Shown here: positions 1-64,000 of the stretch, piece after piece
Numbering within the stretch: the first letter of the stretch is position 1
Layout: each line of letters starts with the position of its first letter
NCBI GenBank assembly: GCA_963664405.1
Contig: OY761158.1
Coordinates: forward strand, 1,664,001 to 1,728,000
Length of the DNA stretch: 64,000 nt
Direction: 5' to 3'
Source of the DNA: Thermoanaerobaculia bacterium
GTDB taxonomy: Bacteria; Acidobacteriota; Thermoanaerobaculia; Multivoradales; Multivoraceae
The notes under the pieces: model-generated
Told to the model about the DNA's origin: nothing
The model's database searches: none
What the model saw: the letters and a program-made list of their open reading frames with translations, nothing else
Translations under genes and position numbers: made by a program

Positions 1-1081
1 GATCGGTCAGGCACCCCAGCTGGGCAGCTCGAGATCCCGCTTTGACCTTCCCCGGCCACCGCACGATGAACGGGATCCGATGCCCACCGTCCCAGATGTC
101 GCCCTTGTAACCACGAAATTGGGCGCTGGGGAAATGGCCCTTGGCCTCCATTTCGGCGGCGCCGATGTAGTGCGCACAGCCATTGTCACTGGTGAAGATG
201 ACCAGGGTGTCGTCAGTGAGTCCTTGCTCCTCCAGAGCTTGGAGCACCTCTCCCACCGCGGCATCGGTCTGCATGACGAAATCGGCGTATTCGTGACCGA
301 GACTGCTCTTGCCCTTCCACTCCTCCGTCGGGGCGATCGGCGTATGAGGGGAATTGAACGGAAGATAGAGAAAGAAAGGTTGCCCCTGCTTGGCGAGCGG
401 TCCTCGTTCATTGACATAGCCGACGGCCTTCTCGGTTATGGCAGGAAGCATCTCGACCGCATCGATATCGGCGATCACCCGGCCGTTCTCCATCAGCGCC
501 CGCATCGAGCGAGCGTGCTCGAAGCCGAAGAAATAGTCGAAGCCTCGGGTGAGCGGCCCCTCGGTTATCGCGGTCCCGACCGGGAAGGGTCCGTTCTCCT
601 CCAGAGTCTCGGTCGGATGGGTGAGGTGCATCCCCAGATGCCACTTGCCAACGATCCCGGTGTGGTAGCCCTGACTTTGTAGAAGAGATCCGACCGTCAG
701 TCGGCCCTCGGCGATCAGAGGATCCGCGTCCGCGGTGTCGACAACCCCCTCCTGCAACCGCGTTCGCCAGGCGTATCGACCGGTCAAGACGCCGTAGCGG
801 GTGGGAGAGCACACCGCCGACCCTGAATGGGTGTCGGTGAAGACCATGCCCTGACGAGCCAGACTGTCGATATGGGGCGTCGGGATCTTTCCTCTCTCGG
901 GGTTGAGAACGCTGACGTCACCGTAGCCGAGATCGTCGCAGATGATGTAGACGATGTTTGGAAGCTTGCCTTCTCCGGCTGCCGTCGCCGTGCTGGGGGC
1001 GAGCGCGCCGACTCTCAGCCTTCCACTGAAGACAGAGAGGCTGCCAATCGCCGACATCAACAAGAAATCTCGTCTATCCAT
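1..1081 (-). CDS. Arylsulfatase (formylglycine-dependent), Tat-exported; runs off the left edge of the window
   Basis: Manual translation: MDRRDFLL (Tat motif), PNIVYIICDDLGYGD, VCSPTRYGVLTGRY (CxPxR), RGYKGDIWDGGHRIPFIVRWPG; GAGGAG RBS upstream. Absent from the ORF track because there is no stop inside the window. Confidence 0.9.
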   Translation of the reverse strand, partial: MDRRDFLLMSAIGSLSVFSGRLRVGALAPSTATAAGEGKLPNIVYIICDDLGYGDVSVLNPERGKIPTPHIDSLARQGMVFTDTHSGSAVCSPTRYGVLTGRYAWRTRLQEGVVDTADADPLIAEGRLTVGSLLQSQGYHTGIVGKWHLGMHLTHPTETLEENGPFPVGTAITEGPLTRGFDYFFGFEHARSMRALMENGRVIADIDAVEMLPAITEKAVGYVNERGPLAKQGQPFFLYLPFNSPHTPIAPTEEWKGKSSLGHEYADFVMQTDAAVGEVLQALEEQGLTDDTLVIFTSDNGCAHYIGAAEMEAKGHFPSAQFRGYKGDIWDGGHRIPFIVRWPGKVKAGSRAAQLGCLTD

Positions 1082-1335
1082 CGTCGTGCTCCTCTTGACC
1101 GCCGCGACTGTCGAACCCGCAGACTACACCAGCTGATCTCGAGGCCTGGCAGGCCCGCGTTTTACTCGGCGGCCCGCGTGTGTCGGCTACTCACAACAGG
1201 CGCCACCATGGAACGGCCAGAATCCGAGGCGACATCCACTGCATTTCGCGAATCCCGGCAAGTACTGCGAATCGACCATGAGGTGGGCGAATATCGCCCA
1301 CTGGTGATCTGGTGTTTTGATGCTAATATGCATTC

Positions 1336-1572
1336 ATGTCGCGCTTGACCATCACGTTGCCGGACGAGCTTCATCGCGCCCTCAAAGAAGCGGCGGCTAG
1401 CCGCCGTCGCACGATCGGCGAGTTGGTCGCGGAGAGCCTCGAACGCTACGGGATCAAGTCAGCCGAATCTGGGCGAGAGCTGGTGGCCCGAGCCCGGTCC
1501 CATAGCCGCCTGGAAGAGAAAGAAGCGCTCGGGATCGCGATCTCCGAGACGCGGCTCAGCCGCTCCCCGTGA
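1336..1572 (+). CDS. CopG/ribbon-helix-helix antitoxin
   Basis: MSRLTITLPDELHRALKEAAA RHH pattern; GTGA overlap with the downstream PIN gene. Confidence 0.85.
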   Translation: MSRLTITLPDELHRALKEAAASRRRTIGELVAESLERYGIKSAESGRELVARARSHSRLEEKEALGIAISETRLSRSP

Positions 1573-1994
1573 GGCCACCCTGGGCAGTGGTCGATACCAA
1601 CGTCGTCATTTCCGGCCTGCTCACCGGCGCTCGGGCCTCCCCGACTCCACGCATTCTCGACGCGATGCTGGCCGGAACCCTGAGTTTTCTCCTATCGGTG
1701 CCCCTGCTCTCGGAGTACGGGACAGTGATGCTACGACCTCGCGTCGCAGCTCTCCACGGTCTCGACGAAAGAGCGATCGATCACATTCTGGAGGCCCTCG
1801 CTCGAAATGGCGCTCTCCGCCAGCCGCTCTCGATTCCTCCAGTGCCGGGTGACGCCGGCGACCAGCACCTCTGGGAGCTTCTCGCTCGCGAGCCTGGCGC
1901 CGTGCTGGTGACTGGCGATCAGGGTCTCCTGTCTTCTCCCCCACACTGGGCATCGGTCTCGACACCGGCAGCCTGGATCGAGAGGTCGCCGTGA
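1569..1994 (+). CDS. PIN-domain toxin (putative TA toxin component)
   Basis: AVVDTNVVISGLL, DAGDQHL, LVTGD PIN motifs. Confidence 0.88.
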   Translation: MRPPWAVVDTNVVISGLLTGARASPTPRILDAMLAGTLSFLLSVPLLSEYGTVMLRPRVAALHGLDERAIDHILEALARNGALRQPLSIPPVPGDAGDQHLWELLAREPGAVLVTGDQGLLSSPPHWASVSTPAAWIERSP

Positions 1995-2059
1995 GCCGAG
2001 ACCCCGCTCATCTGGAGCTCGACATTGATCGGGTCATCTATATGATCTAGTATAAAACC

Positions 2060-2308
2060 ATGATTCGGATCAACATCGCCGAGGCGAAAACCCACCTGTC
2101 GCACTATCTCGAGAGTGTCGAGAAGGGCGAGGTCGTTGTGCTTTGTCGGCGCAACATCCCAATCGCCGAGATCCGACCGATCCCACAGCCACCCTCGCAG
2201 CCCAGGCCGGTTGGAATCGACCGCGGAATGACCCTTCCTCCCAGCTTCTTTGAGCCTCTACCCACGGATCTACTGGATGCGTTCGAGGGCGGTGAGGCGT
2301 CCGAGTGA
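2060..2308 (+). CDS. Phd/YefM family antitoxin
   Basis: INIAEAKTHLSHYLESVEKGEVVVLCRRNIPIAEIRP. Confidence 0.9.
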   Translation: MIRINIAEAKTHLSHYLESVEKGEVVVLCRRNIPIAEIRPIPQPPSQPRPVGIDRGMTLPPSFFEPLPTDLLDAFEGGEASE

Positions 2309-2691
2309 AGCTCCTGGTAGATACCTGTACCTTCCTCTGGCTCGCCATGGACGATCCGCAACTGTCGGAGGCGGCGCGAGCTGCCTGCCGAGATACAGGC
2401 AACGAAGCGTACCTGAGCGCACTATCCGCCTGGGAGATCGCGATCAAGAACCGCTTGGGTCGGCTGCCCCTGCCGGAAGCGCCTCCTCACTACGTCGCCA
2501 GCCGACGCGAGTGGCTCCAGCTCGAGCCCCTCGCCTTCGACGAAAGCTGCGCCGCGCACGACGCGCTCCTGCCTTCTCTCCACCGCGACCCGTTCGACCG
2601 AGGCTTGGTCTCGCAGGCCATCTTGAATGGCATGACGATCGTCACGCCGGATCCGGCGATCGCTCGTTACCCGGCGCCGACCCTCTGGTGA
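2305..2691 (+). CDS. vapC: VapC PIN-domain toxin
   Basis: LLVDTCTFLW, SAWEIAIK, HRDPFDR, IVTPD. Confidence 0.92.
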   Translation: MKLLVDTCTFLWLAMDDPQLSEAARAACRDTGNEAYLSALSAWEIAIKNRLGRLPLPEAPPHYVASRREWLQLEPLAFDESCAAHDALLPSLHRDPFDRGLVSQAILNGMTIVTPDPAIARYPAPTLW

Positions 2692-2906
2692 CGCTGGCTT
2701 CTTCCTCCTCGGCCGAAGACAGAGTCGCCAACCTCCGCTGCGCCTCCCGTAGATCGTCCTCCAACCAGTCGCAAGAAGGTCAGCGTCGATCGTAGGCGCC
2801 AAGAGACGCCTTCTTGGATCCGTAGTGGTTATAGAGGGTGACGACGTCGCCTCTAGCCGATTGCACATCGCAATGTGCCTGACAGCGCGGATGTCGCAAA
2901 CCCCAG

Positions 2907-2934
2907 TTGAAATCGTTCACGGTCTGTGTATAAT
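2907..2934 (+). promoter_or_regulatory. Sigma70-like promoter upstream of the TonB receptor
   Basis: TTGAAA-N16-TATAAT; palindrome GCACAT-N4-ATGTGC at 2863-2878. Confidence 0.55.
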
Positions 2935-3118
2935 CGTACCCTCACTATCAGAGCGCCTATTTGCTCGGCCAGGTTGGAGTTATTCCTTCGGGATGAAGTC
3001 CCACGCCGCTGAGAGATCGAATTTTTCGAATCCGAATTCCACCCCACACTCCTGAGCTACGACTCGCTACAATTTCTTGAACCCGACATTCAATTTTCCG
3101 TTTCGCAGCGTAAGAAAA

Positions 3119-3165
3119 ACCCTGTATATAGTATGTCTAGGTTTCATGGACACAACATATAGTCT
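3119..3165 (+). promoter_or_regulatory. Tandem NrdR-box-like operators
   Basis: ACCCTGTATATAGTAT (3119) and ACACAACATATAGTCT (3150), 31 bp apart; resemble acaCwAtATaTwGtgt. Confidence 0.6.
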
Positions 3166-3270
3166 GGCACGGTTTTCGCAGGGTGTCTGAACGTAAGCAG
3201 CAATAGGCCGAGTCCGGCCTTCCGGCAACTTGATCCGAACCGGGAACAATGATTCTGGAGGACAGCTATC

Positions 3271-5964
3271 ATGAACGCAATCGCACGTAACTCATTTATC
3301 TGGATCTGTGCAATCGCTCTTTGCGCGTTGCCGCTATCGGCCGATGGTCCGCAGACAGGAACAATCGACGGCACCGTTACCGATGCTCAGGGCGGCGGTC
3401 TACCCGGAGTCACAGTAACGCTTACCGGACCTCAGAACACGAGGACCGAAATGACCGACGCCGAGGGCGATTACCGCTTCGCCCTGCTCCAGCCCGGGGC
3501 CTACACGGTGAACGCCAACCTGGAGGGCCTGGGCTCGGCCGAGCGCGCAGTCGCCCTCGAAATGGGGCAGCGCCAAGGCGTCGCTCTTACCTTGCAGGCA
3601 GCCACCTCCGAGACCATCACGGTCACCTCCGAGGCGGCGCTGATCTCCAAGTACGACACCGGCGCCACCTCTGCGATCCCGGAGGAGGCACTCGAGAACG
3701 TCTCCTTCACCACCCGCAACTACAACACGAGTGTCCAAATGCTGCCGGGCTTGGTAACCCGCAACCAGCAGAACGCTAGCCGCCCTTCAGTTAACGGAGG
3801 CATCCGCACCGAGATCGGTGTCTTCATCGACGGCGTCGACGTCAGCATGCCCCGTCGTGGCGGCGAGCTGCGCTTTCAGATCCCGTCGACCGTAATCACC
3901 AATACCCGGATGGAAACGTCGGGTTTCGCCTCCGAGTACGGCCGCGCCACCAGCGGTGTCATGAACTCGACGATCAAGACCGGCACCAACACCTTCCACG
4001 GCGACCTTCTCTATATCGGCCAGAACCCGAAGTGGCGGTCCGAGGACTGGCTCGGGATCGAGCGTCCTGACGATCAGATCAACAGCTTCGAGGCCGGCGT
4101 CGGTGGGCCGATCTGGCGCGACAAGGCCTGGTTCTTCGCTTCCTACAACGAACTGAATGACAACCGGCTCGACCGAACGCGTTCCGGCGACACATTCGAT
4201 GTCACGCGCACATCAGAACCGCTCATCGGCAAGGTGAACTTCACGCCCGGGAGCCGCCATCAGGTCGCGGTGACGTTGATCGACTCGCCGTCCTCAGCGG
4301 TCGGCGGTGCCGGGGGAAGCGGCGACCAGTACGCCGTCATGACCTTTCCGATCAACAACAGGATCCAGACCGGGACCTGGAGCTTCGCCATGACCAACTC
4401 CGCGTTCCTCGAAACCAAGCTGGCCAACCGCGAAGAGGTGGTGGGACGCAATGCTCACCCCCCCGCCCCGATCATCCCCGGCGTGTCTTTTGACGATCCC
4501 AACGGCAACGACTTCCGCTACCAAGATCTCGACGACGCTTTGCGATATAACGGTCCCTCGATACGCCTGGGCGCTGGGTTCAACGACTTTCCGCGCGATC
4601 AGGCGAATGCCTCGGTGACCCTGTTCAAGGGAAATCACGAGCTCAAGGGCGGCGTCGACTTCCAGGACGTCACTTTCAGCAACCTGACCAGCATCGAGAC
4701 CGAGTTTCGCGGCCGTGGTTTCTGCCGAGAGTGCACCGGAGGCTTCCTCGCGCCGTCCACCAAGCGGGTCTTCGAGCTCGGCCCCCCGGTCTCGATGAAT
4801 AGCCTGATGAGTGCAGCTTATGTCCAGGACCGGATGGAGGTCGGTGACAAGCTGACCTTCAACGTGGGGCTGCGCTACGACGAACAGTGGATCGACAACG
4901 ACCTCCTCGAGCGAGTCAACGAGTACAGCGAGTGGGCGCCGCGCGCAACCGTGGTCTACGACATCAACGCCGACGGCAAGATGCTGGTGCGCGGCAGCGT
5001 GGGGCGCTACTACCACAACATCGGCCTCGGTGTCGTCTTCCAGGAGTTCACCCGCGGCAACAACGGTGAGAACATCTACGACCAGTTCCTCTTTAACTCT
5101 GCGACGGGGTTTTACGACATCTTTCAGCGCCACGTCGAGCCGGTCGCGGGTAACGCTGTCTCGAACATCGTGCCCCACTACAAAGACGAGGCGTCGTTGG
5201 GCTTCGACTGGCAGTTCGCCGACAACTGGGTCTTCACCTCGCGCCTCACCGTAAGCGAGATTGACAACATCTTCAGCGCCAGCCTTCAGTACGACGAAGC
5301 TGGCGCAGTCGTCCGCGATCTGCGCAACTGGCCCAACAACACACGTGAGCATACGGGTCTCGTGTTGGCGGCCAACCGAGCGTTTCGTAACAACTGGTCG
5401 GTGCAGGCCAACGTGAGTTTTCTCGACACCCCTGGCACCATCGAATCCGCCAACGACAATGACGATCACAATGAAGGCTTCGGTGGCTGCACACTGCCGG
5501 GAGGAGCTGGCCTTTGCAACATCACCAGCACATCCCTTTGGGACGGAGCGCTCGGGGTGGACAGGGACTACTTGATCAACCTCGTCGGCATGAAGCGTTG
5601 GGCGTTCGGCAAGCATGACGTCATGACCAGCGCTTTCTTCCACTATTCCTCCGGTGAGGCCTGGGGATTGTGGCCCAGCGACAATGTCTTTCACCCGGTG
5701 TCCGGACAGAGAATCCGTACTACGGGTCCCACCGAAGCGAGGGACGCCAATAGCCTCGAGGACTATTTCACCCTCAACTTGAATGCCACCTACCAGTTCC
5801 CGATCGGGGGTAAGTTTCAGGGCATTATCGGCGCTGAGGCCTCCAACATCACCGACGAGTCGGACCAGACCCGCGTCAACATACGGAACGGCAACCCGAA
5901 TAACACGGTCGATGCTTTCACTTTGCCGCGGGAGTTCCGCCTCAAGCTCGGTCTCCGGTTCTAA
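3271..5964 (+). CDS. TonB-dependent receptor (Oar-like, N-terminal carboxypeptidase-regulatory-like domain)
   Basis: Signal peptide, GTIDGTVTDAQGGGLPGVTVTL, SEYGRATSGVMN..KTGTNTFHG plug, LTFNVGLRYD, C-terminal LGLRF. Confidence 0.93.
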   Translation: MNAIARNSFIWICAIALCALPLSADGPQTGTIDGTVTDAQGGGLPGVTVTLTGPQNTRTEMTDAEGDYRFALLQPGAYTVNANLEGLGSAERAVALEMGQRQGVALTLQAATSETITVTSEAALISKYDTGATSAIPEEALENVSFTTRNYNTSVQMLPGLVTRNQQNASRPSVNGGIRTEIGVFIDGVDVSMPRRGGELRFQIPSTVITNTRMETSGFASEYGRATSGVMNSTIKTGTNTFHGDLLYIGQNPKWRSEDWLGIERPDDQINSFEAGVGGPIWRDKAWFFASYNELNDNRLDRTRSGDTFDVTRTSEPLIGKVNFTPGSRHQVAVTLIDSPSSAVGGAGGSGDQYAVMTFPINNRIQTGTWSFAMTNSAFLETKLANREEVVGRNAHPPAPIIPGVSFDDPNGNDFRYQDLDDALRYNGPSIRLGAGFNDFPRDQANASVTLFKGNHELKGGVDFQDVTFSNLTSIETEFRGRGFCRECTGGFLAPSTKRVFELGPPVSMNSLMSAAYVQDRMEVGDKLTFNVGLRYDEQWIDNDLLERVNEYSEWAPRATVVYDINADGKMLVRGSVGRYYHNIGLGVVFQEFTRGNNGENIYDQFLFNSATGFYDIFQRHVEPVAGNAVSNIVPHYKDEASLGFDWQFADNWVFTSRLTVSEIDNIFSASLQYDEAGAVVRDLRNWPNNTREHTGLVLAANRAFRNNWSVQANVSFLDTPGTIESANDNDDHNEGFGGCTLPGGAGLCNITSTSLWDGALGVDRDYLINLVGMKRWAFGKHDVMTSAFFHYSSGEAWGLWPSDNVFHPVSGQRIRTTGPTEARDANSLEDYFTLNLNATYQFPIGGKFQGIIGAEASNITDESDQTRVNIRNGNPNNTVDAFTLPREFRLKLGLRF

Positions 5965-6003
5965 GCACACCGAGACATAAATCGGTTTAGCTCAGATCCC
6001 AAG

Positions 6004-6035
6004 GCACCGGCGGCTTCGGCCGCCGGTGTTTTTTT
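6004..6035 (+). terminator. Rho-independent terminator
   Basis: GCACCGGCGGC-TTCG-GCCGCCGGTGT followed by a T-run. Confidence 0.9.
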
Positions 6036-6042
6036 ATGTTCG

Positions 6043-6241
6043 AGAGGAGTCGACGTTATCTCGTGGCGGCGGCTCTGATCGGCAGCGTCATCTCTTCGTC
6101 GAGTGAGAAGTCGGCTTGTGCTCGGACGAGACTGACTTAGCAGCGGCGCGTGAAGCGCCAGCTTTCGGCACGCAGCGCTTCGGTGAGGAAACCGTTGGCT
6201 GAGGATCTTTCGAGCTCCTGGCGCGTGTAGGCAAAGAGATC
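6043..6241. pseudogene. Duplicated remnant: 3' end of the AAA/DUF4143 ATPase plus 3' end of the nucleotidyltransferase
   Basis: Near-identical to approximately 55942-56141. Confidence 0.85.
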
Positions 6242-6365
6242 CCGGCAGCCTTCGGCTGCCAAGGTGCCAGCCGAACATTCTGCCCTGCATTCGGGGAGGG
6301 ATTTGCAGCCGAGCGGTCAGCCCGCAGGGCTGATCGCGAACGCCCAAGATCCCGCTGGGGCTACC
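6241..6365. repeat. Dispersed structured repeat, unit A (hairpin ... GAGGGATTTGC ... ATCCCGCTGGGGCTACC)
   Basis: Related copies at 58230-58358 and 62326-62415. Confidence 0.8.
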
Positions 6366-6494
6366 TGGGTGCAGGTTTCAGCCGGGTTGATGCGAAGAAC
6401 CAGAGGAGAGAATCGGGGATCTTCTGTTGGTACACCTCCACGTTTTCTCATCCCCCTCATCTTCGGACCTCTGGACTCCGATACAATGCTCCCG

Positions 6495-6704
6495 ATGAGC
6501 GAGTTGGTATTCGAGGTGACCCAGGAGGGAGATGGGGGCTTCGTCGCTGAGTGTCTGACGGAACCGATCTTCACTCAAGCCGACAGCTGGGAAGAACTCC
6601 GGCGCAACGCCCGCGAGGCCGTGAGTGCCTTCTTCGATGAGTCGAAGTGCCCCACCTCGATCCGACTTCATCTCGTGCGCGACGAAGTGCTCGCAACTGG
6701 ATGA
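6495..6704 (+). CDS. HicB-like antitoxin
   Basis: MSELVFEVTQEGDGGFVAECLTEPIFTQADSWEELRRNAREAV; directly upstream of a HicA-like gene. Confidence 0.8.
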   Translation: MSELVFEVTQEGDGGFVAECLTEPIFTQADSWEELRRNAREAVSAFFDESKCPTSIRLHLVRDEVLATG

Positions 6705-6940
6705 AGCTCCCGCGGGATCTCAGCGGCGAGCGTCTGATCCGAGCGCTCTGCAAGCACTGGGACTATCGCCGCGTCCACCAGGTAGGTAGCCACGTAATCT
6801 TGGAGACCGACGAGCCTTCACGCCAACGTATCGTGGTGCCCGCCCACAAGGTCCTCCGGGTGGGCACGCTGAACGCAATCCTGAGGTCCGTAGCGGCGCA
6901 CAAGGGAGACTCGCGAGACAAGATCCTCGCGACCTTCTAG
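6701..6940 (+). CDS. hicA: HicA-family toxin
   Basis: [18 protein letters not shown] (GSH motif), [16 protein letters not shown]. Confidence 0.88.
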
Positions 6941-6984
6941 AGGAACGCTGAGCACGACCAGAACTCGCGCGATCTGCTCGGAGA

Positions 6985-7140
6985 GACTGCCGCCAGACCC
7001 TCCCAATGAGCCTGCAGGAACGTCTTCCACGGCGTCCGCCGGCTCCGCTCAGGAGCCGGCTCGATCCCATGGTCTTGCAGGATCCTCTTGACCGTGTTGC
7101 GAGCGATCTTGTGACCGAGGTTAGCGAGTGCCCCACGCAC
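6985..7140 (-). pseudogene. Integrase/transposase (rve-type) internal fragment
   Basis: [45 protein letters not shown]; no DDE core present. Confidence 0.7.
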
Positions 7141-7209
7141 TACTCGTTCCCGATCAAGGGTTCGTGGCAGGGCGTTATCGGCGCCGAGGCCTCCAACATA
7201 ACCGACGAG
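7141..7209 (+). pseudogene. Remnant of the C-terminal part of another Oar-like TonB receptor paralog
   Basis: [23 protein letters not shown] versus [23 protein letters not shown] at 5791-5859. Confidence 0.75.
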
Positions 7210-7254
7210 GGCGTTCAGACCGGTACGGCCTCGACGACTGGCCTGCGCTGCTCA

Positions 7255-7674
7255 TCAACGGTCGAGGGTACCGGGTGCTGCGACCCATTCTGTGGGCTGG
7301 CCGGTGACCTTGGCGATCCGCTCGTAATCATCGTCGTAGTGCAGCACCGTCAGGTTGGCGCTCTCCGCCGTCGCGGCGACAACAAGATCCACCGGCTTTG
7401 CTCCGCGCTGGAGGCCGGCGCCGGCCATGAGACCGGCGACATGGAGGGCGCGGTTCAAGACCTCTGGAGTGATCACTGCCTCGGGCAGCGCCAACCTCTC
7501 GCTGATGACCTCGGGAACGTCGCCAGACCGCGATCCGTACACCACCACGAGGTCGAGAAGGCGGCAGCCGAAGAGGCGTCCGACTTCGGCCAACTCCTGG
7601 AGCCGAGAACCGACAGCGCTCTGAGGCGCGCGCGCTAGAACAGAAGTGTCGACCAAGTAACTCGGCTCAGCCAT
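7255..7674 (-). CDS. vapC: VapC PIN toxin (copy 1)
   Basis: YLVDTSVLAR, PVDLVVAATAE, VLHYDDDYERI. Confidence 0.9.
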   Translation of the reverse strand: MAEPSYLVDTSVLARAPQSAVGSRLQELAEVGRLFGCRLLDLVVVYGSRSGDVPEVISERLALPEAVITPEVLNRALHVAGLMAGAGLQRGAKPVDLVVAATAESANLTVLHYDDDYERIAKVTGQPTEWVAAPGTLDR

Positions 7675-7885
7675 GATCGGTCAAGCGCGGTTTACGAGCC
7701 TCCTCGATCCGATCGAGATCGAGGGAGCCCGGTCGGCGCAGACGTTCTATGTGGGCGACCGCCGTCTGACGATCGACCACGCTGCGTAACGCAATCTCGA
7801 TCGTGGCCCGAATCGTGCCCGCCCGAGTGGCACTACGAGCCCTCTCCAGCAGCTCGTCGTCGATCTCAACCAGTCGCTTCGTCAC
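7667..7885 (-). CDS. vapB: VapB antitoxin (copy 1)
   Basis: MTKRLVEIDDELLERA; overlaps vapC. Confidence 0.85.
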   Translation of the reverse strand: MTKRLVEIDDELLERARSATRAGTIRATIEIALRSVVDRQTAVAHIERLRRPGSLDLDRIEEARKPRLTDHG

Positions 7886-7957
7886 GAAGGGAGTATATAC
7901 CTAACACCGATTCATATATACCGCTCAGACGAGTTAGCCGTTTTCCTTGCCTGGACC

Positions 7958-8593
7958 GACGTCCGCGACATCGTCAACGTAGGCGATCTCGACGCCTTCG
8001 GTCGCTTCGTGAGACTGTGTGCGGGGCGCAACGGCCAGCTCTTGAACCTCTCTTCGCTGGCCAACGACTGCGGGATTACCCACACAACCACAAGAAGGTG
8101 GCTGTCCATTCTCGAAGCGAGCTTCGTCGTCCGCCTTCTTCGCCCACACCATGCGAACTTCTCGAAGCGGCTGATCAAGAGCCCGAAGCTCTACTTTCTG
8201 GATTCCGGACTCTTGTGCTACGGCACGATGGGCCGCTACCACCACCAGGTGCACGACAAGGAAGTGTTGAAAGTCGGAATGAATGTGCACCAGATGCCCG
8301 CGGAGCAGGACACGCTGCTGCGCGATATCAGCGAAGAGAAGATCGAACCGCTGTTCGATCGAGTTAAGGAAATATCGGCTTACCGCGACAAGCGCGATCA
8401 GAAACCGTTGCTGGACTCGTTTCAGCGATTGCACGACGTCGTGCAGACCGACGAGAACATGCTTGAAGCGGTGCTCGAGTGCACGCTGGCCGGGGCAACC
8501 ATGGGTGAGATTGCCGGCATTCTCCGTCAGGCCTGGGGCACACCCTATGACCCCTACGGTCATCTCGAGTCGCCCATCGGAAGTGCGCAATGA
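7958..8593 (+). pseudogene. Chimera: internal DUF4143-ATPase fragment fused in frame to the C-terminal end of an acyl-CoA (methylmalonyl-CoA) mutase large subunit
   Basis: 7958-8221 matches approximately 55356-55619; 8222-8593 encodes VGMNVH...ENMLEAVLECTLAGATMGEIAGILRQAWG. Confidence 0.8.
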
Positions 8594-8994
8594 ATCCGAT
8601 TCGTGTGCTGGTTGGCGTGCTGGGTATGGACCAGCACGAACTGGGCGCAGTTGGCATCGCCAAGATGCTTCGCGACCAGGGTATGGAGGTGATCTATACC
8701 GGTTGCTTCAATACCCCGGAGACCATCGTGCAGACTGCCATTGAAGAAGACGCGGATGTCATCGGCATCAGCTCTCATTCCTGGGAGTATCTGTATTACA
8801 CACCCGAACTACTCGAGCTGCTGAAACAGAACGACCTCGATGTGCCCGTGGTTCTCGGTGGTTCGGTCATTACCGAGGAGGACGCCGGGAAGATGCTCGA
8901 CAAGGGTGTCGCAGCAGTATTCGGATCCGGTAGCGTAGTGACCGACATGATCGATACCGTCAGAAATCTGGCGGCCCGTGCCGCGACGTCCTGA
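8590..8994 (+). CDS. Cobalamin-binding subunit of an acyl-CoA mutase
   Basis: GMDQHELGA (DxHxxG), GMEVIYTG, VIGISS, VVLGG. Confidence 0.9.
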   Translation: MNPIRVLVGVLGMDQHELGAVGIAKMLRDQGMEVIYTGCFNTPETIVQTAIEEDADVIGISSHSWEYLYYTPELLELLKQNDLDVPVVLGGSVITEEDAGKMLDKGVAAVFGSGSVVTDMIDTVRNLAARAATS

Positions 8995-9979
8995 GCCCAC
9001 AGTCGACGAATTGGTTGCCGGCACGATTCGCGGCGACCTTCGTTCGGCGTCGCGGCTCATCCGGATTATTGACGACGGCAGCGCGCTCGCGTGGGACGCG
9101 CTGAAGCGACTGTTCCCGCATTCCGGGTCAGCGCTCGTCCTTGGTATCACCGGTCCTCCCGGTGCAGGCAAAAGCACCCTTACTGATTGCCTAATCCGAA
9201 ATGCGCGGCAGTCCGGAAAAACCGTGGGCGTGCTCGCTGTCGATCCCAGCAGCCCCATTTCTGGCGGCGCGATTCTAGGCGATCGCATTCGCATGAATCG
9301 CTTTGCGCTGGATCAGGAAGTGTTTATCCGCTCGCTCGCCAGCCGGGGTCATTTTGGCGGGATCACACCCGCGACTCGCGGTGCCATACGCGTCATGGAT
9401 GCGATGGGTAAAGACGTAGTTCTGGTCGAGACAGTCGGTGTCGGGCAAGACGAAGTCGACATCACTCGCCTTGCGCACACGACGCTCGTAGTCGCAGTTC
9501 CGGGGCTCGGCGACGAGATCCAGGCAATGAAGGCCGGCATCCTCGAAGTCGGCGACCTCTTTATCGTGAATAAAGCGGACCGTCCAGACGCTGACAAAAC
9601 GGTCGCCTATCTCGAGAACGTCTTCCGTCGGGTCCCGGCAGGTCATTGGTGCCCCCCGGTGATCGAGGCCCAGGCGTTGCACAACAAAGGCATCGAGGAC
9701 ATCTGGCAGGCGATCGTTCAACATCAGAACCACCGCGAGGAGGCTGGCCCGGCACAGCGCGCGCGCGAGCACGCTAATTGCGAGGTTGAATTAAGGGCCT
9801 TTCTTCAACAAGGGCTTCAGCGCGAACTGGCAAGACAACTCGACAACGAGCCCGAGATCCAGAAGTCGGTGCAGAGCATCCTCGATGGACAGGCCGACAT
9901 CTATGCGGCCACGGACGACATCCTCGGCAAACTCGGGCTGTTCCGCGAAGACACGAGCGAGCAGCGGAGTGCGAGGTAG
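8978..9979 (+). CDS. meaB: MeaB/ArgK mutase-associated GTPase
   Basis: GITGPPGAGKST, AVDPSSPISGGAILGDRIRM, ETVGVGQDE, NKAD. Confidence 0.93.
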   Translation: MPRRPEPTVDELVAGTIRGDLRSASRLIRIIDDGSALAWDALKRLFPHSGSALVLGITGPPGAGKSTLTDCLIRNARQSGKTVGVLAVDPSSPISGGAILGDRIRMNRFALDQEVFIRSLASRGHFGGITPATRGAIRVMDAMGKDVVLVETVGVGQDEVDITRLAHTTLVVAVPGLGDEIQAMKAGILEVGDLFIVNKADRPDADKTVAYLENVFRRVPAGHWCPPVIEAQALHNKGIEDIWQAIVQHQNHREEAGPAQRAREHANCEVELRAFLQQGLQRELARQLDNEPEIQKSVQSILDGQADIYAATDDILGKLGLFREDTSEQRSAR

Positions 9980-10059
9980 CGACAGCCCTGAATTCTAGGA
10001 CTGCGAGTTGGGTGAGCTCCAATCGAGATCGTTGGCAGCTCTTATATCAGTTCCGTAGG

Positions 10060-11916
10060 CTAGGGAACGTACCAGATGGGGGACGACCAGGCACGCTCCA
10101 GGATGGTGGGAGGCAGGCGGGGATTCGGCGGCGTTCCCGCCCGGATAGCATCCCAGGTCGACCAGCGGCAGGTGGGATTCTGCAGCACGCGAACATAGTA
10201 GAACGCGCGTTGCCCAGGGTCGAAGTCGGGGTCCTGCCAGAGCGCTTCGAGCTCCGCAGCACCCTGACCTTCATTCGTCGCGCAGGTGCTCAGATCGACC
10301 TTGGCCCCGTTGTCGGGGCAGCGGTGGGTGTCGTCCGGGGTCGAGCCATCGGAGCAGGCTGCGTCGTAGACCCGCTCCTGCTTCGCACCGTCTGCTGTCC
10401 ATCCCTTGATCACTTGCAGTCGAGCAAGGGGAGCCGCGGTCGGATCCCTGGTAGCCCACAACAGAAAGCGCGGAGCTCGTTGCTCGCCATCGGCCATCAG
10501 GTCTCCTCCCATGGGGACGCCGTCGGCGTAGGCCTTGGTGAGCCCGTCTGATCCAGCCAGCGTCGTCTGGTCGAGGTCGTAGCCGGCGAAGAAGCGGACC
10601 CGCATGCGAGGGCCGGTGGTGGCAAAGGTCTCCTTCCGTTGGAAGGCGCGAAAGATGTCCTCTCTGGTGTTCGATTCGGCCCACACGGCGGCCAGGCCCG
10701 AGGCACCCCAGTACTGTCCGCTCCCGTCGTTGTACTCGCCGGTTTCGGCCCGAGGAACCGACCCTCGCTGCTCCGGCGTTATGTCCAACAGGCCGGCCTT
10801 GCTCCAGTAATCCTCTTCCCGAAACGATCCGGCTGCATTGTGGGTATCCGAGGAGCCGATGAGGCCGAAGCGAAAGGGATTGAAGCCCTGCTCCTCTTCC
10901 ATGGCCAGGCCGTTCAGATAGGCATCGCGTACGTAGCTGCCCTGGGGCTTGCTCGGAGAGTCATTGCCGATGGTCCCTTCGATGATCCCGAAGTCAGCCC
11001 ACTCGTCGTTCGGAGACAAGAGCGGATGCGTGTCAGAGGTGCCCTTGACCTGGGTTACCTCGACCAGCGGCTCGTTTCGCATCCGCTGCTCGGCGTAGGC
11101 CTGGTCGAAGGCATTGCCTTCTCTGTCGGTCAACTTGAACATCCATCCGTCTGAGCCGTTGGAGTTGTGGGGGATCGCCAGAGAGTCGATGCCCTGCTCG
11201 CGCTGCTGGTCCATCCAGTCCCACAGCTTCTCCGGGTTGTTCTTGGCGTCAATTCGACTGAAAGGAATGCTCGGCACATTCGAGCCAGGGAAGATCACGT
11301 TTCGATGTAGGTTCTCCCCTCTGGGACCGCCGGCAGTGAACTCGTAGGCGATGAGGGTGGTGAAAGTGCCTGGATCGTTGTGGCGCTCAGCGGCCGCGAT
11401 GATCTCCCGCCATGCGCTCTTTACGACGCCGAGATCGAGCAGGTCGTCCGGATCGAGATATCCTCTCTGACGCGGCACCACTTCCCGGAAAACGGCGGTG
11501 CGATCCTCGGGCGTTTCGGCGCTTCGGAGTGCGATCGACAGCGGATGTCGGCCAACCTCGGAATCGGGGTTGTCCATCTGTTCGAACATGCCCAGGTAGG
11601 TGGCATGGTCGGAGACCGCGAGGAAGTCGAGCGGGGCCTCGAGGCGCATCTCGATTCCGGCTGCGTGAGTCAGCGCTTCTCCCTTGGCGAACCTGTATGC
11701 GTCGTCCGGATCGTTGCGGGTGCCGTAGATGTAGGCGTCGAAGGAGTAGCTGGTGTGGACGTGAAGGTCGCCGAAGTAGGCGTTTCGAGTCGATGATCTC
11801 TGCTCCATCGGAGCGGTCTCTTCGCTGGCTCGAGCCGGGACCTCGGTAGGTTCATCCGCACAACCGAGAGACAGGAGAAGAAAAGCTGTCAGCCAGACAC
11901 CGCTACGCGCACACAT
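10060..11916 (-). CDS. DUF3604 domain lipoprotein (PHP-like metallohydrolase fold)
   Basis: Lipobox LSLGC; YFGDLHVHTSYSFDA, SDHA, LHRNVIF, IPHNSN, SSDTH, ERAWSSPIWY. Confidence 0.9.
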   Translation of the reverse strand: MCARSGVWLTAFLLLSLGCADEPTEVPARASEETAPMEQRSSTRNAYFGDLHVHTSYSFDAYIYGTRNDPDDAYRFAKGEALTHAAGIEMRLEAPLDFLAVSDHATYLGMFEQMDNPDSEVGRHPLSIALRSAETPEDRTAVFREVVPRQRGYLDPDDLLDLGVVKSAWREIIAAAERHNDPGTFTTLIAYEFTAGGPRGENLHRNVIFPGSNVPSIPFSRIDAKNNPEKLWDWMDQQREQGIDSLAIPHNSNGSDGWMFKLTDREGNAFDQAYAEQRMRNEPLVEVTQVKGTSDTHPLLSPNDEWADFGIIEGTIGNDSPSKPQGSYVRDAYLNGLAMEEEQGFNPFRFGLIGSSDTHNAAGSFREEDYWSKAGLLDITPEQRGSVPRAETGEYNDGSGQYWGASGLAAVWAESNTREDIFRAFQRKETFATTGPRMRVRFFAGYDLDQTTLAGSDGLTKAYADGVPMGGDLMADGEQRAPRFLLWATRDPTAAPLARLQVIKGWTADGAKQERVYDAACSDGSTPDDTHRCPDNGAKVDLSTCATNEGQGAAELEALWQDPDFDPGQRAFYYVRVLQNPTCRWSTWDAIRAGTPPNPRLPPTILERAWSSPIWYVP

Positions 11917-12163
11917 AGTCTTCTCGTTTCTCTTCGGTTCTATGACCGGAGTGGATGCGATCTGTTCTCGGGGAGCCCCCATCCTAACGCGGTCTGCACG
12001 CTACAGTTGGCGCCGAACGATCACCAATAGAATTCGACGCCTCTGTCAAGGTTACCCCGCGGGTCGGATGAGGAGATGCAGTTGCAGCGGGATTACGCGG
12101 AGCGAGTGCGCTCGCCTAGGCTGATCGTGGATCGGATCCGAGAGTCCGCGGTATGCTTAGGAC

Positions 12164-12253
12164 ATGGGAGCTGCGTCTGATACCTGGCAGGACTTCATTG
12201 CTGTCGATCCAGCGAAATGCCACGGACGGGTCTGCATACGGGGTCCTCTATGA
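12164..12253 (+). pseudogene. DUF433-type antitoxin 5' remnant
   Basis: MGAASDTWQDFIAVDPAKCHGRVCIRGPL*; TATGCT lies 6 nt upstream of the ATG. Confidence 0.7.
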
Positions 12254-14262
12254 ACGTGGCCAAGACGCTGCCCCTCTCCTGTTGCGCGGCGCCGCTGCTC
12301 GTCGCCGCTGCCGCGACTGCCGCCGACACCGACTGGCCCCACTTCGGCAACGACGCCGGCAATTCGAAATACTCGCCGCTGGCCCAGATAGACGCCGACA
12401 ACTTCGACCGGCTGGAGGTGGTCTGGGCCTGGGAGTCCGTCGACACCGAGATTCCGAACCTGCCCGACTCGATCAGGCCGCGGTCTTTCAAGGCCATTCC
12501 GGTGGTCATCGACGGCCGTATGTACGTGAGCACCCCCCTCGGTCAAGTGGCGGCGATCGACGCCGCCTCGGGCAAGCCGTTGTGGAGCTACGACCCGCAG
12601 AGTTGGGAGGCGGGGCGGCCGGCGAATATGGGGTTCCAGCACCGCGGCGTGGCGCTCTGGCGCAAGGGCGAAAAACAACGGGTCATCATGGCCACCCACG
12701 ACCGGCGCCTGCTCTCGCTCGACGCGACGACCGGCAGGCCGGATCCCGCCTTCGGCAAGCGCGGCGCGTTGGAGATGACCCCAGACCTGGGCCGCGAGAT
12801 CCTCGAGTCACGAACCACACACAGCTCGCCGCCGGCGATCTGTCGCGACACCGTGATCGTGGGCTCGATCGTGGGGGATATTGCCACGCATCAAGAGGCG
12901 CCGCCTGGCTTCGTACGCGCCTATGATGCCGAGACCGGCGCCCTGGCCTGGGTCTTTCACACCATCCCGCAGCAAGGTGAGGAGGGCAGCGAGACCTGGG
13001 AGAACGAGTCCTGGCGCTACAGCGGCAACACCAATGTGTGGTCGATGATCACCGTCGACGAAGAGCTCGGCCTCGCCTATCTTCCGATCGGCACGCCGAC
13101 GAGTGACCTCTACGGCGGTCACCGCCTCGGCGACAACCTCTACGCCGAGAGTCTGGTGGCGGTCGACTGCGAGACCGGCGAGAAGCGCTGGCACTTCCAG
13201 ATCGTGCACCACGGCCTCTGGGACTACGACCTGCCGCCGCCGCCGAACAGGATCGATCTGATGGTGGACGGCGAGCTCCGGAAGGTGGTGGCGCAAGCCA
13301 GCAAGCAGGCCTTCCTCTTCGTCCTCGATGCCACAACAGGAGAGCCGCTGTGGCCCGTCGAAGAGCGTCCCGTGCCTCCGAGTCAGGTGCCGGGAGAGCG
13401 CGCCTCGCCGACCCAGCCTTTCCCCACCAGGCCGGCCGCCTACGATCGCCAGGGGATCAGCACCGAAGATCTGATCGACTTCACCCCCCAGCTTCGGGAA
13501 GAAGCCCTCGAGATCGCCAGTGCGTACGAGCTGACCCCTCTCTACACGCCGCCTCGGGTTGCGGGCGAGGGTAAGCCGGTGATCCAGCTACCCGGTCCGG
13601 GTGGAGGCACCAACTGGACCGGCACCGCAGTGGACCCCGAGAGCGGCATGATCTACGTGCCTTCCTACGCCACCCCGAGATCCGTTTCGCTCACCCCTCC
13701 CGACCCCAATCGATCGGATCTGCGTTACGTACCCGACGGCTGGTACGAGTACGTCGATGGTCCTCGAGGTCTGCCGCTGGTCAAGCCGCCGTACGGACGC
13801 GTCACCGCGATCGATCTCGCTACCGGCGAGCACGTCTGGGTCGCGGCCCACGGTGAGGGGCCGCGCAACCACCCCACGATCAAGCACTTGGGGCTGGATC
13901 GGCTGGGCTCCCCGGACCGCTCAGCCGCGCCGCTGGTAACCAAGACTCTGTTGTTCGTCACCCATCGCGCCGAGAGTCTGTTGTTCGTCACCCATCGTGC
14001 CGTGAGCACAACCCGCGCCGATTCCCCCATCAGGGATCGACCGCCCGAGATCAGCGTTTACGACAAGAAGACCGGGGCCTACCTCGGCGGCATCGAGCTC
14101 CCCGCGACTCCCAACTCGAACCTGATCACCTACGAAGTCGACGGTCGCCAGTATCTCGCGGTGAGCGTCGGTGGCGGGAGGGAGGCTGCCGAGACCGACA
14201 GCACTCCTGCCGGTGTGGTCGCATTCGCCGGCGACCTACACTTCAAAGAGGGGGTAGAGTGA
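12250..14262 (+). CDS. PQQ-dependent glucose/quinate-type dehydrogenase
   Basis: DWPHFGNDAGNSKYSPLAQI, HHGLWDYDLP, PTQPFP, KPPYGRVTAIDL. Confidence 0.9.
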   Translation: MNVAKTLPLSCCAAPLLVAAAATAADTDWPHFGNDAGNSKYSPLAQIDADNFDRLEVVWAWESVDTEIPNLPDSIRPRSFKAIPVVIDGRMYVSTPLGQVAAIDAASGKPLWSYDPQSWEAGRPANMGFQHRGVALWRKGEKQRVIMATHDRRLLSLDATTGRPDPAFGKRGALEMTPDLGREILESRTTHSSPPAICRDTVIVGSIVGDIATHQEAPPGFVRAYDAETGALAWVFHTIPQQGEEGSETWENESWRYSGNTNVWSMITVDEELGLAYLPIGTPTSDLYGGHRLGDNLYAESLVAVDCETGEKRWHFQIVHHGLWDYDLPPPPNRIDLMVDGELRKVVAQASKQAFLFVLDATTGEPLWPVEERPVPPSQVPGERASPTQPFPTRPAAYDRQGISTEDLIDFTPQLREEALEIASAYELTPLYTPPRVAGEGKPVIQLPGPGGGTNWTGTAVDPESGMIYVPSYATPRSVSLTPPDPNRSDLRYVPDGWYEYVDGPRGLPLVKPPYGRVTAIDLATGEHVWVAAHGEGPRNHPTIKHLGLDRLGSPDRSAAPLVTKTLLFVTHRAESLLFVTHRAVSTTRADSPIRDRPPEISVYDKKTGAYLGGIELPATPNSNLITYEVDGRQYLAVSVGGGREAAETDSTPAGVVAFAGDLHFKEGVE

Positions 14263-15770
14263 TGATGGCACTTCGATTCCGAGACTGTGTGCTCGCCGTT
14301 GCGTTGATCGCCGCGTTCGGCTGTCAATCTTCCGAACCACCCCCAGAGACCTCGGTTCCCCCACCGGCGCCACCGCCGCCGCCGAACATCGTCGTCATCG
14401 TCGGCGACGACCTGGGCTACGGCGATATCGGAGTGTACGGCTCGCAGATCCCTACGCCTCACATCGACCAGCTGGCGCGCGACGGCGTGCGCCTGACCGA
14501 CGGCCATGTGTCCGCGGCCGTGTGCAGTCCGATGCGCGCGGGTTTCCACACCGGGCGGTATCAGAATCGCTTCGGCTGGGAGTACAACCCCACCGACCAT
14601 GACCTCGGACTTCCGTTGGACCAGAAAACGGTCGCCAACCACTTTCAGGACGCCGGCTATGTCACCGGCCTGATCGGCAAGTGGCACCTAGGCGTGGCCG
14701 AGCCCTACCATCCACTCCACCGCGGCTTCGACGAGTTCTACGGCATCCTGGGAGGCGTCACCAGCTACATCGACTCCCGACTTCCAGGCACCCACGAGTG
14801 GCCCGCCGAGAGAGCCCCCACCACCCGCACCAGAGAGTCGCAAGTCATCCGCGAGGGCTTCGAGGTGATCGAGGTCGAGGACTATCTGACTGACGTCTTT
14901 GCCGAGAAGGCGGTCGACTTCATCGATCGCCACGCCGACGAGCGCTTCCTCTTGATGCTGACTCCCAACACTCCGCACACGCCGCTGCAGGCGACCGACG
15001 AGTACATGGAGCGCGTGCAGCACATCGAGGGCGATGGAGCGCGCGTCTACGCTGCGATGGTGGTCTCGCTCGACGACTACGTCGGCGATGTCGTCGCGGC
15101 CCTACGCAAGCACGACCTCGAGCGCGACACGCTGGTCGTCTTTCTCTCCGACAATGGGTGCATCAACTATTTGGCCGAGCCGATCTGCACCAACGCTCCG
15201 CTGGCGGGTCATAAGCGCTACCAGCTCGAAGGCGGCCATCGAGTCCCCTTCATCCTCAAGTGGCCTGCGGGCCTTCCTCAGGGCGAGGTCTACCGCGAGC
15301 CTGCCAGCGCTCTCGATCTCTACGCCACCTTCACCGCAGCGAGCGGCTTCGAAGCGAGTAGCCCGGACAGCGTCAATCTCCTTCCTCATCTACGCGGCGA
15401 GACCACCGAGCCGCCCCACGAGTTCCTCTACTGGCGCGCGGCACCGAATATCGCCATCCGCTGGGGCAAGTGGAAGATGTGGAGAGTGAACAACACCGAT
15501 ATGGAGATCCCTGCCGGGCCACCGGGCCAGGGCCTGCCGTTGGTGGAATACCCGCCCGACGTCTCACCTATGGGTCAGACCACCGTTCTCTACGATCTGG
15601 AGGCTGACATCGGCGAGACCAACAACATCGCAGATCAACACCCCGAGATCGTAGAGCGCCTGGAGAGTGAGCTCGCTGCCTGGGAGGCCGAGCTCGCCGA
15701 GCCACTCTGGGTCAACCGTCGCGGGACCCTGCACTCGCTTCACGGTCAAACGGTTCAGCTCTTCTTCTGA
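14259..15770 (+). CDS. Sulfatase (lipoprotein)
   Basis: PNIVVIVGDDLGYGD, VCSPMRAG, GKWHLG, SDNG. Confidence 0.92.
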   Translation: MMMALRFRDCVLAVALIAAFGCQSSEPPPETSVPPPAPPPPPNIVVIVGDDLGYGDIGVYGSQIPTPHIDQLARDGVRLTDGHVSAAVCSPMRAGFHTGRYQNRFGWEYNPTDHDLGLPLDQKTVANHFQDAGYVTGLIGKWHLGVAEPYHPLHRGFDEFYGILGGVTSYIDSRLPGTHEWPAERAPTTRTRESQVIREGFEVIEVEDYLTDVFAEKAVDFIDRHADERFLLMLTPNTPHTPLQATDEYMERVQHIEGDGARVYAAMVVSLDDYVGDVVAALRKHDLERDTLVVFLSDNGCINYLAEPICTNAPLAGHKRYQLEGGHRVPFILKWPAGLPQGEVYREPASALDLYATFTAASGFEASSPDSVNLLPHLRGETTEPPHEFLYWRAAPNIAIRWGKWKMWRVNNTDMEIPAGPPGQGLPLVEYPPDVSPMGQTTVLYDLEADIGETNNIADQHPEIVERLESELAAWEAELAEPLWVNRRGTLHSLHGQTVQLFF

Positions 15771-15799
15771 GGCCCCGCGGCCTACATTCCAGAGAGTCG

Positions 15800-16000
15800 T
15801 TGTCGCGGTCTCTGAGACACGACTCAGCCGGTCGCCATGAAGGCTCCCTGGGCGATTGTCGATACAAACGTCGTCGTCGTGCGCTTGACCGACTACGAAG
15901 TGTCCGGCTCTCCGTCCATCGGGGAGACACGCGCCGATACGGCGCTCGCCGCGATCCTTACCGCGATTGGCGAGCGTTCGTAGGCGAGCGCGCTAAGGGC
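15800..16000 (+). pseudogene. Fused remnants: RHH/PIN TA junction (like 1535-1608) joined to a serine-hydrolase 3' end (like 24934-25062)
   Basis: Direct sequence similarity to both loci; joined at a shared CGTCGTC. Confidence 0.8.
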
Positions 16001-16099
16001 AGCGTCCGGACCGCGAAGCTCGCGAGCCAGTGGGTTCCGAAGTAGTCGGCGACGTACATCGTCGCGGTCAAGCGGATGGTGGCAGTGGTGCTCGAACCG

Positions 16100-16204
16100 T
16101 CAGTTCGCGGCTAAATCGAGCGCTTTGATCTCACGTTTGTTGCGAAGATAGAGCTTGGTTCCGACCAAGGTCGGGCTCGTCCACGACCGCGCATCGAAGA
16201 GCTG
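16100..16204 (-). pseudogene. C-terminal remnant of a PQQ-like/BamB-like propeller protein
   Basis: QLFDARSWTSPTLVGTKLYLRNKREIKALDLAAN*. Confidence 0.6.
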
Positions 16205-16387
16205 CGTCGACGAGACCACATCGACGCCTTTCGGCGGGGATCGCCGAAGCGCAGGCCCGGCGTCTAGTCAGTGGTAGATCGGGAGGACCTCATCGCCGCA
16301 ACGGCGCGTATCCGCGCTCCGCCGGGCCACCGTCCATCCAATATTATGGATTGAGATCCAAAACCATGAGCCAACTTGCAGACCGCA

Positions 16388-16434
16388 ATACCATATGTTG
16401 TATTCGACGATCATAAGACCACGGTATATAGTAC
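16388..16434 (+). promoter_or_regulatory. Tandem NrdR-box-like operators
   Basis: ATACCATATGTTGTAT (16388) and CCACGGTATATAGTAC (16419), 31 bp apart; a further palindrome ATCCAATATTATGGAT at 16336. Confidence 0.5.
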
Positions 16435-17102
16435 TCGATGCCAGCAGAGCGCCTGGTACGATTATCGCATTCATCTGAGCATAAAGGTCATTCTGACAGG
16501 CAGTCCGCTTCGAGCCGAACCCGGTCTCAAGCGAGACTGATGGTAGAAACCTCAGGAGAAAAGAAATGATGCAAGCTGCCACTCTCAGGTCAGTTCTCTG
16601 TCTCTTCGCCATCGCCTGTCTGGTTCAGGCGCCGCTCTTGGCGGACGGCCCGCAGACAGGAACCATCGACGGTACGGTGACCGATGCCCAGGGCGGCGGC
16701 CTGCCCGGCGTCACCGTCACCCTTACCGGACCTCAGAACACTAGAACGGAAATGACCGACGCCGAGGGAGACTACCGCTTCGCCCTGCTCCAGCCTGGGG
16801 CCTACGTGGTGAACGCCACTCTCGAGGGTCTTGGCACGGCCGAGCAGGCCGTCTCCCTCGAAATGGGGCAGCGCCACGACGTCGCGCTCACTCTGCAGGC
16901 AGCCACCTCCGAGACCATCACCGTCACCGCCGAGGCGGCGATGATCTCCAAGTACGACACCGGCGCCACCTCTGCGATCCCGGAGGAGGCACTCGAGAAC
17001 GTCACCTTCACCACGCGCAACTACCTTGGGTTCAAGGGGTCGTCGCAACGTTGCCTTGGTGAGCAGAGTGTACAAACTCATCGAAGACTTCGGCAGGGGT
17101 TC

Positions 17103-17516
17103 TGAGCGGTCACGGTTTCGTGGACACCAAGTTAAGCCCCATCGGGGCAGTTCCTATTCTGCATCAGTTCGGGTAGTCAGCTTCGGACGAGGCTGTGCGA
17201 GGTTCGGGGAGCGCAGCCTCCCTTCGGATCCGACCGCCGGTCGCGCGTGAGTTCACGCTGCCCCTTCGAAGGCCTCGGGGCTCAGGAATCCGAGCGTCGA
17301 ATGCTGGCGTCTCAGGTTGTAGAACACTTCGAGGTAAGAAACCGCTTCGTCGTGAGCTCGCTGACGAGTCTCGAAGGGTCGGTCCCAGACCTCGGTCTTG
17401 AGACTGTCGAAGAAGCTCTCCAAGACCGCATTGTCATAACAATTTCCGACGCCGGACATGCTGCAGCGAAACCGCAGCTCAGCCAGCCGATCCTGGTAAG
17501 CCTTCGAGGCGTACTG
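17103..17516 (-). mobile_element. IS3-family 3' remnant (end of orfB plus terminal IR)
   Basis: QYAS...SMSGVGNCYDNAVLESFFDSLKTE...FYNLRRQHSTLGFLSP; terminal TGAGCGGTCACGGTTTCGTGGACAC. Confidence 0.85.
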
Positions 17517-17523
17517 CTTGGGT

Positions 17524-18921
17524 TCAAGGAGTCGTCGCAGCGTTGCCTTGGTGAGCAGAGTGTACAAGCTCATCGAAGACTTCGGCAGGGGTTCTCCAGC
17601 CGAGGGTCTTGCGGGGTCGGCCGTTGAGTGCGAGCGCGACCGCGGCGAGGTCGTCGCAGGAGTATCTGACAAGGTCGGTGCCCTTCGGGAAGTACTGGCG
17701 TAGTAGTCCGTTGGTGTTCTCGTTGGTGCCCCGCTGCCAGGGGCTGTGCGGGTCGCAGAAGTAGATCGCGAGGCCGGTATCGACGCGGAGTTGAGCGTGT
17801 TGAGCCATCTCGGCGCCCTGGTCCCAGGTCAAGGACCGGCGGAGCTGCTCGGGCAGCGTGGTGATTGACACCGCGATCGCGTCACGGACGGCTTCGGCGC
17901 CGTGCCCGGCGAGGGCCGGCCCGTTCTTCACCCTCGATTCGGTCCCGTGCCCTTCCATGCGGGGCAGGTGCAGCAGCATCGTGAACCGCGTAGTGCGTTC
18001 GACGAGGGTCCCGATCGCTGAGCTCTCGAGCCCGACGATCAGGTCGCCTTCCCAGTGACCCGGCACGGCCCTGTCGCCGGCTTCGGCGGGGCGTTCGCTG
18101 ATCATGATCTCCGGAGTTACAAATTTCTTGCCTCTCCCCCGGGTTCGCGCATGCGGCACTCGTAGCGCTCGCCCGGTTCGCAGGCACGCGACGAGCTCGC
18201 GTTTGAGGGCTCCTCGACCTTGGATGTAGAGCGCTTGGTAGATCGCCTCGTGAGAGATCCGCATCGACTCATTATGGGGGAAATCAATCCGAAGCCGGTT
18301 CGAGATCTGCTCCGGACTCCAGGATTTCGCCCAACGCCGATCCTGGCGACGGCCGTGCCGACGGCCGATCCAACGCACATCCGGACCCGGCACCAGCTCC
18401 CCGTCAGGCCTTGCGATCACGCCGGCGAGGCGGTTCTGCACGTACTCACGCAAGGCATCGTTCGCGGCAAGCTTGGAGACCTTCGGACGGCTGGCGCGCC
18501 GCTCCGCGTGCCACTGCGCAGTCGTGGCCCGATAAGTTACGGCACGGCTGCGAGTCGCCGCGTTGCGGCGCAGCTCCCGCAAAATCGTCGACGGTGAACG
18601 ACCCAGGCGGCGAGCGATCTCACGTACCCCAACATGCTGAGCGTGAAGGATGGCGATCTCTTCACGCTCGGCGAACGACAGATAACGCCCCGACACCGGA
18701 GCCAACGAGATAGGTCGCATTCCACCAGCTTGCCTGAACCATCTCGACCCGACAGCCGGCGACACCCCAGCCTCTGTTGCGGCGTCCTCGCTGGACGCCC
18801 CACGAGCGATCGTCTCCCAGAACCGGATCCGGTCCTCGCGCCGCGCTGTCGAGGGCCGGCCAGGTGACCGCATCTGGCCACGCATCGCTCGAATCGCACC
18901 CTGACACTTGCCAACTCCCAT
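17524..18921 (-). CDS. IS30-family transposase (element 17517-18968; start codon uncertain)
   Basis: RYLSFAEREEI HTH, GHWEGDLI, TLVERTTR, LTWDQGAEM, SPWQRGTNENTNGLLRQYFPKG. Confidence 0.95.
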   Translation of the reverse strand: MGVGKCQGAIRAMRGQMRSPGRPSTARREDRIRFWETIARGASSEDAATEAGVSPAVGSRWFRQAGGMRPISLAPVSGRYLSFAEREEIAILHAQHVGVREIARRLGRSPSTILRELRRNAATRSRAVTYRATTAQWHAERRASRPKVSKLAANDALREYVQNRLAGVIARPDGELVPGPDVRWIGRRHGRRQDRRWAKSWSPEQISNRLRIDFPHNESMRISHEAIYQALYIQGRGALKRELVACLRTGRALRVPHARTRGRGKKFVTPEIMISERPAEAGDRAVPGHWEGDLIVGLESSAIGTLVERTTRFTMLLHLPRMEGHGTESRVKNGPALAGHGAEAVRDAIAVSITTLPEQLRRSLTWDQGAEMAQHAQLRVDTGLAIYFCDPHSPWQRGTNENTNGLLRQYFPKGTDLVRYSCDDLAAVALALNGRPRKTLGWRTPAEVFDELVHSAHQGNAATTP

Positions 18922-21249
18922 CGAAACACCTCCATCACGAGATGTTGCGACGACCAGTTGAATCCGCCTACAACACGAGTGTCCAAATGATGCCGGGCTT
19001 GGTAACCCGCAGGAAGCAGGACTTTGGCCGCCCTTCAGTTAACGGAGGCATCAGCACCGAGCTCGGCGTCTTCATCGACGGCGTCGACGTCAGCATGCCC
19101 CGTCGTGGCGGCGAGCTGCAATTTCAGATCCCGTCGACCGTAATCACCAATACCCGGATGGAAACGTCGGGTTTCGCCCCCGAGTACGGCCGCGCGACCA
19201 GCGGTGTCATGAACTCGACGATCAAGACCGGCACCAACACCTTCCACGGCGATTTTCTCTATATCGGCCAGAACCCGAAGTGGCGGTCCGAGGACTGGCT
19301 CGGGATCGAGCGTCCTGACGATCAGATCAACAGCTTCGAGGCCGGCCTCGGTGGGCCGATCTGGCGCGACAAGGCCTGGTTCTTCGCTTCCTACAACGAA
19401 CTGAATGACAACCGGCTCGACCGAACGCGGTCTGGCGACACATTCGATGTCACTCGCTCATCAGAACCGCTCATCGGCAAGGTGAACTTCCAGCCCGGGA
19501 GCCGCCATCAGGTCGCGGTGACGGCGATCGACTCGCCGTCCTCAGCGATCGGTGCCGGGGGAGTCGGCGACCAGTACGCCGTCATGACCTTTCCGATCAA
19601 CAACAGGATCCAGACCGGGACCTGGAGCTTCGCCATGACCAGCTCCGCGTTCCTCGAAACCAAGCTGGCCAACCGCGAACAGGTGGTGGGACGCGTTGCT
19701 GCCCCCCCCGCCCCGATCATCCCCGGCGTGTCTTTTGACGATCCCAACGGCAACGACTTCCGCTACCAAGATCTCAACGACGGTTTGCGATACAACGGTC
19801 CCTCGATACGCCTGGGCGCTGGGTTCAACGACTATCCGCGCGATCAGGCGAATGCCTCGGTGACCCTGTTCAAGGGAAATCACGAGCTCAAGGGCGGCGT
19901 CGACTTCCAGGACGTCACTTTCAACAACCTGACCAGCATCGAGACCGAGTTTCGCGGCCGTGGTTTCTGCCGAGAGTGCACCGGAGGCTTCCTCGCTCCG
20001 TCCACCAAGCGGGTCTTCGAGATCGGCCCGCCGGTCTCGATGAATAGCCTTATGAGTGCAGCTTATGTCCAGGACCGGCTGGACGTCGGTGACAAGCTGA
20101 CCTTCAACGTGGGGCTGCGCTACGACGAACAGTGGATCGACAACGACCTCAACGAGCGAGTCAACGAGTACAGCGAGTGGGCGCCGCGCGCAACCGTGGT
20201 CTACGACATCAACGCCGACGGCAGGCTGCTGGTGCGCGGCAGCTTGGGGCGCTACTACCACAACATCGGCCTCGGTGTCGTCTTCACGGAATTCACCCGC
20301 GGCAACAACGGTGAGAACATCTACGACCAGTTCCTCTTTAACTCTGCGACCGGGTTTTACGACCGCTTTCAGCGCCACGTCGAGCCGGTCGCGGGTGACG
20401 CCATCTCGGGCATCGTGCCCCACTACAAAGACGAGGCCTCGTTGGGCTTCGACTGGCAGTTCGCCGACAACTGGATCTTCACCTCGCGCTTCACCGTAAG
20501 CGAGATTGACAACATCTTCCACTCCAGCCTTCAGTACGACGAAGCTGGCGCAGTCGTCCGCGATCTGCGCAACTGGCCCAACAACACACGTGAGCATCAG
20601 GGTCTCACGATGAGGGTCAACCGAGCGTTTCGTAACAACTGGTCGATGAACGCCAACGTGAGTTTTCTCCCCACCGACGGCACCATCGATTCCATCACAG
20701 ACACTTCCGATCACAATGAAGCCATGGGTGGCTGCACGCTGCCGGGAGGAGGTGGCCTTTGCAACGTCACCAGCACATCCCTTTGGGACGGAGCGCTCGC
20801 GGTGGACAGGGATTACTTGGTCAACCTCGTCGGCATGAAGCGTTGGGTGTTCGGCAAGCATGACGTCATGACCAGTGCTTTCTTCCACTATTCCGCCGGT
20901 GAGGCCTGGGGATTGGCGCCCAGAGCGAATGTCTTTCACCCGGTGTCCGGACAGAGAGTCCGTACTACGGGTCGCCTCGAAGCGAGGGACGCCAATAGCC
21001 TCGAGGACTCCTACACCCTCAGCTTGAATGCGACCTACCAGTTCCCGATCGGGGGTAGGTTTCAGGGCATTATCGGCGCTGAGGCCTCCAACGTCACCGA
21101 CGAGTCGCACCAGGTCCGCGTCAACACACGGAACGGCAACCTGACCACTGGGCTCGATGCTTTCACTTTTCCGCGGGAGTTCCGCCTCAAGCTCGGTTTC
21201 AGGTTCTAAGCACGCCGAGACATAGATCGGTTTAGCTCAGATTCCGAGA

Positions 21250-21280
21250 CACCGGCGGCTTCGGCCGCCGGGGTTCTTTT
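21250..21280 (+). terminator. Rho-independent terminator (paralog of 6004)
   Basis: CCGGCGGC-TTCG-GCCGCCGG followed by TTCTTTT. Confidence 0.8.
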
Positions 21281-21328
21281 ATGTCTGAAGGTCACTCGAC
21301 GGCCTCGACGACTGGCCCGCGCTGCTGA

Positions 21329-21568
21329 TCAACGGTCGAGGGTACCGGGTGCTGCGATCCATTCTGTGGGCTGGCCGGGTGTGGCGGGGCTTTGGACCAC
21401 CAGGCTCGCCATTCTGGTCGTCTTGTGCATCCCCGCCATGCTCTTGGGCGTGCGCCTCGGCGCTCTAGTGAAGCGGGTCGATCAAACCCGAGCGTTTCGA
21501 GCTCTGGGTCAGAGCCCTGCTGATCCTGATCGGCATTCTCCTCATCACCCAGACCTTGGTCGGGCTAG
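21329..21568. pseudogene. vapC 3' remnant (minus strand, 21329-21378) joined to a TauE/SafE-like membrane protein 3' remnant (plus strand)
   Basis: Matches 53984-54033; then GLWTTRLAILVVLCIPAMLLGVRLG...LLILIGILLI. Confidence 0.6.
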
Positions 21569-21692
21569 GAGTCTGCGCGGCGGAATAAGCAACGGTGCTG
21601 CCCGAAGCGAATAAGAAGCAAGCTCAAAGTGCGCCGTCCTCGGCGCCAAAAAAGAACTAGGCGGAGGAAATGACAGCGATCATTTCTGGAGC

Positions 21693-23360
21693 CTAGTTGA
21701 GGACCAGCCTGATCACCGATCCGTGGTGGTTCTCGATGTGCCGGGTCGGCCCGTTGGAGTTACAGGTCCACACATTGCCTTCCGCGTCGAACTCGATCTC
21801 GCGAGTGTAGGTCACACGCGTCGGCATCCGGTACTCGGTGAAGTCCTCTGTCTCCGGGTCGAATCGCAACATCGAATCGGTGCCAGTGCCGGTGATCCAG
21901 ATGTCTCCTGTCTTCGGGTGGATGTTGAGAGCGTAAGGAAAGGAGTTGGCCCCATGTGGCAGATCGTAGACCGTCCACTCTTCGAGCACAGGCTCGAAGG
22001 ACGCGATATTCCCGCTTGCCCAGCCTGGAACCCAGACGATGCCATCCGGCGCCACATGCAAACGACGCGGCCCGTGCACCGGGGGCTTCCACTCGACGAT
22101 CTGCTCGGGGCTGCCATCGGCAGCCTCGGGATCGACCCGACCGACGCGCTGGCCGTGCAGCTTCGAGTACCAGACCTTGTGGTCGGGAGCGATGTCGAGG
22201 CCGTAGGGGGTGACGCCCCGCGACTCGCCGCCGGCGCCGCCGCCGCGGACCTGATTGGCATCCGGCAGATCGTAGAACTTGACCTCGTAGGTCTCGGGAT
22301 CGAGCGAAAAGACTCCGAGCCCGGCATCGGTCCACCACACAATACCCGTCTCGTGATCGATGCGCAGAGTGTGTGGGTAGCCGGAGCGCTTGCGAGTCGG
22401 GTGCCCCGACACCACGGTGTACTCCTTGGTCTTGGGATCGAATTTGGCCATCTCGCCGGAGAGACACAGAGTCAGCCACATATCGCCGTTGGCGGCCATC
22501 TCGATCGAGTGGGGTCCCTTGATCGGCGAGCTGGTGTCGCCGAAGACTTTGCCGCCGGGGATGGAATAGGTCGCGCGCTCACCGGTATCGAGATCGAGCC
22601 GGAGGACTGCGTCGTTGCTTGAATCGACGGCGTAGACGCTGCCGTCCAGGCCGACCTCGAGATCGTGAATAAAAGAGTAGTCTTCGAGCCCCATCTGCCA
22701 CTCGGTGATCTCGACATCGAGAGCTGCACCCGAGGGTGCCGGCGGCGGCGTGTAGGTCGGCCAATCCTTCTCGGCATCTCTGCCGTAGGTCATCACCAGG
22801 CGATCCACCAAATTCTCCTGGGTGTGGGCATACAGACCCTTGAAGCCATCCATGCGGGTGATCATGACCTCCCAGTCCACCGGCTCTTCAGGTGAGCGAA
22901 AGCCCAGTGTTCCGAGTTGATGGCAGTAGGCGCACATCATCTTGAAGTTGAGCGCATCCGCTTCGTTGTCGAACTCGAGCAGATCGAGGAGATCATTGGC
23001 CGGGCGCTGCATGTTGAGATCCCGCGCTGGAGCCATCACCAGCTCGATCGAATCAAAAGGAGCCTCGGGCTCCACCATCGTGTCCTCGAGCCCGATCAGA
23101 CGCGCCCGCAGGTCATAGTCGCGGTCCGCCGGAAGCTCGTCGATGCGAAAGCTACCGTCTTCACGGCTGAAAACGGAGATGCTCCGCTCTTCGTCGCGGT
23201 CGAAAACGGTGACGATCGCGCCACGCACCGGCTTCGAGCTCTGGTCGACGACAGTGCCGGCGAACGAGACCGCGTCCGGTACGTCGACGGCATTCTTGGC
23301 CCAGGTGCCGAAGGCGAGGCAGACGAGAAGGAGAGCGAGAAGAAGCGGACTCTTACGCAT
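21693..23360 (-). CDS. Secreted carboxypeptidase-regulatory-like domain + cytochrome c + Vgb-like beta-propeller protein
   Basis: GTVVDQSSKPVRGA; CAYCH heme motif; repeats such as GPHSIE, YPHTLR, PYGLD, GPRRL. Confidence 0.8.
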   Translation of the reverse strand: MRKSPLLLALLLVCLAFGTWAKNAVDVPDAVSFAGTVVDQSSKPVRGAIVTVFDRDEERSISVFSREDGSFRIDELPADRDYDLRARLIGLEDTMVEPEAPFDSIELVMAPARDLNMQRPANDLLDLLEFDNEADALNFKMMCAYCHQLGTLGFRSPEEPVDWEVMITRMDGFKGLYAHTQENLVDRLVMTYGRDAEKDWPTYTPPPAPSGAALDVEITEWQMGLEDYSFIHDLEVGLDGSVYAVDSSNDAVLRLDLDTGERATYSIPGGKVFGDTSSPIKGPHSIEMAANGDMWLTLCLSGEMAKFDPKTKEYTVVSGHPTRKRSGYPHTLRIDHETGIVWWTDAGLGVFSLDPETYEVKFYDLPDANQVRGGGAGGESRGVTPYGLDIAPDHKVWYSKLHGQRVGRVDPEAADGSPEQIVEWKPPVHGPRRLHVAPDGIVWVPGWASGNIASFEPVLEEWTVYDLPHGANSFPYALNIHPKTGDIWITGTGTDSMLRFDPETEDFTEYRMPTRVTYTREIEFDAEGNVWTCNSNGPTRHIENHHGSVIRLVLN

Positions 23361-23524
23361 GACGGAACCTTCCCTTGCACGAGGAGGAATGTAGGAACGC
23401 AAGCATTATAACGGGTGCTGAAGTCCTGCGTGCTACTCGATCCTCCTCTACCGCCTGACGGAGGAGGACGTCGCCGCCGCGCTCGACTGAGTATAGAATG
23501 CCTCCCGACTTCGGGAGGTGCTCA

Positions 23525-25045
23525 ATGAGGGTGGAGAGGGTGGTTTTGCTTCCGCTCGCCGTGCTCGCCGCGTCGTGCGCCGACCCGGCGTCCGACTCCC
23601 GATCGGTCGCGCCGGCCTCGAGCTCCACGGCCCTCCGGGAAGCCAGGGGCGAAGATGCTCGCAACCTCGGCACCGGCGGCTTCGCCAAGACGCTCTGCTC
23701 GATGCTCTTCATCAGCGAGCACCCCGACGACTTCGCCGAGGCGCATGCGATGCGCGTCGCGACGCACTTGATGAAGCTGCCCGCGGCGGACGCGTCTGAG
23801 CTGACCTACGAGGTGGATCGGAGCGAGCGCCTCGTTCGCGCATCGCTGGGAGACGCGATCACTCGTGTCGCCAAGCGCTACGGGGACCAGGGCTGTGTTC
23901 TTCATCCGGACGACCACGACGGTATCCATTTCGTGCCCGTGCCGGTCGAAACGACGCTTCCGGATCGAGACCGAACACCGTGGCCGATGGGGGACGTCCT
24001 CCCGGACGACCCGCTCCCACCCGAGGTGGACGAGGTAAAGCTCGAAGCGGCGATCGCCCTCGCATTCCAGCCGCCCTCTCCGGTCTCCGCGTTGGTCGTG
24101 CTCTATCGCGGTCGGCTCGTCGGCGAGCGCTACGCGGAGGGCATCACGAAGGACACGCTTCTTGAGAACTGGTCGATGGGGAAGAGCTTGACCGCGACAC
24201 TCGCGGCTCGGGTCATGCATCGAGACGGCGACCTCGGCCTCGACGATCCCGCTCCCGTCCCCGCGTGGCGCGTGCCCGGGGACCCACGCGGCGCCATCAC
24301 GATGGCACACCTGTTTCGGATGTCGAGCGGACTCCAGTTCTCGCTCTTCGAGGTCCTCGAACGTGGCGCCGACGGGCTCTATCACGTAACGGGGGACTAC
24401 CCCGACCACTACTACGTGTATTCCGGTGCGATCGACGTGTTCCGCTATGTGACGAGCCGGCCGCTCCAGTACGAGCCTGGCACGGTGGGCCGGTATCGCA
24501 ATACCGATCCGTTGACGCTCGGCTTCATCGTGAAGCAGCGCGCCGAAGCCCGCGGCGAGGAGTACTTGACCTTTCCACAGCGGGAATTATTCGACGCGAT
24601 CGGAATCCGGGAGCTCGTTCTCGAGACCGATCCGTACGGCAACTTCGTTTCCTCGGGCTTCGAGCTCGGCCGAGCGCGCGACTGGGCGCGGTTGGGCCAG
24701 CTCTACTTGCAAGACGGCGTGTGGAACGACGAGCGTCTCCTGCCGGAGGGTTTCGTCGACTTCGTGCGCACTCCCGCCCCCGCGTGGGAGAACGAGGAGA
24801 ACGAGAAGAGCGTGCCGCGATACGGCGGCATGTGGTGGCTCAACACGACCGGCGAATGGAGCGCACCGGAGGATGCCTACTACGCGGCTGGAGCCGGCGG
24901 CCAGAACACGATCGTCATCCCGTCGCGGGAGATCGTCGTCGTGCGCCTGACCGACTACGAAGTGTCCGGCTCTTCGGCCGTCGGGAAGACACGCACCGAT
25001 ACGGCGCTCGCCGCGATCCTTAGCGCGATTGGCGAGCCTTCGTAG
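23525..25045 (+). CDS. Serine hydrolase, beta-lactamase class C-like lipoprotein
   Basis: WSMGKS (SxxK), YRN, LFRMSSGL, ARDWARLGQLYL. Confidence 0.88.
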   Translation: MRVERVVLLPLAVLAASCADPASDSRSVAPASSSTALREARGEDARNLGTGGFAKTLCSMLFISEHPDDFAEAHAMRVATHLMKLPAADASELTYEVDRSERLVRASLGDAITRVAKRYGDQGCVLHPDDHDGIHFVPVPVETTLPDRDRTPWPMGDVLPDDPLPPEVDEVKLEAAIALAFQPPSPVSALVVLYRGRLVGERYAEGITKDTLLENWSMGKSLTATLAARVMHRDGDLGLDDPAPVPAWRVPGDPRGAITMAHLFRMSSGLQFSLFEVLERGADGLYHVTGDYPDHYYVYSGAIDVFRYVTSRPLQYEPGTVGRYRNTDPLTLGFIVKQRAEARGEEYLTFPQRELFDAIGIRELVLETDPYGNFVSSGFELGRARDWARLGQLYLQDGVWNDERLLPEGFVDFVRTPAPAWENEENEKSVPRYGGMWWLNTTGEWSAPEDAYYAAGAGGQNTIVIPSREIVVVRLTDYEVSGSSAVGKTRTDTALAAILSAIGEPS

Positions 25046-25086
25046 GCGAGAGCGCTAAGGGCGTTCCCCCGTCAGGACCGCCCGCT

Positions 25087-26112
25087 TTACCTCGAGCGCG
25101 CCGACGCCGCCTCCTCCGCCCGCGCTCCAGCGAGGATCCCCTCCATGGCGTAGTTGCCCTCGTGACAGGCGAACTCGAAGATATCGTCGGGCGACTTCTT
25201 GAGCGGGATCATCACGGTCCATGGCGCCGTCCACGTCTGCGGATCGTCGAGCGTGACCACGTACTCCAGAGTGTCGGGCCCCACCCGAGTCAGCCGTTCC
25301 ACGAGCTGTAGGTTGCCGGTCGCTCCCCGATAGCCACCAGCGTCCGAGAAGCCGCGGGTCTCGATGACCAGAGTCTCGCCTTCCCAGTAACCCCTCGAGT
25401 CTCCGTGCCAAAGCCGGAAGTCCTCCGCCAGGTGGGGCCTGCCGTCGATCGGGATGACGCGGGCGGCGTGGATCATCTCCATGACCAGGACGACGTGGTC
25501 CTCGCTCTGGACGATTTGGCTGTAGCTGTTGTAGGCGGCCATGAGGCGGGGCACGCCGAAGGAGATGCAGCGCTCGGGGAGGCTGCGATCCTCCGGACCC
25601 GCTGCCGGTCGCTCCCTGGACGCACCGTACGCGGCGGCACGTTTCTCGCCTTCGTCCGTCAGGGCGGGCAGGCGGCCGTTCGGAGGGTCGACGATCAGCG
25701 ACGTACGATTGTCCCAGTCGCGCTCGGCGACCCAGAACTGGTTGTAGTTGCCGGTGCCGGCGTGGGTCGACGTGAACGACTCTGCCTCGTTCAGAGCGGC
25801 GTTGAAGACGCTGTCGCCAAACCCGGCATCGTCACTATCGAGAGCGAAGAGCGACTCCGCCCTCTGCTTCATCGAGGCCAGCTCGGCGTCGGTGAGAGTC
25901 TCCCGACCGGCTAAGGCCTCGGGCCGCTCGAGCGGTGTGACGTTGTTGTTGGCCCAGACCCCCTGGAGATCGGGCTGACCGAACACGTTGCGCGGCGCCT
26001 TCCAGCCGCTGTCGGCGGCCGCCCCGGCTGCGGCGACGGCCGGCACGACAGCAACGATTCCCAGGAGTGTCAGGGCGAATGACCACGGCCCCTCAAAATT
26101 CTTTAAAGTCAT
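25087..26112 (-). CDS. Conserved secreted hypothetical protein
   Basis: Signal peptide, GQPDLQGVW, GDSRGYWEGETLVIET, FEFACHEGN. Confidence 0.8.
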   Translation of the reverse strand: MTLKNFEGPWSFALTLLGIVAVVPAVAAAGAAADSGWKAPRNVFGQPDLQGVWANNNVTPLERPEALAGRETLTDAELASMKQRAESLFALDSDDAGFGDSVFNAALNEAESFTSTHAGTGNYNQFWVAERDWDNRTSLIVDPPNGRLPALTDEGEKRAAAYGASRERPAAGPEDRSLPERCISFGVPRLMAAYNSYSQIVQSEDHVVLVMEMIHAARVIPIDGRPHLAEDFRLWHGDSRGYWEGETLVIETRGFSDAGGYRGATGNLQLVERLTRVGPDTLEYVVTLDDPQTWTAPWTVMIPLKKSPDDIFEFACHEGNYAMEGILAGARAEEAASARSR

Positions 26113-26198
26113 ACGATTAACGACGTTACAGTATCAAGACCGAAGGGCTTTGTCGCCGTGTAGAATGGCGTCGAAACGACACTACGGAGGAGTGGGCC

Positions 26199-27371
26199 AT
26201 GAGCCAAGGAGGGCGCTTCAACGCCATTGCGCTCGAACGTGTGGTATTCGGTCGCCCGGCCGCCGAGGTCGTGCCCGGAGAGCTCGAGCGGCTGGGCCGC
26301 TCGCGGGCCTGCCTGCTGGTGAGCGACAGCTTGCGGACGGGCACCTCCGTGGTCTCGGATTTAGAGGAGGCGCTGGGAGGCGCGGCAGTGGGGACCTACT
26401 CCGGGATGCCGCCGCACACCCCCCGCGAGGCAGTGATCGAATGTGCGGCGCTTGCCCGCGAAAGCAGAGCCGACATCATCGTCACTTTAGGAGGAGGATC
26501 GCTTACTGATGCCGGCAAGGTGGTTCAGCTTTGCCTGGAACATGACGTCACCGCGCCCGAGGGGCTCGAGAAATTCATCACCCGTACCGGGGCGGACGGC
26601 AGCGTGGAGAGCCCCTCGATCCGGGCGCCGCGGGTGCGGCAGCTCACCTTACCGACCACGCTCTCCGGGGGGGAGTTCGGAACCGTTGCAGGCTGCACCG
26701 ACAGCGTGCGGCAGAGAAAGCAAACGGTCCGGCACCCGTTGTTCGTGCCGCAGGTCGTGGTGCTCGACCCGGCGCTGACCTTGCACACGCCCGAGTGGTT
26801 GTGGCTCTCGACAGGTATTCGCGCGGTCGACCATGCAGTGGAGGCACTGTGCTCGCCGCGCGCGACCGCGCACTCCGACGGGTCCGCCCTGCATGCGCTG
26901 CGTCTGCTCGGCGCGGGCTTGCCGCGTTCCAAGGCGGACCCCGCAGACCTCGATGCCCGGCTGGATTGTCAGCTCGGGGTATGGGCCTCGATGGCGCCCA
27001 ACCAGGATGGCATCCCGATGGGCGCGAGCCACGGGATCGGTCATGTCCTCGGCGGCACCTGCGGGGTGCCTCACGGGCACACGTCGTGCGTCATGCTGCC
27101 CGCGGTCCTCGAGTGGAACGCCGAGGCGAATCCCCAGGCGCAAGCGCGGGTGAGCGAAGCACTGGGGCGCCCGGGCGAGCCCGCGTCGCAGGTGGTGGGC
27201 GAGCTCGTGCGAGAGCTCGGTCTGCCCCGGAGCTTGACCGAGGTTGGCGTCTCGAGGGAGCAGTTCGACCTGGTGGCGAGGAACGCGATGCACGATCGAT
27301 TCATTCACACCAATCCTCGGGCGATCCACGGTCCCGAGGACGTTCTCGAAATTCTCGAACTTGCCGCTTGA
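26199..27371 (+). CDS. Iron-containing alcohol dehydrogenase / maleylacetate reductase-like
   Basis: GGGSLTDAGK, PTTLSG, DHAVE, HGIGH, PHG. Confidence 0.9.
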   Translation: MSQGGRFNAIALERVVFGRPAAEVVPGELERLGRSRACLLVSDSLRTGTSVVSDLEEALGGAAVGTYSGMPPHTPREAVIECAALARESRADIIVTLGGGSLTDAGKVVQLCLEHDVTAPEGLEKFITRTGADGSVESPSIRAPRVRQLTLPTTLSGGEFGTVAGCTDSVRQRKQTVRHPLFVPQVVVLDPALTLHTPEWLWLSTGIRAVDHAVEALCSPRATAHSDGSALHALRLLGAGLPRSKADPADLDARLDCQLGVWASMAPNQDGIPMGASHGIGHVLGGTCGVPHGHTSCVMLPAVLEWNAEANPQAQARVSEALGRPGEPASQVVGELVRELGLPRSLTEVGVSREQFDLVARNAMHDRFIHTNPRAIHGPEDVLEILELAA

Positions 27372-27474
27372 GGTTGACGAGGGGCTCCTCGGCTCGGAAG
27401 AGGCGCTCCACCCTAATGTGGGGGCCAGCGCTCCGCGCCGATGATGAGACGCTCGGACTGAGTCAGCTCCTAGG

Positions 27475-27600
27475 GCCGGGCGTCCAGGGCACCCCACCTC
27501 ACCGCTTGCTCGTCGCTCGGCTCCTCCGACGTACGCCAAAGTACGCCTGCGTCACCTCGCTCCTGCGCAGCGGCGATCTGGGGCACCCTGAACGCCCGGC
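27475..27600. repeat. MITE-like palindromic element
   Basis: 22-bp imperfect TIR (19/22) GCCGGGCGTCCAGGGCACCCCA / TGGGGCACCCTGAACGCCCGGC; inner hairpin CGTAC-N6-GTACG. Confidence 0.7.
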
Positions 27601-27828
27601 ACGAGTTCACTTCGATAGAAACTTGATTCATACGGCACGAATGTGAGCTATTGGAGATACCCAGTGAACACTGCCCAGAAATACCTCGAAAATCTGCGCA
27701 TTCCGTGGGTCCGCCTGCGCCTACCGGGTATGACTCACTGAAGCCTTATATGCAGCGGTGTTCACTGTACTATCCAGTGTAGGAGGCGTCTCCAGACGCC
27801 AATGTCTTCGTCTGCGAAAGGAAACCAT

Positions 27829-28605
27829 ATGCGTTTGCAGGATAAAGTCGCCGTCGTCACTGGCGGCGGACGCGGGATTGGCCGGGCGATTGCCCTGGCT
27901 TTGGCACGAGAAGGGGCCGATGTGGTCGTGACCGCGCGCACCACGAGCGAGATCGAGGGGGTCGCCGCAGAGGTCAAAGCCCTGGGCCGTACCGGCCTTG
28001 CGCTCCCGGTGGACCTCAGTCAGCGTGAGGCCATTCAGCCCTGTGTGCAAGAGATCTTCTCGCGCTTTCCCACCGTAGATATTTTGGTGAACAACGCCGC
28101 CATTGGGGGAATGCAAGACCCCAAACTGCTCACCGAGTACGATGACGACTTTTGGGACATGAGCCTCCTGGTGAATCTCACAGTACCTTATCTGCTCACG
28201 AAGGCTTTTCTGCCCGCGATGATTGCGCAGGGGTGGGGACGGATTATCAATATCTCGTCGGGCTCCGGGAAGCGGGGGGCGGTGCACCGGGCAGCCTATA
28301 GCGCCAGCAAACATGGATTGCTTGGTCTCACCCAAACCGCCGCCCTGGAAGTCGCGACCACCGGGGTCACGGTCAATGCGATCTGTCCCGGCCCTATCCG
28401 CACGGTGATGCTCACCCGGCTCCTCCAGCACCGAGCCGAGAGCCAGGGGCAAACGCTCGCCGAGGTGGAAAAGTCGACCAATCCGATGCAGCGACTTTTG
28501 GAGCCGGAAGAGATTGCTGATCTGGCCGTCTACCTGGCGTCCGATGCTGCGCACGGCATTACGGGTCAGTCGTTGAACGTCAATGGCGGCTCCGTTATGC
28601 ATTAG
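27829..28605 (+). CDS. Short-chain dehydrogenase/reductase
   Basis: TGGGRGIG, NNAA, YSASK, NAICPG. Confidence 0.93.
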   Translation: MRLQDKVAVVTGGGRGIGRAIALALAREGADVVVTARTTSEIEGVAAEVKALGRTGLALPVDLSQREAIQPCVQEIFSRFPTVDILVNNAAIGGMQDPKLLTEYDDDFWDMSLLVNLTVPYLLTKAFLPAMIAQGWGRIINISSGSGKRGAVHRAAYSASKHGLLGLTQTAALEVATTGVTVNAICPGPIRTVMLTRLLQHRAESQGQTLAEVEKSTNPMQRLLEPEEIADLAVYLASDAAHGITGQSLNVNGGSVMH

Positions 28606-28725
28606 CATGGACCTCATCGGTCGAATACCCCAGCTCGCACAACATCTCTTTCGTGTGCTCGCCATCGGGCAGCGGGTGCCGGCGAACGCTGGCCGGGCGA
28701 TAGAAGAAAGTCCGAAGGAGAAGAG

Positions 28726-29610
28726 ATGACGATCGACATCCGAGACCCACGCTTTCTGGACATCGTCGACGAGGGCCTGGAGCTCGAGACCCTGGCCGAC
28801 GGCTTTCGCTTCACCGAGGGACCGATCTGGCATCCACGAGAAAAGCACCTCATCTTCAGCGACATTCCGTCCAATCGAACGCACCGCTGGAGCGAGAGTG
28901 AAGGCCTCTCCGTCCATCGCGAGCCGAGCGAGCGCGCCAACGGCAACACCTACGACCGCCAGGGAAGGATCCTCTCCTGCGAGCATGCCACCTCCCGAGT
29001 CACTCGAGAAGAGGCCGACGGCTCACGAACGATCCTCGCCTCCCACTATCAGGGCAAGGAGCTCAACAGCCCCAACGACATCGTGGTCCGAGAGAACGGT
29101 GACATCTTCTTCACCGACCCGACCTACGGCCGGAACACCAGGGTCGAGCGGGAGCCCGAGCTCGATTTCCAAGGTGTCTACAAGATCGACGGTGCGAATG
29201 GGGACCTGACGCTACTGCGGAGCGATTTCGAGCAACCGAACGGGCTCGCCTTCACCGTCGATCATCGCGAGCTCTACGTCGCCGACTCGCCGCGCATGCA
29301 CATCCGAAAGTTCCAGGTCGCCGACGACAGCTCACTCTCCGGCGGCGAGGTCTTCGCTGAATCGACCGGTGAGGGTACCGGCGTGCCTGACGGTCTCAAG
29401 GTGGCCTCGACCGGGCACGTTTTCTGTGCCGGTCCGGGAGGTGTCCACGTCTACGAGCCAGATGACGGCATCTGTCTCGGCGTCATCCGCACCCCCGCCT
29501 TCTGCGCCAACTTCACCTGGGGCGGGGACGATCTGCTGACCTTCTTTCTGACCTCCTCGCAGCATCTCTACCGTACACGGGTGAAGGTAGCCGGCATCCC
29601 TCTGTTCTGA
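28726..29610 (+). CDS. SMP-30/gluconolactonase family protein
   Basis: FTEGPIW, NSPND, FTDP, PNG, PDG. Confidence 0.92.
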   Translation: MTIDIRDPRFLDIVDEGLELETLADGFRFTEGPIWHPREKHLIFSDIPSNRTHRWSESEGLSVHREPSERANGNTYDRQGRILSCEHATSRVTREEADGSRTILASHYQGKELNSPNDIVVRENGDIFFTDPTYGRNTRVEREPELDFQGVYKIDGANGDLTLLRSDFEQPNGLAFTVDHRELYVADSPRMHIRKFQVADDSSLSGGEVFAESTGEGTGVPDGLKVASTGHVFCAGPGGVHVYEPDDGICLGVIRTPAFCANFTWGGDDLLTFFLTSSQHLYRTRVKVAGIPLF

Positions 29611-29623
29611 CCTGCGAGTGGGA

Positions 29624-30775
29624 TCAGAGTGTAATGTCCCTTTGCCAGTACTCATCCCCCTCCCGGCTGATCTCCGCGCGGGCCTGCTCGTTCCACACGT
29701 CCCCGCCGATGAAACTGCCCTTGTATACGTAGGGCACTTCGTCCGGGTAGTGCTGCCGGCGGGCATCGATCGCGAGCGGGATCATGCGGGCTCGGCGAAG
29801 CACGTACTCCTCGGAGTATTTGATCCGCTTGCCTTCGCCTCCGGGCCGCTTGAAAGCGTGGACATTCGTCGTTTCCGCGCCGATGGCGGAGCTGCGCCTG
29901 TGGAAGCCGAGAACCATGGTGATTCTCCGCTCGGAGGACCGGTTGGCATAGGAGCCGTGAAGGGAGCTTCGGTTGACCAGGCCGCAGTCGCCGGGAGCCA
30001 GCAGCATCGGCACCGCGTCGGGCACCTGCTCGCCGACTGGGGGGAACGCGCCGCCGTTGGCCAGGCACCAGCGTCGTTGACTTCCCGGGACCACCCAGAG
30101 GCAGTTCTCCGGAGTGCAGTGAGTCCACGACACGGATAGGTTGAAGCCGTGTGACTTACCCGATCCGTCCGGGCGCTCTAGGCACAGCCCGTCCTCCGTC
30201 CAGTGGGTCCTTCCGTCCTGGTGCCAAGGCGTCGGTAGACCCTCACCCGCCCCCTTGTGGAACACGCCCTCGTGAAAGGGGACGAAGTCCGGCCCGTGGA
30301 TGCTCTCGACCATCTGCAGAATCTGCGGGTGCCCGTACACTCGCAGAGCGGAGTCCATGATCATCAGCGTATGCGACACCAATCCGACGACGGCCGGAGC
30401 ATCGTCCTCGGTCGCGCTCTCTTCAGTGCCGGGTGGTCGAGATGACTTCTCCGAAGCCAGCGTGTAGTACCCCGGAAACTTCACCGGCCGCCCGTGCTTG
30501 TCGACCTTGCTGTCCTTGGATACCGGAGCGTTATCCAGAACCTGGTCGAACTCGGCGCTCAGCTCGCCAACTTCTTGCTTTGAAATCACACCGGTGAAGA
30601 CGTAGAAACCGTTGCGGTTGTAGGCGTCGAGGATGTCCTGCGCGAGTCGGCCGTTGTCGTCGAAACGCATCGGTCCACGGTTGCCGAGCTGCATGGCGCG
30701 CTCGCGGCCCGCCTCGCAGTACTCCTTCCACGTCAATGGCGCGAGCGGAGGCGCCGCTGCCTGCAGGCTTGTCAT
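29624..30775 (-). CDS. Phytanoyl-CoA dioxygenase family (2OG-Fe(II)) protein
   Basis: PWHQD, CLWVVPGS, LHGSYANRS..RR. Confidence 0.85.
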   Translation of the reverse strand: MTSLQAAAPPLAPLTWKEYCEAGRERAMQLGNRGPMRFDDNGRLAQDILDAYNRNGFYVFTGVISKQEVGELSAEFDQVLDNAPVSKDSKVDKHGRPVKFPGYYTLASEKSSRPPGTEESATEDDAPAVVGLVSHTLMIMDSALRVYGHPQILQMVESIHGPDFVPFHEGVFHKGAGEGLPTPWHQDGRTHWTEDGLCLERPDGSGKSHGFNLSVSWTHCTPENCLWVVPGSQRRWCLANGGAFPPVGEQVPDAVPMLLAPGDCGLVNRSSLHGSYANRSSERRITMVLGFHRRSSAIGAETTNVHAFKRPGGEGKRIKYSEEYVLRRARMIPLAIDARRQHYPDEVPYVYKGSFIGGDVWNEQARAEISREGDEYWQRDITL

Positions 30776-30908
30776 GTCGAACCCTCCCGGCGCGATGACA
30801 GTATCACTCACGATGGAAGGAGTTTCTGTCGCCGGCCGCTCTTCGGCGGCCCCGCGTGTAGGATGGCTGTTCCTAGGTAGTTGACGGTCTCGGTGAGCGG
30901 GAGGCTTC

Positions 30909-32825
30909 GTGCGGCAAGTGATTGCGTTGATTCTGAGCGGCTCTCTGGCAGCGGCCTGCACCAGCGAGGCTCCAGCCCCCACCGACATGGAGCAGGACGC
31001 CGCGGGTCATGGCAGCGAAGCTTCGATCGTCGCGCCGCACCAGCGCAGCGCCTACTTCGGCGACCTTCATGTCCACACCCGCTATTCCTACGACGCCTTC
31101 GTCTTGGGCACCCGCGCCGGCCCGGATGAAGCGTACGACTTCGCCAAAGGAAAAGTCATCAAGGATCCCGCCGGTTTCGACATGCAGCTCGACCGGCCAC
31201 TCGACTTTCAAGCGGTTGCCGACCACGCCATTTATCTCGGAGTGTTGGTGGCGATGGGGGACCCCGACTCGCCGGCTTACAAGCACCCCTTCGCCGAGAC
31301 CCTGCGTAGGAGCGGCGAGACCCGGTCCGAACGCATGGCTACTTTTGGCGCGATCCTGAAATACGTCGGCTTCATCGAGGGCAGGGATCCCGAGATCAAG
31401 GCGTATGAGAACAAAGATGTCGTGCGCTCCGCCTGGAGCGAGATCGCGGCGTCCGCGAACCGCCACAACGACCCCGGGGTCTTCACGGCCTTCATCGCGT
31501 ATGAGTACTCCTCGGCCGGCGACGGGGCTCTTTTCGCGAACCTCCATCGCAACGTCATCTTCCGTGGCTCGAAGGTGCCGGACATCCCCTTCTCCAGGCT
31601 CGACTCTTACAACCCCGAGGACCTCTGGGCCACGATGGCCGGATGGCGCGAGGATGGCATCGAAGTTCTGGCGATCCCTCACAACATGAACGGCTCGGGT
31701 GGGCGGATGTTCGAGAAAGAGTACTTCCATGGCGGCGCCATCGACGCGGCCTATGTCGAGGCACGCTCGCGGAACGAGCCGATCGCCGAGATGACCCAGA
31801 CCAAAGGCACCTCGGAGACCCACCCCGCGCTCTCCCCCAACGACGAATGGGCCGACTTCGAGATCATGCCCTATCGGGTCTCGACCAGAATCCTCAGCGA
31901 GCCGCCGGGCGGCTATCTCCGTGACGCCTACCGCCGCGGTCTGGAGATCGAGGCCGGTGGGCTTAACAATCCCTACAAGCTCGGCCTCATCGGCTCCAGC
32001 GACAGTCACGTCGCCGCCGGCTCGTTCCGAGAAGAAGACTTCTGGCTCTCCGCCGGGCGGCAAGAGAACGACGCAGAGCGGCGCTCCTCGGTGCCGAGTG
32101 AGCCAACCGGCAATACCGGGGGCGTCGATGACGGCACCGGCCGCATCTATCCCTTCACCACCAGGATCACCAACGGGGCCTCTGGCCTCGCCGGAATCTG
32201 GGCAGAACAGAACACCCGCGAATCGCTCTTCGACGCGATGCGCCGCAAGGAGACCTTCGCCACCTCGGGAACGCGCATTCGAGTGCGCCTCTTCGGCGGC
32301 ACCGAGCTCGCCGGTGTCGATCTCGAAGCCCCCGACCTCATCGAGACCGCCTATCGCGTCGGTACACCGATGGGCGGTGATCTCGACCAGGGTGCCGGCT
32401 CGAGCGCGCCGACCTTTCTGGTCTGGGCGATGCGCGACACGATGGCCGCCCCGCTGCAACGAGTCCAGATCATCAAAGGCTGGTCGGTGGGCGTCGAGAC
32501 CGAAGAGCAGGTCTACGACGTGGCCTGCTCCGACGGACTCGCCGTCGACCCGACGACCCATCGTTGCCCCGACAATGGCGCGACCGTCGATCTAGACGAC
32601 TGCTCGATCCGTCAGGGTGTGGGCGCCACCGAGCTCAAGACTGCATGGACCGACCCCGACTTCGACTCGAATCAGCGCGCCTTCTACTACGCGCGGGTGC
32701 TCGAGAACCCGACCTGTCGCTGGTCGACCTGGGATACGCTGGGCGCCGGAGTCGCGCCGAGGCAGGACTTCCCGTCCACCATTCAGGAGCGTGCTTGGTC
32801 CTCACCGATCTGGTATACCCCGTAG
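30909..32825 (+). CDS. DUF3604 domain lipoprotein
   Basis: Lipobox LAAAC; YFGDLHVHT, ADHA, LHRN, IPHN, SDSH, ERAWSSPIWY. Confidence 0.9.
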   Translation: MRQVIALILSGSLAAACTSEAPAPTDMEQDAAGHGSEASIVAPHQRSAYFGDLHVHTRYSYDAFVLGTRAGPDEAYDFAKGKVIKDPAGFDMQLDRPLDFQAVADHAIYLGVLVAMGDPDSPAYKHPFAETLRRSGETRSERMATFGAILKYVGFIEGRDPEIKAYENKDVVRSAWSEIAASANRHNDPGVFTAFIAYEYSSAGDGALFANLHRNVIFRGSKVPDIPFSRLDSYNPEDLWATMAGWREDGIEVLAIPHNMNGSGGRMFEKEYFHGGAIDAAYVEARSRNEPIAEMTQTKGTSETHPALSPNDEWADFEIMPYRVSTRILSEPPGGYLRDAYRRGLEIEAGGLNNPYKLGLIGSSDSHVAAGSFREEDFWLSAGRQENDAERRSSVPSEPTGNTGGVDDGTGRIYPFTTRITNGASGLAGIWAEQNTRESLFDAMRRKETFATSGTRIRVRLFGGTELAGVDLEAPDLIETAYRVGTPMGGDLDQGAGSSAPTFLVWAMRDTMAAPLQRVQIIKGWSVGVETEEQVYDVACSDGLAVDPTTHRCPDNGATVDLDDCSIRQGVGATELKTAWTDPDFDSNQRAFYYARVLENPTCRWSTWDTLGAGVAPRQDFPSTIQERAWSSPIWYTP

Positions 32826-32959
32826 GATTACCCCTCATGGCACAGAGTCTTAGAGGAAGCGCCGAACGTTTCTCCACAGTTTCTTAGCCCTCCTGGGGAT
32901 GGCGTGGGGTCGCTCCCGCCGGGTGGCGGCACTTCCGGCTAGGGGGATCCCCGACTCTC

Positions 32960-33480
32960 GTTCGATTCTGATCCCGTCTCGAGCTCCGTCGGCAGCATCG
33001 AAGCTGACCGCATAGATGAGTCGACTTTCGTCCTCGATGTGTTCGTTGGCGTGGCCTGAGAATGTGTTGTGATGGAGGAAGGTTCCCGAATAGTCTGCGC
33101 CGGTGGCGGAGATCGCGTGGTTCCCCATGTTCGTGAAGTGGATACCCGCCACTTCGTTGTGGTCCGACAATGTGACCATGACTGCACCGGGGAGTGGGGA
33201 AGTGTTGCGCAGCGCCACTCGATCGGCCGCGTTCGCGAGGGGGGAGCTCCCGACGTGGACGAGAACGAAGGCGAGGGAGAACATTCCCTCCCGACAGAGA
33301 CACCGGCGTAGGGACAGGTGGCTCAACCTTCTACTCGCTTCGGGCGGCTATTCGAGGATCGCCTGCTGAACGGCCTTGCCGAAATCGAACCCCGTCCCCT
33401 TGTACGGCTGCTGAAGCATCAGCACGGCAACCAACTCGTTTTCGGGATCCGTCCAGGACATCGTACCGTATGCGCCCCCC
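32960..33480 (-). pseudogene. Remnants: possible beta-helix protein fragment and a serine-hydrolase C-terminus (33348-33480)
   Basis: GGAYGTMSWTDPENELVAVLMLQQPY...VQQAILE*; the adjacent fragment lacks a credible start or end. Confidence 0.5.
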
Positions 33481-33568
33481 GCGCTCCTCGACTTGACAGC
33501 AGTCGATGTTAGCCGATCCGTCGATGGTTGCCGCCGCTCGCCGATTTTCGAGTAGGCTCGTTACACCG

Positions 33569-35362
33569 ATGCTGAGAACAAGATGCCCTTGCCGGGCTCT
33601 GGCGTCGCTCGGCGCCCTGATCCTTCCGCTCGCCGCGGCCCTATCCACTCCGACGAGGGCGATCGGTCAAGCACGGTCCTCGCCCGCCTTCGTTCCGGTC
33701 ACCGACGCCATGCTCCAGAGCCCAGCGGCGGAAGATTGGCTGATGTGGCGCCGGACCCTCGACGGTTGGGGCTACAGCCCGCTGGACCAGGTCGATCGGG
33801 AGAATGTGGGTGAGCTCCGGATGGTCTGGTCGCGAGCGCTCGCGGACGGGCGGCTCCAGGAGGGGACCCCGCTGGCCTACGACGGCGTTCTCTACATGCC
33901 CAACCCGAAGGATGTGATTCAAGCGATCGACGCGGTGAGCGGGGACCTGATCTGGGAGTATCGCCGGGAGCTCCCTGACGACGTCATGCAGTATGTGGGC
34001 ATTCTGTACGAGGCCAACCGCAATCTCGCCATCTATCGCAATCTCATCATCGACACCAGCGCAGACGACTATGTTTTCGCCCTCGACGCGAGCACGGGAG
34101 AGCTGGTCTGGGAGACCCAGATCTTAGACTACAAGAAGCAGCCCGCTCTCCAGACATCAGGTCCCATCATCGCCGACGGCAAGGTGATTTCGGGGCGCAG
34201 CTGCCGGCCGCGCGGCGGGCCGGACTCGTGTGTAGTAACGGCGCACGACGCGCTGAGCGGTCGCGAGCTGTGGCGACGTCGCACGATACCGGCGCCGGGA
34301 GAGCCTGGCGACGAGACCTGGGGCGACGTACCCTTCGAGAAGCGCTTCCACGTGGGTACCTGGATGCCGCCGAGCTACGACCCCGAGCTACGGCTGATCT
34401 ACCAGGGCACTTCGGTCACTTCGCCGGCGCCGAAGTTCATGCTCGGTGGTGTCGACCACAAGTATCTCTACCACGCCTCTACTCTGGCCCTCGCCGTCGA
34501 CACCGGAGAGATCCGTTGGTACTACCAGCATATGAACGACCACTGGGACATGGATCATCCCTTCGAGCGCATCTTGCTCGATACAGTGGTGGCACCCAGC
34601 CCCGAAGCGGTGCGCTGGATCAATCCTCGCCTGCGACCGGGCGAGGTTCGCAAAGTGGTCACCGGCATTCCCGGCAAGACCGGCCTGGTCTATACGCTGG
34701 ATCGCGAGACCGGCGAGTTTCTGTGGGCTACCCCCACCATCGCCCAGAATGTGATCAGCGACATCGACGGCGCCACCGGCCTGGTGACCGAGAACGAAGA
34801 GGTGATCTTCACCGAGGAAGGCCAGGAAGTGCTGGCCTGTCCCAGTATGAACGGCGGTAAGGACTGGGAAGCCGGCGCCTACAGCCCGCTGACCCACACC
34901 ATGTATTTTCCGATGCGGAATGCGTGCCAGCGCCTGGTTGCAACGACCTCCCCTCGCGCCACACTCACGATCTACGCGCTCGACGTAACGAACGAGCTCG
35001 CCCCCGGTACCGACGATCTCGGCGCGATCTACGCCATCTCGGCCGAGACCGGCGAGATCAGGTGGCTCTACGAACAGCGAGCGGCAACTCAGTCGCTGGT
35101 GGCGACCGGCGGCGGACTGATCTTCGGCGGCGACGCGAACGGGCGCTTCCGCGCCTTCGACCAGGATTCCGGGGAGGTGCTGTGGGAGATCAATCTCGGC
35201 TCACCGCTGACGGGCTTTCCGATCAGCTATGCGGTTGACGGGCGCCAGTATGTGGCGGTGAGCTCCGGCCGCACGGGGAACACCGACGTTTTCGACCGCC
35301 TGACGCCGGAGCTTCGCCCCAGCGGGGGCAACAATCTCTTCGTCTTCGCGTTAGCGGATTGA
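33569..35362 (+). CDS. PQQ-dependent alcohol dehydrogenase-like protein
   Basis: DWLMWRRTLDGWGYSPLDQV, YDPELRLIY, DHWDMD, YAVDGRQYVAV. Confidence 0.88.
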   Translation: MLRTRCPCRALASLGALILPLAAALSTPTRAIGQARSSPAFVPVTDAMLQSPAAEDWLMWRRTLDGWGYSPLDQVDRENVGELRMVWSRALADGRLQEGTPLAYDGVLYMPNPKDVIQAIDAVSGDLIWEYRRELPDDVMQYVGILYEANRNLAIYRNLIIDTSADDYVFALDASTGELVWETQILDYKKQPALQTSGPIIADGKVISGRSCRPRGGPDSCVVTAHDALSGRELWRRRTIPAPGEPGDETWGDVPFEKRFHVGTWMPPSYDPELRLIYQGTSVTSPAPKFMLGGVDHKYLYHASTLALAVDTGEIRWYYQHMNDHWDMDHPFERILLDTVVAPSPEAVRWINPRLRPGEVRKVVTGIPGKTGLVYTLDRETGEFLWATPTIAQNVISDIDGATGLVTENEEVIFTEEGQEVLACPSMNGGKDWEAGAYSPLTHTMYFPMRNACQRLVATTSPRATLTIYALDVTNELAPGTDDLGAIYAISAETGEIRWLYEQRAATQSLVATGGGLIFGGDANGRFRAFDQDSGEVLWEINLGSPLTGFPISYAVDGRQYVAVSSGRTGNTDVFDRLTPELRPSGGNNLFVFALAD

Positions 35363-35511
35363 GCCGAATACTACAGGGACGCGGCGGTGACGTACCTCTT
35401 GGAGTCTGGGCGACAGAGGGGCAGCGACGACTGCGAGCACGCATCCACGAATATGCCATCGTTCGTCTGCGGTACTGTGTCCGATGGTACGAGCTAGTCA
35501 GAGGAGACGTC

Positions 35512-37209
35512 ATGTCACTACACGAATGTGTTGAGATCTCCCGCGTCAAAGGGTGCCTCCTTGCCCTGTCGCTCATGGTGGCCTGTGGCGCACCCGATGT
35601 CGAGGCGCCGATCCCCTCCGAGACGCCGATCCGGGTAACCGGAGGCGAGATCCGGGGGGCCACGGCCGAGAAGAACGCCGAGGTCGTCGCTTTCAAAGGG
35701 GTCCCTTACGCCGCTCCTCCGGTCGGCGATCTGCGCTGGCGACCTCCCGCAGCGGTCGTTCCGTGGGAGGGAGTGCGAGACGCCACTGCTCCAGGGGCCA
35801 TCTGCGTCCAGGGAGGCGGCGGCGAAGTGACCCAGGACGAAGACTGTCTGTTCCTCAATGTGTGGGCTCCCGCCCAAGCCTCCGAGAGGCTGCCTGTCAT
35901 GTTCTGGATACACGGTGGGGGTTACAGCGGGGGTAGCGGAACGAGAGCGGTTTACGACGGCGCCAAGCTCGCGTCCGAGGGTGCGGTCGTAGTCACGATC
36001 AACTACCGCTTGAACGTATTCGGCTTCCTGGCGCATCCCGCGCTGTCGGCCGAATCCCCTCATGGCGCCTCGGGCAACTATGGGCTGATGGACATGGTGG
36101 CGGCCCTCGAGTGGGTAGGCGACAACATCGCCGCTTTCGGTGGAGACTCCGATCGGGTCACGATCTTCGGTGAATCGGCCGGAGGCGGGGCGGTCATGTC
36201 ACTGATGCTGGCGCCCCAGGCGAAGGGGCTCTTCCACCGCGCCATCGCTCAGAGCAGCTGGATCAACGGTTGGGACCGCGCGCTGGCTGAGCCGGCACGT
36301 CGGTGGGAGTCGGCGGAGGCCCAGGGCGTCCGTGTCGCCGAGGCGCTCGGGCTCGCCGATCCCAAGGATCTGGTCGCGATGCGCGCCGCCAGCGCCGCCG
36401 ACGTGCTCGCGGCGTCACTGGTCGATGTCGGCGTACCGTTTCTACGAGATGGTAAGAACGTTTGGGCACCGAATGTCGACGGATGGATCATTCCCGACGA
36501 TCCGATCGTGATGTACTCGAGCGGCCGCCAGCACGATGTACCCCTCCTCACCGGGATGAACGGCAACGAAGGCGCGACGATGACCCGCAACCTGGACATC
36601 CCAGACGCCGAGTCCTTCGAGGCCTATGTGCGCGCGTTCTACACCGACGCCACCAAGCCCCAGATGACCGTCGCTTCCAACCAGCTCGTCGACTCCTTGA
36701 TCGCGTTCTACGAGGCCTCGTCTCCAGAGTCGGCGCCCACGAAGCTCGACCATCTCATCCACGACATGTACTTCGCCGGACCGGTCCGGTTGCATGCCGC
36801 GAGTCAGTCGAGTCTCTCTTCACCGGTTTGGCTCTATCACTTCAGCCATGTCCCACCGACCGCCTTTGGTGAAGACTATGGGTCTCATCATGCGGCCGAA
36901 CTGGTATACGTTTTCGGCACGATGAAGAACCGGCAGGGGGGTGAGGGACAAGACTTCGCCAGCCAGAGGTTCGTCGGCGACTTCAGCGAAGTCGATCGGC
37001 ACTTGTCGGAGACGATGCGGGCCTACTGGCTCCAGTTCGCAGCGAGCGGCGACCCGAACCGCGACGGTCTTCCTGACTGGCCGAGATACGACGCTGAAAG
37101 CGATAGGCACATCGAGCTGAGCGGAGAGATCCGCGCCGGAACAGGGCTCCATCGTCTCGGCGGCGATCAGTGGGGCACGTCCGCAGGGATCGCCAGATTG
37201 GAGAACTGA
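35512..37209 (+). CDS. Carboxylesterase type B (lipoprotein)
   Basis: FKGVPYAAPPVGDLRW, EDCLFLNVW, HGGG, GESAGG, HAAEL. Confidence 0.93.
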   Translation: MSLHECVEISRVKGCLLALSLMVACGAPDVEAPIPSETPIRVTGGEIRGATAEKNAEVVAFKGVPYAAPPVGDLRWRPPAAVVPWEGVRDATAPGAICVQGGGGEVTQDEDCLFLNVWAPAQASERLPVMFWIHGGGYSGGSGTRAVYDGAKLASEGAVVVTINYRLNVFGFLAHPALSAESPHGASGNYGLMDMVAALEWVGDNIAAFGGDSDRVTIFGESAGGGAVMSLMLAPQAKGLFHRAIAQSSWINGWDRALAEPARRWESAEAQGVRVAEALGLADPKDLVAMRAASAADVLAASLVDVGVPFLRDGKNVWAPNVDGWIIPDDPIVMYSSGRQHDVPLLTGMNGNEGATMTRNLDIPDAESFEAYVRAFYTDATKPQMTVASNQLVDSLIAFYEASSPESAPTKLDHLIHDMYFAGPVRLHAASQSSLSSPVWLYHFSHVPPTAFGEDYGSHHAAELVYVFGTMKNRQGGEGQDFASQRFVGDFSEVDRHLSETMRAYWLQFAASGDPNRDGLPDWPRYDAESDRHIELSGEIRAGTGLHRLGGDQWGTSAGIARLEN

Positions 37210-37227
37210 GGCGGAGGGCCGAGGCCA

Positions 37228-38142
37228 TTACGGCGCGAAGCTCGAACGGGCGCTAATTCCCCACTTGTCGTTCTCTTTCGTCACCAGGTACAAGGTGTTG
37301 AAGGTCGAGATCACTTCGCCGGCGGCGTTGTAGCGACTGAAGGTGAGCGCCACGTTGGCGGCGTTCTCGGCGACCTGGATGGCCTCGATCTCATCCCAGG
37401 CGCTGTGGTCCCAGCCGAAGCGCTCGGCGAAGGCGTCGAAGTCCATGTCGGCGACGAACTCTTCTTCGGTTTCGGTCACGACCACTTCGCCGCTCGCGAG
37501 GCGAAGGTGGGGGAAGTGGAGGGTCGATGCCCAGGCCTGCGGGTCGCGTGCGTTGAACGCCGTCATGTACTCCTCGACCTTGGCGACGGCGATCTCGGCG
37601 TTCGATTCCTGGAGCTCCGCCTCGACCGGTGCGCCGGCGTGGAAGCGAGCTTGGACGCCCCAGTAGCCGTCGACCTGGGTGGCGACGTAAGTGACGAGGT
37701 TGCGGCCGGTCTTGTTGCCCTCCGCATCGACCCGGCCCCAGCGACCGGCGATGTGCGCTTTGCCGTCGCCCTCGTGGATCGGCTGCAGCTCTTCGAACTC
37801 GGTGCTCTCCCAGCCGGTGGCGATGACTTTCGCGTAGTCGACGCCGCCGACGTAGTCGTCTTGGGTCTGCCAGATCCGATGCGGGCGGAACTCGTCAAAC
37901 TTCCAGCCCGAGGGACGGGCGTGAGGGTAGTTGAGCGAGCTCGCATAGGCCTCGGGATCGCGGGCGTTCCAGGTCTCCATGAACTTCTCGGTGGCGCGCA
38001 GACCCGGGGAGTCAGACGCCGCTGGGGCTGCTTGCTCGGCCGGCTCGGGCGGCGGGGGTGGGTCTGAGGTGCAGCCGGCGGCGGTCATTGCGACGGCGAT
38101 GAGGCCGAGGATCTTCGCCGTCCGTTGAGTCTTGAGCTTCAT
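37228..38142 (-). CDS. Lipoprotein with two tandem NTF2/SnoaL-like domains
   Basis: Lipobox AAGC; internal repeat WNARDPEAYASSLNYPH / FNARDPQAWASTLHFPH, WGVQAR / WGISAR. Confidence 0.75.
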   Translation of the reverse strand: MKLKTQRTAKILGLIAVAMTAAGCTSDPPPPPEPAEQAAPAASDSPGLRATEKFMETWNARDPEAYASSLNYPHARPSGWKFDEFRPHRIWQTQDDYVGGVDYAKVIATGWESTEFEELQPIHEGDGKAHIAGRWGRVDAEGNKTGRNLVTYVATQVDGYWGVQARFHAGAPVEAELQESNAEIAVAKVEEYMTAFNARDPQAWASTLHFPHLRLASGEVVVTETEEEFVADMDFDAFAERFGWDHSAWDEIEAIQVAENAANVALTFSRYNAAGEVISTFNTLYLVTKENDKWGISARSSFAP

Positions 38143-38307
38143 TCGTCTCTCCCTAGAGCAGAGTTCGGTTCCGTTTGGGTGGCGGGCTAGTGTACGCTGC
38201 GCTCTTCGCCTGCCGGGCGTTTACCCGTTTCGATCCTCGGGCCACGTCGGCAGGGTCAGGCACTCGGGCGCCCGACGCACTCGGGCGCCCGACTAAGGGA
38301 GGCAGAT

Positions 38308-39513
38308 ATGGATTTCGGGTTCAGCAAGAAAGTACGCGGTCTGCAAGAACGGATCGAAGCCTTCATGGACGACCACATCTTCCCGCTGGAAGACGACTAT
38401 CCGGCTCATGTGGAGGCGGCTGGAGGGTGGACCACACCGCCGATCATGGACCGGTTGAAGGAGAAGGCTCGTGAGCAGGGACTGTGGAACCTGTTCTTGC
38501 CGGACGACGAGCACGGTGCCGGTCTGAATAACCTCGAGTACGCGCCCCTGGCGGAGATCATGGGCCGGGTCGCCTGGGCCTCGGAGCCTTTCAACTGCAG
38601 TGCTCCGGATACCGGCAACATGGAGATCCTGGCCCGTTTCGGTACCGAGGAACAGAAAGAGAAGTGGCTGAAGCCGCTGCTCAACGGCGAGATCCGCTCC
38701 TGCTTCTCGATGACCGAGCCGGCCGTCGCTTCGAGCGATGCCACCAATATCGAGTGCCGTATCGAGAGCGATGGCGACGAGTACGTCATCAACGGCCGTA
38801 AATGGTTCTCTTCCGGCTTCACCAACGAGCGGTGCAAGGTCGGCATCGTCATGGGCAAGAGCGATCCGGACAACGCCGATCGTTACGTGCAGCAGTCGAT
38901 GATCCTGGTTCCCAAAGGGACACCGGGAATGAGCCTGGTGCGCAACATCACCACCTTTGGTTACAAAGGGATACCGCACGGGCACCCGGAGATCCTCTTC
39001 GAAAATGTCAGAGTCCCCGCCACCAACATGTTGCTGGGTGAAGGTCGAGGCTTCGAGATCGCCCAGGCGCGCCTGGGGCCCGGACGCATCCACCACTGCA
39101 TGCGCTTCGTCGGCTCGGCGCAAAGGGCTCTCGAGCTGATGTGCCGCCGGGCGGAGAGTCGTAGCGCGTTTGGCGTCAAGCTCTCCGAGCACGGCTCGCT
39201 GCGGGAGGACATCGCGAAATCGTTCTGCGAGATCGAGCAGGCCCGCCTATTGACCCTGAGAGCCGCCGACAAAATGGACCGTGAAGGCAACAAGGCGGCG
39301 CGAGACCTGATTGGCGCCGCCAAGATCGTGGTTCCTGCGATGGCGGCACGAGTCATCGATCGTGCGATCCAGGTCCACGGCGCGATGGGCTTCACCGAAG
39401 ACACCTTTCTGCCCAAGGCCTATGCATCGGCGCGATACATTCGCATCGGCGACGGCCCGGATCAGGTTCACATGTCGTCCCTCGCCCGACAGTTACTGCG
39501 CCGCTACGCTTGA
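38308..39513 (+). CDS. Acyl-CoA dehydrogenase
   Basis: [40 protein letters not shown]. Confidence 0.94.
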
Positions 39514-39552
39514 GCGTCTTCGCGACTCACGCTTTCTCCGTCTGAGGGAACC

Positions 39553-39612
39553 ATGTTCGATCTACTGAGTGGTCTGAAGGTCGTCGATCTGACGACCCTT
39601 GTTCTCGGGCCT
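39553..39612 (+). pseudogene. CaiB/BaiF CoA-transferase 5' remnant
   Basis: MFDLLSGLKVVDLTTLVLGP, then homology is lost. Confidence 0.7.
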
Positions 39613-39775
39613 TCTGGTACGATGCGGCCGGTCAGGTGCGGTTCCGCAACTTCAATATCCGGACGATCGACTACCCCCCCGCTCGGCACGGCGAAGGCGT
39701 CGTTCACGGCGCGACCATCGCGTCCGCAACCGGGGGTCACCATGGCGAGTGTAGAGGTCATCGCGGGAGGTTGAC

Positions 39776-41503
39776 ATGAAGTGTCGCGCATTACTCACAG
39801 TGTACGTATGCGCCGCCGCCGCCATGGCCACGGGGCATCTCGGCCAGGCGCAAGTCCAAGACTTCACCCCGGTCACCGATGCGATGCTGCAGAATCCCGA
39901 CCCGGCCGACTGGTTGAGCTGGCGGCGGACCCTCAATGGATGGGGGTATAGCCCGCTTGAACAGATCGACCGGAGCAATGTCGATGAGCTCCGGCTCGCC
40001 TGGTCCTGGGGCCTCGAACCCGGGGTGTCGCAGACGACGCCGATCGTGCACGACGGCGTCATGTATGTCGCGAACCCAGGCAATGTGGTCCAGGCGCTCG
40101 ACGCGCGCACGGGCGACTTCATGTGGGAGTACCGCCGTGAGATGGACGTGCGACGCCGAAGCGGGGCGCAGATGCGCAGCCTTACCATCTACCAGGATCT
40201 GGTGATCCTGAACACTTTCGATGCGCACATCGTCGGGCTGGATGCCCGGACGGGCGAGGCGCGCTGGGATACGCCGGTCGGGGGCGATCAGGAAGGCTAC
40301 TACTTTTCGAACGGACCGATCGTCGTCGATGGGACGATCGTCGCCGGGATGACAGGCTGCGGGCGTTACCGTGATGACACCTGCTACATCGTCGGCGTCG
40401 ACGGCCGCACCGGCCGGTTGCTCTGGCGAACGTCGACCATCGCCCGGCCCGGCGAGAGCGGCGGCGACACCTGGGGCGATTTGCCGCTCATGTTTCGCGC
40501 GGGGAGCGACGCCTGGATGACTGGGAGCTATGACCCGGTCTCCAGGCTCATCTACTGGGGTACGTCGCAGCCCAAGCCGCACAACCGCGACGCACGCGGC
40601 ACCGACGGTGACGCCCTCTACAGCAACTCGACGCTCGCGCTCGACCCTGCGACCGGTGAGATGAAGTGGTACTACCAGCACATCCCGGGCGATGCGCACG
40701 ACATGGACGAGTCGTTCGAGCGCATCCTGATCGACTACGACGGCAAGCGTTCGCTGTTCACGATGGGCAAGCTCGGGATTCTCTGGGAGCTCGACCGCAT
40801 CACGGGCGAGTTCCGGCGCGCGATCGACCTTGGCTATCAGAACATCTTGGATGTCGACTCGCAGACCGGTGAGGTGACTTACCGGGACGGGATGCTAACT
40901 GACGTCGGCGAAGAGCTCTTCTTCTGCCCCAGTACTGCTGGCTTCAAGAGCCTGCGGGCGATGGCGTATCACCCCGGGACCGGGGCGTTATACGTGCCGC
41001 TCAGTCTCAGCTGTCAGACCGTCACATTCGGCCCGGTCGAGCGACGCGCCGGGGGCGGCGGCGGGGGACTCAGGACCGGACGGACGAATCACTTTCATCC
41101 GCAGGCGCCGAGCCAACTGGGCGAGTTTCAAGCGCTGGACTTGCGGACCGGCGAGACCCTCTGGCGCCAGCGCCTCCGGGTGCCCTACAACACGGCGGCG
41201 CTGACGACCGGCGGGGGCCTGGTGTTCATCGGCGACTGGGGCCGGCACGTCTTCGCCTACGACGTGCGGAACGGCGAGCCGCTCTGGCAGAGCCGGCTCT
41301 CGACGATGGCGAACGGGTTCCCGATCACTTATGCCGTCGACGGCAAGCAGTTCGTCGCGTTCGTGGCCGGCCCGTCGATCAGCCGCTCGAGCTGGGCGAC
41401 AGTTCTCCCGGCCGATCTCATACCCGAAGAGCACAACCCGCGGGGCGGTAGCGGCGTCTTCGTGTTCGCGTTGCCCTCTGGTGGGGGGGTACCACCATGC
41501 TGA
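39776..41503 (+). CDS. PQQ-dependent alcohol dehydrogenase-like protein
   Basis: DWLSWRRTLNGWGYSPLEQI, DAHDMD, YAVDGKQFVA. Confidence 0.88.
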   Translation: MKCRALLTVYVCAAAAMATGHLGQAQVQDFTPVTDAMLQNPDPADWLSWRRTLNGWGYSPLEQIDRSNVDELRLAWSWGLEPGVSQTTPIVHDGVMYVANPGNVVQALDARTGDFMWEYRREMDVRRRSGAQMRSLTIYQDLVILNTFDAHIVGLDARTGEARWDTPVGGDQEGYYFSNGPIVVDGTIVAGMTGCGRYRDDTCYIVGVDGRTGRLLWRTSTIARPGESGGDTWGDLPLMFRAGSDAWMTGSYDPVSRLIYWGTSQPKPHNRDARGTDGDALYSNSTLALDPATGEMKWYYQHIPGDAHDMDESFERILIDYDGKRSLFTMGKLGILWELDRITGEFRRAIDLGYQNILDVDSQTGEVTYRDGMLTDVGEELFFCPSTAGFKSLRAMAYHPGTGALYVPLSLSCQTVTFGPVERRAGGGGGGLRTGRTNHFHPQAPSQLGEFQALDLRTGETLWRQRLRVPYNTAALTTGGGLVFIGDWGRHVFAYDVRNGEPLWQSRLSTMANGFPITYAVDGKQFVAFVAGPSISRSSWATVLPADLIPEEHNPRGGSGVFVFALPSGGGVPPC

Positions 41504-43410
41504 GACTCCTGAGGGTGTCGTTGATGATGGCTGTGATCCTGACGCCCGTGACTGGATGGGCCCAGCCAGGCGGCACATTGTTCGAGCAGCACTGCGCGGC
41601 CTGTCATGGAAACCCGGCGCCCGACTCCCGAGCCCCAGATCGGGAGGCGCTGCGGCAGTTCACCCCCGAGCGCGTGCTTGAGTCGCTGACGACCGGCGCG
41701 ATGGCGGTGGAGGTGCCCGGGCTGACCGACGACGAGAGGCGGCAGGTGGCTCAGTGGGCCGCGGGCCGTGCGCTTGGGACGGCTGGTGGCGATGCCTCAT
41801 CGATGCCCAATCCGTGTCCGAGCAAACCGTTCGGCGACCCGTTCGCGGGCGCGGGGTGGAACGGCTGGAGCCCGGATGTTGGCAACTCGCGCTACCAGCC
41901 GGCCGCGGCCGCCGGGTTGACCCCGGACCAGGTGCCGCGCCTGACGTTGAAGTGGGCGTTCGGATACCCCGGCGGGGTCGCAGCCGCCGCTGGTTCGCCG
42001 ACGGTCGTGGGGGGAAGGCTCTACGCGGGATCCGACACCGGCTATGTCTACTCGTTGGATGCGGCGAGCGGCTGTGTCTACTGGTCGTTCGAGTCGCAAT
42101 GGGTTGTTCGCTCCTCCGTCACCATTGGACCCGTCACGGGCGCGGGGACGGCGCGCTACGCCGCCTACTTCGGGGACTCCAGGGCGAACGTGTATGCCGT
42201 CAATGCCGAAACCGGTGAGCTGCTGTGGACACAACGTGCCGACACCCATTCGATCGCGCGCATCACCGCCGCCCCCAAGCTTCACGCCGGCCGGCTCTAC
42301 GTGCCCGTTTCCTCACTGGAAGAATTGGCAGGGCGCCACGTCTGGTATGAGTGCTGTACGTTCCGGGGCAGCGTGGTGGCGTATGACGCGAACACGGGCG
42401 AGCAGATCTGGAAGAGTTATGCGATTGCCGAAGAGCCCAAGCCCACGACGAAGAACGCGCAGGGCACCCAACGGTGGGCCCCGGCCGGGGGAGGAGTCTG
42501 GAACTCGCCGGTCATCGATGCTGCGCGAGGGGCCTTGTATATCGGTAGTGGAAACGCCTATACCGCGCCCGCGCCCAATGACACCGACGCGGTTATCGCC
42601 TTCGATCTCGAGACCGGGAAGCGGCTGTGGTGGCACCAGCTGACGGCCATGGATGCCTACCTCAGCAGGTGTCCCGGCCGGGTAGGTGTGCAAGGCCGCC
42701 CGATTGATCCTGCGAAGCGAGCGGATGTCCAGCCCACCGCGTACCTCAACTGCCCCGACCCCGAGAAACTTGCCGAAAACGTCGATGTCGATGTGGAGGC
42801 GGTCATGCTTCACACGCTGCCGGACGGGCGCACGATTCTCGTCGTTGGGCAGCAAAATGGCCGGGTCTATGCGCTCGACCCTGACCGCGAGGGGGCGGTG
42901 CTGTGGGAGCTCTACGCGGGCGCGGACACGCAGAATCGCGCAAACATCACCTTCGGTGGTGCCACCGACGGGCGGCTAGCCTACTTCCCCCTCGTGATCC
43001 AGCCGTCGGAGCACCGCGGGATCACTACGGCGCCGCGGGCGAAGGGCGCCCTGGCCGCGATCCGCGTGGAGACGGGCGAGCCGGTGTGGTACACGGCGAC
43101 GCCGGCGGACAACTGTCCCGACCCCCCCCCGCAACGGTGCAGCTCTGGGCAGGACGGGGCGGCGACGGTGATCCCGGGCGTGGTCTTCGCCGGCGCGATG
43201 GACGGCATGCTTCGCGGGTACTCGACCACCGACGGCCGCATCATCTGGGAATACGACACGGCCCAGGAGTTCGAGACCGTCAATGATGTGCCGGCCAAGG
43301 GTGGCATGCTGAACGGCCCGGGGCCAACCGTCGTGGATGGCATGCTGTTCATGGGGTCGGGCTACACGTCAGGGCCGGGCAACGTGCTGCTGGCGTTCGG
43401 ACTCGAATAA
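41497..43410 (+). CDS. Quinohemoprotein, PVA-dehydrogenase-like (cytochrome c + PQQ propeller)
   Basis: CAACHG, LTLKWAFGYP, YECCTFRGS, GGGVWNSP. Confidence 0.88.
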   Translation: MLRLLRVSLMMAVILTPVTGWAQPGGTLFEQHCAACHGNPAPDSRAPDREALRQFTPERVLESLTTGAMAVEVPGLTDDERRQVAQWAAGRALGTAGGDASSMPNPCPSKPFGDPFAGAGWNGWSPDVGNSRYQPAAAAGLTPDQVPRLTLKWAFGYPGGVAAAAGSPTVVGGRLYAGSDTGYVYSLDAASGCVYWSFESQWVVRSSVTIGPVTGAGTARYAAYFGDSRANVYAVNAETGELLWTQRADTHSIARITAAPKLHAGRLYVPVSSLEELAGRHVWYECCTFRGSVVAYDANTGEQIWKSYAIAEEPKPTTKNAQGTQRWAPAGGGVWNSPVIDAARGALYIGSGNAYTAPAPNDTDAVIAFDLETGKRLWWHQLTAMDAYLSRCPGRVGVQGRPIDPAKRADVQPTAYLNCPDPEKLAENVDVDVEAVMLHTLPDGRTILVVGQQNGRVYALDPDREGAVLWELYAGADTQNRANITFGGATDGRLAYFPLVIQPSEHRGITTAPRAKGALAAIRVETGEPVWYTATPADNCPDPPPQRCSSGQDGAATVIPGVVFAGAMDGMLRGYSTTDGRIIWEYDTAQEFETVNDVPAKGGMLNGPGPTVVDGMLFMGSGYTSGPGNVLLAFGLE

Positions 43411-43471
43411 TAGGGTGAGAAAGCGAGGCGACATGCGTTGTGTAACTGATAGTGCACGCCGGAGGCGTACG

Positions 43472-45079
43472 ATGACGCGCATCTTCAAGAGATTCCCGTT
43501 GGGTCTAGCGCTGGCGATGGGCGCGATGTGGGTCGGGGCGGGCAGCCTGCGCGCCGCTACGCTCCCGGCCGTTGATGACTGCGAGGCGCTGCCGACGATG
43601 GACTTCACGAGCATTCAGGATGCGCCGACGCAGGTGACGGCGACCCGAATGGTGGAGGCCGCCGGCGAGGTGCCCGCCCATTGCCGGATGGATGGGTATG
43701 TCGCGCCCAATGTCCGGATCGTGGTACGCCTGCCGAACAGCGCCTCGTGGAACGGTAAGTTTTTGCAGGCGAGCCCTGGTGGCTATGGCGGCTCGACGGA
43801 AACGGATGCCGCCTGGTGCGATGAGGCCTTGCGGAGAGGCTATGCCTGTCTCACACACGATACGGGGCATTTCGGCAGAACAAGAAGGGCCTCGTGGGCC
43901 TACAACAATCTCCAGGCGGAGTTCGATTACGGCATCCGCGGTCACCATGTAAGCGCCCTGGCGGGCAAGGCCATCACCGAACACTACTACGGCCGGGCGC
44001 CGGCGTTCTCCTATCATGTGGGCTGTTCCGGCGGCGGGAAGCAGGGGATGGTCGAAGCGAATCGCTTTCCCTGGAACTTCGACGGCATTCTCGCCCAGGA
44101 GCCCGCGAATGTAACAGCCACGGGTGTGATGATCCTGTGGAACGCCTTGGCAACGTACGACGCGGACGGCCAGCCGCTGTTCACATCCGCCGATCTGGAC
44201 GTGCTGCACGCGGGGGCCATTGCCGCCTGCGATGCGGACGATGGCCTCGAGGATGGGATCATCGGTGGCGATCCCCGCACCTGCCAATTCGATCCGGCCG
44301 ACCTGACCTGCGCGTCGGGGCAGACATCGGGCTGTCTATCGCCGGTCCAGGTAGAGGCGGCCAAAAAAAAGTACCGCGGGCCGGTGACATCGACCGGGGA
44401 GAAGCTCAGCAAATACTTCCCGTTCTACCCTGCCTTGCCCGGCTCGGAGAAGGGCAACTACTTCTCCATGGATCTCGAGTCCAGGACCTCGTGGGGGCGG
44501 TTCCTGGGGTTCAACCCGGATCCGGGACCGAGCTGGACGGCGACCGACTTCGATTGGGACCACGATTACAAGCGCATGGGGATGACGGATGCGCTGGTGA
44601 ATGGTTACAGCAATCCCGATCTGCGCAATTTCAAGGCTGCGGGTGGCAAGCTGCTGATCATCCAGAGTTGGGAAGACTCTGGTCTGCCCTCGCCGCAAGT
44701 CAGCATCGACTACTATGAGATGGCGGAACGCATCATGGGCGGGCGAGCCAGCACCCAAGAGGCGGTTCGGCTGTTCATGATTCCGGGCCGTACGCATTGC
44801 TATGGTGGCGTTGGTGCGGCCAGCGGCGATTATCTCAGCTATCTCGAAGCCTGGGTCGAAGAGGGTCAGGCGCCCGACATGATCGTCGGCTACCATCCCG
44901 AAGAAATGCCATCCGGGCCACGGAGTGCGGCAGCTTATGTTGAAGCGAATACCGCGGTCCCCGAGAGCTACACGTTCACGCGGCCCCACTATCCCTACCC
45001 GCTGCAGGCGCGGTACAAGGGCAGCGGCGATCCGAACGACTATCGGAGCTTCGAGCCTGTCGAACCGGAGCGTCGCTGA
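43472..45079 (+). CDS. Tannase/feruloyl esterase family hydrolase (copy 1)
   Basis: WNGKF, GCSGGG, WED, THCYGG (CS-D-HC motif). Confidence 0.9.
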   Translation: MTRIFKRFPLGLALAMGAMWVGAGSLRAATLPAVDDCEALPTMDFTSIQDAPTQVTATRMVEAAGEVPAHCRMDGYVAPNVRIVVRLPNSASWNGKFLQASPGGYGGSTETDAAWCDEALRRGYACLTHDTGHFGRTRRASWAYNNLQAEFDYGIRGHHVSALAGKAITEHYYGRAPAFSYHVGCSGGGKQGMVEANRFPWNFDGILAQEPANVTATGVMILWNALATYDADGQPLFTSADLDVLHAGAIAACDADDGLEDGIIGGDPRTCQFDPADLTCASGQTSGCLSPVQVEAAKKKYRGPVTSTGEKLSKYFPFYPALPGSEKGNYFSMDLESRTSWGRFLGFNPDPGPSWTATDFDWDHDYKRMGMTDALVNGYSNPDLRNFKAAGGKLLIIQSWEDSGLPSPQVSIDYYEMAERIMGGRASTQEAVRLFMIPGRTHCYGGVGAASGDYLSYLEAWVEEGQAPDMIVGYHPEEMPSGPRSAAAYVEANTAVPESYTFTRPHYPYPLQARYKGSGDPNDYRSFEPVEPERR

Positions 45080-45098
45080 GGTCAACAAAGGAGATACG

Positions 45099-46721
45099 AT
45101 GAAGCGCACCTTCAAGAGATTCGCGTTGGGTTTGGCGGTCGGCGGGATGTGGGTCGGGGCGGGCAGCCTGAGCGCCGCTACGCTCCCGGCCGTTGATGAC
45201 TGCGAGGCGCTGCCGGCGATGGACTTCACGAGCATTCAGGATGCGCCGACGCAGGTGACGGCGACCCGAATGGTGGAGGCCGCCGGCGAGGTGCCCGCCC
45301 ATTGCCGGATGGATGGGTATGTCACCCCCAATGTCCGGATCGTGCTACGCCTGCCCAACAGCGCCTCGTGGAACGGCAAGTTTTTGCAGGCGAGCCCTGG
45401 GGGCCAGGGCGGCTCGACGGAACAGGAGGCCGCCTGGTGCGATGAGGCCTTGCGGAGAGGCTATGCCTGTGTCACACACGATACGGGGCATTTCGGCACA
45501 ACAAGAAGGGCCTCGTGGGCCTACAACAATCTCCAGGCGGAGTTCGATTACGGCATCCGCGGTCACCATGTAAGCGCCCTGGCGGGCAAGGCCATCACCG
45601 AACACTACTACGGCCGGGCGCCGGCGTTCTCCTATCATGTGGGCTGTTCCGGTGGCGGGAAGCAGGGGATGGTCGAAGCGAGTCGCTTTCCCTGGAACTT
45701 CGACGGCATTCTCGCCCAGGAGCCCGCGAATGTAACGGCCGTGGGTGTGATGATCCTGTGGAACGCTTTGGCAACGTACGACGCGGACGGCCAGCCGCTG
45801 TTCACACCCGCCGATCTGGACGTGCTGCACGCGGGGGCCATTGCCGCCTGCGATGCGGACGATGGCCTCGAGGATGGGATCATCGGTGGCGATCCCCGCA
45901 CCTGCCAATTCGATCCGGCCGACCTGACCTGCGCGTCGGGGCAGACATCGGGCTGTCTATCGCCGGTCCAGGTGGAGGCGGCCAAAAAAAAGTACAGCGG
46001 GCCGGTGACATCGACCGGGGAGAAGCTCAGCAAATACTTCCCGTTCTACCCTGCCTTGCCCGGCTCGGAGAAGGGCAACTACTTCTCCATGGATCTCGAG
46101 TCCAGGACCTCGTGGGGGCGGTTCAAGGGGTTCAACCCGGATCCGGGACCGAGCTGGACGGCGACCGACTTCGATTGGGACCACGATTACAAGCGCATCG
46201 GGATGTCGGATGCGCTGGTGAATGGTTACAGCAATCCCGATCTGCGCAATTTCAAGGCTGCGGGTGGCAAGCTGCTCATCATCCAGGGTTGGGAAGACTC
46301 TGGTCTGCCCAGCCCGCGAGTCAGCATCGACTACTATGAGATGGCGGAACGCATCATGGGCGGGCGAGCCAGCACCCAAGAGGCGGTTCGCCTGTTCATG
46401 ATTCCGGGCCGTACGCATTGCTATGGTGGCGTTGGCGCGGCCAGCGGCGATTATCTCAGCTCTCTCGAAGCCTGGGTCGAAGAGGGCCAGGCGCCCGACA
46501 TGATCGTCGGCTACCATCCCGAAGAAACGCCATCCGGCACACGGAGTGTGAAAGCTTACGTTGAAGCGAATACCTCGGTCCCCGATAGCTACACGTTCAC
46601 GCGGCCCCATTATCCCTACCCGCTGCAGGCGCGGTACAAGGGCAGCGGCGATCCGAACGACTATCGGAGCTTCGAGCCTGTCGAACCGGAGCGAGGTGAC
46701 GGAAACCGCCACGACCCCTAA
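45099..46721 (+). CDS. Tannase/feruloyl esterase family hydrolase (copy 2, tandem duplicate)
   Basis: Nearly identical to copy 1 with the same motifs. Confidence 0.9.
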   Translation: MKRTFKRFALGLAVGGMWVGAGSLSAATLPAVDDCEALPAMDFTSIQDAPTQVTATRMVEAAGEVPAHCRMDGYVTPNVRIVLRLPNSASWNGKFLQASPGGQGGSTEQEAAWCDEALRRGYACVTHDTGHFGTTRRASWAYNNLQAEFDYGIRGHHVSALAGKAITEHYYGRAPAFSYHVGCSGGGKQGMVEASRFPWNFDGILAQEPANVTAVGVMILWNALATYDADGQPLFTPADLDVLHAGAIAACDADDGLEDGIIGGDPRTCQFDPADLTCASGQTSGCLSPVQVEAAKKKYSGPVTSTGEKLSKYFPFYPALPGSEKGNYFSMDLESRTSWGRFKGFNPDPGPSWTATDFDWDHDYKRIGMSDALVNGYSNPDLRNFKAAGGKLLIIQGWEDSGLPSPRVSIDYYEMAERIMGGRASTQEAVRLFMIPGRTHCYGGVGAASGDYLSSLEAWVEEGQAPDMIVGYHPEETPSGTRSVKAYVEANTSVPDSYTFTRPHYPYPLQARYKGSGDPNDYRSFEPVEPERGDGNRHDP

Positions 46722-46749
46722 CCCGAGCTCCCTATGCTACCCGTCCGGC

Positions 46750-47237
46750 TTGTACCAGATCGGCACCGTTGTCGGGACAGCGATGCGTCCTCGCATCCGG
46801 CGTCAGGCCGTCAGAGCAGACGACGTCGAAGATCTGCTCTTCGGCCTTGCCGTCTTCGACCCAACCTTTGACGATCTGGGCGCGCTGCAGCCATCCGGCG
46901 AGTGGATCGCGCAACGCCCAGACCAGAAAGCTCGGGGCACCCTTTGACGGGGAGAGGACCCCACCCATCGGAACTCCCTCCGCATACGCTACTGAGACCT
47001 GATCCTTCACCATCGCGAGCTTCTCAGCGAGACCGAAGCCCCCGGGCAGCCGGACTCGGATCCGCGGTCCCGAGGTGGCGAAGGTTCATATTGTGCGGGA
47101 TCGATCCACTGGTGAAAGCGTCGAAGGAGTAGGCGGTGTGGATGTGAACGTCGCCGAAGAGGGCGACTCGGGGGGTCTGTTGGAAGAGAGAGGGTCCGCT
47201 GACGGCCAGCGCCAACATCGCCGCCGCCGTCGTGCAC
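46750..47237 (-). pseudogene. DUF3604 remnants (internally deleted)
   Basis: ALFGDVHIHTAYSFDAF and GVPMGG..FLVWALRDP..CSDG..CPDNGA pieces. Confidence 0.8.
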
Positions 47238-47335
47238 TGCGCGGCCCTTGAGCTCGCAGGGGCGCGTGGCTATTCGGGAAGGCTGGCCGTGTTAGCCTCG
47301 ATTCACCGCCGAGCGGAGTGAGAGAGGAGGACAGC

Positions 47336-49177
47336 ATGACGCATCGTGCGTGGCGTAGCGCAGCACCGTGGCTCTTGCTCGGGTTGACGGCGTGCGGGGG
47401 TGCGCCGCAGCCGCCCGGCCCCGAGGCGACGGCGGCCGGACCGGCGGCGCAGCCCCTGCGCAACGCGTACTTTGGCGATCTGCACATTCACACGGGCTTT
47501 TCGCTCGACGCCTTCCAAATGAATTTACGTGGCACGCCGGACGACGCCTACCGCTACGCGCGCGGCGAGCCGCTGCGCCACCCTGCCGGCTACCCGATCC
47601 GGCTCCGGGGGGAGCCGCTGGACTTTCTGGCTGTTGCCGACCACGCCGAATACCTGGGGGTGTTCAACACGCTGACCGACCCCGAGCACGCGCTCTTCCA
47701 AAGCGAGCTGGTCCAGGAGCTCAAGGAGCGACGCGCCACATTCAGCCAGCGCTTCTCTGAATCTTGGGCCGAGGGACGCCGCCTCCCGAGCCTCTGGCAC
47801 CCCGACGTCATGCGCGACACCTGGCAGCGGGAGGTCGCCGCCGCGGAGCGCCACTACCGCCCGGGCGAGTTCACCACCTTCGTTGGCTACGAGTACACCT
47901 CGTTCCCGGGCTACAACCTGCACCGCAATGTGATCTTCCGCAGCGCCGACGTGCCGGAGCTCCCTTTTGGGGGCCTCGACTCGCAAAACCCGGAGGACCT
48001 GTGGAGCTGGCTCGATGAGCAGCGCGCGCAGGGCATCGAGGCCATCGCCATTCCCCACAACTCGAACTGGAGCGCAGGCAGATTCTTCCAGCGCACGAAG
48101 ACGGCCGGGGATCCCATCGACGCCGCCTACGCCGAGCAGCGAATGCGCAACGAGCCCCTGGTCGAGGTCACCCAGATCAAGGGCACGTCGGAAACCCACC
48201 CCGCACTGTCGCCCAACGACGAGTGGGCGGGGTTCGAGATCAGGAGCTTTGACTACGCCCCGGAGGTCACCGACGTCACCCCCGCCGGCAGCTACGTGCG
48301 CGACGCCTACCGGACCGGCCTCGAGCTCGAGGAGGACCAGGGCTTCAACCCCTACAGGTTCGGGCTCATCGGCTCGAGCGACTCGCACAACGTGGGCGCA
48401 CCCTACGAGGAGTCGTCGTATTACGGCGGCCACGGCACCAGCGATGCCACGCCGGAGCAGCGCGGCTCTGTGCCGCCCCGGGGTGCGCGGACCTGGCCCG
48501 CGGAGGGCGCCCCCGCTCGCTCCTTGCGCTCCTCCGGGGGCTTTGCCGCCGTGTGGGCCGAGGCGAACACGCGCGAGGCGATCTTCGACGCGTTCCGCCG
48601 CAAGGAGACCTTCGCCACCACGGGGCCGCGGATACGCGTGCGCTTCTTCGGGGGCTTTGAGTACCCCGACAGTCTGGCCGACGACGTCAACGCGGTGGGG
48701 GAGGCCTACGCCGGCGGGGTGCCTATGGGTGGTGACCTGCTCGGCGGGGCCGGCAAAGAGCCGCGCTTCCTGGTCTGGGCGCTGCGCGACCCGACGAGCG
48801 GCTGGCTCGAGCGCCTGCAGATCGTCAAGGGCTGGATTGAGGACGGCCAAGCGCAGGAGCGGGTCTACGATGTCGCCTGCTCCGACGGTCTCGAGGTCGA
48901 TCCTTCGACCCACCGCTGTCCCGACAACGGCGCCGAGGTGAATCTCAGCGACTGCAGCGTCAGCGCTGGCGTCGGTGCGACGCAGCTCCGAACGCTCTGG
49001 ACCGACCCCGACTTCGACAGCGGTCAACGGGCCTTCTATTACGTGCGAGCCTTGGAGAACCCGAGCTGCCGCTGGTCGACCTGGGATGCGGTGCGGGCGG
49101 GCGTGCCGCCGAGCCCGAGCTTCGCCGTGACGATCCAGGAGCGGGCCTGGTCCTCGCCGATCTGGTACGTGCCGTAG
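47336..49177 (+). CDS. DUF3604 domain lipoprotein
   Basis: Lipobox LTAC; YFGDLHIHT, ADHA, LHRN, IPHN, SDSH, ERAWSSPIWY. Confidence 0.9.
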   Translation: MTHRAWRSAAPWLLLGLTACGGAPQPPGPEATAAGPAAQPLRNAYFGDLHIHTGFSLDAFQMNLRGTPDDAYRYARGEPLRHPAGYPIRLRGEPLDFLAVADHAEYLGVFNTLTDPEHALFQSELVQELKERRATFSQRFSESWAEGRRLPSLWHPDVMRDTWQREVAAAERHYRPGEFTTFVGYEYTSFPGYNLHRNVIFRSADVPELPFGGLDSQNPEDLWSWLDEQRAQGIEAIAIPHNSNWSAGRFFQRTKTAGDPIDAAYAEQRMRNEPLVEVTQIKGTSETHPALSPNDEWAGFEIRSFDYAPEVTDVTPAGSYVRDAYRTGLELEEDQGFNPYRFGLIGSSDSHNVGAPYEESSYYGGHGTSDATPEQRGSVPPRGARTWPAEGAPARSLRSSGGFAAVWAEANTREAIFDAFRRKETFATTGPRIRVRFFGGFEYPDSLADDVNAVGEAYAGGVPMGGDLLGGAGKEPRFLVWALRDPTSGWLERLQIVKGWIEDGQAQERVYDVACSDGLEVDPSTHRCPDNGAEVNLSDCSVSAGVGATQLRTLWTDPDFDSGQRAFYYVRALENPSCRWSTWDAVRAGVPPSPSFAVTIQERAWSSPIWYVP

Positions 49178-49185
49178 GGGAGGTG

Positions 49186-49227
49186 AGTAGACAGTAAGGA
49201 GTAAGAAGTAAGAAGTAAGCAGTAAAG
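49186..49227 (+). repeat. Six tandem heptamers (AGTAAGN-like)
   Basis: AGTAGAC AGTAAGG AGTAAGA AGTAAGA AGTAAGC AGTAAAG. Confidence 0.8.
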
Positions 49228-49554
49228 ACTGGAACCAGTACTTACAATCTTCGGCAGTGGATCATCGACGAGGGTGAGATCAACGTCACCCTCAGGTTAT
49301 CGGGTCAGAACAGAAGCACGATCGAGTGATGACGGGTCCGTGTTCCGCGTGGAGGAGCTACGAGCACGGGCTACCGATGGGCGCGCAAGCGCTACGCGCG
49401 ACAAATGGCGAAGGGATAGCTCGGGCTCGATCTTTGATCCGCACGCTTAGAGAGCGCGAGATAGCGCCTCGGAGCGGTGATGTAGATGTATACTTAGCGG
49501 TCAGATCAACGACACGATGGCCGTCGTGTCCTGTCCAAATCTGAGGAGAGCAAC

Positions 49555-51231
49555 ATGCTGAAGAGACGTCTGATCTCAGGGATCGCGATCTCTGTCTTGG
49601 CGGTGGTGGCTTGGGCCGCGAACACCGCCGTCGACACGACCAGCGGAGTCACCCTTTCAGGCTCTGTCGTCGACAGTGCCGGCCAGCCGGTCCGCGGTGC
49701 GACCGTGACGGCGTTCGACAACGCCATCGGCAAGAGTATCTCGGTCTACAGCCGAGAAGACGGCAGCTTCAGCCTGTCCGGGCTCGAGCCCAAGGACTAC
49801 ACGCTGCGGGCAAGGCTCCTCGGCATGGAGGACTCCGCGATCGAGGTGTCCGCGGGCAGCTCGAGCCAGCACAAGCTGGTGATGGCCGCGGCGACCGATC
49901 TCAACGCCCAGCGGCCGGCGAACAGCCGTCTCGACCTTCTGGAGTGGGAGGACGAGAAGGACGCTCTGAACTTCCGCATGATGTGCTTCTACTGTCACCA
50001 GGTGGGCACCGAGGGCTTTCGTAGTCCGGAGGAGCCGGTGGACTGGGAGGTCATGGTCACGCGGATGGACGGCTTCCAGGGGCTATACGAGCACACCCAG
50101 GGGATCCTGGTCGACAAGCTGCTCAACACCTACGGCGTCGGTGCAGAAGAGAGCTGGCCGGCCTATCAGCCGCCGGAGCGGCCCTCTGGAAGCGCTCTTC
50201 TGGCCGAGGTCACTGAGTGGACGATGGGCAAAGAGAACGACGGAATGATCCACGATCTGGAAGTGGGACGCGACGGCAAGATCTACACCGTCGACGGTGG
50301 CTCCGACGCAATCGCGGTGCTCGATCCGGTCACCGGCGAGCGCACCGTCATTAGCTTCCCTGGCGGCAAGGACTACAACTCGACCGACGGTGCGATCAAG
50401 GGACCCCATTCGGTCGAGGTCGCGCCCAACGGTGATCTGTGGTTCACCCTCGCGATTTCCGGCGAGATGGCGAAGTTCGATCCGGTCACTAACGAGTTCA
50501 CCGTGGTTTCCGGTCACCCGACTCGCAAGCGCTCCGGCTATCCGCACACCCTCCGGATCACACCCGACGGCAGCAAGGTCTGGTGGACCGACGCCGGTAT
50601 GGGTGTGTTCTCGATCGACACCGCCAGCTACGATGTGAAGTTCTACAATCTGCCGAGCGCCAACCAGGTGCGCGGGAAGGGCGCCAGCGGTGAGGGTCGT
50701 GGCGTGACGCCCTACGGCATCGACATCGCGCCGAACGGCAAAGTCTGGTACTCCAAGCTCCACGGCCAGCGCGTCGGCCGCATCGATCCTTCGAAGCCGG
50801 ACGGCGATCCCGATCAGATCGTCGAGTGGGAGCCCCCTGTCCACGGTCCTCGGCGCCTTCATGTCGCGCCCGATGGTCTGGTTTGGGTTCCGGGTTGGGC
50901 CAGCGGCAATATCGCCAACTTCGACGAGAGGCTGGAGGAGTGGACGGTCTACGACCTGCCGCACGGCAAGAACTCGATGCCCTATGCGCTCAACATCCAC
51001 CCGAAAACAGGTGACGTCTGGATCTGTGGAACAGGCAGCGACTCGATGCTTCGCTTCGATCCGAAGACCGAGGAGTTCACCGAGTACCGTATGCCCACGC
51101 GGGTGACCTACACCCGCGAGGTCGAGTTCGACGACGAGGGCAATGTCTGGGTGAGCAACTCGAACTACCCCACTCGCCACATCGAGAACCGCCACGGTTC
51201 TGTGATCAAGCTCGCACTACTGGACCAGTAG
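49555..51231 (+). CDS. Secreted carboxypeptidase-regulatory-like + cytochrome c + Vgb-like propeller protein (paralog of 21693-23360)
   Basis: CFYCH; shared blocks such as FRSPEEPVDWEVM and HPTRKRSGYPHTLRI. Confidence 0.8.
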   Translation: MLKRRLISGIAISVLAVVAWAANTAVDTTSGVTLSGSVVDSAGQPVRGATVTAFDNAIGKSISVYSREDGSFSLSGLEPKDYTLRARLLGMEDSAIEVSAGSSSQHKLVMAAATDLNAQRPANSRLDLLEWEDEKDALNFRMMCFYCHQVGTEGFRSPEEPVDWEVMVTRMDGFQGLYEHTQGILVDKLLNTYGVGAEESWPAYQPPERPSGSALLAEVTEWTMGKENDGMIHDLEVGRDGKIYTVDGGSDAIAVLDPVTGERTVISFPGGKDYNSTDGAIKGPHSVEVAPNGDLWFTLAISGEMAKFDPVTNEFTVVSGHPTRKRSGYPHTLRITPDGSKVWWTDAGMGVFSIDTASYDVKFYNLPSANQVRGKGASGEGRGVTPYGIDIAPNGKVWYSKLHGQRVGRIDPSKPDGDPDQIVEWEPPVHGPRRLHVAPDGLVWVPGWASGNIANFDERLEEWTVYDLPHGKNSMPYALNIHPKTGDVWICGTGSDSMLRFDPKTEEFTEYRMPTRVTYTREVEFDDEGNVWVSNSNYPTRHIENRHGSVIKLALLDQ

Positions 51232-51261
51232 CGCAGGCACGTCCCAAAACTCGCTTTTCCG

Positions 51262-51293
51262 GGGCCGGTGTTTACACCGGCCCTTTTTCTTTT
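51262..51293 (+). terminator. Rho-independent terminator
   Basis: GGGCCGGTG-TTTA-CACCGGCCC followed by TTTTTCTTTT. Confidence 0.85.
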
Positions 51294-51301
51294 CGGCCCG
51301 T

Positions 51302-51678
51302 TCAGCTGGCCGGTATCACCCAGATCGGAGACGAGAAGGCGCGCTCCTGAAGCGTGGTCGCGAGATCTGGTCGAGGCGGTGTGCCCGACCGTATCGCATC
51401 CCAGGTCGACCAGCGGCAGCTCGGGTTCTCCAAGGCCCGCACGTAATAGAAAGCACGTTGACCGCTGTCGAAGTCGGGATCGGTCCAGAGTGTTCTGAGC
51501 TGTGTTGAACCGACGCCGGCGTTGACGCTGCAGTCGTTGAGATTCACCTCGGCGCCGGTGTCGGGACAGCGGTGGGTCTCAGGATCGACCTCGAGACCGT
51601 CGGAGCAGGCGACATCGTAGACGCGCTCCTTCGGCCGGCCATCTTCGATCCAGCCCTTGATCACCTGCACGCGCTGGA
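51302..51678 (-). pseudogene. DUF3604 C-terminal remnant
   Basis: LQRVQVIKGW...ENPSCRWSTWD...ERAFSSPIW. Confidence 0.85.
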
Positions 51679-51745
51679 GCTTCGCGGACTCTGCGGCCGA
51701 CCCCGCGATTCGCAAGCTGCTCGAAGGCGAGGCCTGAGCGGCCCC

Positions 51746-52015
51746 CTAGAGGACTACCAAGTTCGACTTTTCCGCGTTGCGGACGGCATCGAAGGGCACC
51801 GCGCGGTCGAAGGTCACGAAGCGCCCTCGGTTCGCCACCGCGAGGTCGAGCAGATAGAGATCTGTGACCTGGCGGTGGCCGTGGATGCGAGTGGGGTCGA
51901 CCCGATCCGGGTCGAGAAGGCTCAGATCGCATCGCCAGAAGGCGTGATGCTCAGTCTCGGTCGCGGCTCGTAATCGCTCGATGGCGACTGCCGGAGGAAC
52001 CGGGCTCGGGTATGG
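51746..52015 (-). pseudogene. VapC/PIN toxin C-terminal remnant
   Basis: HRQVTDLYLLDLAVANRGRFVTFDR; the N-terminal PIN motif is missing. Confidence 0.75.
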
Positions 52016-52115
52016 GGTGCTCAACGCGGTGAGCGACCCCGAGCACGCGCTCTTCCAAAGCGAGGTCGCCCAGGAGAGAAGCTCGCCTTGTTGCATAAGC
52101 GCGCTATCCTTGTTT

Positions 52116-53849
52116 TTCAAGGCCATTCCCGTGGTCATCGACGGTCGCATGTACGTGAGCACCCCTCTCGGCCAGGTGGCGGCGATCGACGCCGCCTCGG
52201 GCAAGCCGCTGTGGAGCTACGACCCACAGAGCTGGGAGGCGGGGCGCCCGGCGAATATGGGGTTCCATCATCGCGGCGTGGCGCTCTGGCGCAAGGGCGA
52301 AAAACAACGGGTGCTGATGGCCACCCACGACCGGCGTCTGCTCTCGCTCGACGCGACAACCGGCAGGCCGGATCCCGCCTTCGGCAAGCGGGGCGCACTG
52401 GAGATGACCAGAGATCTGGGCCGCAAGGTCCTCGAGTCGCGAACCACACACAGCTCGCCGCCGGCGATCTGTCGCGACACCGTGATCGTGGGCTCGATCG
52501 TGGCCGATATGGCCACACATCAAGAGGCGCCGCCGGGCTTCGTGCGCGCCTATGATGCCGAGAGCGGCGCCCTGGCGTGGGTCTTTCACACCATCCCCCA
52601 GCAGGGAGAGGAGGGCACAGAGACCTGGGAGAACGAGTCTTGGCGCTACAGCGGCAACACCAATGTGTGGTCGATGATCACCGTCGACGAAGAGCTCGGC
52701 CTCGCCTATCTTCCGATCGGCACGCCGACGAGCGATCTCTACGGCGGTCATCGCCTCGGCGACAACCTCTACGCCGAGAGCCTGGTGGCGGTCGACTGCG
52801 AGACCGGCGAGAAGCGCTGGCACTTCCAGATCGTGCACCACGGCCTCTGGGACTACGACCTGCCACCGCCGCCGAACAGGATCGATCTGATGGTGGATGG
52901 CAAGCTCCGGAAGGTGGTGGCGCAAGCCAGCAAGCAGGCCTTCCTCTTCGTCCTCGATGCGGTGACGGGAGAGCCGCTGTGGCCGATCGAAGAGCGTCCC
53001 GTGCCTCCGAGCCAGGTGCCTGGAGAGCGCGCCTCGCCGACCCAGCCTTTCCCCACCAAGCCCGCCGCCTACGATCGCCAGGGCATCAGCGTAGACGACC
53101 TGATCGACTTCACCCCCCAGCTTCGGAAAGAAGCCCTCGAGATCGCGAGGGCGTACGAGCTGGCGCCTCTCTACACGCCGCCTCGGGTCGCGGGCAAGGG
53201 TAAGCCGGTGATCCAGCAGCCCGGTCCGGGTGGAGGCACCAACTGGACCGGCACCGCGGTCGACCCCGAAAGCGGCATGATCTACGTGCCTTCCTACGCC
53301 ACCCCGAGATCCGTTTCGCTCACCCCGCCCGACCCCAATCGATCGGATCTGCGTTACGTACCCGACGGCTGGTACGAGCACGTCGAGGGTCCTCGAGGTC
53401 TGCCGCTGGTCAAGCCGCCGTACGGACGCGTCACCGCGATCGATCTCGCTACCGGCGAGCACGTCTGGGTCGCGGCCCACGGTGAGGGGCCGCGCAACCA
53501 CCCGACGATCAAGCACTTGGGCCTGGATCGGCTGGGCTCCCCGAACCAGACAGCAGCGCCGCTGGTGACCAAGACTCTGTTGTTCGTCACCCATCGTGCC
53601 GAGAACACCACCGGCGCCGATCCCCCCACCACGGATCGACCGGCCGAGATCAGCGTTTACGACAAGAAGACCGGGGCCTACCTGGGCGGCATCGAGCTCC
53701 CCGACTCGCCCAACTCGAACCTCATCACCTACGAAGTGGGGGGTCGTCAGTATCTCGCAGTGAGCGTCGGTGGCGGAAGAGAGGCTGCCGAGACCGACAG
53801 CACTCCTGCCGGTGTGGTCGCACTCGCGCTCGCCTCCGGAAGTGATTAA
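52116..53849 (+). pseudogene. 5'-truncated paralog of the PQQ glucose-type dehydrogenase at 12250
   Basis: Similarity starts at FKAIPVVIDG; signal peptide and first motif absent; upstream sequence is a DUF3604 fragment (52015-52076). Confidence 0.8.
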
Positions 53850-53903
53850 CAATACAAAGCTAAAGCACGCCGAGACATAGATCGGTTTAGCTCAGATCCC
53901 AAG

Positions 53904-53935
53904 GCACCGGCGGCTTCGGCCGCCGGTGTTTTTTT
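53904..53935 (+). terminator. Rho-independent terminator (identical to 6004)
   Basis: Same hairpin plus T-run, preceded by the TonB-receptor 3' UTR. Confidence 0.88.
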
Positions 53936-53983
53936 ATGTCTGAAGGTCACTCGACGGCCTCGACGACTGGCCCGCGCTGCTCA

Positions 53984-54403
53984 TCAACGGTCGAGGGTAC
54001 CGGGTGCTGCGATCCATTCTGTGGGCTGGCCGGTGACCTTGGCGATCCGCTCGTAGTCGTCGTCGTAGTGCAGCACCGTCAAGTTGGCGCTCTCCGCCGT
54101 CGCGGCGACAACAAGATCCACCGGCTTTGCTCCGCGATGGAGGCCGGCGCCGGCCATGAGGCCGGCGACTTGGAGGGCGCGGTTCAAGACCTCTGGAGTG
54201 ATCACTGCCTCGGGTAGCGCCAACCTTTCGCTGATGACCTCGGGAACGTCGCGAGACCGCGAGCCGTACACCACCTCGAGGTCGAGAGGGCGGCAGCTGA
54301 AGAGGCGTCCGACTTCGGCCAACTCCTGGAGCCGAGAACCGACAGCGCTCTGAGGAGCGCGCGCTAGAACAGAAGTGTCGACCAAATAACTCGGCTCAGC
54401 CAT
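53984..54403 (-). CDS. vapC: VapC PIN toxin (copy 2)
   Basis: Nearly identical to 7255-7674. Confidence 0.9.
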   Translation of the reverse strand: MAEPSYLVDTSVLARAPQSAVGSRLQELAEVGRLFSCRPLDLEVVYGSRSRDVPEVISERLALPEAVITPEVLNRALQVAGLMAGAGLHRGAKPVDLVVAATAESANLTVLHYDDDYERIAKVTGQPTEWIAAPGTLDR

Positions 54404-54614
54404 GATCGGTCAAGCGCGGTTTACGAGCCTCCTCGATCCGATCGAGATCGAGAGAGCCCGGTCGGCGTAGACGTTCTATGTGGGCGACCGCCGTCTGACG
54501 ATCGACCACGCTGCGTAGCGCAATCTCGATCGTGGCCCGAATCGTGCCAGCCCGAGTGGCACTACGAGCCCTCTCCAGCAGCTCGTCGTCGATCTCAACC
54601 AGTCGCTTCGTCAC
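54396..54614 (-). CDS. vapB: VapB antitoxin (copy 2)
   Basis: Protein identical to 7667-7885. Confidence 0.85.
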   Translation of the reverse strand: MTKRLVEIDDELLERARSATRAGTIRATIEIALRSVVDRQTAVAHIERLRRPGSLDLDRIEEARKPRLTDHG

Positions 54615-54779
54615 GAAGGGAGTATATACCTATCACCCATTAATATATACCGCTCAGACGAGTTAGCCGCTTTCTTACCTGGAGGCCGTATCTCTCTGAT
54701 TGAATTTATAAAGTTCAATTTACATGATACTCTCGGACACGGCTTAGTCAGCACAACCGCAGCCAAGGAGACCCCCGCC

Positions 54780-55976
54780 ACGATTCCAAGAGCCCTCAGC
54801 CCCGTTCTCAGAGACCGCGCAAGCCACTACCCCGTAGTGACCTTGACCGGTCCGCGCCAATCGGGGAAGACGACCCTGGTCAAAGAGTGCTTCGCGAGTC
54901 ACCAGTACGTCAGCTTGGAGGAGCCCGACACCCGCTCCTTTGCGCTCGAAGACCCTCGAGGGTTTCTCGGCCAGTTTCGGGAGGGCGTCGTGCTCGACGA
55001 AGTCCAGCGCACCCCGGATCTCTTCTCCTACATCCAGACGCTGGTCGATGACGATCCACGGCCGGGACGATTCGTGCTCTCCGGCTCACAGAACTTCCTG
55101 CTCTTGCGCTCGGTCGGACAGTCTCTTGCCGGCCGCTCCACCGTCCTACACCTGCTACCACTGTCTCTGAGCGAGCTGGCCCGGCGTCCCACGTTAGACC
55201 CCGATCGACTCGAGATCGAGCTCGTCGAGGATCGATCGGAGTGGGACCAACCTCTGACGGAGACACTGTTTCGCGGCTTCTACCCGAGGCTACAAACCGC
55301 CGGTTTGGACGCCACCACCTGGCTCGCCGACTACTACCAGACCTATATCGAGCGCGACGTGCGCGAGATCGTCAACGTGGGTGATCTCGATGCCTTCGGT
55401 CGCTTCATCAGATTGTGTGCGGGGCGCAACGGCCAGCTGCTGAACCTCTCTTCGCTGGCCAACGACTGCGGGATTACCCACACAACCACAAGAAGGTGGC
55501 TGTCCATTCTCGAAGCGAGCTTCGTCGTCCGCCTTCTTCGCCCACACCATGCGAACTTCTCGAAGCGGCTGATCAAGAGCCCAAAGCTCTACTTTCTGGA
55601 TTCCGGACTCTTGTGCTACCTGCTCCGAATCCGGACTGCCCAAGACCTCGAGACCCACGGGTCTCGCGGATCGGTCTTCGAGACCTTTGTCTACGCTGAG
55701 CTGGCCAAGAGTTTCCTCAACCACGGACGTGAGATCGACCTCTACTTCTGGCGCACCTCAGGGGGCCGAGAGGTCGACTTTCTGGTGCAGCGAGGCGAGG
55801 AGCTGTTGGCGATCGAGGCAAAATCGGGGCAGACCGTCGCCTCAGACTTCTTCTCCGGTCTGCTCTATTGGCGAGATCTACACGGTCACGAAGACTGGCC
55901 GGCGCTGCTGGTCACCGGCGGCGACCGCAGCTTTCGACAACGAGGGGTCGACGTCATCTCGTGGCGCCGGCTCTGA
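54780..55976 (+). CDS. AAA_14 ATPase with DUF4143 domain
   Basis: GPRQSGKTT, LDEVQ, SGS, SLAGR, KLYFLDSG, EVDFL..AIEAK; start probably ACG at 54780, or GTG at 54837. Confidence 0.9.
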   Translation, partial: TIPRALSPVLRDRASHYPVVTLTGPRQSGKTTLVKECFASHQYVSLEEPDTRSFALEDPRGFLGQFREGVVLDEVQRTPDLFSYIQTLVDDDPRPGRFVLSGSQNFLLLRSVGQSLAGRSTVLHLLPLSLSELARRPTLDPDRLEIELVEDRSEWDQPLTETLFRGFYPRLQTAGLDATTWLADYYQTYIERDVREIVNVGDLDAFGRFIRLCAGRNGQLLNLSSLANDCGITHTTTRRWLSILEASFVVRLLRPHHANFSKRLIKSPKLYFLDSGLLCYLLRIRTAQDLETHGSRGSVFETFVYAELAKSFLNHGREIDLYFWRTSGGREVDFLVQRGEELLAIEAKSGQTVASDFFSGLLYWRDLHGHEDWPALLVTGGDRSFRQRGVDVISWRRL

Positions 55977-56035
55977 TCGGCAGCGTCATCTCTTCGTCGA
56001 GTGAGAAGTCGGCTTGTGCTCGGACGAGCACTGAC

Positions 56036-56383
56036 TTAGCGGCGGCGCGTGAAGCGCCAGCTTTCGGCACGCTGCGCTTCGGTGAGGAAACCGTTGGCTG
56101 AGGATCTTTCGAGCTCCTGGCGCGTGTAGGCAAAGAGATCCATGCCGACGGGGAAGGACTCGGGAAGATAGTCGGCGGTCCGGTCCTGGAAGGGTTTGCT
56201 CGAGCCGGAAAGGATCAGAAGAACGTCGACGTCGCTTCCGGGCGAGTAAGTGCCGCGAGGGAAGGAGCCGAAGACCACGACCTCCTCGACCTCGGGACGA
56301 GTCTCGAGAAGTTGGCGGGCAAACTCGGCGGTCTGTCGCCGAATCGCCTCGAAGTCAATCGATTTGACGACGACAGAACTCAA
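56036..56383 (-). CDS. Minimal nucleotidyltransferase (MNT)
   Basis: VVVFGSFPRG...SDVDVLLI; TTG start inferred. Confidence 0.82.
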   Translation of the reverse strand: MSSVVVKSIDFEAIRRQTAEFARQLLETRPEVEEVVVFGSFPRGTYSPGSDVDVLLILSGSSKPFQDRTADYLPESFPVGMDLFAYTRQELERSSANGFLTEAQRAESWRFTRRR

Positions 56384-56744
56384 GAATCTCTCCCGCTGCG
56401 GCGATGGCGCGCTCAGCTTCCCCAGCGGTGTAGAAGTCGGTCGGAGCGCCCTGCTCGAGTCCGTTCGGATAACGGGTCGGAATGTAGTGCTTGTCGAGCT
56501 CCTTGGCTCGATCCGAAAGCGAGGTCTCGATTTCGACTCTGTCGCTGAGATGGCCCAAGAGAAGAGAGAGCGTGTGACCCCATGCGTCGAGATGGAGTTT
56601 CTGAAAGACGGCCTTGATCGCCTTTTCGGCGGCCTGATGACAGGCAAAGGCCGCCCAATCGTAGTCGCCGACGTCGCGAGCGTTCCTCGCATGACGGAGG
56701 TCTGCCTGCGCTTGGCGCATCCAGTCTTGCGATCTCTCGGGCAT
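56355..56744 (-). CDS. HEPN domain protein
   Basis: WMRQAQADL..A, FACHQAAEKAIKA, HTL, YIPTRYP. Confidence 0.88.
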   Translation of the reverse strand: MPERSQDWMRQAQADLRHARNARDVGDYDWAAFACHQAAEKAIKAVFQKLHLDAWGHTLSLLLGHLSDRVEIETSLSDRAKELDKHYIPTRYPNGLEQGAPTDFYTAGEAERAIAAAGEILEFCRRQID

Positions 56745-56879
56745 CGTGGCGAGAACCTGTGAGCGCAGCTGCACTCCGTTGATTCGCAGGTCGAGTCTAG
56801 CGCATGCTCCTCGACCGACCGGATCTCAGCGGGTCGCGCTCGAGGGCTATCGCTATGTCTGTGCTATTATGTATGAGTC

Positions 56880-57116
56880 ATGAGACGTACTACGGTGATG
56901 CTGCCAGAGGACCTGAAGGTTCGAGCGGAGCGCTACGCTCGAGAGGTGGGAGTGTCGCTGGGCGAGCTGATTCGCCGCTCTCTGGCGAGCTCGCTCAGCC
57001 AGCCAGGCTCCGTGGCCGAGGATCCGTTGTTCGCGGATGACGCGACCTACGCGGGGAGCGTACCGGCGGGCTACGCCGTCGATCACGACGACTACCTCTA
57101 CGGCGACAAGTCGTGA
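56880..57116 (+). CDS. CopG/RHH antitoxin
   Basis: MRRTTVMLPEDL..GVSLGELIRR; C-terminal HDDYLYG. Confidence 0.85.
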   Translation: MRRTTVMLPEDLKVRAERYAREVGVSLGELIRRSLASSLSQPGSVAEDPLFADDATYAGSVPAGYAVDHDDYLYGDKS

Positions 57117-57517
57117 TCTTTGTCGACACCGGGGCCTTCTTGGCTCGGTATCTCGAGCGCGATCAACATCACGAGCGAGCCGTCGAGGGTTGGCAGCGCC
57201 TGCGCGACCACCGAGTGGCGACGACGAGTCACGTCCTCGACGAGGTCTTCACCCTGCTCGGTCGCCGGGCAGGCAACGCCTTCGCTGCGGAACGGGCGCG
57301 CAGAGTCTTGACCTCGCAGGTACTTCAGGTGGTACGGCCAGGCCTCGATGACGAGCTTGCGGCGCTGACCTTCTTCGAGAAGTTCGGCGACCAGCGGGTG
57401 AGCTTCACCGATGCCCTCTCGTTCACTGTGATGGGAAGGCTCTCGATCGAGCGGGCTTTCAGCTTCGATCGCCACTTCGCGCTAGCCGGTTTCGAGCTCT
57501 GGCCCGAGCCGAGGTGA
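57113..57517 (+). CDS. vapC: VapC PIN toxin
   Basis: IFVDTGAF, LDE, SFTDALSF, AFSFDRHF. Confidence 0.9.
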   Translation: MIFVDTGAFLARYLERDQHHERAVEGWQRLRDHRVATTSHVLDEVFTLLGRRAGNAFAAERARRVLTSQVLQVVRPGLDDELAALTFFEKFGDQRVSFTDALSFTVMGRLSIERAFSFDRHFALAGFELWPEPR

Positions 57518-57543
57518 CCTCGCCAATGTCGACTGCGGGCCGG

Positions 57544-57600
57544 CAGCTCGCTCACTACCTGCTCCGTCCGCCGCTCAGTCTCAAGCGCATGTCCTGGGCA
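57544..57600 (+). pseudogene. Possible IS91-family (HUH Y2) transposase fragment
   Basis: QLAHYLLRPPLSLKRM resembles the LxxYxxRPPxxxxR motif; very short. Confidence 0.4.
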
Positions 57601-57612
57601 AGTTCCCGCTCG

Positions 57613-57774
57613 AGACCAGCGTTTCCAAAGTTCGTGTCGCATAGCTCGAGGTCATTCTGTTCGCTGGCCAGGCGCGCCGACGCAGGCATATTGGGCAATA
57701 TATCGAGGAGGCGCAACGCCGCCAGCGGGCCGAAGGGGCCGAGATATGTGCGCGAACTTTGGAAACGCTGGTCT
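57613..57774. mobile_element. MITE-like element with perfect 22-bp TIRs
   Basis: AGACCAGCGTTTCCAAAGTTCG ... CGAACTTTGGAAACGCTGGTCT. Confidence 0.8.
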
Positions 57775-57799
57775 AGGACGCTGCGGCGCCTCCCTGCTC

Positions 57800-58025
57800 T
57801 TAGCTCCACGTTTGGCGATCGAGCCAGTCGATGAGAATGCGATTCAGCTCCTCGGGCTGCTCCTGCTGGGTCCAGTGCCCACAGTCCTCGATCGTCTGCT
57901 TCTCGAGATTCCGCACCCACTTCTCCAGGCCGTCCGCTGAAGAAGGTGGCAGCACCGCATCGTCGGCGGCGCCGATATAGAGGCTCGGTTGCTCGACGTT
58001 GAAGTCGAGGCCTTTGCTCTCCTCC
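57800..58025 (-). pseudogene. Alpha/beta (epoxide) hydrolase C-terminal remnant
   Basis: PSLYIGAADDAVLPP...DCGHWTQQEQPEELNRILIDWL. Confidence 0.8.
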
Positions 58026-58026
58026 C

Positions 58027-58358
58027 CCCAGCAGCCTCTGGCTGCTCGAGGTGCCACCCGAATAGTCTGCCGCCCGTTCCTGGTTCGCTCACAAGGTGTC
58101 ACCCTCTTCTCGAGGACGGCGGATGGGGCGACCAGAGTCGCTACCAGCTCCGTGTTCCCACTCGTAAGATGTTGACATTATTCGATTTAGATGGAGCCAA
58201 GATTCCTAAAGATATTCGGCTGTAGTACCGTCGGCAGCCCCAGCCCAGAGCCAAGCAGCCATCGGCCGAATGAATGTATAGCGCCGTCGAGGGATTTGCG
58301 GCCAAGCGATCAGCCCAATTGGATGATCGCGAACGCCCAGAATCCCGTTGGGCCTACC
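58027..58358. repeat. Dispersed repeat: unit B (hairpin + dif-like site at 58170-58197) followed directly by unit A
   Basis: Similar to 61564-61730 and to 6241-6365. Confidence 0.75.
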
Positions 58359-58374
58359 CCTCTACGATGGCCGA

Positions 58375-60953
58375 TCAGGAACGCAGACGCAGAGTCACGC
58401 CGTAGGTGCGGGGCGCTTCCAGGAAGACCGCGCGGCTACCCACCCGTAGCGGCGTGTTGAACGTCACGTTCCGGGTCCGCTCGTCGGTGACGTTGTCGCC
58501 CCAAAGCTCGACCGTCCAGCTGTTCGAGTAGCTCCCGAAGCCGACCCTGAGGTGCAGCTTCGTGTTGGCCTCTTGGATGTCGAAGGCCAAGTTGGGCTGG
58601 GTGCTGGTCCGGCGTTCATCCTCGTAACGGGCGTGGGCGGAGGCGAAGTAGAAGAACTTCCGCTCAATCGTGTCGTTCCAGGCCAGGCTTCCGGTGACCA
58701 CGTTCTCGGGTGCGTTGGTCAGGGGCGCACCGCACAGCGTACTGACGGTGGGAGTCTCAATCCCCAGGTCGCAGTCGACGGGATAGTTGGAGTCGGAGTA
58801 GGTATAGCCGAGGGAAAAATCGAGTCCCGCGATCGGGCGTCCGGTGAGCTCGAGCTCGAAGCCACTGCTCTCGGCCTTCGGAACGTTGAACGTCACGAAC
58901 TGCACACCGGTGAACTCGAGCACCTGAAAATCCTCGATGTCGTAGTCGAACAGCGCCAAGTTCAACCGGTAGCGTCTATCGCCGAACTCGGACTTGAGAC
59001 CAAGCTCCCAGGAGTCGATCTTCTCGGAATCGAAGCGCGGATCGCCGCCGGCCGCCGCCGCCGTCGGGTCGAGGTTGAAGCCTCCCGACTTGAAGCCGTG
59101 GTCGAAGCTGAGATAGCCGGTCGTGCGCTGGTTGAAGGAGTAGACGGCCTTGCCGGTGTAGATCGTGTCGTCATCCTCGAAGGTGTCATCGAAAGTCGCG
59201 GGCAGGATCGAGATGCCTAGCGCCGGTGTGGCGAACGGGAAACAGGCGAAGCCGGCCGAGAAGCCGCCGATGGTTGCCGCTACCACCTCGAGCCCGGTGC
59301 CGGCCGCTCCGGCGGCCAGCGCCCCGGCGTTGAACAGGGAGTTCAGGCAAGCTTGGTTGTTGCCGCCGAGCTGTCGGAAGCTCCCGTCCTTGGTCTCGTC
59401 GACGTAGCGCAGCCCGGCGACGAGATCAAAGCTCGGGCTCACGTGGAAGGTGTTGTTGGTGAACAAGGACCAGGACCGCCCATCCTGCTCGAAGAGATTC
59501 TGGGCGAACGAGCCACTGGAGTCGACGCCGCCGGCGAAGGCGAGGGCCTGGTTGTCGGCAGCCAGGATGTCTCCGAACGTACCGCCGGTCGCCATCGGGA
59601 CGCGCCCGAGCAACGGTGCCGCCGGCAGCACTGGCCCGAAAGCGAAGTTCCAGAGCATGGCGTCCATGTTCTGGGTATAGGCCGTGCCGAGACCCAAGCC
59701 CCCCTGCTCGACGATCTCTTCGTCCGAGGCGTACGCACCCAGCATCCAACTGACCCGTTCCGTGTCGCCGGTGACGCGAAGCTCGTGTGTCATCGACTGG
59801 ATGTCGTCGAAGCTCTGGAAGCCACCCGCTGCCTCCGGACGAACGGAGAATACGTCGATGCCGACGAAATCGGTGTGCTGGACGGTCTCCGCCTTGAAGT
59901 CGCGCACGGCACCGATGTAGGTGAGAGCCACATTACCGCCGAAGACGTGGTTCAGCTCCGCTGAGATGCCCCCCTGGTCGTAGGGATTCTCGAACTGCTC
60001 AGCGTTGGAGATGCGGTTCTCGAGCGCCGAAAATCCGAGACGGGGGCACCGCCATCCGCCGGCAGCCCCGCTGCTGCGAAGGAACCGACAGCCACTCCCC
60101 CACTCTCCAGGATGATCGGCGCGTCACAACAATTCTCGTCGGCGTCGGCGTAGTCCCCAATGATCCGCAGCGATGTTGCCTCACCGATGTCCCAGAGCAG
60201 CTGCCCCCGGACGAGCACGCGGTCGCGATTGCGGCTCTCGGCGCCGGTCGTGCTCCTCAGGAACCCGTCCTGCGTCCGGTAGGCGGCAGACACCCGGTAG
60301 GCCACGTCCTCGGAAAGAGTCCCGGCGGCGCCACCCTGGACGTTGGCCCCTGAGAAGTTCGCGGCGGTCAGGTTGGCGAACGCGGCAAAGCCTTCGAAGC
60401 CTGGCGCCTTGGTGCGGACGTTCAGCGCCCCGGCAGTCACGTTGCGCCCGAACAAAGTCCCTTGCGGGCCGCGCAGCACCTCGATGGCCTCGATGTCGAG
60501 CTGATCCCCCAAGGCGATCCCCGGACGGCTCAGGTACACGCCGTCCATAAAAACGCCGACGGCGCTCTCGAGGCCGATGTTGTTGCCCGTCGTGCCGACG
60601 CCGCGGATGCGAAGCGTCGTGCCCTGCGACTCCGTCTGCGTCGAGTTCATGTTGAAGCTGGGGACCAGCAGCGGTAGATCACGCAGATCCTTGACGCCCG
60701 CCCGCTCGAGCTGCGTTTCATCCAACGCCGTGATCGCGATTGGAACTTTCTGAAGCGATTCCAAGCGCTTCGTCCCCGTCACGTGCACGGTTTCGAGAAA
60801 GACAGCTTTCGGCTCCTCACGCTCCTCCCGACCGTCGACCTCGTCCGCCTGTTCCGCCTGTTCCGCCTGCGCCAGGGCCGGCGCGGCCGGCAGTTGCAGC
60901 GCCAACAGCAACAGGGGCAAGACTCGGAGCCACCACTTCATCGATGCCTTCAT
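58375..60953 (-). pseudogene. TonB-dependent receptor split by a -1 frameshift near 60035
   Basis: Plug IEVLRGPQGTLFGRN in 59952-60953; barrel GFKSGGFN..PRTYGVTL in a different frame. Confidence 0.85.
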
Positions 60954-61221
60954 GACCTTCACCTCCACAAGTGTCCTTCTCTGGGTCCAACACGCGCCGT
61001 GGACGCTTGCTTCCCGGCGCCGCGAGCAAGCAGAGCGGGGCTCCACCGGACAAGCGATCCACCCAACTCTGATTCAGTCTGGAACTGTGTCTGGGGAGAT
61101 CGTACCAGAAACGACGTCACCACGGCCGGAGCTGGATGAGCGGCCGCGAGCGCACGCGCCTGACTCGTCCTATGGCAGTGGCCCGGAACTGCCGGGGCTT
61201 CCGGTTGGTTTGACGGTCGTG

Positions 61222-61563
61222 TTACGCCAAAGCGGACTCGAACAGGACCAGTAGTCGGCTCCATGCCCGCTCTGCCTGCGCCTCGTCGTAGACCTGGGAA
61301 TCAGGCGGACACCAGCCATGCATGGTGCCCTCGTAGACCTCGATTTCCGCCGGAATGTTCGCGGCGGCATACGCGTCACGCAGGGTGTTCTTTGCCTCGG
61401 GGGTACGCTCGTCGTCATTGCCCGCCACGCAGTGCAACATGTGGGCGGTTGTCTCCGGGATGAGCAGGTGCGGACTATCCGGGGCATCGGTAGCGAGTCC
61501 ACCGCCGTGAAACGTGGCGCCCGCGCCCAGGCGCTCCGGCACCGCAGCCACAGTGCGCATGAC
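61222..61563 (-). pseudogene. Dienelactone hydrolase C-terminal remnant
   Basis: GATFHGG, EIEVYEGTMHGWC, AERAWSRLL; nucleophile region missing. Confidence 0.8.
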
Positions 61564-61730
61564 CCCGGCAGCCTTCGGCTGGGATAGGTGCCACCCTCTT
61601 ATAGAGGGGAGCGCTTGGGGGCGACATGGTCGTCGTCAAATTCGACGTTTTCACTGGTAAGCTATTGACATAATTTGATTTAGATGGAGCCGAGATTCCT
61701 TCGCATATTCGCGTGGCACCCATGGCAGCC
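61564..61730. repeat. Dispersed repeat unit B with dif-like site at 61663-61690
   Basis: CCCGGCAGCCTTCGGCTG..AGGTGCCACCCTCTT..TATTGACATAA-TTTGAT-TTAGATGGAGC. Confidence 0.75.
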
Positions 61731-61803
61731 CAACGCCCAAGGCCTGCCGGGGTCCGCTGCTCGGCCTCTCCAGTGGATCACCCATGTCTCCGGGACTTTC
61801 ACA

Positions 61804-62321
61804 ATGAGCAACCAGGCCACTGCGGCCACGATCACCATCTCGGGCCACAGCGGAAGGATCTTCCTCGATGGTCACGAGGTGGGCGTGGTACGCAAGCCTG
61901 CCAACGCGTATTCGTGCGTTGACGAGGGTGTTCCACTCGCCCTCGAGGTCGAAGCGGGCGAGCATGAGATCTATCCCAAGTTCGCCACGGGTCGCTCAGT
62001 GCCTCTGAAGTTGCGCTTGGCCTCTGGGCAGAGACTCGACCTCCACATTGAATCGCCGGTGGGCTCAACGGGACTCGGTACCTCGCCAACGCCGATCATT
62101 CGTTGGCGCCGGTGCTCCCCCATCGCTCGCTGATGATTCTCATACTGTCGCTGCTGGGACTCCCCGGAATCGCGGCTTTCTCGATGGCGCGCGTGGATCT
62201 CGAACTGATGGAACGCGGCCAGATGGAAAAATCTGGACGAAGAGGGACCGTCGTGGGCACGTGGATCGGACTCTTCCATTGCTGTCTCTGGCTCGCGATG
62301 CTTGCCCTGAGGGCTACATAA
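61804..62321 (+). CDS. Hypothetical protein(s): beta-rich domain plus a DUF4190-like membrane segment in another frame (likely frameshifted)
   Basis: ORF 61804-62133 overlaps ORF 62103-62321 (PHRSLMILILSLLG..MARVDLELMERGQMEKSGR). Confidence 0.5.
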
Positions 62322-62325
62322 GGAA

Positions 62326-62415
62326 CCCGGCGGCCCGAGGCGCCAGCCGAATATTTCTGACGCCCGGCGGGGAGGGATTTGCGGCCAAGCGATCAGCCCG
62401 AACGGGTGATCGCGG
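62326..62415. repeat. Dispersed repeat unit A (truncated)
   Basis: GCCAGCCGAATATT..GGGGAGGGATTTGCGGCCAAGCGATCAGCCC..GGGTGATCGCG. Confidence 0.75.
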
Positions 62416-62505
62416 GATCGGGATGCTATGAAGCAGCGGCCAGACCTCGCGACCCGAGACATCTTCACCAATGCGATCGGGTAGGCTGAAGTCTGGAGGT
62501 CGACG

Positions 62506-63288
62506 ATGCCGAAGGTCCTGTTCGAGAAGGCCGGCGCGATTGCCCGGATCACCATCAACCGCCCCGAGCGGTTGAATGCCTGCGATTTCGAGACCTATCG
62601 GATGCTCGGGGAAGCCTGGCTCGAGGTCGATCGCGATCCCGAGATCCGGGTCGCGATTCTGACCGGCGCCGGCGAACGCGCCTTCTGCGCGGGCAGCGAC
62701 ATCAAGTCGGACTACGTCGACTCGGGCAGCGGCCGGCAAGCCGCCCACGAGGAGGAGGACAGCGACGAGCGACCGCCCGGACCCGGGGATGTGCGCAAGC
62801 CCGTGATCGCCGCCATCAACGGACACGCAAATGGTGGCGGACTCGAGCAGGCGCTGGCTTGCGACATCCGCGTAGCCGCCGAGCACTCCCAGTTCGGACT
62901 CGGAGAAGTTCGGCTCGGTTGGCTTCCGGGAGCCGGAGGGACTCAGCGGCTCCCGCGTCTGCTCCCGCTCGGTCGCGCGCTCGAAATGCTGTACACCGGA
63001 AATCGAATCGACGCGGCCGAGGCCTACCGGCTCGGCTTGGTCGACCACGTCGTCCCGATGGATGCACTGATCGCAAAGGCCGACCGCATTGCCGACGAGA
63101 TCTGCCGGAGCGCCCCGCTCGCCGTAGAGCGCATCAAGCAGGTCGCCCTAGAGGGCCTGGACCTGCCTCTCGAACAAGGACTCCAGCTCGAACGTGAGGG
63201 CTTCCGCGATCTGATGCAGACCGAGGACTCCATCGAAGGCGCCCTCGCATTCGCGGAGAAGCGGCCGCCGCGCTGGACCGGGAAGTAG
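62506..63288 (+). CDS. Enoyl-CoA hydratase/isomerase
   Basis: ITINRPERLNA, FCAGSD, AINGHANGGGLE, GAGGTQRL. Confidence 0.93.
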   Translation: MPKVLFEKAGAIARITINRPERLNACDFETYRMLGEAWLEVDRDPEIRVAILTGAGERAFCAGSDIKSDYVDSGSGRQAAHEEEDSDERPPGPGDVRKPVIAAINGHANGGGLEQALACDIRVAAEHSQFGLGEVRLGWLPGAGGTQRLPRLLPLGRALEMLYTGNRIDAAEAYRLGLVDHVVPMDALIAKADRIADEICRSAPLAVERIKQVALEGLDLPLEQGLQLEREGFRDLMQTEDSIEGALAFAEKRPPRWTGK

Positions 63289-63405
63289 GCCAAGCTCGAG
63301 CTGTAGCTTCACTTCGGCAGCTCAACTCCGACAGCTAACCGGTCCCAGGTCGTGTCACGGATACCGGCTTCGCGAATCTTCACTCAGTGAATGCGCGCGG
63401 GCCGG

Positions 63406-64000
63406 CTAGCGACCCGTGTAGAAGTCAGCCGGCGGACCCTCGACCCGGAACCGGAACACGACAGTGTTGTCCAGCTTCAGATCGTCGCCCCAGATCCACT
63501 TGGCGCCTTCGAAGTCGTGCTCGTAAAACGGCGCCTTGGGAGCCACTGCCTCCTCGCTGAACTCCTTCGCGCTCTTCCACTGACTGTCGTCGAAATCCAC
63601 GGCGAACCAATCGGCGGGAATGGGGGTGTGGACCACGCGGGGGTCCTCGACGTCCCCGCTGATCGGACCATGAAAGAAGCTCTTCGCCTTCCATCGGTCA
63701 CTGGTGAGGATCTTCTCCCCCATTTTGAGGATAAAGCCGCCGTCGCCGATGTTGCTGGTGTACTCGGTTCCTTTAGCGGGATCAGCGTTGTCCTTGGCCA
63801 TGACGGCTATCGTCATCGGGTACTCTGGGAGGACGTCGACAGACACCACATTGTGGGGAATGAACTCGATCGAGTCGACGGCGACGAGCTCGCCGTTGAT
63901 GTAGAGCACGAAGCTGTTGTCGGCGTAGATGTTGGCGCGCAGAGTGTCGTCGAGACTCGGTTTGCGTTTGCCGTCCGGCGTGGCGGCGCCTCTTCCGCGA
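63406..64000 (-). CDS. Hypothetical protein (5' part outside the window)
   Basis: Frame continues ANIYADNSFVLYINGE...DWFAVDFDDSQW...AKWIW. Confidence 0.7.
   Translation of the reverse strand, partial: RGRGAATPDGKRKPSLDDTLRANIYADNSFVLYINGELVAVDSIEFIPHNVVSVDVLPEYPMTIAVMAKDNADPAKGTEYTSNIGDGGFILKMGEKILTSDRWKAKSFFHGPISGDVEDPRVVHTPIPADWFAVDFDDSQWKSAKEFSEEAVAPKAPFYEHDFEGAKWIWGDDLKLDNTVVFRFRVEGPPADFYTGR

Follow-up and report, generated by a model that had tools for sequence, protein, structure and literature searches.

In BIMEs, REPs are combined with other short modules. The group 3 REPs of S. maltophilia are described as short, generally perfect palindromes, one example being an 8-bp stem that closes a 3-nt loop (PMC8266576), and a REPIN as two inverted REPs with a spacer (PMC3337134); the conserved GTAG lying 5' of the palindrome is presented as a defining REP feature that is needed for cleavage (PMC8266576, PMC3337134). 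The NIMEs are portrayed in PMC1797815 as arrayed 50-150-bp modules flanked by short inverted repeats and as proposed recombinase targets near variable genes, and that account states that no NIME array had been seen beyond Neisseria. Insertion of the IS200/IS605 type is described as always taking place 3' of a fixed short sequence (PMC5027513).

The repeats considered here occur in a Thermoanaerobaculia bacterium (GTDB lineage Acidobacteriota; Thermoanaerobaculia; Multivoradales; Multivoraceae), and the window, meaning the whole stretch that was analysed, comprises 64,000 nt of the forward strand (GCA_963664405.1, contig OY761158.1, 1,664,001-1,728,000). The window is a mosaic of segmental duplications (paralogous segments of 72-97% identity) and gene fragments, and the three known repeat loci (sites 1, 2, and 3) all lie within these 64 kb. 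The region is also rich in toxin-antitoxin genes and in duplications.

Common to the repeats is an end module (E) of approximately 30 nt, consisting of CCC, a hairpin (perfect 7-bp stem, 3-nt loop), and, behind a short linker, the box AGGTGCCA. Across the whole window, the pattern GCAGCCTNNGGCTG-N3-4-AGGTGCCA has three plus-strand matches (6245, 58031, and 61568), where none was expected and 100 shuffles gave none; the hairpins placed by an earlier, sequence-only reading at 6241, 58027, and 61564 are real. The intact copies, all identified by pattern match, are E1 (6241..6269; CCC, GGCAGCC-TTC-GGCTGCC, and AAGGTGCCA, with the hairpin present in the centroid fold), E2 (58026..58056; CCCC, AGCAGCC-TCT-GGCTGCT, and CGAGGTGCCA), and E3L (61563..61593). 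A further plus-strand copy, E3R (62326..62345), aligns as CCCGGCGGCC-CGAGGCGCCA with a 9-nt deletion of loop and right arm; an independent E model did not recover it in an nhmmer search of the whole window, and its homology therefore rests on by-eye alignment and on its position before A. Altogether, the plus strand carries three intact, one deleted, and one partial E, while two inverted copies close both B units. E is joined at one point, after GYCA, to either of two interiors (A or B): GYCA precedes the B interior in both copies, and GCCA precedes the A start in all three direct E-bearing copies. These interiors are unrelated to each other (12 of 12 comparisons, all p>0.13) and have only their ends in common; the pentamer CAGCC is enriched in the elements, with 13 occurrences in 826 nt where its frequency in the window predicts 1.4.

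Unit A is a GC-rich module of ~95 nt whose core is conserved and whose centre holds a hairpin, and E-A forms a singlet. Its core matches three times in the window and never in shuffles, and nhmmer recovers three copies (6242-6367, 58260-58359, and 62326-62416) together with a partial A start at 58039-58068. The interiors, all on the plus strand and supported by nhmmer, blastn, and the core pattern, are A1 (6270..6365; GCCGAACAT ... AGGGATTTGC ... a central 11-bp hairpin ... CTACC), A2 (58265..58358, without an E of its own), and A3 (62346..62414, with the last ~27 nt missing). The right end of A bears no inverted E, yet the same right edge, CTACC, is common to A at sites 1 and 2. Folded by itself on the plus strand, A gives no significant structure (z of -1.9, -1.8, and -0.35). 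Site 1, of the form E-A, carries a 10-5-10 palindrome, TTCGGCTGCC-AAGGT-GCCAGCCGAA, that is not kept at the other sites.

Unit B occurs twice (58086-58260 and 61579-61759; 72% identity over 162 nt), and the repeating units claimed earlier are thus present in three (A) and two (B) copies in the window. Its interior of ~110 nt, delimited on the plus strand by nhmmer and blastn (58102..58211 and 61594..61704), has an AT-rich core (58172-58207 and 61665-61700) that is far better conserved than its surroundings, and its far side is closed by an inverted E, which yields an inverted doublet of ~190 nt. On its right, B is bounded by the inverted E together with the opening 9 nt of A, and homology between the B copies extends no further than the outer tip of that E. 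On the minus strand, this closing segment reads A start, box, and hairpin: at site 2 (58212..58260), its outer arm is degenerate (Smith-Waterman against E1 and E2, p ~0.003, 300 shuffles each), and at site 3 (E3inv, 61705..61752; nhmmer, Smith-Waterman, and fold), the hairpin has a 9-nt loop and is followed by CCCC. With an nhmmer model built from E1, E2, and E3L only, E3inv was the best extra match in the window (E=0.51), and its Smith-Waterman score against E3L was 40, compared with a null maximum of 24 (0 of 300 shuffles). Folding of the site 3 B pairs E3L with E3inv at -40.8 kcal/mol, against -29.7 +/- 3.1 for shuffles (z=-3.62; 0 of 200 as good); the site 2 fold, with its degenerate inverted E, is no better than shuffles (z=-0.56). 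No inverted repeat corresponding to the 11-6-11 site previously described in B was found, and TATTCG and 58230-58262, formerly taken as parts of B or A, are the inverted hairpin end, with A at site 2 starting at 58265. Reading frames that cross A and B have a GC3 of 0.58-0.62 versus 0.72-0.83 for genes, and both units are non-coding; Rfam gave no match in the whole window at the gathering score, and only weak, unrelated ones at E<=5.

At site 2, the order is E, a 27-nt A start, a partial E, the 110-nt B interior, an inverted E, and a 94-nt A, with three E copies within 240 nt. An extra piece of 46 nt, absent from the sequence-only reading, combines a second box with the A-start fragment; the feature at 58057..58101 (plus strand) comprises this fragment, a remnant of the hairpin right arm, and the second box (CCCGAATAGTCTGCC..., AAGGTGTCA), as recognized by alignment, by nhmmer (E=0.037), and by blastn, which pairs it with site 1 (45 nt at 82%) and with the site 3 A start. 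Site 3 runs E, B interior, inverted E, two ORFs, the deleted E3R, and A. The overlapping ORFs (61804..62321, plus strand; 110 aa followed by 62 aa, the latter with two hydrophobic segments; overlap at TGATG) have GC3 values of 0.74 and 0.68, near the 0.72-0.83 of host genes, and in protein searches found only themselves among 5.77 billion proteins, with weak matches to proteins carrying CBM6 and PEGA repeats. They begin 50 nt beyond B and, placed between it and a separate E-A unit, have the appearance of a normal neighbouring operon of two genes, not of element cargo. The proposed unit of B, cargo, and A does not hold, since B is closed by the inverted hairpin end at 61713-61752, where B homology stops, and the ORFs lie outside it. 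Nor do the three loci sort into empty and loaded forms: a loaded locus is seen once, and site 2, the supposed empty locus, is no clean empty site but an array in which three copies of the hairpin end are rearranged.

All three intact hairpins adjoin minus-strand genes truncated on the 5' side, as had been claimed, and paralogue alignment and Pfam/NCBIfam coverage bear this out in three of three cases. At site 1, the segment 6044..6242 (minus strand) holds the 3' fragment of an MNT (nucleotidyltransferase antitoxin) gene and the final 12 codons of a gene for a DUF4143 ATPase, and is truncated at both ends; in the paralogue alignment, it shares 97% identity with 55942-56141 (200 nt aligned), and the intact MNT copy, matched by Pfam NTP_transf_2, reads on at 56142, past the cut of the fragment. 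Microhomology between the E1 junction and the intact MNT copy extends over 2 nt (CC). The neighbours of E2 and E3L are C-terminal fragments of an alpha/beta-hydrolase (57803..58027, minus strand; ~last 75 aa; Pfam Abhydrolase_1 184-243/245, NCBIfam 192-250/251) and of a dienelactone hydrolase (61225..61560, minus strand; Pfam DLH 114-215/217, NCBIfam YghX 197-290/292). Truncation has a polarity: truncated genes adjoin three of the five E tips that face non-element DNA versus none of the three A right ends. Judged by the 97% identity of the MNT copies against the mutual divergence of 14-28% among element copies, at least one junction is young. E is absent from 15 other distinct boundaries listed in the window, so truncation is common here without E. 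The flanks of the three loci consist of unrelated genes, and the loci are therefore not simple segmental duplicates.

Further copies in other genomes did not emerge: an exact A-core pattern (20 fixed bases), scanned against 185,579 species genomes, gave one chance match but no genuine copy, and plasmids gave no match. A linked tyrosine recombinase or HUH transposase is likewise missing from the window, as a Pfam scan of its 80 ORFs found no Phage_integrase or Y1 transposase; any acting enzyme would thus be supplied in trans. The only transposases in that scan are IS30/rve at 17256-18921, with an IS30 element at 17527-18921; a further frame, at 6990-7139, weakly resembles a fragment of an IS481 transposase (NCBIfam E=0.0011). 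Neither blastn nor nhmmer showed similarity of E, A, or B to the IS30/rve region (17025-18967) or to the rest of the window. No target-site duplication flanks any unit, and the flanks of the site 3 B (...GCGCATGA | TCCGCTGC...) and of the E-A units share no direct repeat. Taken together, the earlier observation is partly confirmed and its interpretation partly supported: a non-autonomous repeat with a sharp hairpin end at truncations stands, and a recombinase in trans stands only in that none lies in the window.

Among described systems, NIMEs (dRS3 plus RS modules) resemble these loci in design only: in both, unrelated non-coding modules of tens to ~200 bp form local arrays in which they are set apart by a short GC-rich inverted-repeat unit, GC-rich units alternate with AT-richer modules, and sites 2 and 3 are laid out like NIME arrays, whose diverse modules measure 19-214 bp. 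Both are also tied to recombination end points and variable neighbour genes, and for NIMEs the proposed recombinase acts in trans (PMC1797815). In contrast, the sequences are unrelated (ATTCCC-N8-GGGAAT, the dRS3 motif, is absent from the three element regions), E is asymmetric (hairpin plus box) and oriented where dRS3 is symmetric, and NIMEs number hundreds of copies against the handful known here. Gene truncation exactly at the repeat tip, as seen here, is not found in the description of NIMEs in the sections of PMC1797815 at hand.

With REPs and REPINs, the repeats share a short, perfect, GC-rich palindrome (the 7-bp stem and 3-nt loop of E at three sites) and an organization into singlets (E-A) and inverted doublets (both B units), and with BIMEs the combination with other short modules. 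REPs associated with RAYTs have GTAG 5' of the palindrome, whereas GTAG is absent next to the E hairpin, whose 5' flank is CCC(C) (TCCC, CCCC, and CCCC on the plus strand; CACCTT-like on the minus strand). REPINs are generally shorter than the ~190-nt B doublet. REPs number tens to hundreds per genome and flank a RAYT gene, and this 64-kb window holds no RAYT (TnpA-REP, HUH Y1) gene. As in IS200/IS605 derivatives and other HUH systems, a hairpin is followed ~10 nt on by a fixed junction (GCCA|) and there is no target duplication; insertion may lie 3' of a fixed tetra- or pentanucleotide (GYCA at two of two B, GCCA at three of three A, among few copies), and the outward-facing units are all on one strand. 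IS200/IS605 hairpins are subterminal, however, and the two ends are not inverted repeats, whereas B has inverted E ends with the hairpin 0-3 nt from the outer tip; no TnpA is encoded in these 64 kb.

Our preferred reading, held tentatively and at somewhat less than an even chance, is that the repeats are a lineage-restricted, non-autonomous mosaic palindromic family of REP/BIME- or NIME-like design with a rearrangement-prone hairpin tip. Observed directly are the anatomy with its inverted E copies, the truncation polarity, and the lack of any coding or known-RNA signal; mobility, an enzyme, and a deletion mechanism are what we infer. An enzyme encoded elsewhere in the genome (a nuclease or recombinase) would recognize E, probably as a folded single-stranded hairpin, with the outer tip of E serving as its active end. 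Once a unit has inserted, adjacent deletion or exchange mediated by this end would leave a resident gene cut exactly at the tip, and new units may tend to land by existing E copies, producing local arrays. If the hairpin tip is active, the family would mark, and might drive, gene truncation and shuffling in the region. Mosaic palindromic repeats in the style of REP/BIME and NIME would then be present in a new lineage too, where recognition relies on another motif, which implies that the cognate enzyme has yet to be found.

An unlikely alternative is that B is a MITE of a DDE transposon, internally deleted, with E as the terminal inverted repeat of an unseen parent IS and E-A as decayed solo ends, the truncations arising from transposase-mediated adjacent deletion or from recombination between copies. 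Like MITEs and TIMEs (Tn3-derived inverted-repeat miniature elements), B is non-coding and ~190 nt long with terminal inverted repeats of ~35 nt (imperfect and ~32-40 nt at site 3), and IS remnants lie nearby (IS481-like at 6990-7139, IS30 at 17527-18921). Insertion sequences classically give rise to adjacent deletions that start at one of their ends, which would suit the truncated genes. Against this, target-site duplications are missing, the E-A singlets are one-ended (the inverted repeats being degenerate at site 2 and absent for A, even though two A copies share a right edge), and E is present on no IS in the window. It is also unusual for a DDE element to have a perfect hairpin right at the end of a terminal repeat, as in E, and Tn3-family repeats read GGGG at the tip where E has CCCC on the 5' strand.

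It is unlikely that the repeats are immobile, either as leftovers of old duplications in a decaying region or as conserved regulatory or structural sequence, with the GC-rich palindrome a fragile site at which deletions end by replication slippage or hairpin cleavage. The abundance of 72-97% identical paralogous segments and gene fragments, the CC microhomology at E1, and the strong conservation of the AT-rich core of B are consistent with this; the unrelated genes around the loci, the sharp edges common to copies, and the occurrence of E in both orientations and joined to different interiors argue against it, as does the yield of promoter-like sites (none found, 0.5 expected). If inert, the repeats would simply add to the lineage-specific intergenic repeats already described and serve mainly annotation, where they mark three pseudogene boundaries and expose spurious ORFs across A and B.

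More speculative, and quite unlikely in our estimate, is the idea that E marks an undescribed hairpin-end recombination system beyond Neisseria and RAYTs, in which a trans-acting enzyme would cut the E tip and GCCA| and shuffle modules and gene fragments, including toxin-antitoxin genes, between E sites, giving the truncated and duplicated gene mosaic of the region; E-flanked segments such as 61594-62345 would then be real mobile cassettes. Sites 1 (E|A) and 3 (E|B...ORFs...E'|A) are colinear across GCCA|GCCGAA, which leaves room for an insertion reading. In a refined cassette model, E is a recombination or nick site of a tyrosine recombinase or HUH enzyme, site 1 is the empty form, and a cassette spanning B, the ORFs, and E' (61594-62345, from after the E3L box to the E3R box) was inserted at GCCA|GCCGAA of an E-A site; removing these 752 nt in thought restores colinearity with site 1, the segment is flanked by two directly repeated E copies, B and the E-bearing direct A copies start after GYCA (2/2) and GCCA (3/3), and the empty site has its 10-5-10 palindrome. 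This unproven model is very unlikely, as its loaded instance is single, E3R is degenerate and statistically unsupported, B is a unit of its own because an inverted E bounds it, site 2 fits neither form, the palindrome is not kept elsewhere, the truncated gene on the left flank of E is left unexplained, and integron hallmarks are absent (no attC-type RYYYAAC...GTTRRRY core-site pair 40-130 nt apart in the three element regions, which contain single half-sites only, GTTRRRY at 58347 and RYYYAAC at 61728 and 62063, and no integrase in the window).

At the right end of A, the minus strand carries GTAG before a different, 5-bp hairpin in two of the three copies (CTAC at 6361 and 58354).

The repeats at the three loci (sites 1, 2 and 3, beginning near 6241, 58026 and 61563) are best supported as mosaic palindromic repeats of a lineage-restricted family, in which alternative interiors follow an oriented hairpin end from a fixed junction, and the units stand singly, as an inverted doublet or in a short array. 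The hairpin end, module E (about 30 nt), comprises CCC, the hairpin GGCAGCC-TTC-GGCTGCC, a linker of 3-4 nt and the box AGGTGCCA. The hairpin and box pattern, GCAGCCTNNGGCTG-N3-4-AGGTGCCA, matches three times in the window (6245, 58031 and 61568), always on the plus strand, and never in 100 dinucleotide-preserving shuffles of the window. The interiors are A (about 95 nt) and B (about 110 nt with an AT-rich core); the window has three matches to the A core AGGGATTTGCNGCCNAGCGNTCAGCCC and two to the AT-rich core of B, and neither appears in the shuffles. Profile searches across the whole window recovered three copies of A, a short fragment of the A start (58039-58068) and two copies of B, with no additional full copy of either. 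The A copies share 83% identity over 70 nt (site 1 vs site 2), 78% over 88 nt (site 1 vs site 3) and 86% over 50 nt (site 2 vs site 3), and the B copies 72% over 162 nt, while 12 comparisons revealed no homology between A and the B interior (every p>0.13). Site 1 is simply E1-A1; at site 2, E2 and 23 nt of the A start are followed by a partial E that has a second box, then by the B interior, an inverted E and finally A2, which lacks an E of its own; and site 3 runs from E3L through the B interior to an inverted E and, after 50 nt, continues with two ORFs and E3R-A3.

B is a composite of E, the interior of about 110 nt with its AT-rich core, and an inverted E, because by local alignment the reverse complements of both B tails contain the hairpin and the box together with the nine bases at the start of A, GCCGAATAT. 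A profile built solely from the three intact E copies and run on the window gave its top extra match at 61714-61753 on the minus strand, within the B tail of site 3 (E=0.51). The same tail aligned locally to E3L with a score of 40 (null maximum 24) and to site 1 with a score of 37 (null maximum 29), neither score being reached in 300 shuffles, and the site 2 tail, in which the outer arm of the inverted hairpin has been lost, scored 27 against site 1 and 25 against E2 (p about 0.003 for each). Similarity between the two B copies stops at the outer tip of the inverted E. The stretch 58230-58262, placed in unit A by the sequence-only reading, is instead part of the inverted E at the B tail; the TATTCG assigned to B corresponds to the A start in reverse complement, and a search of B did not find the proposed 11-6-11 inverted repeat. 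E3R bears a 9-nt deletion, and its homology comes from alignment, the copy being absent from the independent E profile matches; a MAFFT alignment of the five E copies misplaced the long-loop and deleted copies.

The interiors are non-coding, because ORFs across A and B have a GC3 of 0.58-0.62 (vs 0.72-0.83 for genes of the window) and substitutions between A copies are mostly non-synonymous, with only 2 of 10 codon differences synonymous, by reading, in the sole frame open in all of them. A short start common to the B copies, MEPRFL(K/R)IF, goes out of frame after nine codons (by reading). As single-stranded DNA, the site 3 B folds with its ends paired at -40.8 kcal/mol (shuffles -29.7 +/- 3.1, z=-3.62), and site 2 folds no better than shuffles (z=-0.56); of the pairs in B, 2 of 27 are compensatory on the plus strand and 1 of 23 on the minus strand, from two sequences only. 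No stable fold was found for A, with plus-strand z values of -1.9 to -0.35 that are not significant. Element sequence (826 nt: 6236-6370, 58020-58365, 61556-61800 and 62320-62420) contains the pentamer CAGCC 13 times, where its frequency in the window predicts 1.4, and its complement GGCTG five times; the CAGCC repeats may be iterated protein-binding sites. A sigma-70 promoter in B was rejected, with no consensus-like site present and, by reading, a TTGACA that has no -10 element at usable spacing. The minus strand of the box was likewise rejected as a sigma-54 site (TGGCAC-N5-..GC), the spacing being right, by reading, at site 1 alone, and ..GGTGCCA as a tRNA-like 3' end, there being no T-arm and no tRNA found by ARAGORN.

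The earlier claim that hairpins sit where minus-strand genes are cut on their 5' sides was borne out, the left flank being truncated at all three intact hairpins. At site 1, a fragment (6044-6242) of the nucleotidyltransferase antitoxin gene MNT is 97% identical to 55942-56141, and its similarity to the intact gene ends at ..GAGATCC, past which the intact gene continues. The site 2 fragment (57803-58027) covers the last quarter of alpha/beta-hydrolase profiles (Pfam 184-243/245, NCBIfam 192-250/251), and the site 3 fragment (61225-61560) matches only 114-215/217 of the dienelactone-hydrolase profile; these hydrolase fragments come from different families, so that sites 2 and 3 cannot be read as a tandem duplication. 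No Pfam match to the missing N-terminal gene halves was present beyond the elements among 80 ORFs scanned. Five E tips face non-element DNA, and three of them adjoin truncated genes, the other two lying 50 nt upstream of the first site 3 ORF and 4 nt past the stop of the second. Such a coincidence is unlikely to arise by chance (about 0.005, a crude estimate resting on a rough, inferred count of about 10 truncated among about 150 gene ends). The right ends of A adjoin truncated genes in none of three cases: A1 ends about 120-130 nt upstream of hicB, A2 16 nt past the stop codon of a TonB-dependent receptor gene, and A3 91 nt ahead of an enoyl-CoA hydratase gene. None of 15 further distinct boundaries among those listed carries an E, and truncation is thus common in the window.

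Since the MNT fragment at E1 diverges from its intact paralogue by 3% and the element copies from one another by 14-28%, the E1 junction, at least, is much younger than the repeat family. The fragment is also cut on its left side, at 6044, and retains the last 12 ATPase codons with synonymous differences only (partly by reading); it therefore derives from a further, third intact paralogue. Because this left edge is itself a breakpoint and the fragment has this separate origin, integration of an island into MNT, with the 200-bp copies as att repeats, was rejected.

We propose that an enzyme supplied in trans would act on E, and that the outer tip of E could mediate deletions or exchanges in the adjacent DNA. 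A rival explanation, also considered unlikely, is that the repeats are inert relics whose palindrome serves as a fragile end point for deletions. The elements might instead form a DDE-type MITE family, a reading we consider unlikely; B is bounded by inverted repeats, and no target-site duplication was found at the flanks of any unit at the three loci. Least probable is the loaded and empty cassette of the sequence-only reading, inserted at GCCA|GCCGAA: sites 1 and 3 are colinear in a way that is compatible with it and the repeats themselves are real, but the cassette architecture is unsupported as drawn, the ORFs taken as cargo lying outside the B unit and only one locus having ORFs between B and A. 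These ORFs (61804-62133 and 62133-62321) share a single base (TGATG) and have a host-like GC3 of 0.74 and 0.68, compared with 0.72-0.83 for genes of the window, and we interpret the pair as a small operon of ordinary type, flanked by a B unit and an E-A unit. For the first ORF, a word-indexed search of 5.77 billion proteins returned nothing but itself, and an exhaustive search added no more than two partial matches, both weak (E=5.5e-6 and 2.5e-4), to proteins with CBM6 and PEGA repeats, which suggests a beta-sandwich domain.

As members of a mosaic palindromic family, the elements are probably small non-autonomous repeats of a known kind in a new variety, the two kinds closest in design being REP/REPIN/BIME repeats and Neisserial NIMEs. 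NIMEs have been described as arrays of diverse modules flanked by short inverted repeats, and proposed to serve a recombinase as targets and so to promote exchange in adjacent genes (PMC1797815); their dRS3 motif is absent from the element regions. RAYT enzymes are described as requiring GTAG 5' of the palindrome (PMC8266576), and E has CCC(C) where GTAG should precede it, so that classical REPs were rejected. The minus-strand right end of A does resemble the REP arrangement of GTAG plus palindrome in two of three copies (6361-6365 and 58354-58358), where GGTAG is followed by a hairpin with a 5-bp stem, GCCCA-N9-TGGGC. Integron attC sites were dismissed for want of a RYYYAAC...GTTRRRY pair in the element regions and of an integrase in the window. 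Rfam gave no match at gathering score in the whole window and, around the three sites, no credible one at E<=5.

Relatives were sought with the exact A core (20 fixed bases) in 185,579 species-representative genomes, among which the source genome is evidently not included. The single locus returned lies in a low-GC archaeal MAG and is taken as a chance match, because it falls in a coding region and shows no similarity outside the pattern. No plasmid matched site 3 or site 1 by blastn in distant mode. Searching a protein collection for A copies through the mis-called ORF 58191-58457 gave no candidate, and through the A part of ORF 61974-62558 (minus) one candidate, with none scored.

Segmental duplications (72-97% identity) make the window a mosaic, which also holds numerous gene fragments, including ATPase, TonB-receptor, DUF3604 and transposase pieces, and an IS30 insertion. 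The duplications include 3720-6039 with 18968-21284 (94%), 12483-13975 with 52112-53604 (94%), 7225-7955 with 53954-54683 (96%), a tandem tannase pair at 43468-45072 and 45095-46693 (96%), and, at 72-86%, a number of DUF3604 and PQQ-dehydrogenase paralogues. A TonB-dependent receptor gene, whose N-terminal part spans 16566-17102 and the rest 18777-21206, is split by a 1.9-kb insertion (17025-18967), within which lie a transposase of the IS30 family (17527-18921, NCBIfam E=1.4e-72) and, at 17256-17672, an rve_2/rve_3 fragment. Directly right of hicBA, a short minus-strand frame (6990-7139) resembles the linker between the HTH and catalytic domains in transposases of the IS481 family (NCBIfam NF033577, E=0.0011, profile 85-131/284); this transposase remnant is followed by a 70-nt TonB-receptor 3' end remnant (7140-7209). 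The minus-strand TonB-dependent receptor between sites 2 and 3 (58375-61046) is split into two ORFs, 59955-61046 (plug domain) and 58378-59931 (barrel), which indicates a frameshift or pseudogene; its final residue is Ser, where an aromatic residue is typical. A canonical intrinsic terminator, CACCGGCGGC-TTCG-GCCGCCGGTG plus a T run, is present in three copies (5963-6039, 21208-21284 and 53863-53939; 91-97% identical) after TonB-receptor or PQQ-dehydrogenase genes; its stem is similar in style to the E hairpin, although E lacks the T run. In the 285-nt gap from the end of a PIN gene to the stop of the truncated hydrolase, a long inverted repeat, CCAGCGTTTCCAAAGTTCG... (57617-57645 and 57744-57771; 19 nt perfect and more, arms about 95 nt apart), may be a separate small inverted-repeat element. 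Toxin-antitoxin genes are dense (1336-2690, 6486-6940, 7255-7885, 53987-54614 and 56039-57517), comprising RHH-PIN, another pair whose last gene is PIN-like, HicB-HicA, VapB-PIN in two nearly identical copies, MNT together with a partner upstream, and a further RHH-PIN. Some of them have promoters, TTGAYC-N17-TAGTAT-like by eye, about 7 nt ahead of the ATG, and this short distance suggests putative leaderless transcripts.
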